Position numbers and translations under genes: made by a program
Notes under the pieces: generated by a model
Database searches by the model: none
What the model was told of the DNA's origin: nothing
The model's input: the letters and a program-made list of their open reading frames with translations, nothing else
Shown: one piece after another, positions 1 through 64,000 of the stretch
Layout: each line of letters opens with the position of its first letter
Position numbering within the stretch: position 1 is the stretch's first letter
From: Marsupella aquatica
Lineage: Eukaryota > Plantae > Marchantiophyta
Assembly (NCBI GenBank): GCA_973895155.1
Contig: OZ316895.1
Coordinates: forward strand, 2,963,659-3,027,658
Reading direction: 5' to 3'
Length of the DNA stretch: 64,000 bases

Positions 1-325
1 CCATAAATTAAACACTCAAAACTTAGTTTGCAGGGGGCATAATTGCAGACAATATGTTGCCTTGAACTTATTTAACGAAGGCTCAGAGATGTAGGACCGT
101 GAGGTTTTGGTAGGATACCTTACGTTGTCTAAAAATATTTGCCCCCTAGAATAATAAGTTGGCAAAAGTCTATGGTTGAACAAAATTATTATTACTGTAG
201 TAAGTTGTCGAAGACTTGTCTTGCAGTCACTCTCTAGCCAAGGAATCAAAGGCATGAGAAATCACAATCTCATGATTTTGGTAGGAAGTCAAACTCCATG
301 AACTAACTAGAGATGAGCACCAAGT

Positions 326-503
326 CAAGAAAAGACTTAACAGGACACTAAGATCTCCTGGACTTAACAAGACCCTGTGTGATAAAAAGACTTCACAGGA
401 CCCCTATGATTACCTATTTTGCTCAGATCTTGATGGCATTTTAGTCACAAGGGTCTGGTTAAGTACAGGAGATGCCAGAGGGGTGATGTTAAGTCTTTTC
501 TTG
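326..503. mobile_element. Foldback MITE, Mutator-like (178 bp)
   Basis: Imperfect long inverted arms CAAGAAAAGACTTAACA.../...TGTTAAGTCTTTTCTTG, flanked by a perfect 9-bp direct repeat GCACCAAGT (317-325, 504-512). Confidence 0.75.
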
Positions 504-825
504 GCACCAAGTTGGCCCAATAATAAAGTATGTTGTATGACATGTACTCAATGGGCGTCAGGATTGTGGCCCATTGAAATCAGGGCACTTTAATTGGGTA
601 GTACGCCTGGACCGTATAGTAGAACCCTGTAAAAGTAAGCATAAAAATATATGTAAAAAATATTTATTTCCTTTTACGTTTCTCGCTCCCCGACCGGGGT
701 GGTAAGTCAAAGCCTTCTAGGTGCCGCGAGCTGAAGCCTGGGGGCCCTATTGTCTAAGCGGCAGGCACGGGTAATTAAAACAAAGTGTAATGTCTTTCAC
801 GAAATAATTCAGAATATCACTAACC

Positions 826-889
826 GAGCGAGTTGGTTAGGTAAAGGCTGACCAAGCCAACGACGCTTAGCGGGCTGTTAGGGCGATCC

Positions 890-922
<33 letters not shown>

Positions 923-927
923 CACGG
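826..927 (+). pseudogene. Mitochondrial-type small-subunit rRNA fragment (about 100 bp)
   Basis: GGTAAAGGCTGACCAAGCC...GCCACACTGGGACTGAGACACGGCCCAGACTCCCACGG matches the conserved SSU rRNA region around E. coli positions 260-345, with plant-mitochondrial-type residues (CTCCCACGG). Truncated at both ends. Confidence 0.8.
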
Positions 928-1311
928 CCCCCCGACATCAGTTCTTACGCGAGCTACCCGTCAGACAAAGAAAGGGCAAATAAATATAAGTAAAAATCTC
1001 TATTTTCCATTCCCCCCCCCCCCCCCCCCTATGGCATTTTGGAATATGTCAATGATGTGTCAAATCCTATAGACCGCAAAAAGTTTTACTAGGATTTATT
1101 CAGTTTCTTCAACAAAACACGCATAGTGCAATCCGCTGGAGTTCTATACGAACCTGAATCGGTTCGCGACTCTTTCACCGTTCCCGGGCCGTCGGGCCCG
1201 GCGGTCCCTCCACCTTCATCCAGTTGAAAGAGGCGCGGACTAAAATCGACGCTTGTATAAGGCTCCATAATTTTTTAATTTTTTTTGTCTGATTCGTTCC
1301 TTGCTGCTTAT

Positions 1312-1383
1312 TCTCTAGTAGCTCAGCGGTTAGAGCAAATGGCTCTTAACTTTGGGTCGTTGGTTCGAATCCAACCTAGAGAG
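1312..1383 (+). tRNA. tRNA pseudogene with a mitochondrial trnN(GUU)-type body; anticodon now reads CTT and the anticodon stem lacks one base
   Basis: Acceptor stem TCTCTAG/CTAGAGA, D arm GCTC...GAGC, T arm GTTGG-TTCGAAT-CCAAC, discriminator G. Anticodon arm AATGG-CT-CTT-AA-CTTT is poorly paired. Confidence 0.7.
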
Positions 1384-2441
1384 ACCGAACCAGTGGGAAA
1401 GGGTGAGACCAAATAAATGATATGTAGCAAGTTCTACACCTTCTCGCTTTTACGCTCAAATGCACCTAATGAAAGGTGTATTTCACTTGAGAAGACACGG
1501 AACTTGCTCCAATTGATTCTAAAATTTACGAGTTTTCTTCTGTTCTGTTACGCGGCTTGGATTTTTCTTACGCAATTCGAACTAATCCCAATTTACTTAA
1601 AAGGGTCTAATGCGAAAACTTTGGATGGTCCGGACTCGATACTAGTACTCTCCAAAACGGACGCAGATACACGGAAGTGATCCTCTCTGTATGCCGTGTA
1701 TCTTGTAGTCCTAGAGGATCACTCTTTTCTGGCTAGCCATCTCTTTTGCGGAGTAGTATTTTCGTTCAACAATAGTTGATCACTCTCTGCTGCTGCCATC
1801 CAGGAACTACTTGCCCCGGCCGGAGCTACCCGGATCGCCCAGTTGGCTTCATAGAGATGTCGTGCAAGGTTTGATATTGTTTGCCGTCCTCGAAGAAGCA
1901 ACCGATGGCAATATTTAATTTACGATGTTTGTGCGAAACTTCGCATTTCGTACGGGGACGTACAATTCAACAGACTCTAATCAGGTTAGCGCTGTGCGAT
2001 TCGTCCGCTGCTCCGAAGACTGGCCTGCCCCCGTCTCGCTTTTTACGCACACGCGCTTTACGCTTCAATTTGCTTCACGCGCTTCGATCGGCTTTTGCAC
2101 CATAAACTATTATAGTCACATGGGCGGGCTGAGGAGCAAACCCCTGACTCGCTTTGCAAAATGACTTCGATGATCGAATCGATTGTTCACTTGAGTTACT
2201 CATAGACATTGACCTGCCCACGGTTGAATCAGCGGAGTTCCTCCGATCAGCATCAGCATTTTGCATCCTTCCGCGTTGGGCTGAGCTGAGATCTTCAGCT
2301 GGACTGACATAGTGTTGTACTGATTCGTGCTTCATTGGAGCGGTCGATCTTCCTGTGTGAAGCTGTGGTCGACGCACACGTAGACGTTACTACTATAACG
2401 GACTAGATTCCCAATTCGATTGAGTTGAAGGGCCGCTTGAA

Positions 2442-5400
2442 ATGGGACCTGAGGTGATGTGTGTCTTTGCTGCGACGAGGGTGATTACGAAGTTGAAGGA
2501 ATTGCATGACACCAAGAAACATAATGCCACGATTACACAAGAAATTGACCGGTTCATTAGTTCCTTGAACGAGAACATTGATCTGCTGAGGGAGCAGCTA
2601 CCCGATAAGAGGGGCTCGTGGGCAATCGGTACGTATTTCCATTCTTTGTTTCCTCAGCGCAAATTGAATAATATATGCAGGACGTACTCATCGTTTTGGT
2701 TCCTCTTGACGTACATCGCAGACAAGTTACAACTTCCCAGTAAGTTCTATATATAATCAGAATGGTAACCCGCAACTTGCATTTCTGAAATCGCATGGGC
2801 TTGTCACATCATCAGAGTCCTTGACAGCCGACCTGAACAAGGCCGCTGATTTCTTGGAGGAAGGCCAGAAGAATGGAAACTTACAAAAATTTTGGGATGC
2901 AAAGCACGTCGCGGAGAAGCTCACGAGCCTTCGACAAGAAATAATCAACAATTTTCAAGTGAAAGTTTTCGTCACTACGCTCGAGGTTTGTTTCGATTGA
3001 TTTTAGTGCGTCATCAATCCGAGTCTCGACTGGAATCCAGAATCAAGTTTATTCACTCTAATCAGATTAAATTTCACGACATTCATGCAGTACTGATATT
3101 GGGAACAGCCGTTTTAACTAGACTTCAATCGTGTGTTGTAGGTCGCTATCGATGGCAACGAAAAAATGGAAAATTTTGAAGCTAGAATGCTGGAATTGTC
3201 AACGCTGTGGGCTTCTAAGTCTCATTCAGCAGTAGCCGAAATCCGACAGCTTTTGCAACCACTGGTGGTTGGATTAAGGAGACAAGACCAGAAACTTCAG
3301 TCCTTCGTTTCCACGGTCCGGGGAAACGAAAGCAAAATCGAAACTTCAACAGAGACGCAGAAATTCTTAGAAGATGTGAGAAGTAATCACAAATTCCTCT
3401 CTCAAATTACAAAATTTTCTTCGGTTGCGTGTTATCTACTCTGTCAAACAGAGCAATTGGTCGGGCATGGAAAACCATAGCTTTCCGATTATTATGCTGC
3501 ACATCGTCTATCTTACAGGGGAAAACCCTTAGTAGGTTAACAGTTTGCCTCTTTCACTGAAAATTTAGGATGTGGAACACACCTGATAAGTGCCCAGCTG
3601 AGATGAGATATGGCTATTTGACCTACCACACCTTCTTATTCGCAAGCTGTCACATTGCTTCCTTTTGAATTTAAGCTAGATGGAGCTCCCTGGCACCAAG
3701 CCCAAGGAATTAAACCCAGGCTGTTCAATTTCCAAACGCCGTGAATTGATTCTTAGCTATGGTGGGAATCCTGAATGTTACAGGTGTTGGCGAACTTAGA
3801 AGACTTAACAGATGAGGGGAGTGGAACGAGACGAAGTGCACCAGAGGTTGATCGTGACGACTACCTTGACCCCTTCACCATGGAACTAATGAGTGATCCT
3901 GTCAAATGTACCGATGGCCAAACCTACGATAGGTTCTCGGTCATCCAGTACAATCTAACTCAGAAAAGGCCCTTGGTCATTGCTTGTGACGATCTTAATG
4001 TGAGGAGGATACTGTTCCAAAAGTTTGCGAACGAAGATGTGGAAAGCAAGTTTCGCAATCAGCGCAAGGCATACAGGGATCAGGCTTTCGAGGTAGCTAA
4101 CAAAGGCCACAGTGCGGAAGCTCTGGCAATGCTCAAGAATGTATTGCAATGGGCACCTAACGATGTCCAGTGCCTTACGAAGAGTGAAGATCTCGAAGAA
4201 ATTGTAGCTGAGCACGAGAAGAGAACTGTGGTATGTTGCCAAACCGATTTCTTCAGAAAGTGATGCAAACCGATGCCTAGGTCAGCTAATGAAAGTTTTA
4301 GTGACATGATCTAGGAGTGAAGCCCCCTTTGTGGAGTCAATATGGACGAAATCCAGCTGTTTTGTTTTGTTTTGCTTCTTTCATTTAAAAGTGTCTACCT
4401 GTAGACAGTAAAATTACTATCTCATTTTCTTTTAAAAGGCCCATGACGTTAGCTTGTTCGATTCTCAAGAGATTGAATTTGCTCAAAATGGACAGTAACA
4501 GTTGTAATCTCTTTACATATTTAGTTTTAAAGACCCATACTGTCGACTTGTTTCTGTGTGTAGAGTCTGATTAGGATGGTCTCAACAGTCTAGCTGTAAT
4601 CTCTGATATAGTTGTGAACTGCTAATCACTTTGGATGCCCTGGCTATTGCATTCCCAAGAAGATGTACGTTCATCAAAGTTTGCTCTACAAAACCGCCCT
4701 CTGATTCAGTTTGGAAGTGCCCACCACAATGCCTTGTTTCATTTGTTATCTGGGAGAGTTTGATAAAACAGGCTGTATACTAAAAACTGATCTGGTCTCA
4801 ATGATTACTTTTAAACTCCCCATCACTTGGTGTAGTTTTGTTCCATGTTGTAGGCTGAGGGGTTTGGTCACAATTATGGAGTCATCACTTAAACTCTTCT
4901 ATCGGATATGTAGTCCTTTTGAGGTTCTCATCGTTTTTGCCTATTTGATTCTTTAGAGGAGTGCGCTTATTATGAACTTACCTGTTTAGCTGTTTCACCT
5001 GAATCGCAGCAACCCTCTGCCCCGCCTGCTAACATGGTCCCTCCTCAACAAACGATAATACAGGCAAATGCTCCGACGTCTCAGGATCAGCAGTTCCGTA
5101 ATAGTTATGAGGCAAATCAACAAGTCAGTGAACAGCAGAACATGGAGAGTTTTGCAGTCGGCGTCATCATTATGTAAGCAGCTAACAGTGCCGTCTCTGT
5201 GCTGTCAATTCTTCTTGCCAATGATTTTCTCGTTTTGGGAACAACCATTGGCGTGCTCCGTGAGAGTTCATTATTTGGTCCTGCAAAAGGAACTTATTTG
5301 AAGTAGAGAAGTGCATTCTCTACGAAGGACTACAGGGCAACTCTCTTCATTCCTCAGTTATTAAGCTGGTGAACTTGAGTTGTTTCCAATGCTTGAATTT

Positions 5401-5562
5401 GCCGTCTCTGTGCTCGTTATTGAGATCTGACGATTATCATTTGACGATAATTTGGCTTTGTGTTCAATCATATACAATTGCAGGGTTCTATGTTTCCCTT
5501 GCTCTCTTTGCTGCATTCCATGTCTGTTCCCAAATGCGTGCGGACGCAGACAAAAAAAATGA
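2442..5562 (+). CDS. U-box E3 ligase, copy 1: N-terminal helical bundle (MLKL-NTD/UND-like) + U-box + TPR-like helices + PSAP motif + Cys-rich C-terminal TM segment
   Basis: Exons inferred from GT-AG sites with consistent phases: 2442-2628, 2816-2985, 3142-3374, 3784-4230, 5010-5173, 5484-5562. U-box DYLDPFTMELMSDPVKCTDGQTYDR; C-terminus FAVGVIIMVLCFPCSLCCIPCLFPNACG. Confidence 0.75.
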
Positions 5563-8500
5563 CAATGAAGCCAAGTAGAACCAATTTTGGACTTTCAGAA
5601 GGACCCTCGGAATGACCACCACAGAAGACTCAGAATGCAAAGGTCTGGTTGACAACTGATCTCACTCAAGATTGTTTTGGGCAGAAAGTACCTTGGGCCC
5701 TGAGTCCAAGAAAAATTAGGGAGGAGGGAATCTTCAATTGGGAATAAATTCAATTGCATTTGATCTAGTATAGTCAATCAGTTCTTCAGGCTTGTATTAC
5801 AGTTCTCTCTTGTTTTATGCATGTTTGGAATTCAACACAATTTTACTATCCTAGATCAAATGCAATTTACAAGTGTTCAAATCCCTTGAACAAAATTTAT
5901 CTATGAATTTGCATGCCTTGGGCCAATGATGATGGATTCTGCATTGTGGACTATGTTTGTTTGCACATGTAAAATGCCCGATTGAATGATTGACAACGTT
6001 GTATCTGCAATTTTATCTAATTTTAGCACAAATCCTAGCTTAAACTTTCACATGGCTCTTCTGCCATATATCTTTCAAATATCAAATATGCAAATAATTG
6101 TATTTGCAAGAAATCAGTCCACACTCAATTGTAAGAATATGAATTTTCGTACTTCAATTGACAGACAATTCCAAGACTATGTGCAAGAAACTAGGCAGCT
6201 TGATGTGTGTCAAGTACACTCTGCCCAGGTTAGTACAAGGAAGTCGTTTGCATCATCATTTAGATAGTTGAGATGAGTGCTGCTACTTTTGGCATAACAA
6301 GAGTCTTGAGAGCTTTCACATCCTTTGTTTTAAGATACGCACGGGGGTGTATTTTTCTCTTGGATAGCTTTAATTGATTTCCCTTCCCAGTCTGTTGTGG
6401 GCCGACACTTGTGTGGCATGTGGAATTGTTTTTCGCATTCATGCTCTCCATCTTACTAATAAAGCGCGAACTGCAGCCTAATTTTCACAAGCTAGGGTCT
6501 AGAGTGAAGTCTCTAGACCTTAACTCTATGGTCATCATGTGCATGGGAAAAATTTATGACATGATTATGATGTATGTACATGCCAATTTTATGTGATAAT
6601 TTTTGAATATTAACATTCAAAAAATATAGGTAGTATGGCCCACCATAACATATATGCATAGAACATGGATGTGCATACAAAAAGCATGATGTGCATATAA
6701 AAAGAATGATATATTATATATGACTATTAAAATGATGGGTTTTTTTTTATCATTTTAATAATCTTCAAAGAATATGAATAAAGAATATATTTTGATAATT
6801 CTTTTATTGTCTCCTCTCCGCTATTCACGTTCAAAGAACGGGTAGTCGGGGCTAGTTTTAAAAATAGCAGAATTCATTTTTGTACAGACGTACTCGAAAC
6901 ATGATTACTGTAATACCCAGATGTTGTTGTACATGTGCATGATGAGGTCCAGTAATTGGGTAATGGGAGGTGCCCCTGGGATGTAGAAACCATCAGCTAA
7001 ACACACAAATCATGTTTTCTTCAAAGTGAAGGGCTCTTTAGCAAATAATTAATCTAGTGGCCTCAAATAATTAAAGCAAGTTCCAAGTGTATGATCGTAT
7101 TCTTTGTCCATGCGGTCTAATTCTTGTAGATCCGTGCTACTCAATGGTGGTACTGTAAACTTACTGTCAGCAATTGTGCACCCATGTTTTCGCTCATTGC
7201 TCGAATGAAAAATTTCCCGAAGACAAGATTTTACACAACTGCACCTATAAAGCTACAGGTTATGGGTTTCTCATTATAAATGCACAAGTTCATGAATGTG
7301 CTTGAGCTCCGCAAAGTGTGGGTACACTGTTCACCACACAACATGAATAACAGGGGAGGTACACGAATGAAGGAATGGGGATTTTTACAGGGGCAGGTGT
7401 GGTTTAATCAAAGAAACGTAACGTGTGCTAGGAGGTTCCGATGCGTACAATTGACGCGCTGAGTGCAGCGTGACGAGTGTCGCAGTTTGAGAGCACAGTC
7501 AGGTTCTCCACCGTATTTTGTTTTGGAATTGGTAATCAAAGTGCGTGCATAGCGGCAAAATAGTAGCCGGATCGAGTCGAGTGCATAGCCGCGTCCGCCT
7601 CCGTAGGTGTCTATACAAAATTGTTTTCGGATGTCTCTCCTTCATTGTCATGATCCACTATGCAGATCCACTCGCCCATTAGCTTATGAAAAATGGGCCC
7701 ACAAAATTGATAACTAAGGCATGAGCATACACGAGACAAACGGCTTTGGAAAGCCTGGGTGTTGTGATTATCCTGTTCATCCATCCTTTCTCAACTCGCC
7801 AGCAGCCAGCTGAAGCTTTCACTCGCTAGGTCCTTGTTGGCAACAGAGCTAGACAACAGAATGCATGAGAGATGCGATAGGGTTGGGTTTAGCAGCTTGA
7901 TCCCGAGCTTGATTCAGCTCCCGCTGCTCCAGCTGGAGCATTTATGTAACAGGAGGCCATGTCGCTTCAGTTCCGGCTGTTACTCAGGGACGTCACAAAA
8001 CTGCGATGTAACTGAATGCGGGAAGCTTTCGCCTTTTGTTTATCTACGAGTCCTATAGTTTCAATTTCAGGCTGCCTGAAATGGCTGGATTTTTGTCCTG
8101 ATTAATTGTCTGGGTGTCTTACATTCTCCTTTGTGTGGTCTTCCACAAATTCAGAACGAAACTCAAGCTCGAGGCTAATTAAGAGCCTCCATACTCAGCT
8201 CCCCGCATACCAGACGGGCCAGTCCAAATTTTCTATAGTGTCAAGAGGTTTTTTAGAGTGCCAAGAGGGTCTGAAAGAACCCCACTTTTAGGTGGGCTCA
8301 ATGACAAACGCCCTGGACAGGTTGCTGGCAGGGCTCAAAGTCGAGACCTCCTCAGCCCCGATGAGCTCCTGCCTAGACCTAGAGGCAGGTGGTGACCAAA
8401 GGGATTTGCACCCAGTATTTAACCTAATACTGGCGTCACAAAAAATGGGCAGTGGGCAACTTCATACTGGCTAATCACATTGATCTTGTGCCCCCTCCCT

Positions 8501-11500
8501 AATTTCCACAATGTGTGGTGATTTCTCTGAACAAGGGTCTGTTGTGATTAATTTTCTGGGTGTCCTACATTCTCCTTTGTGTGGTCTTTCGCAATGTGAT
8601 GATTTGTCCAAACAAGAGTTGGGATTGAGGGACTACACTTGAATCTATGTCCACGTGGAACGACTTAACTTACACTTCATGCCCTTAACTCAATCACAGG
8701 GTAGACTTAGCCCTAATGAGGGGAAGTGTGGCTACAAATATTTGAAAGAACTCAAACAAGAGGCTCAGTTTTCTTTGATATCTCCCACCTTAGAAAATTT
8801 CAGCTTTGTAGACTTTGGCTTTGCACAGGCTCTGCAACTTGACAAGGTCACTCCAAATTTGTCAATGTCTTCCACCTTAAGTCTTGTAGTTGGTCCATTC
8901 TAGCTTGATTAATGTGTGGCCAAGCCTTTTATGTCACATCTCCCCGGCCCTCTTGTTGTGATAATAAAATTGAAGCATGTATGCTTAAAGTTAGACCAAG
9001 TTTATACAATTTATGAATTACATAACAAACTATTAATGATAGAGCAACGTGGAAACTTTCAGAGTACATGAATTTCACTTGATGATAGACTCTCCTCTTT
9101 CATCAAGTTGATTCACTTATCTAATTACAAGTTGGTTCAGTTATTTAATTAATATGGGTTCTTTATAAGACACGGTACATGATGCACTTTTTTCACCATC
9201 CTCAATGGTCATTGAATTCAATAGAACACTTCCCACTCCAACAACATGCAAGCTAATCTCCTAATCACACAGCAATAAAATGCAAGTTATCTCCTAATTA
9301 ATCACACAACTTGGACATGTCCCTAAGCTTTGTACTCCACAAAGTTTCCTTCATGATGTGCCAAATACTATCATTTCCCCCCATTTTTTAATGAATGATG
9401 TACCATAATCATATAAATTGTGTAAGTTGCAACTATGTCCCAAACTATGTCCACAAACCAGCTTTGAATTCCTTGGCTAGAACTCTCAATTGATGAGGTG
9501 TAATTAACAAGCCTTCCCCCAATTACTACCTTGTGGGAGAATACATTTTCCCTACTTCGAGTCATTGTAAAGTGCTGTTGTCAACCGTCCCTGCCAAATC
9601 ATTCAGCTTTTGTCTCGTTTCTTCTTGCAATAGATTTTCTTCTTGCAATAGATATGCAATCAAGGACCAAAAAGTACTACTTGTATCCCACCTTAGCTAG
9701 AGGAATAATTGCTCCTCTAATTTAGAGGCATACATGCTCCTCATAAGTGCAAATCTTGTGGCTTCGATCATTTGACAATGTGCTCTTGTAAGTGCATTAA
9801 TTGCTCTAAGCCCTCTTAATGTATGCCTTACAATGTTTTCCCTCTCCTTCATTTTGGAGAGTTGTCAACTTCTAATGATCCAGGAAATGCATCTTAGTTA
9901 TGGTATCATTTGTTTCAAACATGTTAAAAACTGCTTGAGTGTGCTTCCCCATCAAGGTTGGCATTAATGATCTTTTATACTTGTGGATTTGGTCTGCCTT
10001 GTGTTAGAAGAGTCTCATTGCTTTATGATTTCATTCTTCCAATTCATGTTTTGTTAAAATAGACATTGGGGTTGTTATTGGCTTGGAGCTAGTGCCATTA
10101 ACAATACTCATCAACTTATAATCCTTGAAACGCAAAGTGATTTTTTTTATCAATTTTCACTCTTGGAAATATGTGCAGTCAAATTTCATAATCGTCATGT
10201 TTGACATCAGCCAATGCTCAACAAAAAAGAACCAACACCTTTGTCGTGATTACTTGGTCAATAATCTTCATCTTCTTGCCCATCACAAAAATCTTCAATT
10301 TTGGCCATTGCGCTTAGAAGAACCCCATTCATAGTGCAACAGTTTCTCCTCCTTCTCACCCCAGGCTCCTCTACAAAACTTTTCTGTTGCTTCCGCCTTA
10401 CTAGTCAAATTCTTTGCGTCGTCAAAGCCAAAATTGAGATCAAGCTTCCCCTTCCCCAAAACATGAATTCGACAATGGCAATGTAAGCATCAGCATCGAC
10501 TTCACCATAGCCAAGCTCCCCCTTCCCAGTGAGCAGTGTCCAGATCGCCCATCGGTCACTCTACACGGAGGCCAACTTACTGTTATGAACTGCATATAAA
10601 ATTAAGCCGCACCTACACACATGATTGCTCACTGTGCATGAAGTCTTACTATGATGGCTCACTGTGCATGAAGTCTGTGCATGAAATCTCCATCCCTCAC
10701 TGGCGGCAAAGTCTTCAGCTCTCTAAGTTTAACACAAGACCTCTTACTAGGAGACTTATACTAAAGGCACTCTTGAAACCGTTCGGGCTGTCAACCCCTA
10801 ATATTTGAAAAGGCAAATGTTGATCTTGGGTTGGACGCTGGCTTTCAAGCCCTATTTGAACAGGCAAATCCTGATCTTGGGTTGGAAGCTTAATCACCCT
10901 GAATTTGACTCAAGATAACAGACCACTCACCCGGTGCCACTTTACGTAGAACTCGATTATACAAATCTGTATGAGGTTTGATTTCGCCTTGACTTGCGTT
11001 TGCGTTTTCGTGATAGTAGTTATTTTTGGAAAAGTACTTTGACTCCCAGAAAATTCCTGCAGCAAGATTGTGAAGCTGTTAAGGTTACTAATTAATAGTA
11101 CCTTCGTCATTACTCCCGGGGGTGCATACGATTCTCCTGACGGCAGAATTTTCAGATCCCGGTTGACCATTTTAGTGGGAAAGAAAGCTTGTGATGAATC
11201 TTCTAAGGATATACCTTGAGCAGTCGGAGACTACAGCGGCTGAATGGCGGACTTACCATTGGGAACTTGTCATAGGTGTCAGTGTAACGGAATGAGAACA
11301 AAAACTTTTCGGAACCTTTTATGCATTGATGTTTCTTGGAGTTTCAGCTTTCTTCGGTTTCACGCAGCGCAGAGTTGTCTCCTAGCTAATCTTCAATTTT
11401 TCAAAAGGCAACGAAGAATAAATCCGAACTGTTATTTGGCCAACGCGAGGGCCAACCCCCATAATTCTTCAAAACAGACGCAGATACAAGGATCTTCTCG

Positions 11501-11519
11501 TAAACAGAGACACTTCTGC

Positions 11520-14250
11520 GGAAATAGTTCTAACGTACTGGTTTTATTGTTGTGCTCGCGCCGTAGTCCTAGCCTAGAGGATCACCCTCGTCTGGCCGGC
11601 ATCTCTTTTGTGGAGTATTTATTTAGTCGTACAGTAGTGGATAACTCTTTGCTGCCGGCATTCAGAAGCAACTTGCCCTGGCTGGAGCTATCCGCACCGC
11701 CCAGTTGGCTCCATACTGATGTCGGGCAAGGTGTGATACACTTTGCCATCGCTCTTTGTGGGAGGAATCCTTTGTTTGAGTACCTGCGATCCTTGACGAT
11801 GTCTACTGGCGACTTTACAGTATGTGCGAAACCTCGTCGCAGTACCTTACGGAGACAAACAATTTCACACTCTGATTAAGTAAGCGCGTTTTCTCGTCCG
11901 CTGCTCCGAATGCAGGCCTGCCTGCCTCGCTTTCGACGCACACTCACGCCTTCACACGCTTCGATCTGCCTTTCCACGAGGAGACTACTATAGTCACTTG
12001 GCCGGGCTCAGGAGTGCTGCAATCCATCATTCATTTTGCACGTCGGTGATCAATTTGTTCACTAGGGTTCCTCATAAACACTGACCTGCCCACGGTTGAA
12101 ACAGCAGACTTACGTCAATTCGATTAGCATCATAATTTTTCATCCTTGCGCGTTGAGCCCCGCTGAAGATATCTTCGATTAGCTGTTCTGAAATAGTACT
12201 GTGCTGTGCTTAGCTCAGATAATTCGTGCTTCATTGGAGCGGTCGATCCTCCTTCTACGTGAGCTCGGAACGTATAGACGTAGACGTTCTATTACAACGA
12301 ATTAGATTGAGTTGAAGGCCCGGTTGAAATGGGACGTGAGGGAATTTCGACGAGACGAACGGCATCAGAAGATGATCGTGACGAGTATCTTGACCCCTAC
12401 ACCAAGGAACTAATGAGTGACCCTGTCAAATGTACCGATGGCCGCACCTACGATAGGTTCTCGGTCTTCCAGTACAATCAAGCTCATAACACGCCCTTAG
12501 TCATTGCTTGTGACGATCTTAATGTGAGGAGCAGACTGTTCCAAAAATTTGCGAACGAAGGTTTGGAAAGCAAGTCTCGCAGTTTGCGCAAGGCATATAG
12601 GGATCAGGCTTTGGAGGTAGCCAACAAAGGCCACAGTTCGGAAGCGCTGGCAATGCTAAAGAATGTACTGCAATGGGCACCTAACGACAGGCAATGCCTT
12701 CTGAAGAGCGAAGAAATTGTAGCTGAGCAGTCTCAGAGAGCTGCTGTGGTACGTGCCAAATACATTTCTTCAGAACGTGATGGAATCGAATGCCTAGGCC
12801 AGCTCATGAAAAATTTAGTGACATCGCCTAGGAGTGACGCCTTTGTCTAGTCAATATGACTGGAATCCATCCTCTGATGTTTGTTTGCTTGTTTTGTTTT
12901 TGCTCTCTTTGATGTAAGAGCTTGAGTGGCACCTACATGTGGACAGTAAAATGAATCTCTCATTTACATTTGAATTGCGCATCCCGTTCAGTCGTTTGTT
13001 CTCGAGAGATTGAGTCAATATATTTGCTCAAACGGACCGAAACAGTTGTTATCTCTGGTTTGGTTTTATAGGACCCATACTGTCCACTTGCTTCTGTTTC
13101 TAGAGAGTCTGATTAGGATGGTCTTAGCAGTCTAAAAGTAATATGTGATATAGTGAAGTGCCAATCATTTTGGAGAAGAGTTTCATCAAGTTTGCAATAA
13201 ACTGCACTCTGAGACACTTTGGAATTGCACACAACGTTGCTTTAATTGTTTCATTCTTTATTTAGGAGTCTGATAAAACAGGCTGCATACTAAAACTGAG
13301 CTATCTCCATGATTGCTTTTCATTTTCCCATCACTCTATATAGTTTTGTTCCATGTTCTATGCTGGGGAAGCTTAGTCACAATGATGGAGTCCTCACTGA
13401 AACTTTAGTCTGATATACAGTACTTTTGCAGTTGTCATCGTTTTTCCCTGTCTGATTCTTTAGAAGAGTCGGCTTAAAATGGACTTATACGTTTAGCTGT
13501 TTCGCATGAATCGCAGCAACCCTCCGCCCCTCCCCATCATGTGGTCATGCCCCCACCTGAACGAACAACAATGCAGCCAAATGTTCCGACGTATCATCAG
13601 TCGTCTTATTCACATCCTTATCCTAATGAGGGAAATCGGCAAACCAGTCAACAGAAAACCTCCCAGCCACAGAACGCGGAGTCTCTTGCAGTTGGCATCA
13701 TCATCATGTAAGTAGCTAACACTGCCCATTCTGCAACTCTTTTGCAAATGCTATTAATTCTTTTGACCAATGATTTCTCATTTTGGAAACAACCATTGGC
13801 GTGCTTAGTGAGAGTTCACTAGTTGGTCCTGGAATAGGAACCCATCGAAGAAGAGAAAAGCAAGTCCATTCGATTGTGGGGCAAGTATCTACATTCGTCA
13901 GTTAAGCTGGTGAACTTCGAATGCTTGAATCTGTGTTCTCTGTGCTCGTTACCTAAATCTGACAATTATCATTTGACGATCATTTGGCTTTGTGTTTGAT
14001 CATATACAATTGCAGGGTTCTGTGTTTCCCTTGCTCTCTTTGCTGCATTCCATGCCTGTTCCCAAATGCTTGCGGAGACTGACAGCAAAATTGAACCAAG
14101 TACAACCAATTTTGCACTTTCAGAAGGACCCTCGACGAAGGACCACAACCGACGACTGAGAATGCAACAGGTCTTGATGACAATTATAAGGTTCCCCAAC
14201 ACTTGATTGCCGCGTTCCAGAAGATCTCACGCAATGTTTTTTTGGGCAGC
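11520..14250 (+). repeat. Tandem segmental duplicate of ~1640-5690 (upstream region, U-box gene, introns, 3' flank)
   Basis: Colinear similarity by eye across upstream sequence, introns and exons, except for a 1363-bp internal gap. Confidence 0.85.
12329..14082 (+). CDS. U-box E3 ligase, copy 2: lacks the N-terminal helical domain; U-box + TPR-like + PSAP + Cys-rich TM
   Basis: Exons 12329-12748, ~13517-13709, ~14015-14082. U-box EYLDPYTKELMSDPVKCTDGRTYDR; reading frame intact to ...FPNACGD*. Confidence 0.75.
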
Positions 14251-15679
14251 AGACATGACTTGAAATCGTACGGAATCCAATTTCTAGCCGTACTTATTAG
14301 GAATCGTGACCTGGCTAGTCTGATTCAAAATCATTGAAATCGAGTTGGCAATGGCCTTCAGAGCGGCCATCCATAAACAACTACAGTAGCTACATCAGAT
14401 GTTCTGGTCCAAAATCTCGATTCACCAAGTAGATATATAGTATAGAAGAATTCTTGAGAGCCAGGCAGCCAGCTAGAGCATAGCATGCAGACGACGTCCC
14501 TCTCGTCGCCTCTGGCGAGCCTTGTATTTCTGTGTTACTAGTTATCATTCAATCTCAGTCAGCCTCCACTCTTTTCCTCAGGTTTGCGTCAATCCATTCA
14601 AATATGCTTCTTTTTGCCCGGCAGCCAGGGAGTGGGCCGGGGTGCCGAAGCAAGTCACAAATTTATTTAAATTGACAACTATCATATTCTGCATTGGGTG
14701 TGTTATGCAGCGAGTAAAAATGCTTGGGGTCCGAACTTAACATGCCGGTGCAATTTCTAAGCACCGTATTGGCAACAGTGATTACAACAGTGGATATGGT
14801 ATAACGCCCAAACCAGCGACTTCCATTCAAATCTGCAACTTGTGCACGAAGTAGAATTTTCTTCGTTTCACTGCATCATGCCGACCTGAACGAGGAAAGA
14901 CGCGCAGAAAACATGGACAAAAATGAAATAACGCTGCAGCAGCACATTGATGGAAAGATGTCAAGTCTTGTTCTAGACTATTGACTGAGCAAAACTCTAA
15001 CCATTGAAAATTAACCCCGGTTGATTTGCACATAACCATGGACTGCAATCCCTACTGAATTCTCGTGCTTTTAATTTTCATACTTCTGGATCAAGACCCT
15101 ATACGTGACTATATAGCATGCTCATCCTGGAACATGCTTTACTTTTTGTCTTGTAGTGATATTAAGTGGAGTGATACTGTTCGAAGAAAAGGAACTTTTT
15201 TACACCAGGACCTGTACTTTTTTACACCGGGCACTGTGTTCGAAAGTTTTGATTTTTGGGTCCTGGTGTAAAAAAGTTCCTTTTCTTCGAACACAACGTC
15301 AATTTTACACAACGCCCGGGCGCTGTGTTCGAACTTGGCTCTGTGTTCGGGGATGTCGCTGTGTTCGGGGGGGGGGATGTCACTGTGTTTGGGGGACCCC
15401 CTGGGCCCTTAGCTAATACGGCCTGAGCAATAGAAGCTCGTTGAAGATAGGTTCGAGTGGGCGCAATAGTCGACAGGATGTTCGAGGTTGTGGAAGCAAA
15501 TAGAAGCTGTCGACAACTCTCACAGCTTTTCTAGAATGTTGCGAACGACAGTATGGCCCAGACATACTCCATTAAATTAAATGGCACTTTGGAACTTTAT
15601 ATATATAGTGTGCAAATCAATACATCCAGGCGCAATCGCACTGCGGCACAAATCAAACTATGATCCTCAATCTCAACCC

Positions 15680-16480
15680 CTACTGTAACTTATCTCCTGC
15701 AAAGCAATTGACCAAATTTGTGATAGCCTTGCCTTTTGGCAATAGAACATTGATTCTCCTGACTTTCTTGGCTGGCTGTGGTGATGGAGAGAACTCCGTG
15801 AAGCTATCAAGAAGATACAAATCAAAATCTTCTGTGGGTACCGGCTTCCTCACAGAGAGACATGCACTGACCCAATCAAAGCTGACGAACTTCACTCTCC
15901 CACTCCAGTAGTAATACTCCATAGTCCCCCATTCATACTTTGCCAAAATCATCTGCCAATTCTTGGCAATCACATGCGTCGTCATTGAACTAAACCGGTA
16001 ACAAATGGAACCTCCGCATTGAAGAAATCTTCGCTTCAATAAATCAAATCGTCTTGGGCTGAATTTGTCAGGAATCATTAGTGCATACATGCCCTCGAAT
16101 GTGTCTCTTGTCTTCTCAAATGCACGAGCCAGTGCATCCATCTCAGCTTGGACGTCAGGATCAGCATTTGGCGCCAGCTGAGTGAAATTAGCCTCCATCT
16201 CAACATTTGACTCCAGCTTGGTGTTTGCCTCAATCTCTTTCTCAGGAATGCACTCAATGTCTGCCGTAGACTCCATTCCTGCCAACACATCAATCTGTGC
16301 GTTCTTACTCTTCTCTGCCATCGCCAGCAGCAAACAAGCATTACAAATTGAGAAATGAACAATGAGGCACCTTGCCCCCGCCACTTTGAGAAGGTTGCTC
16401 CTGCCACTTTGCAAAGGGGCGTTGTGATCGATTGGTCCAAAAGAGACAAACTTTGAAAACAGACAAAACAATACCACCAT
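15680..16480 (-). CDS. Stand-alone BRCT-domain ORF resembling the N-terminal BRCT of plant DNA polymerase lambda (likely start 16321)
   Basis: FEGMYALMI..FSPRRFDLLKRRFLQCGGSI...TTHVIA...VSFDWVSACLSVRKPVPTEDFDL fits the BRCT pattern (GG, THV, W..CL). No polymerase domain follows. Confidence 0.65.
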   Translation of the reverse strand: MVVLFCLFSKFVSFGPIDHNAPLQSGRSNLLKVAGARCLIVHFSICNACLLLAMAEKSKNAQIDVLAGMESTADIECIPEKEIEANTKLESNVEMEANFTQLAPNADPDVQAEMDALARAFEKTRDTFEGMYALMIPDKFSPRRFDLLKRRFLQCGGSICYRFSSMTTHVIAKNWQMILAKYEWGTMEYYYWSGRVKFVSFDWVSACLSVRKPVPTEDFDLYLLDSFTEFSPSPQPAKKVRRINVLLPKGKAITNLVNCFAGDKLQ

Positions 16481-17129
16481 TCTCGCTCCATCACAAAATC
16501 AAGAGGCTGCCTTGAGTAAACATCGGGAACTCGAGAGTCTTTGGCTATGGAGAGAAGGCAGCCCGAACAGCTGCAACGTACAGGAGGGGTAAGTGGCAAA
16601 CCTGACATTGAATTGACATTGATTGGGTTACCCCATCGCTCCACGCTTCTTAATCATCACTGCAGCTTGCGAAATACAATGTCTCCCTTTTGCACAAACA
16701 AATTTTTGAGCTTTCACCAAAAATCATATTAGAAACTTCAGTGAAATAGAACTTGTGAATCGTTTGCAGCTCGCTGATGTCCAGGTTGCTTGATTGACAC
16801 TAACGCCTCTGTGCATTGCTTTGTTGCAGCAAGGATCGAAGCCATGTACAAACATTGCTTATCATTCATGGTCGTCAGCTCATCGTTTGACTGCCTCCTT
16901 CCTGGCTGAGAACATCAAGAGTGAAGGACAAGAACTAGTTAGTGCTGTCACTCATTCTTGTGCAAATTGTTCATACCTTCAAGCCTGACTGGCCCCTACG
17001 TATACACTTATACAGTCCTGGTCTTCATGGTTGATAGTCGAGTGCTGACATTTCTATATCAGGAGAGACATTTTTGAAATGGATACCACGATAATTGAGG
17101 GAAAGGATGTCCAAGAGGTCAGTACTAAC

Positions 17130-17303
17130 CATAAAGCGAAGATGCGGCCAAAGGGTTATGAAGTAGCGATACGCAAAAATGGAGTAGGGCTCCGACAGTT
17201 CTTTATCAATAAGAGCCATGATGCAATCCAACTCGGTCTCGTCTCCATAGGAAGTGTAATTGATAGTGCCATTTCCAATGATATTGGAGGACTCACCCTC
17301 CAT
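17130..17303 (-). pseudogene. MAK3: Captured first-exon fragment of the NatC catalytic subunit (MAK3/NAA30 N-acetyltransferase)
   Basis: INYTSYGDETELDCIMALIDKELSEPYSIFAYRYFITLWPHL matches the MAK3 LSEPYSI.TYRYF signature. Ends at a GTTAGT donor; no downstream exon seen. Confidence 0.75.
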
Positions 17304-17889
17304 AGGAACAAAATGCTCCAACTCCAATGCTCCAACTCCAATGCTCCTCCGGGTGCTCCTCGAAATCGACCAACCTCTGTCCAAATCAATCAATTCCCTC
17401 CTTTCCTAGTTTTCCTTTCCTCCACCTGCTCCTCTTACCTCTCCTCATCCCGCTCCTTGTCCTACTTCTCCTCCTCCTAGGTAATATAATCCACACCTTC
17501 CCAAGATCCCTGTCCACCAATGCCCTTCCTCCTCCTCCTCAGTTCCTTTCTCTCGCTCTTTGTCTTTCTCACGCCGTGTTTTCCTCCACCTCTCCTGCCT
17601 CCTGCTCCAAATCTACACAATCGCCACACACCCTTCTCTCCTCCTCCCAGTACCCCATTGACTCGTCTTGTCTCGTCACGTGATCCGATCCCGTCCAGTT
17701 CTGTCCCGAGGTAGCAGTATCAGTAGCAGCACCAGTACGAGAATGACTTTACACAATTCCTCTCGAGCTTACAATTTGTCAAAGAGAACAGTATCAATCA
17801 ATCGTCGGTCTGGCATTCGATGTCAATTCCCATCCAATTCCTTCTCATCCCTCCCGTCTTTCCTCCCATCTTTCCTCCGTCAATAGTCA

Positions 17890-18160
17890 TCGATCGATAG
17901 TCGATACTTGAGTGGGATTGATAGTCGATAGTGAGTGGGAGACTGACATTTGATAGTCAGTAGTTGACAGTCGATCGAGTGGGAGAGTGGATTTAGTTGA
18001 CAGTCGATCGAGTGGGAGAGTGGATTTAGTTGACAGTCGATCGAGTGGGATAGTCGATCGAGTGGATTTAGTTGACAGTCAATCGAGTGGATTTAGTTGA
18101 CAGTCGATCGAGTGGGAGTAGTTGACAGTCGATCGAGTGGGAGAGTGGGAGAGTGGGAGA
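17890..18160 (+). repeat. Degenerate tandem repeat AGTTGACAGTCGATCGAGTGGGAGAGTGGATTT
   Basis: Several 26-33-bp units directly visible. Confidence 0.85.
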
Positions 18161-18422
18161 ATATATTGTCCACGATCTCTTTCCTTAGGTCAAATCCTCC
18201 AAACTGGGGACTCTGTGAATCCTTATGAAGGCCAGATGGTAGTCGAATGTACAATAGCTTTGCCAAAAATGCTCACAAGCACAGCTGACCACTGACTCTC
18301 TCGTTGAATTTCATGCCTTTGTCGACTTAACCCTTGCAGGCAGGGTTAAAAGTGCTATGTGCAGGAGGTTTTCGCCCCTGCCATTCATTTGATAGATGGT
18401 ATTTTCGTTTGCAGTGGCAGCT

Positions 18423-20395
18423 ATGGCGAGACATCCCCGTGGGATATCAAATGAGAAGCGACGAAGTTATTCTCTTAAGTTCAAGTTGGATGTGATTTGG
18501 AAATACAACCCCCACATCAAAGGGCAAGGCTTTGTGGCACTCAGCAAAAAATTTGGAGTGCCCCGGTCTGCTTTGAGAGGGTGGTATGAGAAGAGGGCAT
18601 AGCTGCAAGCCTCTCTTAAGGACGATAAGATCTTAACCCGGAAATCACGCCGGTTAAGGGGAGGTGGACGGAGACCATTGCTGCCCGGAATGGAGGAGGA
18701 GCTTCACACTTGGATCCTGGCACGGAATGAGAAGGGATTGAGGGTGAAGGACATGTACATCGCCAAGATGGCCTTGAAGATTGCAGAGAGGATGGCTGCC
18801 AGCACAGCAAATGAGGAGCTCGCGACATTTAAAGCGTCAACAGGTTGGTTGGATAGGTTCAAGAAGCGACACAACCTGGTGTCAAGGAGACACACGACAG
18901 ATCGCAAGCTACCAGAGAATGTTGTTGATTTGTGCCGGGCATTCATTCAAGAGTGCCAAGAATTGATTGACACTAACAAAATTAAGCCCAAAAACATTAT
19001 CAACATGGATCAGGTTCCGCGGTACTATGAGACTGAGCCAAAGTCAACTATTGCTACCAGAGGCATTCGGACGGTGATGATGACAAAGGGTGGTACCAGC
19101 CACAAACGATTCACCATAGCTTTTTCCATCACAGGAGAAGGCAAGCATTTGAAACCACACATCCTCATCTCAAAGAGGAAGAATAAACCTGAAGTCCCGT
19201 TGGGCGTGTTTGTCGATGTGAACCAGACAGGTATATTTTTTTCAATATCTATTATCTTGCAAACTAAGCTTCTCTTTTGTAATTTTCATGACTTTTTTAG
19301 GGTTGCCAGTAAACAAACTCTTTTGTAATTATTGACCATGGGTTTTATACTATGCAGGTATGTGGAATGAACGAATATGTTGGGAACACTTCAATGAAAC
19401 AGTGATGAAGCGAGGTGAGACCCAATTCTACCGGGAGCCCACTCTATACATCATTGACGCATATGGTCCCCACTTGAAGTGGCCCAAGGCACATGCAAAG
19501 GTACTGGAGGACTACAATGTGTTTGTGCGGATTGTGCCGGCAAATTTGACCTCCCTCTTGCAGCCTCTTGATGTTGTAGTGAACCGGAGCTATCAGGCAG
19601 ATTATGCAACACAATATGACACTTACATTGCAGATGCCTTGATTGATCCAAATTTTCAGACAACTGCAGGAAACCCTAAAGTTCCGGCTGCCAAGATGGT
19701 GGCAGAATGGGCACTTTCATGGATTGGAAAATGTCAAAAACAGGACGTGGCAAATGCATTTAGGGTAAGGTGGAGAAGTTTTGACATTATTTGTATGTAC
19801 AAACATTTTATGTGGAAACATTTGGCAAATATTTTATAGTGAATCCTAATTAAGTTGATGCTTCTTGTGTTGTCAGGTTTGTGGCTTGGTGCCCAGCTCA
19901 CAATTTGCAGTGGAAAACCTACATCCGCCACTAAGAGCTTTGTATACAGTAGACTTGGACTTAGCTGAATGGAATGAACAGTATGGGCATGTACTGCAGG
20001 AGAGTGAAGAATTGCGTCCCACTCTCGTCATCAAGCCGCCTACATGGTTTTGTCCTGAAGAGGATTACTCTTTGTTCGGATGCCTTCTTTGTTGCAAGGG
20101 TATACACGGAAGTGATGTGGACGAATACCTTGACACCTATGTCATAAAGCTGGTGGTGCACATGTCGTTGTGTCCTGATCTTGATGACATGGTAAGTGGA
20201 GAAATGGTGGCAGGTACCTTGGCAGTGTTTGCAGCTTCAAACTTGGAGGAGTGGGAGATTGAGCTCACGGAAGTGAACCTTGACAACAAGATCATCCAAA
20301 ATTTTGTGTACAAGGTGGAGGATCCTGTCAAGCAAGTTCATTTAGCACGAACAGGGAATTACTTTTGTGTTCAGCTGAATGAAGGGTTGATGTAG
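18423..20395 (+). pseudogene. pogo-like transposase (HTH + CENP-B-type HTH + DDE_1) with C-terminal extension; one premature stop
   Basis: Motifs RRSYSLKFKL, FKASTGWLDRFKKRH, IINMDQ, IIDAYGPH, TSLLQPLDVVVN. In-frame TAG at 18600-18602. Introns at ~19231-19358 and ~19766-19877. Confidence 0.88.
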
Positions 20396-21589
20396 TGCAT
20401 GCACATCATCCTTGTTGGGTGACAACCTTCTTGGGCATGTGTTCCTTGTGTCACTATGAGAGTTATGAGATGGATATTAGGACTGGTTCTTCAATGAGAG
20501 TAAAACTTTGTAACTCTCATAGATACACAAGGTGAACTTGTCCAAGCATTTTGACTTCATTTTGTGTGTTCATGATGCTTCCATACAAAAATGTATCTCT
20601 TTTGAGGCAATTGAACACTTGTGTTTATGTTAAATTAAATTATGTTGTTCACAATAGTGACCTTTTGGAACTACAAATATGTCATAATTAAATATGTTTT
20701 ACATAATTATATGTTTATCAAGTGATAATGTTGACTTGGGCAATTTTTTGCATGGTTTGTAAGGTCTTATTAATTTGTTCTAGACTACCCATGACTTGTT
20801 GCATTTCAGTGTTTAAAGTAGCTACATTTTCCCAATTTAACACTTATCTCTAACACATTGGTTGTATCCTATAATTCCAGCTTATACCCCAAATTCATAT
20901 AATGCCTAAATTCGAACACAACGCCACAATTCGAACACAACGCCACAATTCGAGCACAATGCCACAATTTGAACACAACGCCACATGCTAAAAAATCATA
21001 AACAGAGTCTCAAAACTCTAACACAACGCCCTGGGCTCACTATTCGAATATAGCGCCCCTTGGCCCACTATTCGAATATAGCGCCCGGGCGCTGTGTTCG
21101 GGGGAAGACGGTAGCATGGGAGATGGGAGTGGCAAGCATTGATCCTCTGTCCTTGCCCCTCCCCCATTTTCTATTGACGCACAAAGGGAAGGGGCCAGGA
21201 CTATTCATGCCTCAACTCATACACTGGCCGGACAAAAGGAGCCAGGATCAAAATTCCCCTTCCCGGCAGGTTTCCCATCCATGTGCCTCCCCCCTCCCCT
21301 CTCTCCTTGATCCTTGCCCCTGGGAAGATCACTTTATTGCACTGAAAGACAAAAAATATATTCGATATTTTGTGCATGAACTATACTTAGTTACCTTGAG
21401 ACCAGGGGTGGGACCAGGAGTGGCATCCGGATTAACTGTACACATATATAGAATCAACACTTTGGTGGTAGGAAGAATCAAGTTTATATACAATCAACCT
21501 ATAATGGGTAAATTCCATGTTTCTGGTTTTTTATGATTGTGCATTTACCATAAAGATACTTCCACCAAAATTGATCTAATCAGAAAAAA

Positions 21590-21775
21590 CCAAAGTACAA
21601 TGAAAGGGCTGGTCCAAAGAGGACAAACACCAAACAAGGAGAAAGAAAAGCAAGTGCAATCCCAAGAAAGGAAGAAGAGTAAGGAAAAGTGTCAAACACT
21701 ACATGAGTGCAAACTCTAAGGACTAGTGACACATTGGAAAATGTGACAAGAGCTAATGGTCCACATCCAATATCC
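21590..21775 (+). repeat. Dispersed repeat family; further copies at ~23708-23810 (+), ~23993-24185 (-), ~60245-60340 (-)
   Basis: Shared core AGTACAATGAAAG...GGTCCAAAGAGGACAAACACCAAACAAG...AAGTGCAA. Confidence 0.55.
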
Positions 21776-21868
21776 TAACTAAATCAGTAAGTGGGAAAGG
21801 AATGTCCTCTAGAGGGGCTAGTGTCTATGGAAGCATAGTAGCACCCATTTGTGAGAGATCAACGATAT

Positions 21869-22232
21869 TGTTAGGAATTTACTCTTAGTCTAGGGTTACA
21901 ACTATGACCATAGTTAGAGTTTACCTTAGTTGCAGACTAGGTTAGGTTAACTAGGTTACACACTTAGTCTATAATTATCTATCCCAAGCATTTGCTTGGA
22001 TAGAAGGATCGGAACTCAGGTTCATTGTTACAGAGCCAGTTGAGAGATAGAAAGATCTTGTATTGCAAAGACTCAGTATGATTGATGGACCTAGAGTGCA
22101 GTAAAGCTCTCGTGTGTTCATGTGGACGTATCCTCAACTGACGTGAACCATGTATCTCTATATGTGTTGACTACTTGTGCATAATTGGATGGTTCATCGA
22201 TTTGTCATTGTAAATGTCATCTTTGCTCAACA
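21869..22232 (+). mobile_element. Solo or remnant LTR related to the copia LTRs at 26582 and 59111
   Basis: TGTTAG...CTCAACA termini; shares GGAACT.AGG.TCATTGTTAC.GAGC.AGTTGAGAGATAG and CCTAGAGTGCAGTAAAGCTCT. No matching TSD. Confidence 0.75.
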
Positions 22233-22339
22233 AATTAAAATTGCTCAAGCTTGGGCACATTGTAAGGCCACTGAAATGCGCTGAAAAAAAGCGCGTGGTC
22301 AAGATGGATCTGGAGGGACCCATCCGTCTGTGAATATCC

Positions 22340-22780
22340 GGGTGAATATCACAAGCAGTCCGACGAAGACGCTCAAACATCTCAATAGCAAGGGGTAGGA
22401 AGGAATCAGATGAAGCTCGAGTGACATAGTTTGCCTCCTTTGTTGTGGCTGCCCAGGATGCCGCTGCCATTGCTGCCGCTATCTCAATGAGGTCCTGGCG
22501 AGGGTCTTGGCGCAAGGGTTTACTACCACAACATTTGCCAAAGTATGTCGACGATCATGGACCATGGTCAGATCAACCCGTAATTGTTGTGGTGGAGACC
22601 CAAGTAGCTCGAGAAGGAGCTCAAGTGCCACCTCTCATCACACGTGTATCAAAAACTCAGAGAGAACCTGAAGAATAGCATCTCTCACAACATCATGAAC
22701 AATTTTGGTTTTGTCTCGCAAACTGCATAAAAGAAGATGAGCCCATATGACATCACAAGGCTTCCCACATGTGTTTGAAG
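22340..22780 (-). mobile_element. 3' fragment of an RLE-type (CRE/R2-like) non-LTR retrotransposon
   Basis: C-terminal zinc knuckle (CG...HLLLC...IVHDVVRD) and restriction-like endonuclease tail (VVVVNP...AA..KEANY...FLPLAIE.F..L), split across frames. Confidence 0.65.
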
Positions 22781-24245
22781 TAAACCTATTGTAAGAAGAG
22801 GGAGGGGCAGCCCAAGACGAAGACAAATGGTGGACGAGAACTAATATAAAGGGGAATAAACTTACCATGTATATGTGGTATCTATGTAAAAGAATATGAT
22901 ATAGATTTATTGTGGTATGAACATTGCATCTAATATGTGGGCAAGTGCCATGTGCAAATTAGACCCTATGTTTTTTACATGCATCTACCAGGACATTCGA
23001 GTGCTCAGCCAGTCATTTCGCTAGTGTATGTATTTTGAGAGTATGGTAGATTGAGGGTTGTGTTCAACCTGTGATTACATGCCATGTACATAGCACAATG
23101 TAGCTATTCGGGTCTTGGTACCTGCACATCAAAATATGACATATGGTGTAGGACATATATCCTTCCATACATGGTAAAACTCTTCATTTTCTTTAAATCA
23201 ATGAATGCACATTGTATATTATCATATTGGTTTTGGTAATTAAACATCAAAATATGATACACTGTAAATCTTTTCATACCATGATAAACCTTGTTCTTTT
23301 CTTTAAATAAATGAGTGCACATCTTACATTACCACATTGATATGTGATTACCAACAGGGCCACCTGGCACATGCATCTGGTTTGTTACATCTTGCCACGT
23401 GTCATGGTATCTGACAAATATTGTCGGGAAATCTCAAAGTACATTTCTGTATGTCACTTGCAAGGCTGATAAAGGTCTTGGACGAAGAGGCATAATGAGC
23501 TTTACACTTGGAGTAAATGGCATGGAGACTCTGAGCTTTACACTTGGAGACATTTGCAAGACTTTGTCCTTGCTTCGGTTCTTTTGCTTTTGTTGTGGAC
23601 TACGGTAGCCTTAGTTTCTTAGGGAAGAATACCGAAATTTATGAAAGGGGAAATCAAAGTAAGATGAAGTGAAATCACAATTTTGTATCATATATTTTTC
23701 CTGTCTCCAATGAAGGGAAAGTAAAAGAAGGTCCAGAGAGGACAAACACCAAACAAGATTAAAAAACAGCAGGTGCAGCCCTAAAAATAGAAACAGAAAA
23801 AAGGAAAGGGGAATGTAGGTTTAGCTCTTTGGTATTTCTTGTTGTTCCCTTGTTTGCCTCCTTGTGGCATTACAGCTAGCTCAAGTTCTAGCAAGCTCAA
23901 GTTGGAACAATTTATTGTCCATCGGTGCTATTGTCCTTTGGCCACCTCGAGTAATTTCCTGTCCCACTTGCAGATTTAGTGAGTACACTATAAGTGGACC
24001 CTTAGCTCTAGGTGCATTTACTTTAGATGTGAAGATTAGTCCTTCCTTCTAGTGCCATGTTACCAAAATTTTCACTTTCTTTTATTCTTTTCCCTTTTGT
24101 TCAGCATTGCACTTCTTGTTTCTTTTGTGTCTGTCCTCTGACTTTTATTTCGGACTTCCTTTGTTTATTCTTCATTGTACTTTGTCTGGCCCTTTATATA
24201 TATATATATATACTTCTCACTGAGGGTACGAGTTTCGCTCTACCA

Positions 24246-26016
24246 TCTACTACTATAATAACGAATCCCGCCAGTTTTAGTCCTTTGTCCCGTCACAAAA
24301 ATGAAAAAGGAGGGAACAAAGCTAAGCCATCAGATATTTTCTAGAATTATTTATGGCTCTTGGATTGAGTGAGATGGGAACCTAAAATTGGCTGTAAATT
24401 ATAGTACAAGGTAGGTATGTAAGTTATAGTATAAGGTAGATATAATATGTCATAGAGTACTTGCAGGCGTTACTATAGTTATTTTGTAGCTTGCGTATAA
24501 TACTTTTTGGCATGGAGCATTAAAGTGTAAGTATATTATTTTATGGTCTATTAATTTAGAGTACATGTGGCATTATTGGAGCATTAAAGTGTAAGTATAT
24601 TATTTTATGGTCTATTAATTTAGAGTACATTTGGCATGGGGCATGAAAGTGAAAAGATTTACTTGAGATAATGTTTTTGGTAGGGAGCGGACACTAAGGG
24701 GAAGAGAGTAGGTTGACATTATATTATTTTGGCTTTTGCTCTTAAAAAGGAGATTTAACTCTTTGGAAGTTAGTTAATTTTTAGTTATCTTGCATGGACC
24801 CCAATTTCTATTTTGCACAATGATATTTTTCACTCAACAAAAGTTTTTGTGTAATAATGTATTTTAACAATTATTATTTTTATTCAACGATTATCTTTTG
24901 CACCACGTACGATCTATTTCTCAACAACATCTTTAACCAAACAACATCTATTATGCAACGCACGGGGATTGAAAGGATATCGAGAGAATGGTCATCTTTG
25001 CTAAACCCTAAAACACTAAACCTGAAACCGATAATATAACGTTGCTCCAATTTATAGTGGTCGCCATTCAAATGCATGGGCATTTTGGGTAAAAAAACAA
25101 AACAAAGAAAAAGACTCACTCCTTAGTTTCCTTGATTTTTTATTTCATAACATCTTTCACACAACGATAGCTTGGGTGAAACAACACCATTTTTCTTTTA
25201 ACATCTTTTACTTCACGATATCTTTGGCAAAATGACACATTTTTCTTAATAACATCTTTCACACAATGGTATGTTTGGCAAAACTACTTTTTTTTAAGAC
25301 ATCTTTTTACTTTGTGACATCTGTCACTTAACAACATCTTGGGCAACACGACATCTTATTTCTCAACAACATCTTTTGTGCAACGCACGGGTATTTTCCG
25401 TGAACGATGTCTTGGCCGACACAACGTTTTTTTCTCAACAACATCTTCGCCAACATGACAGTTTTTTCTCAACGACATCTTGGCCGACACAACGTCTTTT
25501 TTCTCAACGACTTCTTGGCCAACATGACATTTTTTTGCTCAATGATCTCTTGGCCAACACGACATCTTTTTTTCTCAACGTCTTCTTGGCCGACATGACA
25601 TCTTTTTTTCTCAATGACCTCTTGGGCGACAAGACATCTTTTTTCTCCACTACCTCTTGGTTGACACTACATATTTTCTTTCAACGACCTCTTGGCCAAT
25701 ACAACATCTTTTTTTCTCAACGACATCTTGACCAACACAACTTATTTTCTCTCAATGACCTCTTGGGCGACACGACATCTTTACTTTTAACAACCTCTTG
25801 GGCGCCACGACATTGTTTCTCTCAATGACCTCTTGGGCAACACGACATCTTTTCTCTCCACAACCTCTTGGGTAACACGACATCTTTTCTCTCCACGGCC
25901 TCCTAGGCAACACTACATCTTTTTTCTCCACGACCTCTTGGCTGACACTACATCATTTTTTCTCAATGACATCTTGGCCGACACGACTTCTTTTGTGCAA
26001 TGCACAATTGAGCTAG
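24246..26016 (+). mobile_element. Non-autonomous Helitron with an internal ~30-bp minisatellite
   Basis: 5' TCTACTACTA preceded by A; 3' hairpin TGTGCAATGCACA (25994-26006), then CTAG followed by T. Internal array TTCTCAACGACATCTTGGCCGACACGACATC at ~25140-25990. Confidence 0.8.
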
Positions 26017-26581
26017 TTCACCTATAAATATTTTGGGACAATTAAAAAGTTGGCGCTTTTGTGCAGTTCAACTGTCCAATTTTTAAGAAACCACGTGCCA
26101 TGCAAAATATATACATATTTCATATTTTTTATTTTGATCAGAATTTCACATAATATATTTGTACTCAAAAATAGAAAATAATTTTTATTGGATAATTATC
26201 TTTTATATAAAGTAAAGAAAGGTAAATTGGGGTTCAAGATTGGGGTTCAAAGTATAGTAAAATTCAGTGTCTTTTTTTGTGGTGACAATTTGCAATTGTC
26301 TTTCTGTCTCATTAGCCAGTGTTTCACCTAATCACAGGCCCCATTAGCTAGAATCTAACGGTCAGCCTTGAATCTAGGGAAATCTGACCATCAGGAATGT
26401 AATTGAATAGGGAATATTTCAAGCATCTGCTCCATCACACTGTACATTTGCCACTCTGGCAAAAAAGTGAAATCCTTAAAAACCACGCTGGTAAAATTGT
26501 AGTGTTGCCTCATGGACGTAGTCTTTAAAAAGTGAACTACATGTGTTTGGTATCGACTAGTTGTGTCTGTCTACTAGTTGT

Positions 26582-26925
26582 TGTTAGATATTGCTCTAGT
26601 CTTGTGACTCATGAGCTAACCACAGTTAGTCTAACTCGGGTTAGGACTTAGCTAATGTTAGCGGTAGTGTTGTTGTGTATATAGCCAGGGCTGATTCCAG
26701 ACCCTGGTGGAACTTAGGCTCATTGTTACGGAGCTAGTTGAGAGATAGGGAGATCTTGTGTTGTGGATGCTTGGTATGGCCGGTCGGCCTAGAGTGCAGT
26801 AAAGCTCTTGTGTGTTCCCATGGACGTAGCCTCATGTGGAGGTGAACCACGTATCTCTCTGTGTCAACTATTGTGCGTTGGATGGTTCATGGGCTTGCCG
26901 TTACGAATGTCGTCTATGCTCAACA
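26582..26925 (+). repeat. 5' LTR of copia element
   Basis: TG...CA termini, followed by PBS. Confidence 0.92.
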
Positions 26926-27419
26926 AGTGGTATCAGAGCATGCCTGGGAGGTGACGAGGTTTTTTCGTGACGGGTTTTCCAGGCTCGGGGGTCTCACTCC
27001 GCGAAAACAGCACATCACGTGTGAGAAAGTATAGGGTCCATTTATTAGATTATAGGAAAGACTTAAGAAGATTTGTGTAAGAACAATAGGGTCCAATTTA
27101 TTCATAAACACACTTTAAAGAATGATAGGCTTTTTTTGGGGGGGGGGTCCACTTCCATGGAATGGGTTGAGGAAAGATAGGGTAATATGCTACAGGAAAA
27201 AAGAGTATACATGTGTCACTATGGGATTGGGCCACATGGCACTCGTTTCAAATTAGGGGCTACTCAAATTAGCCAAGCTCAGTTCATTCCTTGCCTTGAC
27301 ATTGTCCATAAAGCATACTCATCCTGGAACATGAAAAGTTATTTTGTCCTATGTAGGAGATAAAAAAGTTCCCTATGCAATGGGGCAAGGGGAGGGGTAT
27401 CCAATGAGAGGGGTATCCA

Positions 27420-28500
27420 ACCAATGCAGTGGGGGCAAGGGGAAGGGCTCGCGAAGGGCAAGAGGTCGACGAGAAGGGGCTGGCGCAGGTCAAAGGGCTG
27501 GCCAAGGGCGAAGGGCTAGGGAAGGGCTGGCCAAGGGATGGAAGGGCTTGCGAAGGGCTTGCGAAGGGCTGGCAAACGGCTGGAAGGGCTCGCGAAGGGC
27601 TGGGGTTTAGACGATCAAATCCGAGGGGGCAAAGGGCGGCTGCGGCTCTCGATCTGATGTCGCTGTCTCCATCGATAGAGGCTCATGATAGAGGCTCGCG
27701 AGCTTGGTGGACTGGACTTCATGCTCCTCGTTTGATTTGATGCTGCTCGTCTGATTTGATTTCGTCTTCACTCTCGATGCTGCTCGTCTGATTTGATTTC
27801 GTCTTCACTCTCGATGCTGCTCGTCTGATTTGATTTCGTCTTCACTCTCGATGCTGCTCGTCTGATTTGATCTCGCTGTCTGATCTCGCAAGCTGGGCTT
27901 GGGAGCTGGAGGCTGGGATCGATAGAGGCTCGCAAGCTTGGTGGCTGGAGCTTGGTGGCTGGAGCTTGGTGGAAGGTCGCTGTCTGATCTCACGAGCTGG
28001 AGGCTGGGAGCGATCGATAGAGGCTCCCGAGCTTGGTGGCTGCTGGCTTGGTGGCTAGAGCTTGGTGGACCATATAGCAATGTCGATAATTTTTTTTAAA
28101 CTCCAAAGGGAGTGTTGCCTGCGCTGCTAACGGGAGTGTGGTCCAAAGCGAGTGTTGCGCAGCACCATGAGCTGTTGCGAGGGAGTCGAGGGAGCCGAGG
28201 ATGGTGAGTGCTGAGTGTTCCACTCCTACACTACTGCCGGGAGCTATTGCTTTGTGAGGATTGCGAGGGAGGTGAAAGTTGTGCTGTGAGGGAGGCGAGC
28301 GAGGCGCTACGAGGGAGGCGAAAGCTACACTGTAAGGGAGGCTCTACAAGGGAGGCAAAAGCTGTGTTGTGAAGGAGGCGAGGGAGGCGCTACGAGGGAG
28401 GCGACAGAGGTGAGTGCTGCACTATGATCAAGGGAAGTGCTGCGCTGCAAAGGAGGTGAGTGCTGCGCTGTGAGGGAGGCAAGCTAGGGTCAGAGTGCTC
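27420..28500 (+). repeat. GC-rich tandem repeat blocks in the left arm of the P-like element
   Basis: GAAGGGCT(G/T)GC units at 27440-27605; 37-bp unit GATGCTGCTCGTCTGATTTGATTTCGTCTTCACTCTC x3 at ~27740-27870; GAGGGAGGCG units at 28260-28480. Confidence 0.8.
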
Positions 28501-30407
28501 CGCTGTGAGGGTTGCAAGTGCTGCGCTGCTTGCTCAAACAGAGTGCTGCTCTATCAACTCTGGTATGGGAGTGCTCTTCATTTCTTGCTTTGACAATCAG
28601 GCTTTCTATGGATTGAAGTCATGTTCCAAATCATAGGCTTAGTCAAGAGGAAGTAAGTTGCTTGCTTTGTTTGTGCTTCTCACTTTTTGCTGATTGAGAT
28701 GAAGTGCTTTCAATCAGTTGCAGTTGGGCTGCGAGGTGGGCTACAAGGTGGGCTACGATCGGGTTGGGAGTTGGGCTGCAATCTGGTTACTAGGCTGCGA
28801 CCTGAGCTGGGCTGCATTGTGTTGCAATCTGTGAGTTGCATTGCCTGCAATCCGGTCCGGAGCTGAGCTACGCTGCTGCTGCAATCAAGTGCTCTTGGAC
28901 TGCTGTTGCGATTGAGGCTGTTGGAGGATTGTTGCTGCGATTGAGGCTGGTGTTGCAATTGAGGCTGGTGCTGAACTGCTATGATTCAGAGCTATTGGTG
29001 AGAGACTGAGCTTCCCTTGTTGAGCTACGTTGCTACGTTGAGCTACATTACTTGACCTGGTACTTTGCGCTGCGAGGTGGGTTGCGATCGAGTTCAGAGT
29101 TGTGCTGCAATCTGGTTGAGCTGGGTGGGTTTCTATGGCAACTGTGTCCCAAAATTGCAGGCTTAGTCAAGAGGAAGCTGCTCACTTTGTTTGTGCTACT
29201 CGCTGTGCTACTCGCTGAGGTGATTTCACTTTGAAGATGAACTAAGTGCTATGAACCGGCTTATTGTAAACGGGATTGTAAAGGAGTTATGATCAAGCTC
29301 TAGTGAGCTCTCACAACAATGTTGTTGTTAATCAATGTTGCGCTGTAGCTAGATGCCATTGCTTGACGTTGTGCTTTCAGTTGCGTTTTCAGTTGCTGGG
29401 CTGCAATCAGGTTGAGAGGTGGGCTGCGCTGTACGGAGAAACATTGGGCTGCCTCTGGAAATCAGAAAATCAGCTAAGACAATTTCCAGGCCGGGAGATT
29501 TCCAGGGAGATTTCAACTACGTTCAGGTACGGTCATTTTTAGAACTCGCTCCAGAGCTTAGTCTTCAAGTGAGCAATAGTTCTAGCTCATAGTGGAATAG
29601 GATTGACAACTCTTGTTCTACTACAGGGTATCGTTGCAGACTAAGTGATTCATTTTTTAATTATTCATTGCTTATTGGAACCGAGGCTCAAACCAAAACT
29701 TGCTTTGTTTTCAGGCTCCTCTGGCTATTGGACTGCTGTTGAGTTGCTGAGGGCTAATAAAAGTGTCCCATTTTTTACACCTCAAAGTGAAATCAGGTAT
29801 GACTTAGGGGACTCGAACATGTTTGCAACATTAATTGCATGCTTACTAGTCTGGACCAGGCTCTGGACACTACATCGAAACTTTTTTTTGCTTAGCTATC
29901 AATTTTGTAAGGACTAGGTCACACATCTCTGTGCGAAAGTGTGTTCATGTTGGGAAATTTTGACCAGAATTTGTTGTTGGATAGTTCTTATTGAATGATT
30001 CAGTTCACCCTCAAGTAGTTGCAGGGGTACAGGCAAAGCAAGGGGCTGTTGAGGAGCACCTATGTTTATGCTGCTGCAACCTCTGCTAAAATGTTGAGTT
30101 GAGGTATAGTACGGGACCTGTGCTGGTATTAAATTTTAGGTCTGTCATTTCCATCCATGACTTCAACCATTTCTAGTCGTGCAGAAGTTTATTTAGCTTC
30201 AAATGTAGTAGGAGAATTCTAATGTAGTCCATGAAGTTAATTTTGACATGTGGGCAATGTTGCTTCTATTCACCAGAGTTGATGTTGAGCTGCTGGGCGG
30301 ATCAAACTCTTTTTGAAGTGTGGTGCCTGGAGATGTTGTGAGATTCTTTAGGTTTGTCGAACGCAGAGGCAGTTGAGGTGTTGCCCCATTCTGATTACTT
30401 GTAGACA

Positions 30408-30854
30408 TTGTTACTGGTAGACATTGTTAATTCATCATTTACAAAAAACAGTGTAATGGCTATATTGAAGATTACCCTAGAGGAGAATTATGAGAAGCTC
30501 CTTTTGCAGCATCCAGACGAATGCTGCTGGTGTGAATCCTGTGTCAAGTGCAGGGTTGGCAATGGCAATTTTGAATGGTTCCATTGCTTTTGCTTGAAAA
30601 TGCGCGGAAGACTTGTTACTAGGACATACATGGCAAAGAACGGCAAAGTTGTCACACGCCGCTGGAAGTGCTCTTGTATAAGGCCAACCATTTGGCCTCA
30701 AAATGAGTGTCTTTTATGCAAGATTGTCATCCCGGACACGCTTGACATTGTAGTCCCTGATAGTATTCCACATATAACTGAGCTTGATATTGTAGCCCCA
30801 GATAGTATTCCAGATCAAGCTAAGGTTACAGCCCATGGATGCTTGACATTGTAG
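30408..30854 (+). CDS. Small Cys-rich ORF of unknown function (P-like element cargo)
   Basis: 148-aa ORF with CCWCESCVKC...HCFC...KCSC...CLLC. No family recognised. Confidence 0.4.
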   Translation: MLLVDIVNSSFTKNSVMAILKITLEENYEKLLLQHPDECCWCESCVKCRVGNGNFEWFHCFCLKMRGRLVTRTYMAKNGKVVTRRWKCSCIRPTIWPQNECLLCKIVIPDTLDIVVPDSIPHITELDIVAPDSIPDQAKVTAHGCLTL

Positions 30855-31501
30855 TCCCTGATAGTACATGGATGCGTTGTTCATATATGACTAGGCCTTT
30901 GTTTGCAAGACTGCAATTATCACCCTATTCATTAAAACTGGAATTTCTCTAGTCCAGAAGTTGACCTTCAAATTTCTTATTTTACCCCCAAAAGTTCTAT
31001 AACTTGTTCCCCAAAAGCATACATTTTAGTGGCCAAATATACACTTTTTGAGGTCTAAAATTACAATTCTAATGCCCAAATTATTAATTAAATAATTCAG
31101 TTATCAATTATTAATACTTATTAACCGGTGATGTATTATAAAAGTAAAAACCTATTTTTACAGGGTCGAGACCACGTCTGCCCCAATGCAGGCTCTAGAT
31201 GGTTTTGACCGGTTGTTGAATGTATATCAATTACTATGTAAAAATCTATGTCAAGATTATCTCGACCCAAATGTAGGGTCCACATAATTTTGACCCGTTG
31301 TTGAATCTATATCTCTAGCTATTCCCTTTGTAGAGGGTCTAGACCCAAATAACCTTTTTCTGAGAACATATCTACAAGTAAATGAGGATCAACAGCATCT
31401 AGACTCAAATGGATACTACGCATAGCTTCACTCTTTTTTCGAGTAAGAATATGTATATGTACAACTCACATCGTAACTGTTCAGTGTAGGGTCGAGATAA
31501 T

Positions 31502-32776
31502 CTAGACCCAAATCTCATGCTCCTCCACCCCGCAGAATTCATTTGAGCAAGTAAACCTAGACCCTGACGGGTCATATTTCATATCGCGATTACAGAAATT
31601 GAGAGGCTTTCTATTCCAGAACTTTGTTGTGAGGTCCCTACACCTCAAGACTTCCAAAACAAATCCCCGATGATTGTCTCTGTAGGGTCCTGTGTACTGA
31701 TATCCAATTAATGTCTTTGCAAGGTCGTTGATCGCCTCCTCCGTCAATTCCTCCATTGGTGGTAATTGTTGCACTTCATTTTTGATATCCCAGGGAATTT
31801 CGTCCGCTGTAACATCCAAGACTGTATGGATAACATTGGGAACCCATACCATACTACCCCACCTCTCCGACAACAGAGCATAAATGGCAGCCTGTTGATC
31901 CCTGTCCGATAAAACATTGATCATAGACCACTTTGGATGATTGATAAAAAGATAGTGCTGAAGATTGAAGGCATGATACAATTTCCTGAGCAGAGGCCAT
32001 AGTATTTCTGGAAAGAATGTATCATCCGTGGAGTGATGCGAAAATGAGGAAGGAAACAACCCACAATTCTCTGGATTTGCAAACGCCTTCATTGGAGTGT
32101 CATCAAGAAGGAGTGTATTAGTTTCGTCGTATAATCCACCATAACGTTTCCAAACAACCCTCAAATCCTTCAAAAGAATATTTGCCTTCCCATCGGTAAT
32201 GTCAGGCCTCTGGATTCCAGTATCGAATGTATCTTCTTGAGTGAGAATAAACTTGAATTGCTCTCTCTCTTCTTGATTGAAGATCAAATGAATCATTTCA
32301 TCTGTCCTGGGTTTCCTTGCACAAGTCCAAATGACAACATCAAATAATGAAAAAGCTGCGATTAAGAACTCATGAAGATGGGGTCGCTCAACATACATAA
32401 AGTTAAACCCTCCACGTCTCCCCCAGTGGACACCATTGACACTTGTTGCACTACGGCGCGGTCCGGAACTTGGCGTTTTGACAGAATCCCAGCACATTTT
32501 GTTGAGGTCAAGAATCAATAGCTTTCGTCTGATCGGACCGTGAAGTGGAGGCAAGGGTCCTGCAAAGTACGAACACCAACGTTAGAATTGTGGGAGATAA
32601 AACAAAGGAATGCTCGAGACGATCTCGAGCATCACAAGTGAATGAACAACAGTCAACATCATACCTGTTGTTTGTGGAAGGTCAGTAGTTGAAGAAATCT
32701 CAGGATATCTTCGGAGATTATTGTCGACGCACTCCACAATTGGTAAGGGCCCGCCTATTTCTGTGAAGGTAGACAT
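31502..32776 (-). CDS. FCP1/NIF-like (UBLCP1-like) HAD-family phosphatase homologue
   Basis: Motifs RRKLLILDLN, RPHLHEFL..F.VVIWT, KDL..VW, NTLLLDDTPMKAFANPEN. Exons 32776-32665 and 32559-31502 join in phase. The DxDx(T/V) motif is altered to DLNKM. Confidence 0.8.
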
Positions 32777-32980
32777 AATAATTTAGACGGCTGAATTTCC
32801 GGACAGTTCAAACTAACTTGGGTTTCAACCTCACGTGCTGAAAGACCCAAATTCATCTAGAAGGTTATCTCCTAGTAGGTTTTGGATGTCCAAATTTATC
32901 CCTCCGGGAAGGGTCTCAACAAGAGCTGGCTCAGACCAAACTGGCACTAATTTAAACTTATCCATCCTATACTTTCTAGA

Positions 32981-35900
32981 TCAAATAATCTTCTCAGACT
33001 GCTCTATAGAGACTTGTTGACCTTTTGACGGTCCATCAGTCCAAACATAATGAGTAGCACTTGCTTTGAGTGATTTGTAACCAGTTCTACCGATTTCAGT
33101 CCCCGGTTTCCTAACAAAAGGGAGAATTACGGGGCTTCCAGTAGAAGAATCTTTGAAAACAAGCTTATTCTCTGAAGCGCAAAACATTTGGTCCAAGGGA
33201 GAGGACGATGCACCTGCCTCGTCCTGAGGGGGAGTATGGAAGCCACTAGCTTTCTTAGTAGAGAAAATCTCATCCAGTTGAGGAGGGCTTGGAATTGGTT
33301 GGCTAATTGCATCCTGCAGGGTGGATTCCCAGCCAACATCCAAGGTTGAAGACTGTTGTTCACGTTGTGCATCCCCAAGGCCACCCGATGAAGGAACACT
33401 TGGAACATCGAGATCATCTCGAGCATCATTTCCAAATTCAGGGAGTATTTCACCCTCCTCTTCCATGTAGCTTGTAATTTTTGGGCCCTCTGTTTTGCGA
33501 TGCTCTAAATTCTCCGCAAATACTTCCTCATAAACACTGGCTTCCACTGGAGCTATGTCTGCGGCCGCCTCTTCTATAAGAACGAGGGGACCAGCAGTAA
33601 TTTCCTCAGATGGTAACGGCTCCTTGGGTGGCACATATAAAACTTGCTTGTTGTCATGAAGGAGCTGAGCAAAGGCTTCAGTGAATTCCATCTCTTGAGC
33701 TGTGTCCGAATACACAAAACAATCCCGACCAAGAATGACACAAGCTTTCAATGTCTGTCCTCCAGAGAAGAAATCCAACACTGTATGACCTGGGCACGAG
33801 AAATAATCAACAAGACGCTTTGTCATTCGCAAAGGCTTTGCTCTCGGATTTACAAAGCCACCACGCCGACCGACCATCTCATAAGATGGGGCCATCTTCT
33901 CCAAAACTTCGACATCAACAGTGGATTCATCGAGCTTCTCTTTCCCCTTTGATTGGTCTTTGTTGTTCCCAGTAGGGGCCTTCAAAGGCAAGACAGTGAA
34001 GTCTTTGTCCCACTTCTCACTGTAGTTCCAGAACGCATAAAAGTCATCAAAGAAAATTTGGGACCAGTCTGGTTCCTCTTCACAACAAATTCCCCCAAAG
34101 ATGATTGAGTCCCGAGCTCCAATGAGAAAATCTCCCTCCTCCTTGGGCACCTGATCACGGTAGTAGCTCCCGTACTCCAGCTTCGTGTGCACTTTCTTCT
34201 CACGACGAATCTTTTCAAAGGCACTCTGAATCTGGCCTATCAATGGGCCTTGACGGACAAAAAAGATTACTAAGACCTCCGTCGAGTTCGCCATCTGCAA
34301 GCAATACTCCAGCAAGACAAAAATTTTGGCATCTGTCCACTGCCGTTGTCGAATACGACCAAAATCGACAATGGAGAGTGGACACGTCCTTTGCACCGAG
34401 TCAACAACCTCAGGCTTCATTGTCCTCATCAAATTATCGCTAAAAAATGTGCGATAAGGAGTATCCTCCATTGAAGGCAATCCGCCAAATACCTTGCAAT
34501 ATATCTGCTCAAGCCTCACAATGAGACTTTGCGGAAATGGGTCTTTTGGCCTATTTCTTTTTAGGAGGTTGGAAATCCAAACCTCTCCAGCAAGTTGTCT
34601 AAGTTTGGGCAACTCACCACGATCCATAAATGCAGGCAACAATTGAGTTAGCTCAAACCAAGTGAGTGAATTGGTAAACCGATCCGGATACTTCAAAACG
34701 AAGTACTCCACAATTTTTACCCTCAGCTTGGTCATGACTTTGAAAGTATGAGCCATATCACTCATTGATTGAATATCAGATTTGTTGGCTTGGTCTTTCT
34801 TCAATAAAACCTTCTGTTGTTGAACGACATTAAAAACTTTCAGAATGTCGTCATTACTCAGGTCTCCTTCAAAGCATCTAAACAATGCCGGCGTAATCAT
34901 TTTTGTTGTCCGGGCTTTCCCGTTTATTTTTGAACCTAACTCCCCTAGACCATCCGAAAGAAGTCCCTTGACCCAATCGATGCACATTTGTCTCCAAGTT
35001 TGGAAGAGGTTCTCATCCGAAAACAACAACCAAAAAATATTCCTCAGATCGGATTTTCCAGTCGTTATTTTGGCAAGGGCCATAAAATCCTGGTCCAAAC
35101 AGTACAAAACAAATCTGAGGCTCGAGACAATCTCGAGGTAGAATTAAGGAACTATGGTAAAATTTATGGGGAATACATGAAGATAAATCAAATACAGAAA
35201 CTTGACCTTGAGGCTCGAGACAATCTCGAGCTCGAAGTGGATTTGAGTTCAAATATACCTGGAACTTTTGATGATCCGTTAGTCTATTGGACCCAATCAC
35301 GGGTCTCTCCGGACGGCCACACTCGTCAAATTGTCGACGCGCATGGACCATAGTATCAAGAAAACAGGACTCATACTCCATTGTCTTATTAACAGCATTT
35401 GCCCTTTGTGAGTGTTGAGCAAGTATTGTCCTTGGAGTTCTGTCCGAAAGAATTCGTGACTTTCGATATTGTAGACTCTTCGCGACCTCCTTCAACTTCG
35501 CTCTTAGCCCAACCTATGATCCAAACAGCTGCTTTTGCCGAGTGTTGTCCACTGATTGCAAGGAACTGCACCTTCTTATTCTTAACACCCCACTCAAACT
35601 CCTTTCGATCCTCAGTAGTATTCTCATAATGGAGCAACTGCAAACTCTCTCTTGAATACGGAATCAAATCCGCCACAGCTGGTACCATTCCAGGGTTTCT
35701 AACCATGGATTTTGCGACCTCCATGGCATGGTCTTTATTGAACATCCTATAAACCAAAACTGCAGATGGCGAATCTATACTGGTGACAGGAATGTCAAAA
35801 GTTTCATTCATGCCAAATGTGTAATACTCCTCAATCTCCTTAAGAACTTTGGCTCCTTCCTTAACGCTCTTTTCTCCCGGAGCATCTCTTGGAGTGCCAT

Positions 35901-37752
35901 CATCATCGGTATGTGCATTCACACCCGAGGAAGATGCCGGAATGAGATCTACCTTGGGCGATGCGGACTTTTTTGGCGGATGAGCCTTCTTCGATTTGAT
36001 TTCGGGTTTGTCAACCCTCTTCCTCTTTTGAGACACCTTCACTTCCTTTTTGTCCGAACCAGAGGTCTTGTCTCCTGCAGCTATGGATTTCACTTTACCT
36101 GTTTGTCTCCGATGAGACAACACCCACTTTTTACAAGCATCCTGGTCAAATTCTCCGGCTCCAAACACAAAATCAGGGGATATAGATTCAAACTCCCCCA
36201 ATTTGGATTCCAACATTAGTCTCAAAACCTTCCACGTGAAAGGAGTCGTGAATGCATCATCGCGATCAAGCCCATACTTCCGACAATAAAGGAATCCAAA
36301 AATTATGTCCGCGCGCTCCAGATATAGGAGTATCTTCTAGCAAATTACTTGTAGTAAAACCCTCGGGGAAGAAACCCATTGATATCACGCTCAGTTGTTT
36401 CCTGGCTGCACGTTCAATGTTAAGATCGCAAGAGTAGTTTTTGGCGTGAAGTCTAATTAGAGCCCACTTCCCTGTTTCGTGGTTCTCCACCGTCAAAACC
36501 ATGTCCTTACCGTTACTCGTCACAATAGAAACAACAGGCCCTAGAAGGCTGCACACCAGAGGATCGACTGATGGAGACCTCATCTTCACACAAATAATAG
36601 TTCCTTCCATGTCTTCAGTTTCAGCAAGCTCAATGGCCCAACAGAATCCAAATAAACTTTGTCCAGGGCAGGAAATCTCAATTGCATGTTCATCTTCGAC
36701 TACCAAATTAGGCGATCCCAATTTCGCACCTGGTACAGCAAAAATGTAGCAATTGTCAGGAACATGTACTACAAAACCAAGAAACAAATAGGTGGCTCGA
36801 GATGATCTCGATCTTCAGTTTACTATTCAGACATGTTCCAATGCCATTTCATCCGTGGAATTTAAAAAGAGATTTCAAACCCAAGAATCCCAAGAAACAC
36901 TATAGGCTCGAGATGATCTCGAGCCACCATCTGTTTAAAAGAAAAAGATAAGGGCTCGAGATGATCTCGATCCACATATATATCAGTTGAGGCTTTATTC
37001 CAACTGGTCCAAAAGGCAAGCTTGGATCACATTGAAAAGGATATTAGTAATTGAAGTAGACAACAAGGAGTCCTTCCAACTGGAAGAAATTGGCCAAGGG
37101 AGACGAATGAACATAAGGGAAGACGGTGTGGGATATATTCGGCTCGAGACGATCTCGAGCCTAACATATCAAATGAGTGATCTGAATATCATATTCAACA
37201 ATTAACATCATATTCAATCAACGATAAAAAATCCACTTTCTCCATTAACTTCTGATACCCACAAACCCGTTCGGATGTCAATGATCAGAACGAGTTGGAG
37301 GGCACAGAAGTCCCTGGAGGAAGGAAATTTTAGATATTTTAGATATGATGTTCAATTTTGAAGGGTAAGGGTTTCCAACTTGAAGAAATCTCACTAGGTC
37401 ACATGCAGGAATTGCATATTGGCTCGAGACGATCTCGAGCCTCATGCCACTTACATCAAATGCAAAATCAATTAATAGATCACAACTTTTGAAACAAAGT
37501 ATTGGAGAAAACATCAATAGGCTCGAGATCATCTCGAGCCTCAACGGCATCCAAGGAATCCAAAAACAAGTGGACCAATTGAAGCTCGAGATGATCTCGA
37601 GTTAAACCTGAACAGAACAAAGATGAAGAATTACGTTTAATGGTGCGATGGATCTGATGTGCTGAGTCTAGATGGGTCTGGAGCTCTTCGCCAACGGTTG
37701 CAAGGTTGTACTCAGCGAAGTCCTCCTTGGAGAAATCTACAATAGTCGACAT
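32981..37752 (-). pseudogene. Large ParB/Srx-like domain + beta-class N4/N6 DNA-methyltransferase-like fusion gene; two apparent frameshifts
   Basis: ParB-like segment IPVTSI...RMFNKDHAMEVAKSM...FLAISGQHS (~35540-35800). MTase C-terminal motifs VNPRAKPLRMTKRLVDYFSCPGHTVLDFFSGG..LKACVILGRD (~33720-33855). Phase-0 intron 35090-35258. Frameshifts near 36275 and 35500. Putative first exon from ATG 37752. Confidence 0.7.
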
Positions 37753-38894
37753 GGCTGGTGATGAGAGGAACGTACTACGGGCTGAGAACTTAAAAAAAAT
37801 CTTGAGCCTAAAAACAAATCTTGACCCTATCGAAGCTCGAGCCTAAACACAAAATCTTGACCCTATAAAATCTCGAGGAAAAAACCTAATCTCGATCCTC
37901 TGCAATCTTGAGGTTAATAGAAGGATCTCGAGGCAAGAGCGCGAAACGATCTAGAGGCAAGGAGGCAAGGGACGCGAGGAGGCGAAGAGGCAAAGAGGCG
38001 AGGAGGCAAATGTGAAAATGGGGAATTCAAAACCCCTGAAGCCACTATAAGCCCCTCGGGGGTCGGCCTTGGCCGTGCCAAGCGTGCCAGGGCTCGTGCA
38101 GGCTCAGGCAGGCTGCCACGCAACCTACTGGGTGCGTACAGTCATTATTACGGTCACACGTGTTGTCATTATTGTTATCCGTACTTCAGCCCTGCCGCAA
38201 GTTTAGCCGTGACACAAGTTCAACCATTCCGTCTTATTGCCCTTTTTGTCTGTCAGGGTTTTATATATTGCTTCTCCTTGCTCTTCAGCGGGTCATTCTT
38301 CTCATTTTGTTTCACCGCTCGCTCGTTTCTTCCTCTGCCTCTCTGCTCTCTCTCCCTCTCCCTCTCTCTGGCTCTAGATTTGTGCTCTGATCTCTTTCTG
38401 TTGTTCTTTTCAAGGGTTTTGGAGTCTACGTTTGTGTTTAGGATATTTCGAGAAATTGTCATTTTAAGCCCCGAAGGAGGTCTGAAATAATTGAGCTCCT
38501 ATCTTTTAGAAAACCGAACCTTTTCAGCTTATACTAATGTCGGTCAAAATCCATTTGGAAGCCTTTTCCCTCTATTTGATGGCCTTTTAGAAGCTTTTTC
38601 TCAGTGTCTGGAAGTAAACTGGGAGCCTACTTTCTTAATTGCACCAAATCATTCCTCTAGATCATCTAGAGCCATTTATATGTTCTTATTTTGGGTGGCT
38701 TATTATTCCTAATAGTTTCTTTGTCAAATACAATGTCCTTTTTGGCTCGAGATCATCTCGAGTCATAAGTTTGGTCCTCAAACTTATTCACTTTCCCCTT
38801 CTTTCTAATGGTGCATTTGGTTTTCCTTCTTATAATAAATGTTTTTAGAGTGTCGGAGGTATAGAATCTTAGTTCGATATTCAGTGAGATTCAT

Positions 38895-39130
38895 ATTTGA
38901 CCTCGAGATCGTCTCGAGCTAAATACTTCTGAATTTTTACATATTGGTGTTTTTGGTCCCTTTTCTACCTCGAGATCGTCTCGAGCTAAATACTTCTGAA
39001 TTTTTACATATTGGTTGTTTTGGTCCCTCTTCTACCTCGAGATCGTCTCGAGCTAAATACTTCTGAATTTTGACGTATTGGTGTTTTTGTCCCTCTTCTA
39101 CCTCGAGATCGTCTCGAGGTAGAAGAGCTT
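38895..39130 (+). repeat. Tandem ~67-bp repeat, each unit carrying the CTCGAG palindrome
   Basis: Palindrome cores at 38902, 38969, 39036 and 39102 with near-identical spacers. Confidence 0.9.
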
Positions 39131-39232
39131 CTTATTTTCTCTATCACACAATTTTGTGGGATAAACTTCTACACTTGGGTTTTTGTAGTCACTTTACCTC
39201 GAGATCATCTCGAGGTAACTACATCCAACGGT

Positions 39233-42200
39233 TTGGGCCACGTTTTCAAAATGGGGAGTTTCTCTCGAGGGGACAAGGTGTGCCTCGTAATCGACGGAGT
39301 GGAAGTTGCTTGCGGGACGGTCCTCAAGGTTGACCCGGGTGACTCAGTGCGTAATGTTGATTTGGGAAGTAATCGTATAGGAGTTCTCATTGAGAAGTGC
39401 TATGAGGGATCACGGGAAATTCCTTACCCTTTGCCGCCGATCAGGACCCTGTTTGATGCTGTCGACTCTTGCATTATTTGGGATGCCCCTTTTGCATATT
39501 TGAAGTCACAGTCAACTCCAGCGACAACGAAAATGGATGCCTCCTGTTCTACAAAGGATACGGTTCTGGGTTTTGTACCAGAGAAATCGTCGGTGGAAAG
39601 TTTTGGAGACTTGATTGTATCTGGCGATGAAGTCGAGGTCTGGATCGGCAGTCAGATTGTGGCTCGTGGATTTGTGTTCAAGACGAATCCCGATGAGACA
39701 TGTCACAATGAAAGACTTGGCACTTCTAGGATTAGTGTGAAAATATGTGAAGTCTTTCAAGGAAGGGAGAGGTTACCCTTTCCTCACAATGGAGCCGATA
39801 CCGTTCAGGAAGCATTGGATACTTTTATATTGTGGAATTTAAAGGATGTTACTCGGAGGAGTTCTTCCCGGGATATGCTAAACAACCTGTCCAGACAGGA
39901 TGTTTTTTCAAATTATAATTTCAAGGATTATAGTTTGCGTTCTAATTGGATGACCGAGGAGGTGGAATTGTATGCTGAGGATAATCAGACCAAAGTGGGG
40001 GTTGGCATCATCACAGTTCCTTTCGAGTCAGGTGCAATTGATGATGATGTTCTTGGACCAGATCACGTTGGGGTTGCTGTCACACGCGTGATTGACCCTC
40101 TATTTTTCCCAAATATCTCCCCAGGTGTGCCTGGTCTTGTTAGGTGGGCCGTCCGTTCACTTTTGCTGATATCAAGGGGTATTTTTCTTCTGGATCTCAT
40201 TGAAGAGGTTTCTCCGAAACCAATTATTGATGGTCGAGATCATCTAGAGGTAGATATGAAAGGTGACACTGAGTTTTTGAAGCGCCCGTATAATTTCATC
40301 AAGAGAACAAAGGTCAACCCAGATGAAAAAAGGAAGAAGCACTTGGAGTCTCGGGCGATACTGAAAATCACAGAGGAGGAAATCGACTCCATCCAAAGAG
40401 AAGGTTGTTGTAAGTTGAAGTGTTGCCTCAGCATGCCGAGAGAAGACCTACAAGAGATAAGGAGGGAATACCATGGGATGTCAAGCGACAACAAAACCAG
40501 TCACATTCTCACTCTTTTTGGCTGTAGGGAGAAGGAAGTGGAGACAAAAGGATATTTTGTTGTAAGAAGTAGACTTGTTTGCAAGGGTGCATTTATTAAA
40601 ATGCATGGATTCAGCACTGCCAAGTATTATGATTACAAAAATCAATATGAAGCAGGTTGCACGGTTGGATTCCACGGAAACAAGGGTTCACACAAGACAC
40701 GGGGAAGCACCTTGCATGCTCGTGCTTTGTTGGAGTCCATTCTAACCCAAAACGGAGAACCCATGCCGCATCTTCCCTATGGAGGGTCTCACGGGACTGA
40801 CACGGTTGAGTACAGACTTCCATCTTGTTTCACGAAGAAAGAGATTTTTGAGGAGGTATACTCAAAAATGGAATTAGATGGCTACGTGAAGGTGAGTGAA
40901 AACACTATGTATAAACTCTGGAGTGAGTCCTTCATGAATTTTGACTTTCACAAGGGAAGTGCATTTGCAAAGTGTACACTTTGCACTGAGTTCAAAGATC
41001 AGTTGATGCGGGAGAAGAGAAAGAAAGAGCGTTTAGAGATTGAGGAAAGAAGAGCTCGCCATCTTCGTGAGCAAATGTCTAGGAGATATGTTTACTATGC
41101 TCATAGGGTTCTTGCGAAGAAGGATCCTGAGAACTATCTTTGCATTATACATGACAAGATGGACCAGGCCAAGACATGGATCCCTAGGTTGGTCCCCACT
41201 CCTAAATCATTGTCTGGTAGTGGTCAACCGCTCCCCATTGCGCTCACTGGGATGTTGACCCATGGAAGGGATCCCGGAGTGTATGCTCACTTCAGTTTTA
41301 CTGGGCTTTGGCCAGGAGATGCAGACTTCACAGTGACATCATTGGCCAAGTGCCTTAGAGATCTGGAGGATTACAAGGGGGACAAATCTGGAGACCTCCT
41401 TGAAGGATTATATTGGGCTGCAACGAGGCCAATTTTTCAATCTCTTTTGGACTTTGAAGCATTTCTTGCAGGTTACTTAGAACCCAAAAAAGTCTCAATT
41501 GCTAGATTTCAAGAGCTGAAGATGACCAAGACGACTTTGGTGTTGATTTCAAGGCTACGTCTACCTCTTTCAAACCATTGCCAAGGCACCTGACCTTGCA
41601 AATGGATAATTCAGGGAAAAATAACAAAAACCAGTACGTGATGGCATTTTGCAGTGAGCTTGTTAGTAGAGGGGTTTTTGAAACAGTGTAGATGTCATTT
41701 CTCATGGTTGGTCACACCCATGAGGATGTCGATGCATTGTTTTCAAAAGTATCCAACCAAGTGAAGTACAAGGAGGTTTCTACCCTCTTGGGGTTGATGG
41801 CTGAGGTTTGGGAGTGTGAAAGCATTCATCCTGTGCCACGGTTGATCCAAGAGGTTGCAACTTACAAAGAGTTTTTGAAAACTTTCAAGGTAAAAGACAT
41901 AGAGGGTCACTCAAAACCAGTGGCATTTCTTTTCTCTATGAGAGATAATGTTCCAATATATCAATACAAAGCACATGTGAAACAACCTTGGGACCCTCCA
42001 ACCGGAAGGTCCATTTGGAGAACTGATTCCAACACCAATGCTCTCATTTTACCAGAAGGTCAACCGTTTGCAAAACCCATCTCCGGGGATGTACGAGGCA
42101 AGGTTGAAGAAATCATCCCACTCCTTAATCGTTACATTGAGTTTTTGAAGAAGAGCTGTAAGGATGAGACCTCTATAGCATATCATGAGCGGTTTCCTTT

Positions 42201-42939
42201 GGTGAAATATTGGGAGATGGTGGTGCAAGTATTATCTGGGGAGCTTACAATTGAAGGGGAGGCAGAAATACAGTTAGCATTGACATATGAATTCTGGCCA
42301 AAAACCAACCACGGAACTGGTTACAAGGTTAATAGTACAGGAACCTCTGAACCATTGGGGGAGCCTAGTAGTAGTACACAGAATCCACAAATGGTGGAGC
42401 TTCAGAATGAGTACCTGGAAGAGATGGAGGATCAAGCTGCAACATTTGTTGGTGCTCGACACGAGCGAGAACTTGCACGTTGGATTCCTCTGCAGGACAT
42501 TCAAGAGGGTCACTTTGTATTTCTCCGTCCAGAGGATGAATGGGAAAAGAAGAATGGGAAAGAAAATTTCTGGTTGGTGAGAGCTTTGGGTGTTGTGGAC
42601 CCAAACCATGAGGTTCCTTCAGAAGACTTGCAATGCAATGAGAATTCTCCTACTAGTACACGGTATGCTCCTATGTTCCAAGTGCAATGGTGGAGGCCTA
42701 AACATGGTAAGCATGATGCACCGGATCATGTGCAATATTCACGTTGCTTTCAGACCACTAAGACTTGGGAGGTGGATCCTGGGTTTGACAGTGCCACTGA
42801 ACGTTGGCAATTTGCTAATTCTGCTATGTATGGATTCAAGTCACGCTCTAGAGAAGAAAATATAATTGATAGAGGTTTGACCATTCCCAAGAATATTTTG
42901 AAAACACTCAAAACCTACATGGAAGGGATTGTTGAGTAA
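39233..42939 (+). pseudogene. Sola-like DDD transposase with three N-terminal Tnp1/En/Spm-like beta-barrel repeats; one frameshift and one stop
   Basis: Motifs FAKCTLC, HDKMDQAK, LQMDNSGKNNKN, SFLMVGHTHEDVDALFS. Frameshift at ~41515; TAG at 41689-41691. N-terminal repeats of the form VA.G.V...P......LG...I.V.I.....LP.P....TL..A....I.W. Confidence 0.8.
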
Positions 42940-43890
42940 GTCAAATGTTTTTTAGTAGTCACTCTGTCAGAGTGAGGGAGTCTAGTATGTCAATTAGTTT
43001 GGAATTAGACATGTCAGAGTGAGGGAGTCTATGTCAATTAGTTTGGAATCAGACATGTCTTTAGTACTTACTGAGTGTTGGTTAGTACTAAGTACTAGTA
43101 TATCTATTTAAGGAACTAATTATTATAATATTTTGGGATACTAGTTTGAATAGGTGGAGGTAATTGGACTTGGATACCTTTATAATTGCTTCAATTAATT
43201 ATTATATCAATACAGACTATATATTACATGAAGTCTTAATATCCATGATAGGATGTGAGTGCCTCTTAGTACTGTCTAGTAAACCTTAGTTTCAACTCGA
43301 GTTGCTTAGAATGTACTAACAAATTACTTGTCTGAATGGATATTTAAACTAAACCCTAAGTAGAAGGTTAATTTAGCTAGCTAAGGGTAGAGATCATATT
43401 GAAGCTTTACTAGTTATATGGGTAGAGATCATATTGAAGCTTTACTAGACACTTATATTCTATTAGTCAAATTGAATCAATGTAAGTAAATTCTACTTCT
43501 TATCCAACATATTTTACATTATTATCACCCAAATGTTTTTCTTTAGAATCCAAATTAATATTTCATTTTCTCCTATGTACAATCTTGATCCCCCAAATGT
43601 ACAACTCCCACTGCCCAAATGTACAATTCTTGTGCCCAAATATATATTTTTTGGTGCCTAAATGTCCAAAGATCAAAGAATTTTCCAGTTTTAATGAATA
43701 GACTGATAATTGTACCATCCATGATATATGAGAATATTTTTCATTCCCATTATGTGGCAAAGTTTCGCAAGCTGGCATTGTATTTATGTATGTCTTGGTT
43801 GGTCTGTGTTCAGGTTGCACTGTGTAGTTGACTTCATCTGGGAGGGAGGTTTGCAGATCGTTGGAGCAGGTGCTATGATTCACCTTATCT

Positions 43891-44640
43891 TTGTCTATGG
43901 ATTGCCAACTATCATACATGTCCCCCTCATATGTGATGTGCTTTGTGATGATTGCAGTTGTAACCATGCCGACAAGGAATTCAAACATGAAGAAAGCAAC
44001 ACAGTCCTCTGACAAAGAAGCCTCTTTAGAAGAGGTATTGCGTATTCCGTTGTTCTCTGAGCAAGAGATTCTACAAACTAGCCCTCATGTTTGTGCAATT
44101 TGTGAGCATGGTGGGAAGTTGGTAATTTGTGATGGGCCATGTCACAGGCAATTTCATTATGTGGTTGGAGATGAAGCCCCTAATGACTCTTGCCCCTGTG
44201 TAGTCCTTCCCCTCCATCATGGAGGGAAGCCATGGTTTTGCCCAAATTGTAACCAGGACCAGGCCATGTGTTATGGGTGCCGCACTGTGGGACTGTCACC
44301 TACAATTGTGCGAAAATGCTCTGATCATTTTTGTGTACGATTTTATTGCTTTGGGTGTTTGGTAGCCGATGCAAAGTCCTGCCCACTACATACATGTGTG
44401 ACATGTTATCAGAGTCTTGAGGGTCAGATGGTCAAGAACATGGTACAATGTCTACGATGTCCAAATGCCTGGCATACAGATTGTCTCCAGATGATCAAAA
44501 GCAAAGGGTTTGCTCATGATAGGGACATCTGGGAACATGAAGCACATGGACAACAGCGACAGATGTTTTATTGCCCCCGTCATCCTATTGATCCACACCT
44601 CAAGACTCCAATCAGGGACCACATTTCATGGCTCCAGTGA
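43891..44640 (+). CDS. EDM2/NSD-type triple PHD-finger protein (P-like element cargo)
   Basis: CAICEHGGKLVICDGPCHRQFH...WFCPNC...CPLHTC..C...CLRCPNAWH..CL...YCPRHPIDPHLKTPIRDHI matches the EDM2 PHD cassette. True start may be 43966. Confidence 0.8.
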   Translation: MSMDCQLSYMSPSYVMCFVMIAVVTMPTRNSNMKKATQSSDKEASLEEVLRIPLFSEQEILQTSPHVCAICEHGGKLVICDGPCHRQFHYVVGDEAPNDSCPCVVLPLHHGGKPWFCPNCNQDQAMCYGCRTVGLSPTIVRKCSDHFCVRFYCFGCLVADAKSCPLHTCVTCYQSLEGQMVKNMVQCLRCPNAWHTDCLQMIKSKGFAHDRDIWEHEAHGQQRQMFYCPRHPIDPHLKTPIRDHISWLQ

Positions 44641-45135
44641 TCTGAATAATGAACAAACCTATTACTTAGGTTTCAACGTCGTAGTGGGGTATGAGCAAGG
44701 CAAATACTTAAGCTGCATCATGGGTGGTAGTACCCAATTTTATTAGTGTTGACATTTTGTCATAATTAAGGTCACTAATAGTGCTGCATTTTGATGAGCA
44801 GAAGCACTAAACCTCGGGAACTGTTAGAAAAGCAGGCGAAAAGGATATTTTGTCCAAAGATATTTTATCCAACTTTAACGGTATATCTTGATTTTCACTG
44901 AATACATTTGCATGTATGACGGATTGCATTATAAAGTGTTTTGGCCTATTAGCACTTCTATTGTTAAATGTATGCTGACATTATGTACATTACATGAGAA
45001 TGTGTATGTTGTCATTGCATCTCTTGAAGATCCTAATGTGTTTCCCTTGTGTGTATTTCAAATGTATTTGTGCAGGTCTTTCTGTTATCGACTCCAAAAG
45101 CAATGGTGCTATGCATGTTCTAGATTTGTATTGCA

Positions 45136-48100
45136 ATGGCAGCCCCTAAACCCAACTCTGTTAAATTAATACGCAAAGTTGGGGATGACAAGGCTGATTT
45201 ACCAATCTGTGTTTTGTCATTCAAAGAAGGACACACCCTACATGATTTTAGGGCTCGTATTGCCTCTACTCTAGACTTTGACTTTGATTTTTGGGATGAG
45301 AGACTTCCTGGTCGAGTGAAACTTGTACATGAGAAATTAATTGATCTGTCTGAGCTGGATGGAAGAGTTATTGTTGTACAACAAGAACTTGGAGATGGTG
45401 GGAGGATCCCACCAGTACCCTGTCATCCTTGCACTCCTGCATCATTGGGTCCAAATACTGGGACACCACAACTGGGGCCAACAGCACCAACACCCTCCCC
45501 TGTAAGGGCTTCTTTTGAGTCACAATTGATGGGAGATGTCCCATCAAAGCTATGGAAAGATGAGTGGATGAGGTTAGAGAAATGGGTACATAAGAAGGGT
45601 TATGGTGATCACAATTGGAGAATTCGTACCTGGGATGAGGGGACAGATGTTCGAGGGCATCTGGAGTGTCTTGAATGTAGGGAAACTTATGGCAATGCAG
45701 ACAACTCTCAGAACCCTAAATCCATCTCCAATTGCTTTAGTAATTTTAAGACCAAACACTTGGTCTTCAATAAGCACAAGGATAACTATTGTCGGAGGAG
45801 GGGCATTCCTTCTACTTTGGTTCAGGTAGCAGACATCTCTGAGAAGCCAGAATATGATCATGCAGATGCCATCAAAGTAGGTGTTGAGATAGTTCAGCGA
45901 TTGAATGTTGAGCTTGGGGATGATGGCAAACTATTCTCTATTGTTCCTGATCCCAGTACTCCTGAGTATGTAAACAGGTCTTTCCTGTTTAAGGTTCGTT
46001 GTACTGTCTGTGGAATGCTTCACACTGACTTGTGCCCCAAGAAGCTTACCTTGGAGCCCAATTTGAGGACACACTTAGTGAGTCGAGATCACTTGGATGC
46101 ATTGGAGACTAGGCATGACACAAAAATGCTTGCCTTGAGGTCTGGGAAGAGGGGCAGGCCAAAGAGGACTGATTCTAGGGACCTACATCCTGGTCAGAGC
46201 GGGATTTTGAAGTTCTTTAAAGATGATGGGTCCCGGACAGGCAGCAGTTCAGGTTCAGGTGTGTGTGAATCTGTTGATCTTGGTCTGAGTTTGCTTTGCT
46301 GGGGATTATGGGTAGAGAGAGGTGTACCTCGACTGTTATGGAAGGGTATATCTTATGATATTTCTGGCATTTTGGATGATCAGTCTGGGGGAATTACATG
46401 GCATTGTGAGCCAAGTTGTTGCTTGGATGTTTTCCATCCAAGTAGAGAGAGTGTTGTGAGTATAGCAGGCTGTTTTAGACACAAGGATTGCTTGAGGTTA
46501 TCACAGAATGGAGGAGGATTTGAAAATCTAACTTGTAGTGAATGTGATTCTATAACACTAGAAGATGATTTTCGTGGACGGGTGCACAGGGAAGCGGAAG
46601 CAGTAGTCCACAAAGGGAGCCGAACCACTGTTGGTGGTATACGTTTGGATTATTTGACCAACACAGAGTTAAGAGATCAAGTGCACAAGCTGAACTCTGT
46701 GCGACGAAAAGAGCGTTGGTTGTTAGCTTTGCAGGCTCAGAAAGTATGTGCCTTGAGCACCAGGAAACGAAAACTAGAGGAGTTGTTAGGAGTTGCAGCA
46801 GACAGGAAGGATTTGAGATTGTTTCTTAGGAGTATTTTGAATGGACACAGGAATGGTGCATTTGGTGGTAAGGAGGGTTTGTGGGATTTCTTGAAGGATG
46901 TAGCTCGCAATTTAGGCAGGAAGCCAAAAGGTAAATAATCGTTATAGTAATAGGACTCGAGCTATTGCTCAGGCTATGTTCCAATTTGGGGGCCGTCAAG
47001 TTGCTCATTGTTTTGCACGAAACTTGACAGCCCCTAGCCTTGTGACCCTAAAACGTGATAGAGCAAAACTCACACCTTTTTGAACCGGGTTACGGAAGGA
47101 AACCTTTCAGGAGATTGCTAGAGTGTTGTCTGCTGCAAAGCACTCATTGGGCATTGAGGGGGATGTGCCTGTTATCTTTGCTGAGGATGAAACAAGGATC
47201 AAAGAACGCCCTAGGTAATTGGAATTGGACATTTTTCCAATTGTTTTTTTAATGACTTTACAAGTAGCACTTGGCTGGAATTGCTGTGATATTGAAAAAT
47301 TGCATGTTTGTGTTTCAGGTGGGAGGCAAAGTATGATACTCTCATTGGTTTCTGTGGACCTTCAGAGCAGCATGTATGCTCCTATGGTTTGGAAATTCTA
47401 GTTGGTGAAGGTGATGAGGGGTATGATAAAATTGTAAGTACATTTGAACAATGCCCCAAGTGCATGTATGCCCGAGTTGTGATTGTGAATCCTCTGCATG
47501 AGTCCTTACCTAAATTGGCTGTGTGTGCACTTCCAACTTGTAATAAGTTCACAGCTTCTTGGGTACGAGAGCATTGGGTCCAGTTAAAGGCTTTTTGGGA
47601 TGAATATTGTAGAGCTATGGTAGGCCCTTTGCTTGGACATGCTAGTGATGGTGATGCACGTCGCCGAAAGTTGATGCTGGAAGATTACAGAGGGCAGAAT
47701 GGATCATACCCAAGGTACGGAGTTGGGTGGGAAGGGTGGACATACTCTGTTTCAATTCTACCAAATGGGGATTTGTATGGCTTTGGTGACCAAGACCAAC
47801 CTCATAATGGGAAAAAGATGATAAACCCCTTAGACAGAGTGTCTTCTTTACTGGTGCTAGGAGATCAACATGCATCTTTATCTTATGTAGCTAATGTCTA
47901 CAATCATTATCCAATTCATGAACATGGCATGGCTTGGGATGATGTGAATAGGACTGACCGGCAGAATTGGGCAGGTCCACAACGAATAGCAGCAAGAAGA
48001 GTGCAGCAATGTCTGAAATATATGTATGAGAGGAGAGATGTACGACATGAACGAAGTTTAGGAACTCAGTTGTACTTGGAGATTTGTGCAAATTACTTAG

Positions 48101-49717
48101 ATATTTTCTTTTCTCCAGTTCATGATTTGAGGTCCCGTATTGTGTTAGCATCCAAGGTTTCATTCTTTCTACGTTTGTGGAGATTGTGGTTGAGGTTTGG
48201 TGACCATTCAGTGGGTGGGAACTTTGCAGCACACACTGAGAAAGACATGATGTCTATTCAGGCTTTTCATGATGTTAACATGTCATGTCATTTCATTGTG
48301 CTGTTAATTTGTGCCTTTCGAGATAAGTTCCCACATCTAGGTGTTCCCTTCCACTTGCTAGGTTCGGATTGTTGTGAGATTTTCTTCAGCAAGGTAGGAG
48401 GCATGAGTGGCCATGAGCAAAATTATGATTTTGGCTCTCTGTTGGATAGTGCTGTTGGACTGAACCGGCTTGCTGCCCTAGAATATGGACCAGAAAGCTT
48501 GAAGATAGGTCGTTCACATAAGAAACAAGATCATGTATGGGGGAAGATTCATCCTATTGGGGAAGGGGAGGAAGCACCAAATCTACTTGACTATTCTCTC
48601 ATTGAGACTAATGAATTAGTGGTTGCAGCCCTTAAAGAAGGTTTTGTTGCTGCTAAGGATCTTATGCATCAATTGCAGATGTCTCCACGAAGTTCCTTAC
48701 CAGCAGCTAGAAAGAGATGGTGGACATGTCCTTGGGTTGTGGAAAGTGAGACCTGGCCACTAGAGGTGGTTCTGAAGGAAACAATTGTTTGTAATGATTC
48801 TGAGGAGCAAGTAGAGCACCAACCACCAGACATAGGTCCTCGCCCAACTGGAGATTTTCATGAATTGGAAGATCCTGAGGATGATCTGAATAGAATAGAT
48901 GCATGGTTAACAGAACCAGATCTCATTGTTGTTCCTGAGATGCATTCAGATGATGTACACAAAGATGATATACAGTTTGATGTAGACCCCTCAGATGAGC
49001 TTGAGACACTAGGTCACGAAGTTCGGCATGTGTTTGGATCAGTTGTCCATGCTGTAACTAATGTGCAGAATCGTACCAAGGTAGTGCCTACTGTTACTTA
49101 TGAAGGCAAGGTGATTTACAAATCCACTCTGGTAAGCCAGCTGGTAGGAAATCTGCATTTGTCAAAAGATAGGCTGACAAGGGTGAAACAAGTGCTATAC
49201 TATAGTACTGGCAAGAGAAAAGTGCAAGAAGCCAATCCTAACTCATGTTTTGTTGATGTTGGCACTGATTGTGCAATTGCATTTGAGTCTGATGATAATC
49301 CTGCTCCAAGTACTAGATCTGGAAAAAGAAAGGGAGGAAAGAATAAGGCTGTAGGCTGTGGAGGAGGCAATCTCAGCAGGTAAGAAATATTTTTGGTTGG
49401 GTCGGATTGTCCAAATGAGACAGAAGTATGGTAGTAGGTGGGGCAATTGTCGATCACCAATTGATTTGATGGATAGGCCAACTCCACTCGCAGGGCAATC
49501 AGGTAGCATTTGTGAACTGTTGTTAAATTGGTATAGTCCTATTGGTAAGAGCAAAAGTGAATTCAGATATGATACCACTGATTTGAAATGGATGGATATT
49601 GAAATGGTCATTGCTAGTGTTAGTTTAACCATGAAAGAAGGGGTTATGGATCGTATCTATGTGTTGGATCCAATAGATAGACTTGCATTGGATCAATATC
49701 TTCAAACAATGGTATGA
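45136..49717 (+). pseudogene. P-element-like DDE transposase with N-terminal C2H2 zinc fingers and AT-hook; disrupted
   Basis: Motifs IFAEDET, HASDGD, QDQPHNGKK.INP, DRQN, GT.LYL, LLGSDCCEIFFS; RGRPKR AT-hook. Frameshifts at ~46935 and ~49360, TGA at 47081, intron 47215-47318. Confidence 0.8.
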
Positions 49718-51127
49718 ATGTCATGCTATTATTTAGTTTTTGAGAGTCTGTATATATGTTTTGTTTTGTTAATATTAGTGGGTGTAGTGGGATAGGATAG
49801 GGGGTGACGGATTGGCAACTTGAGATCCTTTCTCAATTAGGGGTTCAATTCCCCTCCGTCACATGTTACATCTCTCAACAGAAGTTTTAAATGGAGTATG
49901 GATGGAACATGGGATTGGTGATCAATGGGTGGAATGGATTATTCATGTTGTGACCTTAAAGGCCATCCCACTTATGCACGTAAGGTTTATATTGGGATGA
50001 CCTTTTAGGTACACAATATAAATGATGCATTGAAATGATCAAAGTTTAAGGTCGAAAAAGGTGCAAGAACTGTTACAGGGCGTGCCATGTCTGACATACG
50101 ACTTCACAAGGTACTGACATAGACTTATCTTTTCTTTCTAGGCATTTTTTATTGATATGTGACACTTTACTTCACAAATTATAGGGGCAATATAAATTGG
50201 ATTTTAGACTCTTAGAAGAAAGAAAGAGGGAGGAAAAAAAATTTCAACTTAATAAGTATGGGGGTCTAGGCATGAAAACGTCGCAGGTGATGGGGGGGTC
50301 CTCCATATAGTGAGACCCCCGAGTTTCGAGGGTTCATTGTCGATGGTACATTCGTAGTTTTGTCACATGAAACTCGAATGTGTGTGGCTGAGCGGATAGG
50401 TTAGTGAGAGGGCTTTCTAACGGTGGTTAGAACTCGCTGATCGGTATCCGTGGTGCAGAGGAATTGAAGTTTTCGTCGTTCAGGGTTTATTCGTGTTTGA
50501 CGGCTTTTCGGGGAAGAGACCAGAGTTTGCATTTTTGCAACGTACGGTGTGAGTTGTGTGGTGCAGGAGGCATCACATGTTATAGCTCAAGTTGTAGGTT
50601 GAAGCGAGCTGGTTGTTTTGGCACCTGGTATGCTGACGTTTGTGATGCGAGTGTGTCGTGATGAGTGAAAGTTGAGTTCTGGTTTTTTGAGAAGCTATGG
50701 TGCTTGTTTTTCCCTGAACCGGTTTACTCGTCGTGATGTTCGACTCAAAGAAGAAAACGCAAAGTGCTAGGGCTCAACGGTGAGATCGCGGCAAGGCGGT
50801 CATTTTGTGTCCGGGATTGGCACTTGACGCAGGTGAAGGTGACGTGACGGAAGTTTTTTCTTTGTTGAGCTTGCAGATTGTGTCGGTGCAATTCGACAAC
50901 ATTTCCCGTCAGCAACTAGTCATTTTATGGTGTAAAGCAGTGATGGCATTAGAAATAACGTTGAATGTTGGTGAATTATGTTGTCGGCATGGAACGAGAT
51001 AAGGCACCGCGGAGTAGCAAGGCGGCTGTGACTTAGGGCACAAAGGAAAAGATAAATAGTGAATAGTGATTTTCCCGTCAATTGCGGCGTGTTTAGCGCA
51101 TGACTTGAGCGAAGAGAGTCTTGGTGG

Positions 51128-51395
51128 GTTGGCACCCACAGCCCACGGCCTGTGGCCTCTTGCATCTTGGTGAGGAGGTACTCGCAGCCCACGGCTTGTG
51201 GCCTCTTGCAGCTTGGTGAGGAGGCACTCGCAGCCCACGGCTTGTGGCCTCTTGCAGCTTGGTGAGGAGGCACCCACAGCCCACGGCCTGTGGCCCCTTG
51301 CAGCTTGGCTAGCACCTACAGCCCACAGCTGTGGCCGATTCATCTTTGGTTGTGTGGGTTGGCACCCACAGCCCACGGCCTGTGGCCTCTCGCAA
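51128..51395 (+). repeat. ~47-bp tandem repeat in the copia 5' leader
   Basis: Repeated CAGCCCACGGC(C/T)TGTGGCCTCTTGCAGCTTGGTGAGGAGG. Confidence 0.85.
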
Positions 51396-54300
51396 TTTGG
51401 TTGCGTGGTGATTCTCTCATATGAGTGACTTGGAGGAGACTGGGAGAATTGGAGTCAGTGAAGCTTCAGGTTCACGATGGTCAGACGGAGAGTCTGAGGA
51501 GGAGCTGCTACCCTTTGAGGAGGAACAAGTTTCACTGGTACGATCACCAATGCGGCGTGCAGTGGAGGAAGTTGTTTTACTACCAGAGCTGTTGGTAGTT
51601 GGGAAGAAGAGAGAGATTGCAAGATTCGGAGGAGTAAAGTTTGAGGTGGAGAAGTACGATGGACGTACTGATTACTTGATGTGGGAGAAGCAAGTGAAGG
51701 GTGTCCTTCGGGCCATGGGCTTAGCTCATCTGCTTTCTTTGCGAGAATAGTATGATGGAGAGGAGGAGATTTCTGTGAGACAGTGGAGACAGGAGCAGGT
51801 GATTGCTGTCAATGCAGTGATGCTATATCTCAAGCCGCACATCATCAAACAACTGGATGATTATGCGGATTGCGCGTCATTGTTCAAGGCTCTAAGAGAG
51901 AAGTACTACCGGGAAGATGCGTCAGACCAGCTTTACAAGAAGTCTCTCTTGATGAGCCTCAGGCTCAAGGAAGGGAGCAAGATGCAGGATCACCTAGATG
52001 AGTTTGATAGTCTAGTGGTGGATTTGTCAAACCTGGGAAAATGAGTTGAAGATGAGGATAAGGCCTTGCTTCTGCTAAGCTCCTTACCGTCGTCATATCA
52101 GGGCTTGAAACAGGTGCTCTTGTATAGAGATCTGAAGTCCATTTCGTATAATGAGGTGGTGAGCTCCTTGTTGTCTGATGATGCTCAGAACAAGCTGGGT
52201 CAATCACAGACAACATCTTCTTCTGGCATTGCGCTGAATGTGAACCGTGGGAGAGCAGCGCAGCGCTCAAATAGACAGAACAGGTTTAGATCTACATCAC
52301 CAGAGAGATCTAAATCCAGAGGGAAATCGCAAGAGAGGAAGCCTCTTGCATGTTGGAATTGTGGCAAGTCTAGCCACATGAAAAGGGATTGTCGAGTAAA
52401 GGTCCCTACTGCATCTGCTAATGCGGCATCGAGCTCGTATGAGGTAGATTTACTCAATGATGATGACATATTGTGATGCCAAGGTTATGCTCTCAACGTA
52501 GTGTCAAATCCAGGTAGTGATGACTGGATTCTAGATAGTGCATGTACTTTTCACATTTGCTCGAGGAGAGATTGTTTCAATTCTTACACGGTTTCCAACG
52601 GGTCAGTGTTGATGGGAAATGGAATCCCATGTCAAGTTGTTGGACTTGGATCTGTAAGATTTCAGATGTTTGATGGTGCTATGAGAACGTTGAGGAATGT
52701 GAGACATATTCCCAGCATGATGAAAAATCTCATTTCACTTGGAGATTTAGAAGCAAATGGCCATCAGTGGAGTTCTGCTAATGGTGTCCTTCAGGTTTCC
52801 ACTGGTACTAAAGTTGTATTGAAGGGAAAGAGACATAGCAATCTATACATTTTGGAGGGCAGTGTGGTTTGTGATGAACCCAATGTAACCTTATCGCATG
52901 AGGAGATGGCCCAACTGTGGCACTTCCGTTTGGGCCACATGAGTGAAAAAGGTTTGGTTATTCTTCAGAAGAAAAGATTACTTTCTAATTTGCAATCTTG
53001 TAAGTTGGAATTTTGTGAGCACTGTGTGCTTGGGAAGTAGCACAGGAAACCCTTCGGAGTTGGAACTCACACCAGCAAGGAGGTACTTGAGTATGTACAT
53101 AGTGATGTGCTCGGTGATGTGTGGGGTCCAGCCCCTACTCCCTCACATTCTGGACGGTTATACTATGTCACGTTCATAGACGATTACTCAAGGTATGTGT
53201 GGATATACTTTCTACACAGTAAGTTTGATGTTTTTGCCACTTTTAAGGAGTGGAAAGCCCAAGTTGAGAATCAGACTGGTAATAAGGTGAGATATCTTTG
53301 ATCGGATAATGGCGGTGAATACAGTTCCGGGGAATTTGGAATGTATTGTAAGGAGCAGGGAATCACCCGCCATCTCACAACAAGTTATATTCCTCAGCAG
53401 AATGGTGTTTCTGAGAGACTCAACCAAACCGAGAACCGAACACTAATTAGACCGCTCGAGGAGTATGTTGAGTCAATCATGCTTACCACATGAGTTTTGG
53501 GCTGAAGCTGTTAACACTGCAGCTTATTTGGTAAATTTTTCTCCATCCAGTTCTATTGGATTCAAGACGCCATTTGAAATGAGGTACGGGCGTCCAGCAA
53601 ATTACTCACATCTGAGGATATTTGGATGTGATGCTTATGTGCTTACACCTTCCCAGCTTCAATCCAAGCTGGAGTCCAAGTTGAAGAAGTGCATTTTCCT
53701 TGGCTATATATCAGAAAGGTGTGAAGGGTTATAGGTTATGGGATCCAGTAACCTATAAGCTAATTGTCAATAGAGATGTGTCCTTTAATGAATCCAGATC
53801 ATCAAAGGAGGGGGAGAGTTCTCAGGACTCCCATACTGACAAGGGGTAATCTCCCATCCCGGACCGGGTTGAGGGGGAGATTAGTCATGATGTTGTTCAT
53901 GATAGGAGAGATGGAGAAGCTCCGGGCTTGGAGCTGGTTCCTATGATGGAACAAGAGGAGCAGATTGTTGCTGGGGTACCTCAAATTCAGCCAACAGCAG
54001 CAGCTGATCAGTCTGAGTCATCTACTAGAAGAACTTCCAGTCGTTCTACTACAGCTCCTACCAGGTATGGTCAATGGGCAGACTCATCTAAGCTAGATGA
54101 TATTGACATTGCACCTAATGATGATGACATGACTTTGATCTTGGAAGAAGGAGAGCCTTCTTCGTACAGTGAGGCTTGTGCTTCAGAGCAGAAGCATGAG
54201 TGGAATGCAGCAATGCAAAGGGAGTTGCAATCTTTGAGTGACAACAAAACATGGGAGCTAGTGGAGCTTCCAAGAGGTCAGCAAGTGGTGGACAGCAAGT

Positions 54301-55687
54301 GAATTTACAAGTTGAAGGACAGTCCTTCAGAGGGTGGAGACAAGATCTACAAGGCAAGGCTTGTTGCCAAGGGGTTCACTCAGGAGAAAGGAGTGGACTA
54401 CAATGAGGTTTTTTCACCGGTGGCTAAGTATTCCACAATTCGGATCTTGTGTCAGCTTGTTGTGTTTTTTGGTCTGGTGATGGATCAGATGGATGTTGTT
54501 ACTGCTTTTCTCTATGGCAACTTGGAAGAGATGATCTTCATGAGACAGCCACTAGGCTTTATGAAGAAGGGCCAAGAAAACTTAGTTTGCAGATTGCTCA
54601 AGTCCTTGTATGGATTGAAGCAGTCTCCCAGACAGTGGAACAAGCAGTTTGATGATTTCATGTTTGCTCAAGGTTTTACAAGGATGGTGTATGATCTTTG
54701 TGTGTATACGAAATCAGTCAAGAATGATGTATTTGGTTTCATCATTCTGGTGATCTATGTGGATGACATGCTGATTGTGGCTAAAGATCAATCTGAGGTT
54801 GACAGTCTCAAGGCAAAATTGAGTGCTGAATTCAGGATGAAGGATCTTGGTAAGGCCAAGAGGATCTTAGGTATGGAGATTTTTAGGAACTCTGAGACTG
54901 GACAGTTGTGCTTGAGTCAAGGCCAGTATGCAAGGAAAGTACTTGCACGATTCAACATGGAAAACTGTAAGCCAGTGAGTATTCCTTTAGCTTCACATTT
55001 CAAGTTATATATCATCGGCTTTCTCTCCTACGGATGCTGCGGAGAAAGGTCTGATGGCTAAGATTCCTTATGAGAAGGCAGTAGGCAGTCTGATGTATTT
55101 GATGACTTGTACTAGGCCTGACTTGGCCCAAGAGATGGGCAAGGTTAGCATATTCATGTCAAATCCAGGAAAGGTACATTGAGAAGCTGTGAAATGGATT
55201 CTCAGGTATCTTAAGGGTACACAGGACTATGGATTACTATTTGATAACAAATCAGATAGAACATTAGTTGGCTATGTAGATTCTGACTATGGAGGCTGTC
55301 TGGATACAGGGAGGTCTACAACTGGGTTTGTATACACTCTTGGAGGAGGATGCATCAATTGGAAATCTACCTTGCAGAAGTGCATATCTCAGTCTACTAC
55401 AGAAGCAGAGTATGTTGCAGCAGCAGAAGCAGCAGCAGAAGCAATTTGGTTGGATAAGTTGATCGCGGAGATGGGATTAGAGCATGGAAAAATAACTCTA
55501 AACTGTGATAGTCAGAGTGCTCTTCACTTGGCTGCTAACCAGGTGATGGATAGCAGGGTGAAGCACATTGATATCAGGTACCATTTTATCAGGCAAGCAG
55601 TGTCTAATAAAACTTTTGAGTTAGTCAAGATTGATGGAAAGCTCAATCCCACTGATGCTTTTACCAAAGTGATTCCTTTGAAGAGTT

Positions 55688-58600
55688 AACAAGAAGCCTT
55701 AAAGGGTGAGTAGCAAGCCCAAACTCTAAGCACTCTCGTAAAAAAATTGCAGAAACAAAGAAAATGGCAAAAAAGTGGCCAAAAATACTATCTGTTTTTT
55801 GACAAAATTATAAAACAAACTGAAAGTATTAAAATGACACATTTTTTTCACCATCTCCTAATTACAAAATGATCTCAACTTACTTTTGATAAAATTACTA
55901 CCTATAATTTTACTATGCCATTTTAGCAATTTTTACCAAAACATGATTTGTATTTTTAACAAACAATCAAATTACCTCCATAATTCATTAGACTTGGGAA
56001 AAATTCAAATTCATAAAATATGATCTCTTTTTGACTCTCCAACATGCGCCCCTTCACTCTTTGAGGAAGACTTTTCAATGGAAGATGATATCTCCACAAA
56101 TTCACCACCTACGCTTCTAGATGTACCCGTTTTGATCCAAATCAGATCACTCAATGGCTCCTCTTTTACTCTCAACCTGGCTCTCAACATGCCTGAGTTT
56201 GATTTGTTAGGCAACATCTGAATTTCACAAACATATTGACCCAACTGGGCTCCCCCAACCTCTTCTTGGGGACCTCTTCCAAATTCTTATTCTTCCCCTT
56301 CAAGTTAATTTCTTGATATTGATTGGCTTCCAATCTCAACCAAATGATGCAAGTGTGCCCGGGTGACCTTCTTGTGATGATCCTTTCCTTGCCGGAATTA
56401 TTTTCAGCCTCAGTAGGTCTTCTTGTGTCCCCGCTTGTGTCAGCGCTCTTACACCTTCCTGGAATTTGAGAGATGTCAGACGACCATATTCACTCTCTCC
56501 CTTGGTGCTTGTTGCAACGCTTGACCTTTCCAAAATGCACAAAAATCTGGTTTTGAGATAGGACTTAGTGTTTTTAGAAACTTGTTACAACCGGTCTTCA
56601 TGAATTCATGAATTCATGAGTCCGCTTTCTCAACTGTCCACTATCTTGAAGACCCTTGAGTCGGACACCCAAATTAACACTAGTCTCAACCACATGGGAT
56701 AGAACTTAACGCCCGGGGAGGCTAGTGCTCTCAAATGAGTGAGAAGAACTTAATGTAGACAAAACACACAAAAGAGCAAAAACCCTTTAACTTGAAACAA
56801 ATGAAATAACATGTTTTCATGAATAGAGGACGCCTATTTGTACTTAATTGGTCCTTTCTCTAATTTAAATGAATAAGAAATGCTTAAATCATTTTTCAAT
56901 ATATAATTAAGCCAATCCTTTCATGACATAGATGAACAAGTCAAGGAAAAAGTTGAAAAAATTATATTTCCAAAAGTTTTTTATGACACAACACTTTATT
57001 AATTAGTCTTCTTGGCTACTAGGTGGTATCTTAGTCCTTTGACTTTTTGGCTTGTTGGGCAACTTAGGGCTTCTTTGGGCCTTTTCCCTTCCCCATACGG
57101 GTATAGCGACGGAGACAGGAAACAGGTAAACATGAATTTTTTTTCCTGTTTTTAATATGCTGTTACTAGAAAAAAATCACTGTTACCAGGAAAAATGATA
57201 ATTTAAAAATGTCTCCAAAAACATGTTATTTCCAAAAAAAATTAACAATGTAACATTTTTGGCTAACTTTGGGCACTAGCAAAAAAAATTGGTTGACTGA
57301 ATAAAATTTTCTTTTTTTTTCTTCCATTTTCACCCATTTTCACCCATTTTCCTGTTACCAGTTTTTTTTCCTGTTACCAGTTTCTGTTATTGAATCCTGT
57401 TTACTGTTTGCTGTCTTTTGTAAACACCTCTCCCCATACCTCCCTTTACTAGATTGCTCAATTATTAATCTCACAATATTGTTTGGACCATGCAATCCAG
57501 TTTACTTGGAGAAATAAATCATTTTTAGGTTTGCATTCCCACGTTTCATGAGGATAAACATTGGCATTAAAAACCCATATGTTTTTGCCCAGTAGTAAAA
57601 CCCCATGTGTTTTTGCCCACCAAGATACGTACTTCCATGACTCATGATTGGAGAGTTTGTCTTGTTGACCTAGTGTTTCCATATGCTTTTTGGAATATTG
57701 GCATTTGGAGCACTTTTTGCTTTTATTTCACCATATTTTTTGCATTTCTTGAGATTGAGTGGTTTGTTTTTATCCCCTTTTCTTTCACTTTTGAAGTCTT
57801 TCTTTTGGCTATTCTGGAGATTCTCTCCCTAAGATACCTTATTCTCTTTCATGAATTCATGAAGGGGCTACCACCTGGGAAACTGAGAAACCAAAAGCTT
57901 CATGAATTCATGAAGCCCAAAACTGGTTGTGACAAAATACAAAGGGCAAAGACTGTGTTGCAAGCTCAATGACCTACAAAGGGCGAGGGTAGCCAATTGG
58001 CTATGGCAAAGGAGGCTGCAGCCTGGAGAGGGCTATTGGCCCTCACTTAAGCTCAAATCGCATCAAGGTGCTGTCATCAGCTGCCGATTGAGGTCCGGCC
58101 TAATTTATGGTCTGGGAACGACTGCTAATCTCTGCTGTCGCCTTCAAAATCCTGAAGCTGAAATTTTGAATTCCTGGTTTGATGTTGATGCTTTGATTGC
58201 TGGATTTCACCTGAGTGTTGGACTTTGATTTCTCAGATTTCAAAGAGAACTATCGAGCTTGGGGGAACTAACTGGAGGGAGCTAGGAGGATCAGGTAGCT
58301 TCTTTCAGGTGAGAACCCGGCTTCATGATTTCATGAAGCCAGGTGGCTGCCCAAATCAAACTCGATGTACATTTTGATATTGGTATGGATCAAGAGAGTG
58401 AGGAGGACGTGAAGCGCACCAGAGTAGAGGGTGCAACAGAAGATGTAACTATTGAGCTAGCTCGGATTGAAGCAAGGATCTTCTAGAAGTGGAGAGGAGG
58501 TTAGAGAAGCCTTAGATTAGTTGAGTTGCATTGTATTTAGAGATTTAGTGGACTTAGATGCACACCTACAATGGATAGTGGCATTCTACTTAAGATTTTG

Positions 58601-58846
58601 AGTTTGCACAAACTCAGATGAAAGACCGTAAATTTTATGTTTGTAATTAAGTATGGATTTGTTATTTTTGGTAATTGTGAAAATGATGTTGAAAATATCG
58701 CAAGATTTTCATTGAAAGAATTATAATAGCAAAGTTCACAAAACATGTTTCATTTTTATATGTTTTTTTAATGCACTTTTGGAAAAATCATGAAAATCTT
58801 GAAAAAGGAATTCGGGCCTTGGACTCATCCCTTAAGGCTCCATGTT
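55688..58846. mobile_element. Non-autonomous TIR element (3.16 kb) with 4-bp TSD AGTT
   Basis: TIR AACAAGAAGCCTTAAAGGGTGAGT versus reverse complement AACATGGAGCCTTAAGGGATGAGT. Removing the element and one AGTT restores the copia frame (AAG AGT TTC TCA). Confidence 0.85.
57099..57430. mobile_element. Mutator-like MITE nested in the 3.16-kb element
   Basis: 9-bp TSD TCCCCATAC (57090-57098, 57431-57439). G...C termini with imperfect TIR core AGACAG.AAACAG.TAAACA. Confidence 0.75.
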
Positions 58847-59110
58847 AGTTTCTCAAGACACCGTGCTATTTTGCAGGTTTTGCAGTTGTAGTGCGAGTAG
58901 AGTTATTTAGCAATGTGTGATTATTTGTATATGGATTACTCATTCCTGTTTGGCTACGGCTTAGTTCTAGTTAACCCTTAGTTAACCCTTGTGGGTTTTA
59001 GGGGGAGACCTGGTTTGGTGATTGTCTAGAACTTCCCGCTGACTATTCCATATGGTACCATTTAGTTTAGTCCCCAAGACAAGAGTCAAGCGGGGAGTCA
59101 AGGGGGAGTT

Positions 59111-59454
59111 TGTTAGATATTGCTCTAGTCTTGTGACTCATGAGCTAACCACAGTTAGTCTAACTCGGGTTAGGACTTAGCTAATGTTAGCGGTAGTGCT
59201 ATTGTGTATATAGCCAGGGCTGATTCCAGACCCTAGTGGAACTTAGGCTCATTGTTACGGAGCTAGTTGAGAGATAGGGAGAGTTTGTGCTGTGGATGCT
59301 TGGTATGGCCGGTCGGCCTAGAGTGCAGTAAAGCTCTTGTGTGTTCCCGTGGATGTAGCCTCATGTGGAGGTGAACCACGTATCTCTCTGTGTCGACTAT
59401 TGTGCGTTGGATGGTTCATGGGCTTGCCGTTACGAATGTCGTCTATGCTCAACT
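59111..59454 (+). repeat. 3' LTR of copia element
   Basis: Near-identical to 26582-26925 and preceded by the PPT. Confidence 0.92.
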
Positions 59455-61484
59455 TACAATTGTGTGTTGACTAGATGTTGCACATATGCATGCTAAATTG
59501 GACTAACAATGGTTTATTCAACTATGCACAGTCATTTCAAAGTGCAATGGAATGAAGATTGTGCCATCATATTCGTTGCTTGACATTTTACAGCAGAAGT
59601 TCCAAACTTCATGTGAGAATCTTGTGGATTATTGTGGAAGTGTTCGGGGAAGTGTTGAAATGTGGTTATGATATTCCTGTCCATGTTGACCTATTTTCAA
59701 GATAATTACAAAGTTGAAAGTGTGGTGGATCAAATATCAGGTCCGATTTCACATAATGAAGCCATTGCAGAGTAATCTAAGGTTTCTAAAGCATTGCTCA
59801 TAATTGCTATGACAAGTTTGATAATAATTTGTTCCTTTATGCCCCATTATATAGATTTATGATTATTTCAAGAATTAAGTGAAGTATAACAAAAAAAAAA
59901 ACAAGAAGTGTAACTGCATACACTGGCAGCCCACCAGGGAAGACAAAACCTGGATGACCAGAAGGGAAGACAAAACCTGGATGACCAGAAGGAAAGAGCC
60001 AGGGAGAGATTCTACTGTACTGATACTTATGTTAACAGTGCAAAAAATAATTAAATAGAAACCAATTGGCAGTGAAAGTATGAGATTCCAAATAAGGTGG
60101 GTTGGAGTTATACGGGGCAGTTTCTGGAAATGGTAAGTAAAATAAATTCCAGACACTACAGCCTGGAAAAACCAATATTGGGAAAAATGCCCCACAAAAG
60201 GGTGTTTGGCAAATAAGTACAGTAGTAAACACATGTTTTTAAGTTACTTTGCACTTGCTTTCTTTTTCTTTGTTTGGTTTGTGTCATCTTTGGACCTCTT
60301 TTTCTTTGGACCACGTTTTCTTGCCTTTCATTGTACTTCGATTTTTTCCTGGTATATAAACTTTGGTGACTTGCCTTTCCTACTAAAAAAAGGAACCCAG
60401 ATAACGTTTTGTTTGGAAAACACTAAAATGGCCACTTGCAAAGTCTCGAAGCAAGTTAGAATAACTTGTTCACAACCAGCAACCAAGTACCAGCTGGCTG
60501 CATACCTCCTTTGTCTTATTAAATACCACTACGATGTTGGTACGGGACCACATCCGTGAGGAATAAGCCACTGCAATGAAAAACAGGCCCTTTGTCACTT
60601 GTAGGGTGTTACACGACACATCTCCAGTAGCTTTCTAAAACAGAATATAACTGCGCTTGCCTCAGAACTGTGGACGCCACCTGGCGTGGCCCAATAGTCA
60701 CTAGACTTATGTAGTTATGTTACTAGGTTGAAAGGTAGGCCCAGGTTTTCTACTTTCCTACTGGAATGAAAATATTCCTATTTCCCCTTCACCCCAGCAC
60801 GTGCTGCCGTTTGGATTTTTTGTGATAAGTATACAACATAAAAACAAGGAGTTCTGAACCAGTCAAGTGAGTACACATGATTAAAAAAAATTGAACCCTT
60901 ATTCTGACTATATAAGTTCTGAGAAATATTTTGCAAGATGTGTTCAAACAACCATATTCTTACTGGCACAAATGGTCCATTAGCCATGAAAGTAAAGCCC
61001 CATGGAATTTTTCTTTTTTTATGATGCCATGATGGCGAAGGTAGTGGCCTGTTTGTTTCTTTTGGAGATGGAAACCTCATTCATCACGGACATGTGACGT
61101 ACAAGCGCACAGAGCACGAGGAAGGCAGTGGCCTGTAACCTGTTGCACCCCCCCCCCTCCCCCCTCTACGTCCCTCATGGAGATGAATCTTTGGTGTAAT
61201 TAGCAATGCAATTCTACTCTTTACAATCTACTCCTTAGAGGGCACAAGATCGAATTTTTTGGTATATCTAGACTATATTTGTGAGTAGGGGTTATACGGT
61301 CGTCTCCAAGATCCTTGTCAGACTTAGCTGCACCTAACAAGCCCTGGACAGCATGCGTGAATTGTTGGGCATGGGTGTTCCTACGAGGGCGTTAAATACA
61401 CTCATGTTGTGCATCACTTGGACATGGGACGACCTTGTCTCCACTTAGGAATGTTGGTTCACGGAAAACTTACGATATATATAT

Positions 61485-64000
61485 ATAGCTCAATACCCGT
61501 GCGTTGCACAAAAGATGTCGTGACGGCCAAGATGTCGTTGAGAACAAAAGAGGTCATGTCGGCCAAGAGGTTGTTGAGAAGAAAGATGTCGTGTCGCCCA
61601 AGAAATTTTTGAGAACAAAAGATGTCGTGTCGGCAAGATGTTGATGATAAACAAAATATGTCGTGTCGGCCAAGATGTCGTTGAGAACAAAAGATGTCGT
61701 GTCGACTAAGATGTCATGTCGGCCAAGATTTGGTTGAGAAAAAAGATGTAGTGTCGACCAAGAGGTTGTTGAGAAAAAAAGTTGTATTGGCCAAGAGGTC
61801 GTTGAGAAAAATGATGTCGTGTTGGCCAAGATCTCATTGATAAAAAAGATGTCGTGTGACCGGCCAAGAAATCATGGAGATAAAGGATCTTGTGTTGGCA
61901 AAGAAGTCGTTGAGAAAAAAGATGTCATGTCGGCCAAGACGTCGTTGAGAGAAAATATGTTGTGTCGGGCAAGACATCATTGTGAAAAAAGAGTCGTGTC
62001 GGCCAAGACATCGTTGAGAAAACAGATGTCGTGTTGGCCAAGACGTCATTGAGGAAATATCAGTGCATTGCACAAAAGATGTCGTGTCGCCCAAGATGTT
62101 GTTATCTGAAAGATGTCATGAAGTAAAAAGATGTCGTTAAGAAAAAAGAAGTCATTTTTCCAAAGATGTCATTATGTGAAAGATGGCGTTAAGAAAAAGG
62201 TGTCATTTTGCCAAACTAAGTGATTGTGAAGTAAAAGATGTTATAAATAAAAAGATGTCATTTCACCCAATATGTCATTAATATGTGAAAGATGGCTCAA
62301 TACCCGTGCGTTGCACAAAAGATGTCATTAAGAAAAAATATGTTGTGTTGCCAAAGATGTTGTCATGAAAAAAGGTGATGTTGCCAACAATTTTGTTAAG
62401 TAAAAACATGTTGTGTTGTCAAAGATTTTTTTAAGAAAAAAGATGTCATGTTGCCAAAGATGTCGTTAAGAAAAAAGATGTCATGTTGCCAAAGAAGTTG
62501 TTAATATGTGAAAGATGTTGTGAAGTAAAAAGATGTCATTAAGAACTATGATGTCGTGATGCCAAAGGTGTCGTGAAGAAAAAATGTTCTTATGTGAAAA
62601 ATGTTGTGAAGTAAAAGATGTCGTTGCACCAAAGATGTCTTTATGTCCAAGATGTTGTCAGGTAAAGATGATGTTTTACGAAAGATGTTATTAAGTATTT
62701 TTTTGTTAAGTACAAAATGGTTGATAAGTAAAGGGATGTCATTAGACAAAGATGTAAGTTGTGAAGTAAAAGATGTTCTTAAGTACAATTGAAAATATTG
62801 CTAGTAAACCATGTTAAGTAAAAAAAGTTGTTAAGTTGTTGCCACTTTTTTGCCACCCCTTGCATCCTGAAGCCCCATTGATAACCCCAAAGTTTTTGTT
62901 ACTTTAAGCTTTTTACTTAAATGTTACCATGGCTGCTTACTTGGCTTTGGCCGCCCCAATGCCGAGCGGGATGCCAAGACCCCTTGGGATAATGACATGG
63001 CTTGGCTGACTTTTCAACAACTCTTCACTACCCCTTGCATCTTAGAACCCCATTGGGCCCAAAGTTTTGGCTACCTTAGAGTTCTTACTTAAAGTCGCCG
63101 CAATAGCTTAATTGGCATTGGCCGCCCCAATGTCAAGACCCCCTCGGGTAACGGAGCAGCTTGGCTGACTTTTCAACGGCCCTTTCCCTACCCTTGCATA
63201 TATCTTGGAACCCCATCAGTAACCCCAATTTTTTTGGTTACTTTAAGCTTAGTTTGCTTAAAGTTGACCGTGGCCGCTTACTTGGCTGTGGCCGCCCCAA
63301 TGCCAATTCCCCTTGGGGCAACGGCACGACTCAGCCCACTTTTCAACAAAACAATTTGCCTACCCCTTGCATGGAACCCCTTTGGTAACCTCATCCAAGT
63401 TTACTCGGCTCCTTACTCGCCAATACCATGCCCCCCTGGGGTGGTGGTGTGGTTTGCAGCACTTTCCAACATTGGAGGACCTGCCACCCCCGGACCAACT
63501 TTGGTCCAGATATTTTGGCCCCCACCCCATGCCTCTTCCTGTGCTAAACAAAGTGGCAAGACATAACAACAACTGAGGGGTTGTTGGGGAGTTGGAACCC
63601 GGGGCAAGATTGAGTTAGGTTGGGGATGGGACCTTGGGGTCTCGGGTTTCATTCCACCCCGGGATGTTGGGTCTAGCATTTTTTACAACATTATTTTTTT
63701 GTTTTTGGCTAGTGTGACAAATGTCAGCCTCTCAAAGGAAGGAAATGCTAGGAGTATTCTTCAACAATTTTTCTTGAATTATATCTTCTTCATCAGATAT
63801 CCCTAGATTGACGTACAACGGTTAGATTTTGGCAAATGGGGTCCATGATTTGGTGGGAGAGTGGCCAATGGTATGCAAAGAATCTAGCAATTTTTTGGCA
63901 AAAGTGACGGAAAAAGTGGTGAACATATTTTGGGGAGGTGGAATTTGGCAAAAGTTTGCACCTAAAAACTACGTTGTTTGGATGAGGCCAGGGCCAGGGT
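61485..64000 (-). mobile_element. Helitron of the same family as 24246-26016, in reverse orientation; 5' end not located and possibly beyond the window
   Basis: Reverse complement reads GTGCAACGCACGGGTATTGAGCTA at 61485-61512, with a second copy at ~62297. Same ~30-bp minisatellite at 61510-62780; ~170-bp tandem units at 62850-63420. Confidence 0.7.

What the first reader, a model, noticed from the sequence alone, without database searches (positions are those of the whole stretch)
30919..43707. Sola-like transposon carrying a ParB-DNA methyltransferase fusion, a HAD phosphatase homologue and its own palindrome array: candidate ParB/parS-like self-marking system
Seen: a bounded element (25-bp TIR, AATT duplication) with a transposase transcribed divergently from a ParB-like + N4/N6-MTase-like gene and an FCP1-like gene, plus about 20 copies of a 17-bp palindrome seen only between the TIRs. 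Established: ParB proteins load at ~16-bp palindromic parS sites and spread along DNA; ParB-MTase fusions occur in phages and prokaryotic mobile elements; Sola elements make 4-bp TSDs, with Sola1 preferring AWWT. Inference: the element may encode a site-loaded DNA-modifying or DNA-binding protein that marks its own copies (anti-silencing, self/non-self discrimination or transposition control). This copy is decayed.
Basis: partly seen in the sequence, partly recalled or inferred. Interest (0 to 1): 0.92.

Follow-up and report, generated by a model that had tools for sequence, protein, structure and literature searches.

The report
Plant transposon with ParB pseudo-methylase gene
A damaged copy of a 12.8-kb plant jumping gene carries a bacterial-style ParB-plus-methylase-fold gene and 19 copies of its own 17-letter palindrome; the protein likely binds those palindromes but has lost the usual catalytic motif, so it is probably a self-binding regulator rather than a DNA-marking enzyme, a design already reported in algae.

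Summary
The element spans 30919-43707, with 25-bp TIRs (23/25), an AATT duplication and an empty site in three of four sequencing runs. It holds 19 palindromes; none lie outside it and 0.07 are expected. It carries a DUF7869 DDE transposase, a divergent ParB + beta-class-MTase-fold gene and a NIF/FCP1-like frame. Relatives occur in liverworts and a fern. A model of a natural full-length relative confirms the MTase fold (Z 17.9) and, more weakly, the ParB fold (Z about 7).

The catalytic [DNS]PP[YFW] motif is absent from 0-of-36-positive aligned relatives, and the ParB CTP-box arginine is serine in 9 of 9. DNA marking and a CTP clamp are therefore unlikely. Seventeen of 19 sites lie in predicted introns or leader, and their core CpGs show no transitions (0 of 38) while 12 of 19 spacers do, as expected of a bound site.

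Best reading: a self-binding regulator of a Sola1-type transposon. Binding is untested. The design is published for Ectocarpus Sola1-1 and red-algal Plavaka elements. New here are the land-plant family, the likely dead enzyme and the NIF cargo.

The parts
30915..30918 (.). left target-site duplication AATT
   Evidence: sequence; empty site with a single AATT in 3 of 4 runs
30919..30943 (+). left terminal inverted repeat, 25 bp
   Evidence: 23 of 25 match to the right TIR
31023..31081 (+). left subterminal CCCAAA-type repeats, similar to 43617-43669; distinct from the palindrome
   Evidence: families D12 and D19; role as transposase sites is inference
31164..31515 (.). degenerate palindrome variants (GTCGAGA...TCTAGAC type) near the left end
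31502..32559 (-). NIF/FCP1-like HAD-fold exon; motif I reads DLNKM, not DxDxT
   Evidence: Pfam NIF E 3e-17; TIGR02245 E 6.5e-14, below its cut-off; UBLCP1 E 6.7e-10
32560..32664 (-). predicted intron GT..AG holding palindrome 32613
   Evidence: predicted, no RNA
32665..32782 (-). short predicted exon in frame with the NIF exon; link to the MTase-like exon unresolved
   Evidence: 96 nt from the CAG acceptor, out of phase with a GT donor at 32834
32831..35089 (-). exon for helical middle domain, beta-class MTase-like fold (D-F-G-R in place of DPPY; DFFSGG loop), disordered linker and conserved C-terminal domain; premature TGA at 32981-32983
35090..35258 (-). predicted phase-0 intron with palindromes 35121 and 35214; relatives' frames end or begin at the same place
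35259..36729 (-). exon for N-terminal beta-rich part, basic linker and ParB/Srx-like domain (SGQHS box); two frameshifts in this copy (near 36310 and 35497)
   Evidence: fold from relative P0102
36730..37634 (-). predicted phase-1 intron (905 nt) with 7 palindromes
   Evidence: predicted, no RNA
37635..37752 (-). predicted first coding exon (ATG 37752), in frame with the 36729 exon
37753..39250 (.). divergent promoter / leader region; 7 palindromes at 38655-39198, four of them in or beside a 66-67-bp tandem unit
   Evidence: promoter role is inference
32613..40249 (.). 19 copies of (S)CTCGAGAYSRTCTCGAG(S) at 32613, 33407, 35121, 35214, 36796, 36907, 36955, 37143, 37423, 37522, 37585, 38655, 38746, 38902, 38969, 39036, 39102, 39198, 40233
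39251..42939 (+). Sola-type DDE transposase gene (three ~90-aa N-terminal repeats, CxxC, HDKMD / QMDN / GHTHEDVD); frameshift near 41512 and TAG at 41689
43683..43707 (-). right terminal inverted repeat
43708..43711 (.). right target-site duplication AATT

Best explanation
This is a decayed copy of a multi-copy, likely Sola1-type cut-and-paste transposon of a plant (probably a liverwort or similar seed-free plant), whose second gene is predicted to encode a ParB-fold protein with a likely catalytically dead methyltransferase fold that likely binds the element's own 17-bp palindromes. Shown: the ends and empty site, the folds (on a relative), the family-wide loss of the catalytic motif, the confinement of the palindromes to the element and their constrained cores. 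Inferred: a two-fold symmetric ParB/KorB-like dimer docks on the palindromes that flank the divergent promoter (14 of 19 lie in 36796-39198) and sit in the introns. It then controls the element's own two genes. Most likely it keeps them from being shut off by host methylation, by occupying CpG-bearing sites and recruiting partners, as VANC proteins do for VANDAL elements; it could also act as a KorB-like autoregulator. The MTase-like and NIF-like domains would serve as binding or scaffold modules, not as writers.
For: Fusion is natural: P0102 (1009 aa) holds both parts in one frame; P0023 (Calypogeia fissa) and P0088 (Riccia sorocarpa) join the ParB part to downstream parts. AF2 model of P0102 on 34 sequences: mean pLDDT 69, pTM 0.59. 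Residues 463-737 match CcrM (Z 17.9, rmsd 3.6, 224 aligned), M.MboIIA, M.RsrI and M.PvuII. Residues ~66-220 match PadC (Z 7.6), SerK, sulfiredoxin and SbnI, and longer stretches match KorB (Z 7.0, 77-372, rmsd 12.9) and Pnob8 ParB (Z 6.8); Noc scores E 7.2e-4 by Foldseek. Motif IV: 0 of 36 ungapped rows have [DNS]PP[YFW], and 32 of 36 keep only D; of 109 proteins held, only bacterial P0083 has the motif. ParB box SGQHS in the window and 8 of 8 relatives with that region against the GxxRxxA CTPase signature (PMC13495010). Sites: 17 of 19 in predicted introns or leader (P 5e-7). Flanks are unrelated (mean best identity 36%; 3 of 171 pairs at least 20/30). Core CpGs: 35 intact, 3 TCTAGA, 0 transitions of 38; spacers: 12 of 19 TGA/CAA/TCA (Fisher 1.5e-7). 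This copy does show CpG-type decay elsewhere (7 of 33 listed differences). Precedent for palindrome arrays beside transposon ParB genes: Bostrychia PAG3.
Against: No binding was tested, and no DNA around any distant relative could be read, so co-variation of palindrome and protein is untested. The ParB match is Z 6.8-7.6, under the tool's caution level of 8; no profile library found ParB, and no helix-turn-helix was demonstrated. Placing D496 at motif IV is inferred from its position at the end of strand 492-496, because the aligners gave no residue pairs there (searches aligned only the C-terminal half). DFFSGG is kept in 24 of 35 rows, so the cofactor loop is still under constraint. The ancestral spacer is known for only one site (35129), and the sites are not independent. 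Arrays of the same core word stand next to unrelated Harbinger- and Mutator-type transposase frames with no ParB hit in the short contigs read. An LTR-element region in this window has its own palindrome, five times.
Confidence: 0.5

Rival explanations
1. The palindromes are bound by the transposase (or another element protein); the ParB-MTase-like gene is separate cargo with other targets.
For: Transposases can act as sequence-specific activators of their own copies (bioRxiv 10.64898/2026.08.24.746577, abstract). This transposase has three N-terminal repeats and a CxxC motif. CTCGAGA-type arrays flank DDE_Tnp_4 (L001, L002) and Mutator-like (L003, L004) frames with no tblastn hit to the ParB/MTase proteins.
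Against: The exact sites are 1.7 kb and 3.5 kb from the ends; the ends have other repeats. Nine of 19 lie in introns of the ParB gene. Those contigs are 1.5-4.7 kb and may simply not reach an accessory gene.
Confidence: 0.2
2. One reading: an active but atypical amino-methyltransferase is loaded at the palindromes and writes 4mC or 6mA over the element as a self mark.
For: The whole beta-class fold is kept. The aspartate (32 of 36) and DFFSGG (24 of 35) are conserved. Of 45 best-supported coding differences to sister copies, 25 are synonymous. 4mC writers exist in Marchantia (bioRxiv 2021.02.12.428880, passages). A 4mC on the core CpG could also explain the lack of transitions.
Against: 0 of 36 rows have the PP-aromatic part of motif IV, which in known enzymes (established knowledge) positions the target amine and stacks the flipped base; MpDN4MT1 keeps TSPPY. 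The glycine loop has a one-residue gap against M.RsrI and P0083, and the motif II acid aligns to Ser.
Confidence: 0.13
3. The protein is a CTP-dependent sliding clamp like chromosomal ParB that loads at the palindromes and coats or bridges the element, helping to pair the ends of a long transposon.
For: ParB/Srx fold, with KorB and Noc among the matches; parS-sized palindromes.
Against: GxxRxxA reads GQHSxxA in 9 of 9. The sites cluster in the middle of the element, not at its ends.
Confidence: 0.09
4. The palindromes are by-products of local duplication or are sites for a host factor, unrelated to the cargo gene.
For: Four copies sit in or beside one 66-67-bp tandem unit. Other repeats in the window also carry palindromes.
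Against: Most copies share no flanks, avoid coding sequence and keep their core CpGs; this argues against neutral by-products, though not against a host factor.
Confidence: 0.08

Closest known systems
Sola1-1_Ec32 of Ectocarpus (PMC12477816; passages and supplement rows read)
   Same: Sola1 element, 4-bp TSD, accessory gene on the strand opposite the transposase, ParB-like + N4/N6-MTase domains (1104 aa); same self-modification hypothesis
   Different: Brown alga, 21.5 kb, 282-bp imperfect TIR. The passages read mention no palindromes, no NIF gene and no check of catalytic motifs. Its sequence was not compared here, so kinship of the proteins is untested.
Plavaka accessory genes PAG2/PAG3 of red algae (bioRxiv 10.1101/2025.02.11.637652; section 8 and passages read, supplements not seen)
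   Same: ParB-like gene on a giant DNA transposon with inverted-repeat arrays beside it; PF01555 methylase cargo
   Different: EnSpm/Plavaka transposase; ParB fused to a 2OG oxygenase; methylase on a separate gene with a SET domain
VANC anti-silencing proteins of Arabidopsis VANDAL elements (PMC5735166; abstract and section titles read)
   Same: Plant DNA transposon whose accessory protein binds short motifs in the element's own non-coding parts; the proposed working analogy
   Different: Mutator superfamily; protein not ParB-like (recalled); function shown by experiment there, not here
Beta-class DNA amino-methyltransferases (CcrM, M.RsrI, M.PvuII; Adineta N4CMT; Marchantia DN4MT1)
   Same: Fold and domain order (Z 15-18)
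   Different: No [DNS]PP[YFW]; shortened glycine loop; fused behind ParB
KorB / ParB / Noc
   Same: N-terminal fold; palindromic sites of similar size
   Different: Arginine of GxxRxxA replaced by serine; no ParA partner in the element

Membership tests
Sola1 transposons | 4-bp target-site duplication of AWWT type | tested here: met
   AATT on both sides; empty site; AWWT called a Sola1 hallmark in PMC3845634. One insertion only.
Sola1 transposons | Terminal inverted repeats | tested here: met
   25 bp, 23 of 25
Sola1 transposons | DDE transposase that groups with curated Sola1 transposases | tested here: inconclusive
   DUF7869 hits and candidate D, D, E motifs; no named Sola1 reference sequence was on hand; equating DUF7869 with Sola is recalled; Bao 2009 not held
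Beta-class N4/N6 DNA methyltransferases | Beta-class Rossmann-like fold and order | tested here: met
   Model of relative P0102: Z 17.9 to CcrM, 16.0 to M.RsrI; profile E 2.2e-8 to M.RsrI
Beta-class N4/N6 DNA methyltransferases | Catalytic motif IV [DNS]PP[YFW] | tested here: not met
   0 of 36 ungapped rows; none anywhere in 108 of 109 proteins held
Beta-class N4/N6 DNA methyltransferases | SAM-binding motif I FxGxG and motif II acid | tested here: inconclusive
   DFFSGG in 24 of 35, one residue shorter than M.RsrI; acid aligned to Ser, with an Asp one place on in many rows
Beta-class N4/N6 DNA methyltransferases | Methyl transfer to DNA | not testable with these tools
   needs assay or long-read kinetics
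ParB CTPase clamps (ParB/KorB/Noc) | ParB/Srx N-terminal fold | tested here: met
   Six ParB/Srx-fold entries at Z 5.7-7.6 on the N-terminal part; Noc E 7.2e-4; ParB-labelled phage protein top in BFVD, E 4.5e-9. Moderate scores, on a relative.
ParB CTPase clamps (ParB/KorB/Noc) | GxxRxxA CTP-binding motif | tested here: not met
   SGQHSxxA-type box, Ser at the Arg position, in 9 of 9 (motif); correspondence by spacing
ParB CTPase clamps (ParB/KorB/Noc) | Helix-turn-helix that reads a palindrome | tested here: inconclusive
   Helical region 200-460; KorB and Pnob8 alignments extend to ~370 with rmsd 12.9 and 5.0
FCP1/SCP-type HAD phosphatases | NIF domain | tested here: met
   PF03031 63 bits against a cut-off of 21.8
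FCP1/SCP-type HAD phosphatases | DxDx(T/V) catalytic motif (recalled) | tested here: not met
   LILDLNKMC in this copy; one sequence only
Algal transposon ParB-MTase accessory proteins (Sola1-1_Ec32 type) | ParB + N4/N6-MTase gene opposite the transposase in a giant DNA transposon | tested here: met
Algal transposon ParB-MTase accessory proteins (Sola1-1_Ec32 type) | Sequence kinship with the algal proteins | not tested
   Algal sequence not available as a tool record; named hits were liverwort and fern only (12 of 20 proteins looked up carried a species name)

The most novel reading that the evidence does not exclude
Seed-free land plants harbour a widespread class of transposon anti-silencing factors built from bacterial parts: a ParB-derived dimer with a pseudo-methyltransferase that binds CpG-bearing palindromes, shields them from host methylation and, through a fused or co-transcribed FCP1-like domain, engages RNA polymerase II at the element's divergent promoter. 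This would be a second, independently invented VANC-like system, programmable by a 17-bp word.
Probability: 0.2. Interest if true: 0.8.

Novelty: new variant of a known kind. Interest (0 to 1): 0.5.

Why it matters
Two 2025 algal papers proposed that ParB-type accessory proteins bind and modify their own transposons, but nothing read here tests it. This family supplies a sharp candidate site, lives in tractable plants (Riccia, Ceratopteris) and changes the prediction: the methylase is likely dead, so the function should be binding, shielding or recruiting rather than writing a mark. If confirmed, it is a new sequence-specific counter-silencing strategy in plants and a possible tool for holding a locus open.

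Tried and rejected
No whole genome is held, so other copies could be seen only through contigs laid on the window. No RNA holder was listed; all splice sites are predictions. A single-sequence fold of the window's ParB part failed (pLDDT 36). The search for longer relatives of the ParB exon found 0 of 212 candidates. Pfam, PHROGs, NCBIfam and PDB sequence searches gave no ParB hit; tblastn of P0108 in phages gave one hit at E 7. No relatives were found in viral contigs or prokaryotic genomes. The paired-palindrome scan of metagenome contigs gave 11 loci, and the single-site scan of viral contigs 26 loci; none had tblastn or blastn similarity to the element. Translated palindrome footprints in relatives' proteins: 0 strict hits; the loose pattern gave 3 hits, all from the P0001 cluster, against 1.8 expected, so I set it aside. 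Alignment A2 misplaced the five ParB-only fragments; they were left out of the motif counts and A3 was used for folding. In-frame fusion of NIF to the MTase exon does not work with the canonical sites of this copy; the Riccia gene model P0074 has them fused, so it stays open. A tree of 19 MTase-like domains put the window with unnamed P0001 and P0014 and added nothing on function. Earlier-findings look-ups by sequence, place and one word set were blank.
Full report
1. Observation. The element is real and its borders are exact. It has 25-bp TIRs matching at 23 positions, with AATT on both sides. Contigs in 3 of the 4 runs laid join 30914 to 43708, the empty site with one AATT. The flanks are themselves repeated, so the empty site probably comes from other copies of the host repeat. 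Between 1,119 and 8,249 contigs per run lie on 28500-46000, spread from 99% to under 90% identity: a multi-copy family with subfamilies. The palindrome CTCGAGANNNTCTCGAG occurs 19 times with at most two mismatches, all within the TIRs, against 0.07 expected.

2. Genes. The plus strand carries a transposase in three pieces with DUF7869 hits (26 of 30 Atlas neighbours carry it), a CxxC motif and candidate D/D/E motifs. The minus strand carries a predicted multi-exon gene from ATG 37752 to TGA 32831, then a NIF-like frame. Sister copies differ in length at 36310 and 41512 (4 of 4 runs) and at 35497 (3 of 4 runs), and relatives read through the stops, so these lesions belong to this copy. A search of 1.84 billion representatives with the middle and MTase-like part gave 98 hits. 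Of 20 proteins looked up, 12 carried species names: Riccia sorocarpa (10 of the 12 asked about were Riccia or Calypogeia, one more Riccia in a cluster), Calypogeia fissa and Ceratopteris richardii. The host is therefore most likely a seed-free land plant (inference). P0102 is a natural 1009-aa protein holding the ParB part and the MTase-like part in one frame. P0074 from Riccia joins MTase-like and NIF domains in one gene model, so the NIF association recurs in a distant family.

3. Folds. An AF2 model of P0102 (34 sequences, mean pLDDT 69) matches beta-class amino-methyltransferases over 463-737 (CcrM Z 17.9, rmsd 3.6, 224 aligned). It matches ParB/Srx-fold proteins over its N-terminal part: PadC Z 7.6, KorB 7.0, Pnob8 ParB 6.8, SerK 6.8, sulfiredoxin 5.7, SbnI 5.7. 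Foldseek adds Noc (E 7.2e-4) and a ParB-labelled phage protein as top viral hit (E 4.5e-9). The ParB scores are moderate, and the model is of a relative (35% and 26% identical to the window's two parts).

4. Active sites. Where motif IV should lie, at the end of strand 492-496, the family reads D-F-x-R. Of 88 rows in alignment A2, 36 were ungapped there after five misplaced ParB fragments were dropped: none has [DNS]PP[YFW] and 32 keep the D. Among all 109 proteins then held, only the bacterial P0083 has the motif anywhere. The glycine loop DFFSGG is kept in 24 of 35 rows but is one residue shorter than in M.RsrI and P0083. The ParB box reads SGQHS in the window and in 8 of 8 relatives that cover it, where CTPase ParBs have GxxRxxA (PMC13495010, passages). 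The NIF motif reads DLNKM. All three borrowed enzyme domains look disarmed yet conserved; 25 of the 45 best-supported coding differences to sister copies are synonymous (a selected list).

5. The palindrome behaves like a bound site. Seventeen of 19 copies fall in predicted introns or the transposase leader, which with the rest of the non-coding DNA make up a third of the element (P 5e-7); 14 flank the divergent promoter. Apart from one tandem unit the flanks are unrelated. Of 38 core CpGs, 35 are intact, 3 read TCTAGA and none shows a transition, whereas 12 of 19 spacers have a form expected from deamination of CGA/TCG. This copy shows CpG-type decay elsewhere (7 of 33 listed differences, one in a spacer). 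Caveats: the ancestral spacer is inferred and the sites are not independent. Against a private ParB link, the same core word forms arrays beside unrelated Harbinger- and Mutator-type transposase frames in 4 of 11 short metagenome contigs, and another palindrome recurs five times near the Copia element of this window.

6. Mechanism. Most likely (0.5) the accessory protein is a non-catalytic, sequence-specific binder of these palindromes that regulates or shields the element's own promoter region. Rivals: transposase binding (0.2), an active atypical methylase (0.13), a CTP clamp (0.09), by-product or host factor (0.08). No binding, expression or methylation was observed here.

7. Relation to what is known. 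PMC12477816 (passages and supplement rows) describes Ectocarpus Sola1-1_Ec32 with a 1104-aa ParB + N4/N6-MTase gene opposite the transposase and proposes self-binding and self-modification. bioRxiv 2025.02.11.637652 (section 8 and passages; supplements not seen) reports inverted-repeat arrays beside ParB-like PAG3. PMC4738411 (passages) lists ParB-HTH-fused and inactive transposon MTases. PMC5735166 and bioRxiv 10.64898/2026.08.24.746577 were seen as abstracts (a term search of the latter found no Sola or ParB). PMC3845634 and PMC5751038 were read as passages on Sola. Full-text searches listed no paper on such an element in land plants or on loss of its catalytic motif; subscription papers, Repbase Reports and Iyer 2011 (seen only as a reference) were not covered. 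Unchecked notes of this scan describe similar ParB-plus-palindrome elements in other eukaryotes; they are no support, but they suggest the design is recurrent.

8. Verdict. A real feature and a new variant of a known kind. Interest 0.5.

Noticed in passing
window 30252-30918 and 43708-49383: The element sits inside another high-depth repeat with a PHD-finger frame (43879-44640) and two long frames (45124-46938, 47296-49383) that have no Pfam or PDB hit; possibly an unclassified DNA transposon.
   Followed up: partly
window 39251-40201: The transposase begins with three ~90-aa repeats (19-30% identical) with no Pfam or PDB match; by recall they resemble a beta-rich domain of CACTA/MuDR accessory proteins.
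   Followed up: partly
window 56597-58337: Five copies of a different palindrome, TTCATGA(A/T)TTCATGAA, downstream of Copia-type pol frames at 52477-55689.
   Followed up: partly
window 35685 (run X3 loose end): A contig joins sequence like the element's left end directly to 35685: a likely deletion derivative lacking the MTase-like and NIF parts.
   Followed up: no
L001, L002, L003, L004, L005, L008, L009: Metagenome contigs with dense TCTCGAGA arrays at 11-bp period; four lie beside DDE_Tnp_4 or Mutator-like transposase frames.
   Followed up: partly
window 18603-20395: Tc5/pogo-type transposase (HTH_Tnp_Tc5, DDE_1) next to a BRCT-domain frame on the other strand (15680-16498).
   Followed up: partly
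window 3775-4263 and 12311-12850: Two copies, about 8.5 kb apart, of a U-box-containing frame.
   Followed up: no
window 24800-26000 and 61485-62830: Two arrays of a ~35-bp unit that look related and lie in opposite orientation; they could be the long subterminal arrays of a much larger element enclosing this region.
   Followed up: no
L015:2217-5420: A GC-rich phage head region with four loose copies of the palindrome; probably chance at 69% GC.
   Followed up: partly

Follow-up and report, generated by a model that had tools for sequence, protein, structure and literature searches.

Among the closest described counterparts of the locus analysed here is Sola1-1_Ec32 of Ectocarpus, a large Sola1 element with a 4-bp target-site duplication and, opposite its transposase, an accessory gene that joins a ParB-like domain to an N4/N6 methyltransferase (MTase) domain; the product of this gene has been suggested to attach to the element that encodes it and to modify that DNA (PMC12477816). 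The liverwort element shares this arrangement, its ParB-like domain being putative, but is smaller (12.8 kb with 25-bp terminal inverted repeats (TIRs), compared with 21.5 kb and 282-bp TIRs), has an FCP1-like ORF after the accessory, or cargo, gene that sets it apart from Sola1-1_Ec32 as described, and lacks the catalytic motif, whereas an active MTase was predicted for the Ectocarpus protein (PMC12477816). The accessible main text of that report does not contain "palindrom" and names no target site (PMC12477816). In Plavaka PAG3 of the red alga Bostrychia, as here, a ParB-like gene is found in a giant DNA transposon beside inverted-repeat arrays, and these repeats were proposed as ParB-like binding sites (10.1101/2025.02.11.637652). 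PAG3 belongs, however, to the EnSpm/Plavaka superfamily, in which ParB and a 2OG oxygenase form one fusion protein while a separate gene encodes the MTase (10.1101/2025.02.11.637652), and its repeats form tandem arrays beside one gene, whereas those described here are mostly dispersed over 9 kb and extend into coding sequence. For brown and red algae, this design has already been published as a hypothesis, to which the land-plant element adds a named candidate target, and a sharp one, where the algal proposals, in the parts accessible to us, name no tested target.

The VANC/VANDAL system of Arabidopsis resembles the present locus in its family-specific short motif, which is dense in introns and upstream regions and has been multiplied by tandem duplication with the same orientation within clusters (PMC5735166). 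The local loss of CG methylation in VANDAL elements would extend this likeness only if the corresponding proposal for the liverwort element holds (PMC5735166). VANDALs differ in being Mutator-like elements with non-palindromic motifs of 8-9 bases, and their activity was shown experimentally (PMC5735166), whereas here it is inferred; Pfam scans revealed no homology to VANC. Spm TnpA offers a further parallel, being a factor that its own element encodes and that reduces CG methylation on binding to clustered motifs, and PF03017 is carried by relatives of the present transposase; TnpA binding and hypomethylation are limited to the termini and the motif is non-palindromic (10.64898/2026.08.24.746577). 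The element family is not described in the consulted portions of the Marchantia DN4MT1 paper and Iyer et al. (PMC4738411).

Architecture of the Element

The window (the whole 64,000-nucleotide stretch of Marsupella aquatica DNA that was analysed) contains a transposon whose limits are given by an empty-site joint (30914>43708), which skips 12,793 bases, with four letters fitting either side, and was found in three of four runs (X1, X3, and X5). The AATT duplication and the TIRs, matching at 23 of 25 positions, fit a Sola1 element, for which a 4-bp target duplication with AWWT preference is described (PMC3845634), and as judged by these features the element is a Sola1-like cut-and-paste transposon. 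No Sola1 motif is given in the accessible part of PMC5751038.

The transposase has three N-terminal repeats (PF03017/PF26133 in relatives), followed by a linker in which palindrome 40233 reads RDHLE, a Cys-rich region, and a DUF7869 core, the only Pfam match for this protein. The motifs HDKMD, DNS, and GHTHED are present in the window transposase and in all eight long homologues checked (of 36). Sola1 transposases have a DDD catalytic triad, which the putative catalytic residues of these three motifs would supply. The cargo gene is divergent from the transposase, on the opposite strand, and the FCP1-like ORF comes after it; where FCP1/NIF-like proteins are expected to have DxDxT, this ORF reads DLNKMC. 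In Riccia sorocarpa, homologues of the transposase and cargo carry consecutive locus tags (R1sor_018196 and 018197). In Riccia P0079, the FCP1-like ORF occurs as a fusion. The window copy is decayed, with the transposase frame broken near 41512, the cargo frame broken near 36310 and 35497, and a premature stop at 32981-32983 in the cargo exon. CpG observed/expected (o/e) in the predicted divergent promoter region is 0.75.

Table 1. Features of the transposon, in window coordinates
Feature	Position	Strand	Basis or remark
Left target-site duplication, AATT	30915..30918	+	Joint and sequence
Whole Sola1-like DNA transposon, 12,789 bp	30919..43707	.	Empty-site joint; ends from sequence
Left TIR, 25 bp	30919..30943	+	23/25 match right one
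Two G..C-type palindromes (31250, 31491), near left end	31250..31507	.	Sequence scan
FCP1/NIF-like ORF, main exon	31502..32559	-	PF03031, E 3e-17
Predicted intron with palindrome 32613	32560..32664	-	GT..AG ends
Exon of the cargo gene coding for a helical domain, a beta-class amino-MTase fold, an acidic linker, and a conserved C-terminal domain	32831..35089	-	
Cargo intron with palindromes 35121 and 35214	35090..35258	-	GT/AG ends; Calypogeia proteins align across
Exon of the cargo gene coding for its N-terminal region and the ISGQHS-containing ParB-like domain	35259..36729	-	
Seven palindromes 5' of cargo coding exon (36796, 36907, 36955, 37143, 37423, 37522, 37585)	36796..37601	.	Region predicted intron
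Predicted divergent promoter region	37900..38500	.	Gene directions; degenerate site at 37940
Seven palindromes 5' of transposase	38655..39214	.	Four in 67-bp tandem repeat
Transposase	39251..42939	+	ORF, Pfam, homologues
Right TIR, 25 bp	43683..43707	-	23/25 match left one
Right target-site duplication, AATT	43708..43711	+	Joint and sequence

A Repeated Palindrome within the Element

A motif scan of the window returned 19 matches to CTCGAGANNNTCTCGAG at ≤2 mismatches (span 32613-40249), compared with 0.07 ± 0.29 (maximum 2) in 100 dinucleotide shuffles. Two further copies with G..C outer bases (GTCGAGA-type) were found at three mismatches, bringing the total to 21, all inside the transposon. 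The preliminary description had reported about 20 palindromes, which agrees with these figures, and its distribution was also correct: one copy in the FCP1-like intron, two in the cargo intron, seven 5' of the cargo coding exon, seven upstream of the transposase, and two (33407 and 40233) in coding sequence, the remaining 19 being non-coding by the predicted gene model. Palindrome 33407 is located in the acidic linker of the cargo protein, where it reads RDDLD. The word is absent from the remaining 51 kb of the window by motif and weight-matrix scans, and an unbiased palindrome count within the element found no second repeated palindrome. Scored with a weight matrix trained on these same 21 copies, and hence with some circularity, the copies reach 20.2-38.1, the next site (37940) 15.2, and the rest at most 9.0.

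The A following the CTCGAG core and the C of the arm are present in 42 of 42 half-sites, and 37 of the 42 arm CpGs are intact, in line with the earlier statement that they are mostly retained; four have changed to the TCTAGA form and one to CpA. The symmetric TCTAGA change noted previously in the 38655 copy was confirmed. The constant part of the arm is T-C-(G/T)-A-G-A and the candidate site consensus S-TCKAGA-YSA-TCTMGA-S. CTCGAG had been ascribed to each arm and linked to XhoI/PaeR7I; a minority of half-sites lack it, C occupying the outer position in just 34 of 42, and the link is unsupported because the changes that the site tolerates (G or A in place of the outer C, and T for G in four half-sites) destroy CTCGAG while the extra A stays fixed. 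CTCGAG was consequently rejected as the constrained unit. The flanks also show a symmetric base preference, with T-x-W-R-S preceding each arm; after de-duplication, position -5 is T in 23 of 34 half-sites, compared with a local background of 29% (p = 3e-6).

Four copies sit in a 67-bp tandem repeat (38900-39118) and some others have common flanks, whereas the flanks of most copies are unrelated. On the predicted sense strand, the central triplet is TCR or TTG in 17 of 19 copies (p = 0.0007), with the two exceptions named earlier (33407 and 37522), and in 12 of 14 when obvious local duplicates are collapsed (p = 0.013). The proposed tracking of transcription by orientation is thus real but weak, and may have been passed on by local duplication. 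The flanks are mostly GG..CC among the left copies and AC.. among the right ones, and orientation can accordingly descend from few founders.

The Cargo Protein

Bacterial ParB recognizes parS, a palindromic site of similar length present in several copies. The ParB_N-like region of the cargo protein contains a GxH-type motif (ISGQHS), as in bacterial ParB but here in a eukaryotic transposon, and SGQHS is invariant in five of five proteins. In the bacterial system, an HTH reads parS, loading and sliding depend on CTP, and ParA is the partner. In Atlas, the region matched DUF3723 at 0.95 and, once DUF3723 was skipped, ParB_N clusters at 0.90, in which the family is present on 32% and 11% of members. 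There was no Pfam, PHROGs, NCBIfam, or PDB sequence match to a ParB domain for the cargo protein, and the fold search returned MTases only, with model pLDDT mostly <50 in the ParB-like region.

The MTase domain matches PF01555 with 27.5 bits (cut-off 26.7), and structure comparison with CcrM aligns 216 residues (Z 17.3, rmsd 3.4); the cargo protein has a beta-class amino-MTase fold. Active beta-class amino-methyltransferases carry the catalytic motif IV, [DSN]PP[YFW]. It is found in 0 of 37 relatives spanning the site, most of which read D-F-x-R, and DPPF occurs at this position only in a bacterial-type protein (P0087). Where motif IV would lie, D242 and R245 show no variation among the aligned proteins (10 of 10), and the same holds for DFFSGGQ, a conserved but altered version of the putative SAM-binding motif I. 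The label ParB-MTase given previously therefore stands for the MTase fold, but the catalytic motif is absent and the ParB half has the weaker evidence. With the catalytic motif lost across the family, the question becomes less how a mark is written than how one is blocked.

Conservation among Copies and Relatives

None of 27 common variant positions, defined as differing in ≥25% of aligned contig depth, falls within seven sites that make up 119 of 881 bp (hypergeometric p = 0.019), and none of 11 indel rows does so, although contig ends can mask variants near repeats; depth is not equated here with copy number. The sites are thus more conserved than their flanks when family copies are compared. 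The decays at 31253 and 35129 are specific to the window and intact in nearly all other copies, the A at 31253 being G there.

The coding palindromes can be followed further. The Calypogeia transposase (P0117) has GRDGLD exactly at the window's GRDHLE, within a hypervariable linker; one of 30 spanning homologues has such a peptide at the site position, and the pattern rate is 2 in 32,147 residues. In the cargo protein, at a position that is likewise variable, GRDRLE of Calypogeia P0001 and its relative P0005 aligns (tblastn) to the window's RDDLD, and 2 of 16 cargo proteins have a peptide of this type. GRDGLD and GRDRLE are peptides that the DNA word encodes, the Calypogeia evidence being at the protein level. 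Taken together, conservation among copies and these liverwort peptide traces support the view that the palindromes look selected, as previously suggested, rather than random, and are probably kept in liverwort-type relatives even within coding sequence.

No related locus was found in viral contigs, where a motif scan gave 31 single-match loci and several near-matches only in L006, a phage stretch of 68% GC that did not resemble the element by tblastn or blastn and was rejected as chance. The one metagenome fragment (L001, 1.8-kb coding) stops short of the linker and lacks any repeated palindrome.

CpG Retention along the Element

Synonymous CpG retention in this one element copy, with its one boundary, is 148/568 (26%) at ≤900 bp from a site and 14/137 (10%) beyond (p = 4e-5), and at equal promoter distance 43/155 in the cargo arm versus 15/152 in the transposase arm; non-CpG controls are flat. 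A step from an o/e of 0.62 to 0.27 is found near 41,100, some 0.85 kb beyond the final site, with 0 of 2000 block permutations as large and GpC unchanged. In the non-coding ends, 8 CpG are present on the left against 15.6 expected and 1 on the right against 18.5 (p = 0.01).

The step falls at the point where the catalytic core begins (HDKMD near 41150) and aligned depth jumps approximately threefold, and so could be caused by methylation guided by other families. A similar 5'-to-3' fall in CpG retention is seen in a site-free Copia (gag 9/40, RNase H 2/39) and a site-free pogo (HTH 12/51, DDE 4/47) in the window. Site distance is without effect within the cargo arm (rho 0.02), where no position is >849 bp from a site. 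The U-box ORFs keep CpG at 0.37-0.39, and o/e in the LTRs is 0.59-0.64.

Possible Binders and Roles of the Palindromes

The explanation that we favour, at a little under an even chance, is that the 21 palindromes are operator-like sites for a dimer of the cargo protein that keeps the promoter and genes less CpG-methylated and expressible; from the above we infer protein binding, the cargo protein and not the transposase as the binder, and protection from host 5mC. A dimer of the ParB-like/MTase-fold protein would bind the palindromes and, once bound, occlude the DNA or recruit host factors, leaving the element less CpG-methylated and so expressible, while the sites would multiply through local tandem duplication, as in VANDAL elements. 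Occlusion or recruitment is favoured over writing of 4mC/6mA, given that none of the relatives examined retains the catalytic motif. The two-fold symmetry, the symmetric flank preferences, and the symmetric tolerated changes suit a dimer, and the putative sites cluster around the predicted promoter, unlike transposase end sites. If this is correct, plants would have reached sequence-specific anti-silencing by an independent path, in addition to those of VANC and TnpA. It is rather unlikely, though conceivable, that the ParB-like dimer loads at parS-like palindromes and spreads for approximately 1 kb, with the dead MTase domain shielding CpGs and the footprint ending 0.85 kb past the last site; the same doubtful reading would make the system a bacterial partition module turned anti-silencing device in a land-plant transposon family.

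A serious alternative binder, given its TnpA-like repeats, is the transposase, which could recognize the sites through these three N-terminal repeats and regulate or activate its own element, with the cargo as bystander or partner. The match of P0117 to PF03017 TNP1/EN/SPM (E 2e-8) points this way, as do the CG hypomethylation caused by TnpA at its clustered motifs and the activation of cognate copies by the AtMu1 transposase (10.64898/2026.08.24.746577). TnpA, however, binds termini, whereas only 2 of the 21 palindromes lie within 1 kb of an element end and the other 19 are >1.6 kb from either; no more than two sites, both badly decayed, are present at the right end, and the TIRs neither contain nor resemble the word. 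Moreover, the TnpA and VANC motifs quoted are non-palindromic, while ParB targets are inverted repeats, and the transposase as binder is accordingly given a low probability. That the cargo protein binds the sites but uses an unusual active site to write 4mC/6mA, or that it aids transposition as a loaded clamp, is improbable in view of the missing motif IV, even though the whole beta-class fold is kept, D242, R245, and DFFSGGQ are invariant, the arm C is never replaced, and 4mC or 6mA was predicted for the Ectocarpus protein (PMC12477816).

The common sense-strand orientation would be accounted for if the sites formed short stem-loops, either in nascent RNA or in DNA that is single-stranded, and single copies do fold as DNA at -4.3 to -17.2 kcal/mol, 39102 extending to a 16-bp stem. 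Any palindrome folds, however, and the arm sequence is fixed beyond mere pairing; pairing between left and right flanks is not significantly better than in shuffled pairs (24 versus a mean of 18.4, p = 0.11), unlike the expectation for a selected hairpin, and the orientation is inheritable from few founders, as the left and right flanks indicate. The earlier proposal of a dimeric-protein site or hairpin is thus favoured in its first part, and selection for a hairpin is very unlikely. An equally slight chance is given to neutral relics of local duplication or host transcription factor sites; the 67-bp tandem repeat and the common flanks of some other copies would fit the former, but most copies have unrelated flanks, the sites are better conserved than their surroundings, the word is confined to the element within the window, and a relative with 40-55% protein identity has counterparts of the coding copies.

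Sites in the Transposon

The palindromes of the 12,789-bp transposon are genuine and conserved, and the element that has them is of a known kind. A search of the window with CTCGAGANNNTCTCGAG revealed 19 matches at ≤2 mismatches, against 0.07 expected, and two copies of a G..C type (31250 and 31491) raise the set to 21; the coordinates and counts given in the preliminary description are right. The bases T, C, A, G, and A are identical in 42/42 half-sites, an invariance that is partly circular, the 21 sites having been picked by likeness. The G of the half-site CpG is intact in 37 of 42 (T in four, A in one), C stands at the outer position in 34 of 42, and the flanks favor T-x-W-R-S on both sides. 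A palindrome count across the element found no second repeated palindrome. Close to the right end, a short duplication contains two decayed site-like sequences with matrix scores of ∼6 (43387 and 43422).

Most sites cluster near the predicted divergent promoter, with 19/21 more than 1.6 kb from the element ends; they are therefore not end sites of the usual transposase kind. Their orientation had been claimed to follow transcription, and 17/19 do share one sense-strand orientation (12/14 with duplicates collapsed). As the left and right clusters differ in flank type, this could come from few founders, and no mechanism at hand requires a shared orientation.

Across 36760–37640, contigs of four public sequencing runs from two studies differ, at a threshold of ≥25%, in 27 positions and 11 indel rows; none of these falls within the seven sites there (p = 0.019 for site-free placement of the 27 substitutions). 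Variants can be concealed at contig ends. These seven sites are less variable than their flanks, which supports the selected feature first proposed. Positions 31253 and 35129 look decayed in the window, yet almost every other copy has them intact (best 40 of 1,868 rows). In two runs (X2 and X4), contig depth spikes over two sites (37510–37599) and the contigs trail off into unrelated sequence, a hint of numerous further site-bearing subfamilies or derivatives in the organism of these runs.

The two coding copies (33407 and 40233) impose the peptide R-D-x-L-E/D. A Calypogeia transposase has GRDGLD at the exact place of GRDHLE in the window, within an otherwise unalignable linker; this type of peptide occurs in 1 of 30 transposase homologues spanning the linker, and its background frequency is 2 in 32,147 residues. 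GRDRLE, aligned by tblastn to RDDLD of the window, is found in a cargo protein of Calypogeia and in a closely related metagenomic one (2/16 cargo proteins); these Calypogeia and metagenomic traces are seen at the protein level. Because the other homologues lack the motif peptide, the data suggest that the palindromic word is subfamily-specific.

Architecture of the Element and Its Cargo Protein

Of the 25-bp inverted repeats, the left one begins at 30919 and the right one finishes at 43707, with AATT beside each, and contigs of three of four public runs join 30914 directly to 43708, which marks the empty site. PMC3845634 gives a 4-bp AWWT target duplication as a Sola1 hallmark, and the Sola1-like assignment is made here on such features. 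All three transposase motifs are common to the eight long homologues checked, and the FCP1-like ORF and methyltransferase are joined in one Riccia gene model. Named homologues all belong to two liverworts, Calypogeia fissa and Riccia sorocarpa, which makes a land-plant host probable. Decay is evident in the window copy, whose frame is broken near 36310, 35497, and 41512 and which has a stop at 32981; the breaks near 36310 and 41512 are not present in contigs from other copies.

The central domain of the minus-strand cargo protein has a β-class amino-methyltransferase fold (Z 17.3 to CcrM, with Foldseek in agreement), and the catalytic PP-aromatic motif is found in 0/37 cargo relatives spanning motif IV. 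SGQHS is invariant in the N-terminal part, which in the Atlas comes closest to DUF3723 and next to ParB_N clusters; neither profile libraries nor folding confirmed its ParB identity. For residues 300–510 of the protein P0111, a ParB-like region, the nearest Atlas clusters are fungal DUF3723 (0.95), and a literature search found nothing on DUF3723 together with ParB.

CpG Retention

Between the left end and ∼41,100, CpG observed/expected is 0.62 with sites masked; past that point it is 0.27, and GpC does not change. Synonymous CpG is kept at 148/568 positions ≤900 bp from a site, 14/137 farther away, and 7/364 in neighboring ORFs; it stays at ∼0.25 across 7 kb of the cargo arm and declines to 0.05 along the transposase arm. 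The right non-coding end, outside the catalytic core, is CpG-poor (1 versus 18.5 expected; left end, 8 versus 15.6). Counting against site protection, the step at ∼41,100 falls at the catalytic core common to other families, and the site-free Copia and pogo ORFs of the window go from ∼0.23 to 0.05–0.10. The U-box ORFs, also site-free, keep CpG at 0.37–0.39. The pattern is suggestive, not decisive, as a sign of site-linked protection.

Possible Function of the Sites

Judged from sequence, the cargo protein may bind the palindromes as a dimer and, once bound, would keep the element from CpG methylation with no catalysis involved, a tentative reading that we rank likeliest. Binding by the TnpA-like repeats of the transposase is unlikely by comparison; it has a precedent in published TnpA work (10.64898/2026.08.24.746577). 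A cargo protein that is catalytically active or works like a clamp is somewhat more doubtful still. The preliminary description proposed a dimeric-protein site or a hairpin, and the evidence favors the former: left-right flank pairing is no better than chance (p = 0.11), and therefore base sequence matters more than stem length, leaving stem-loops improbable. Just as improbable are sites that are neutral or serve a host factor, neutrality being at odds with the seven sites free of variable positions.

The proposed binding of the element by its own cargo protein has parallels. Sola1-1_Ec32 of Ectocarpus (PMC12477816) has a ParB-methyltransferase gene on the strand opposite the transposase, and self-binding is proposed; in Bostrychia Plavaka elements, inverted-repeat arrays adjoin ParB genes (bioRxiv 10.1101/2025.02.11.637652); and VANC is an experimentally tested functional analogue (PMC5735166). 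Searches of the listings of an open-access library turned up no land-plant report of this family and none of its target word; Repbase and the supplements of the two algal studies (FASTA files for Ectocarpus, Supplemental Table 6 for Bostrychia) could be relevant to both points. New in detail are the probable land-plant lineage, sites that are dispersed and in part embedded in coding sequence, family-wide loss of the catalytic motif, an FCP1-like ORF besides the cargo gene, and what may be a CpG footprint.

Surroundings of the Element

The element is inserted in another multi-copy repeat, the empty site of which is seen at high contig depth; the ORF of this repeat at 47296–49383 looks like a P-element-type transposase. 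The 344-bp repeats and Copia pieces are probably an LTR element with nested insertions, and the 35-bp arrays resemble the repeats expected just inside the ends of a giant outer element.

Features of the element and its surroundings in the window
Feature	Position	Remarks
DUF7869 transposase		plus strand; HDKMD, DNS, GHTHED motifs
Long cargo protein		minus strand; central amino-methyltransferase fold, N-terminal SGQHS region
FCP1-like ORF		after cargo gene; Pfam profile match
Host repeat	30405–30914, 43712–49383	around element
NSD-like PHD ORF	43879–44640	in host repeat
Two long ORFs	45124–46938, 47296–49383	no Pfam hits; synonymous CpG nearly absent (5/313)
Direct repeats, 344 bp	26581–26924, 59110–59453	97% identity; 32.5 kb apart; TG..CA-like ends
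Copia gag-pol pieces	52045–55689	between 344-bp repeats
Inverted arrays, 35-bp (17+18) unit	25147–25995, 61499–62700	35.5 kb apart
Broken pogo/Tc5-like transposase	18603–20395	HTH_Tnp_Tc5, DDE_1
Duplicated block	3813–5655, 12337–14183	76% identity; U-box ORF in each copy
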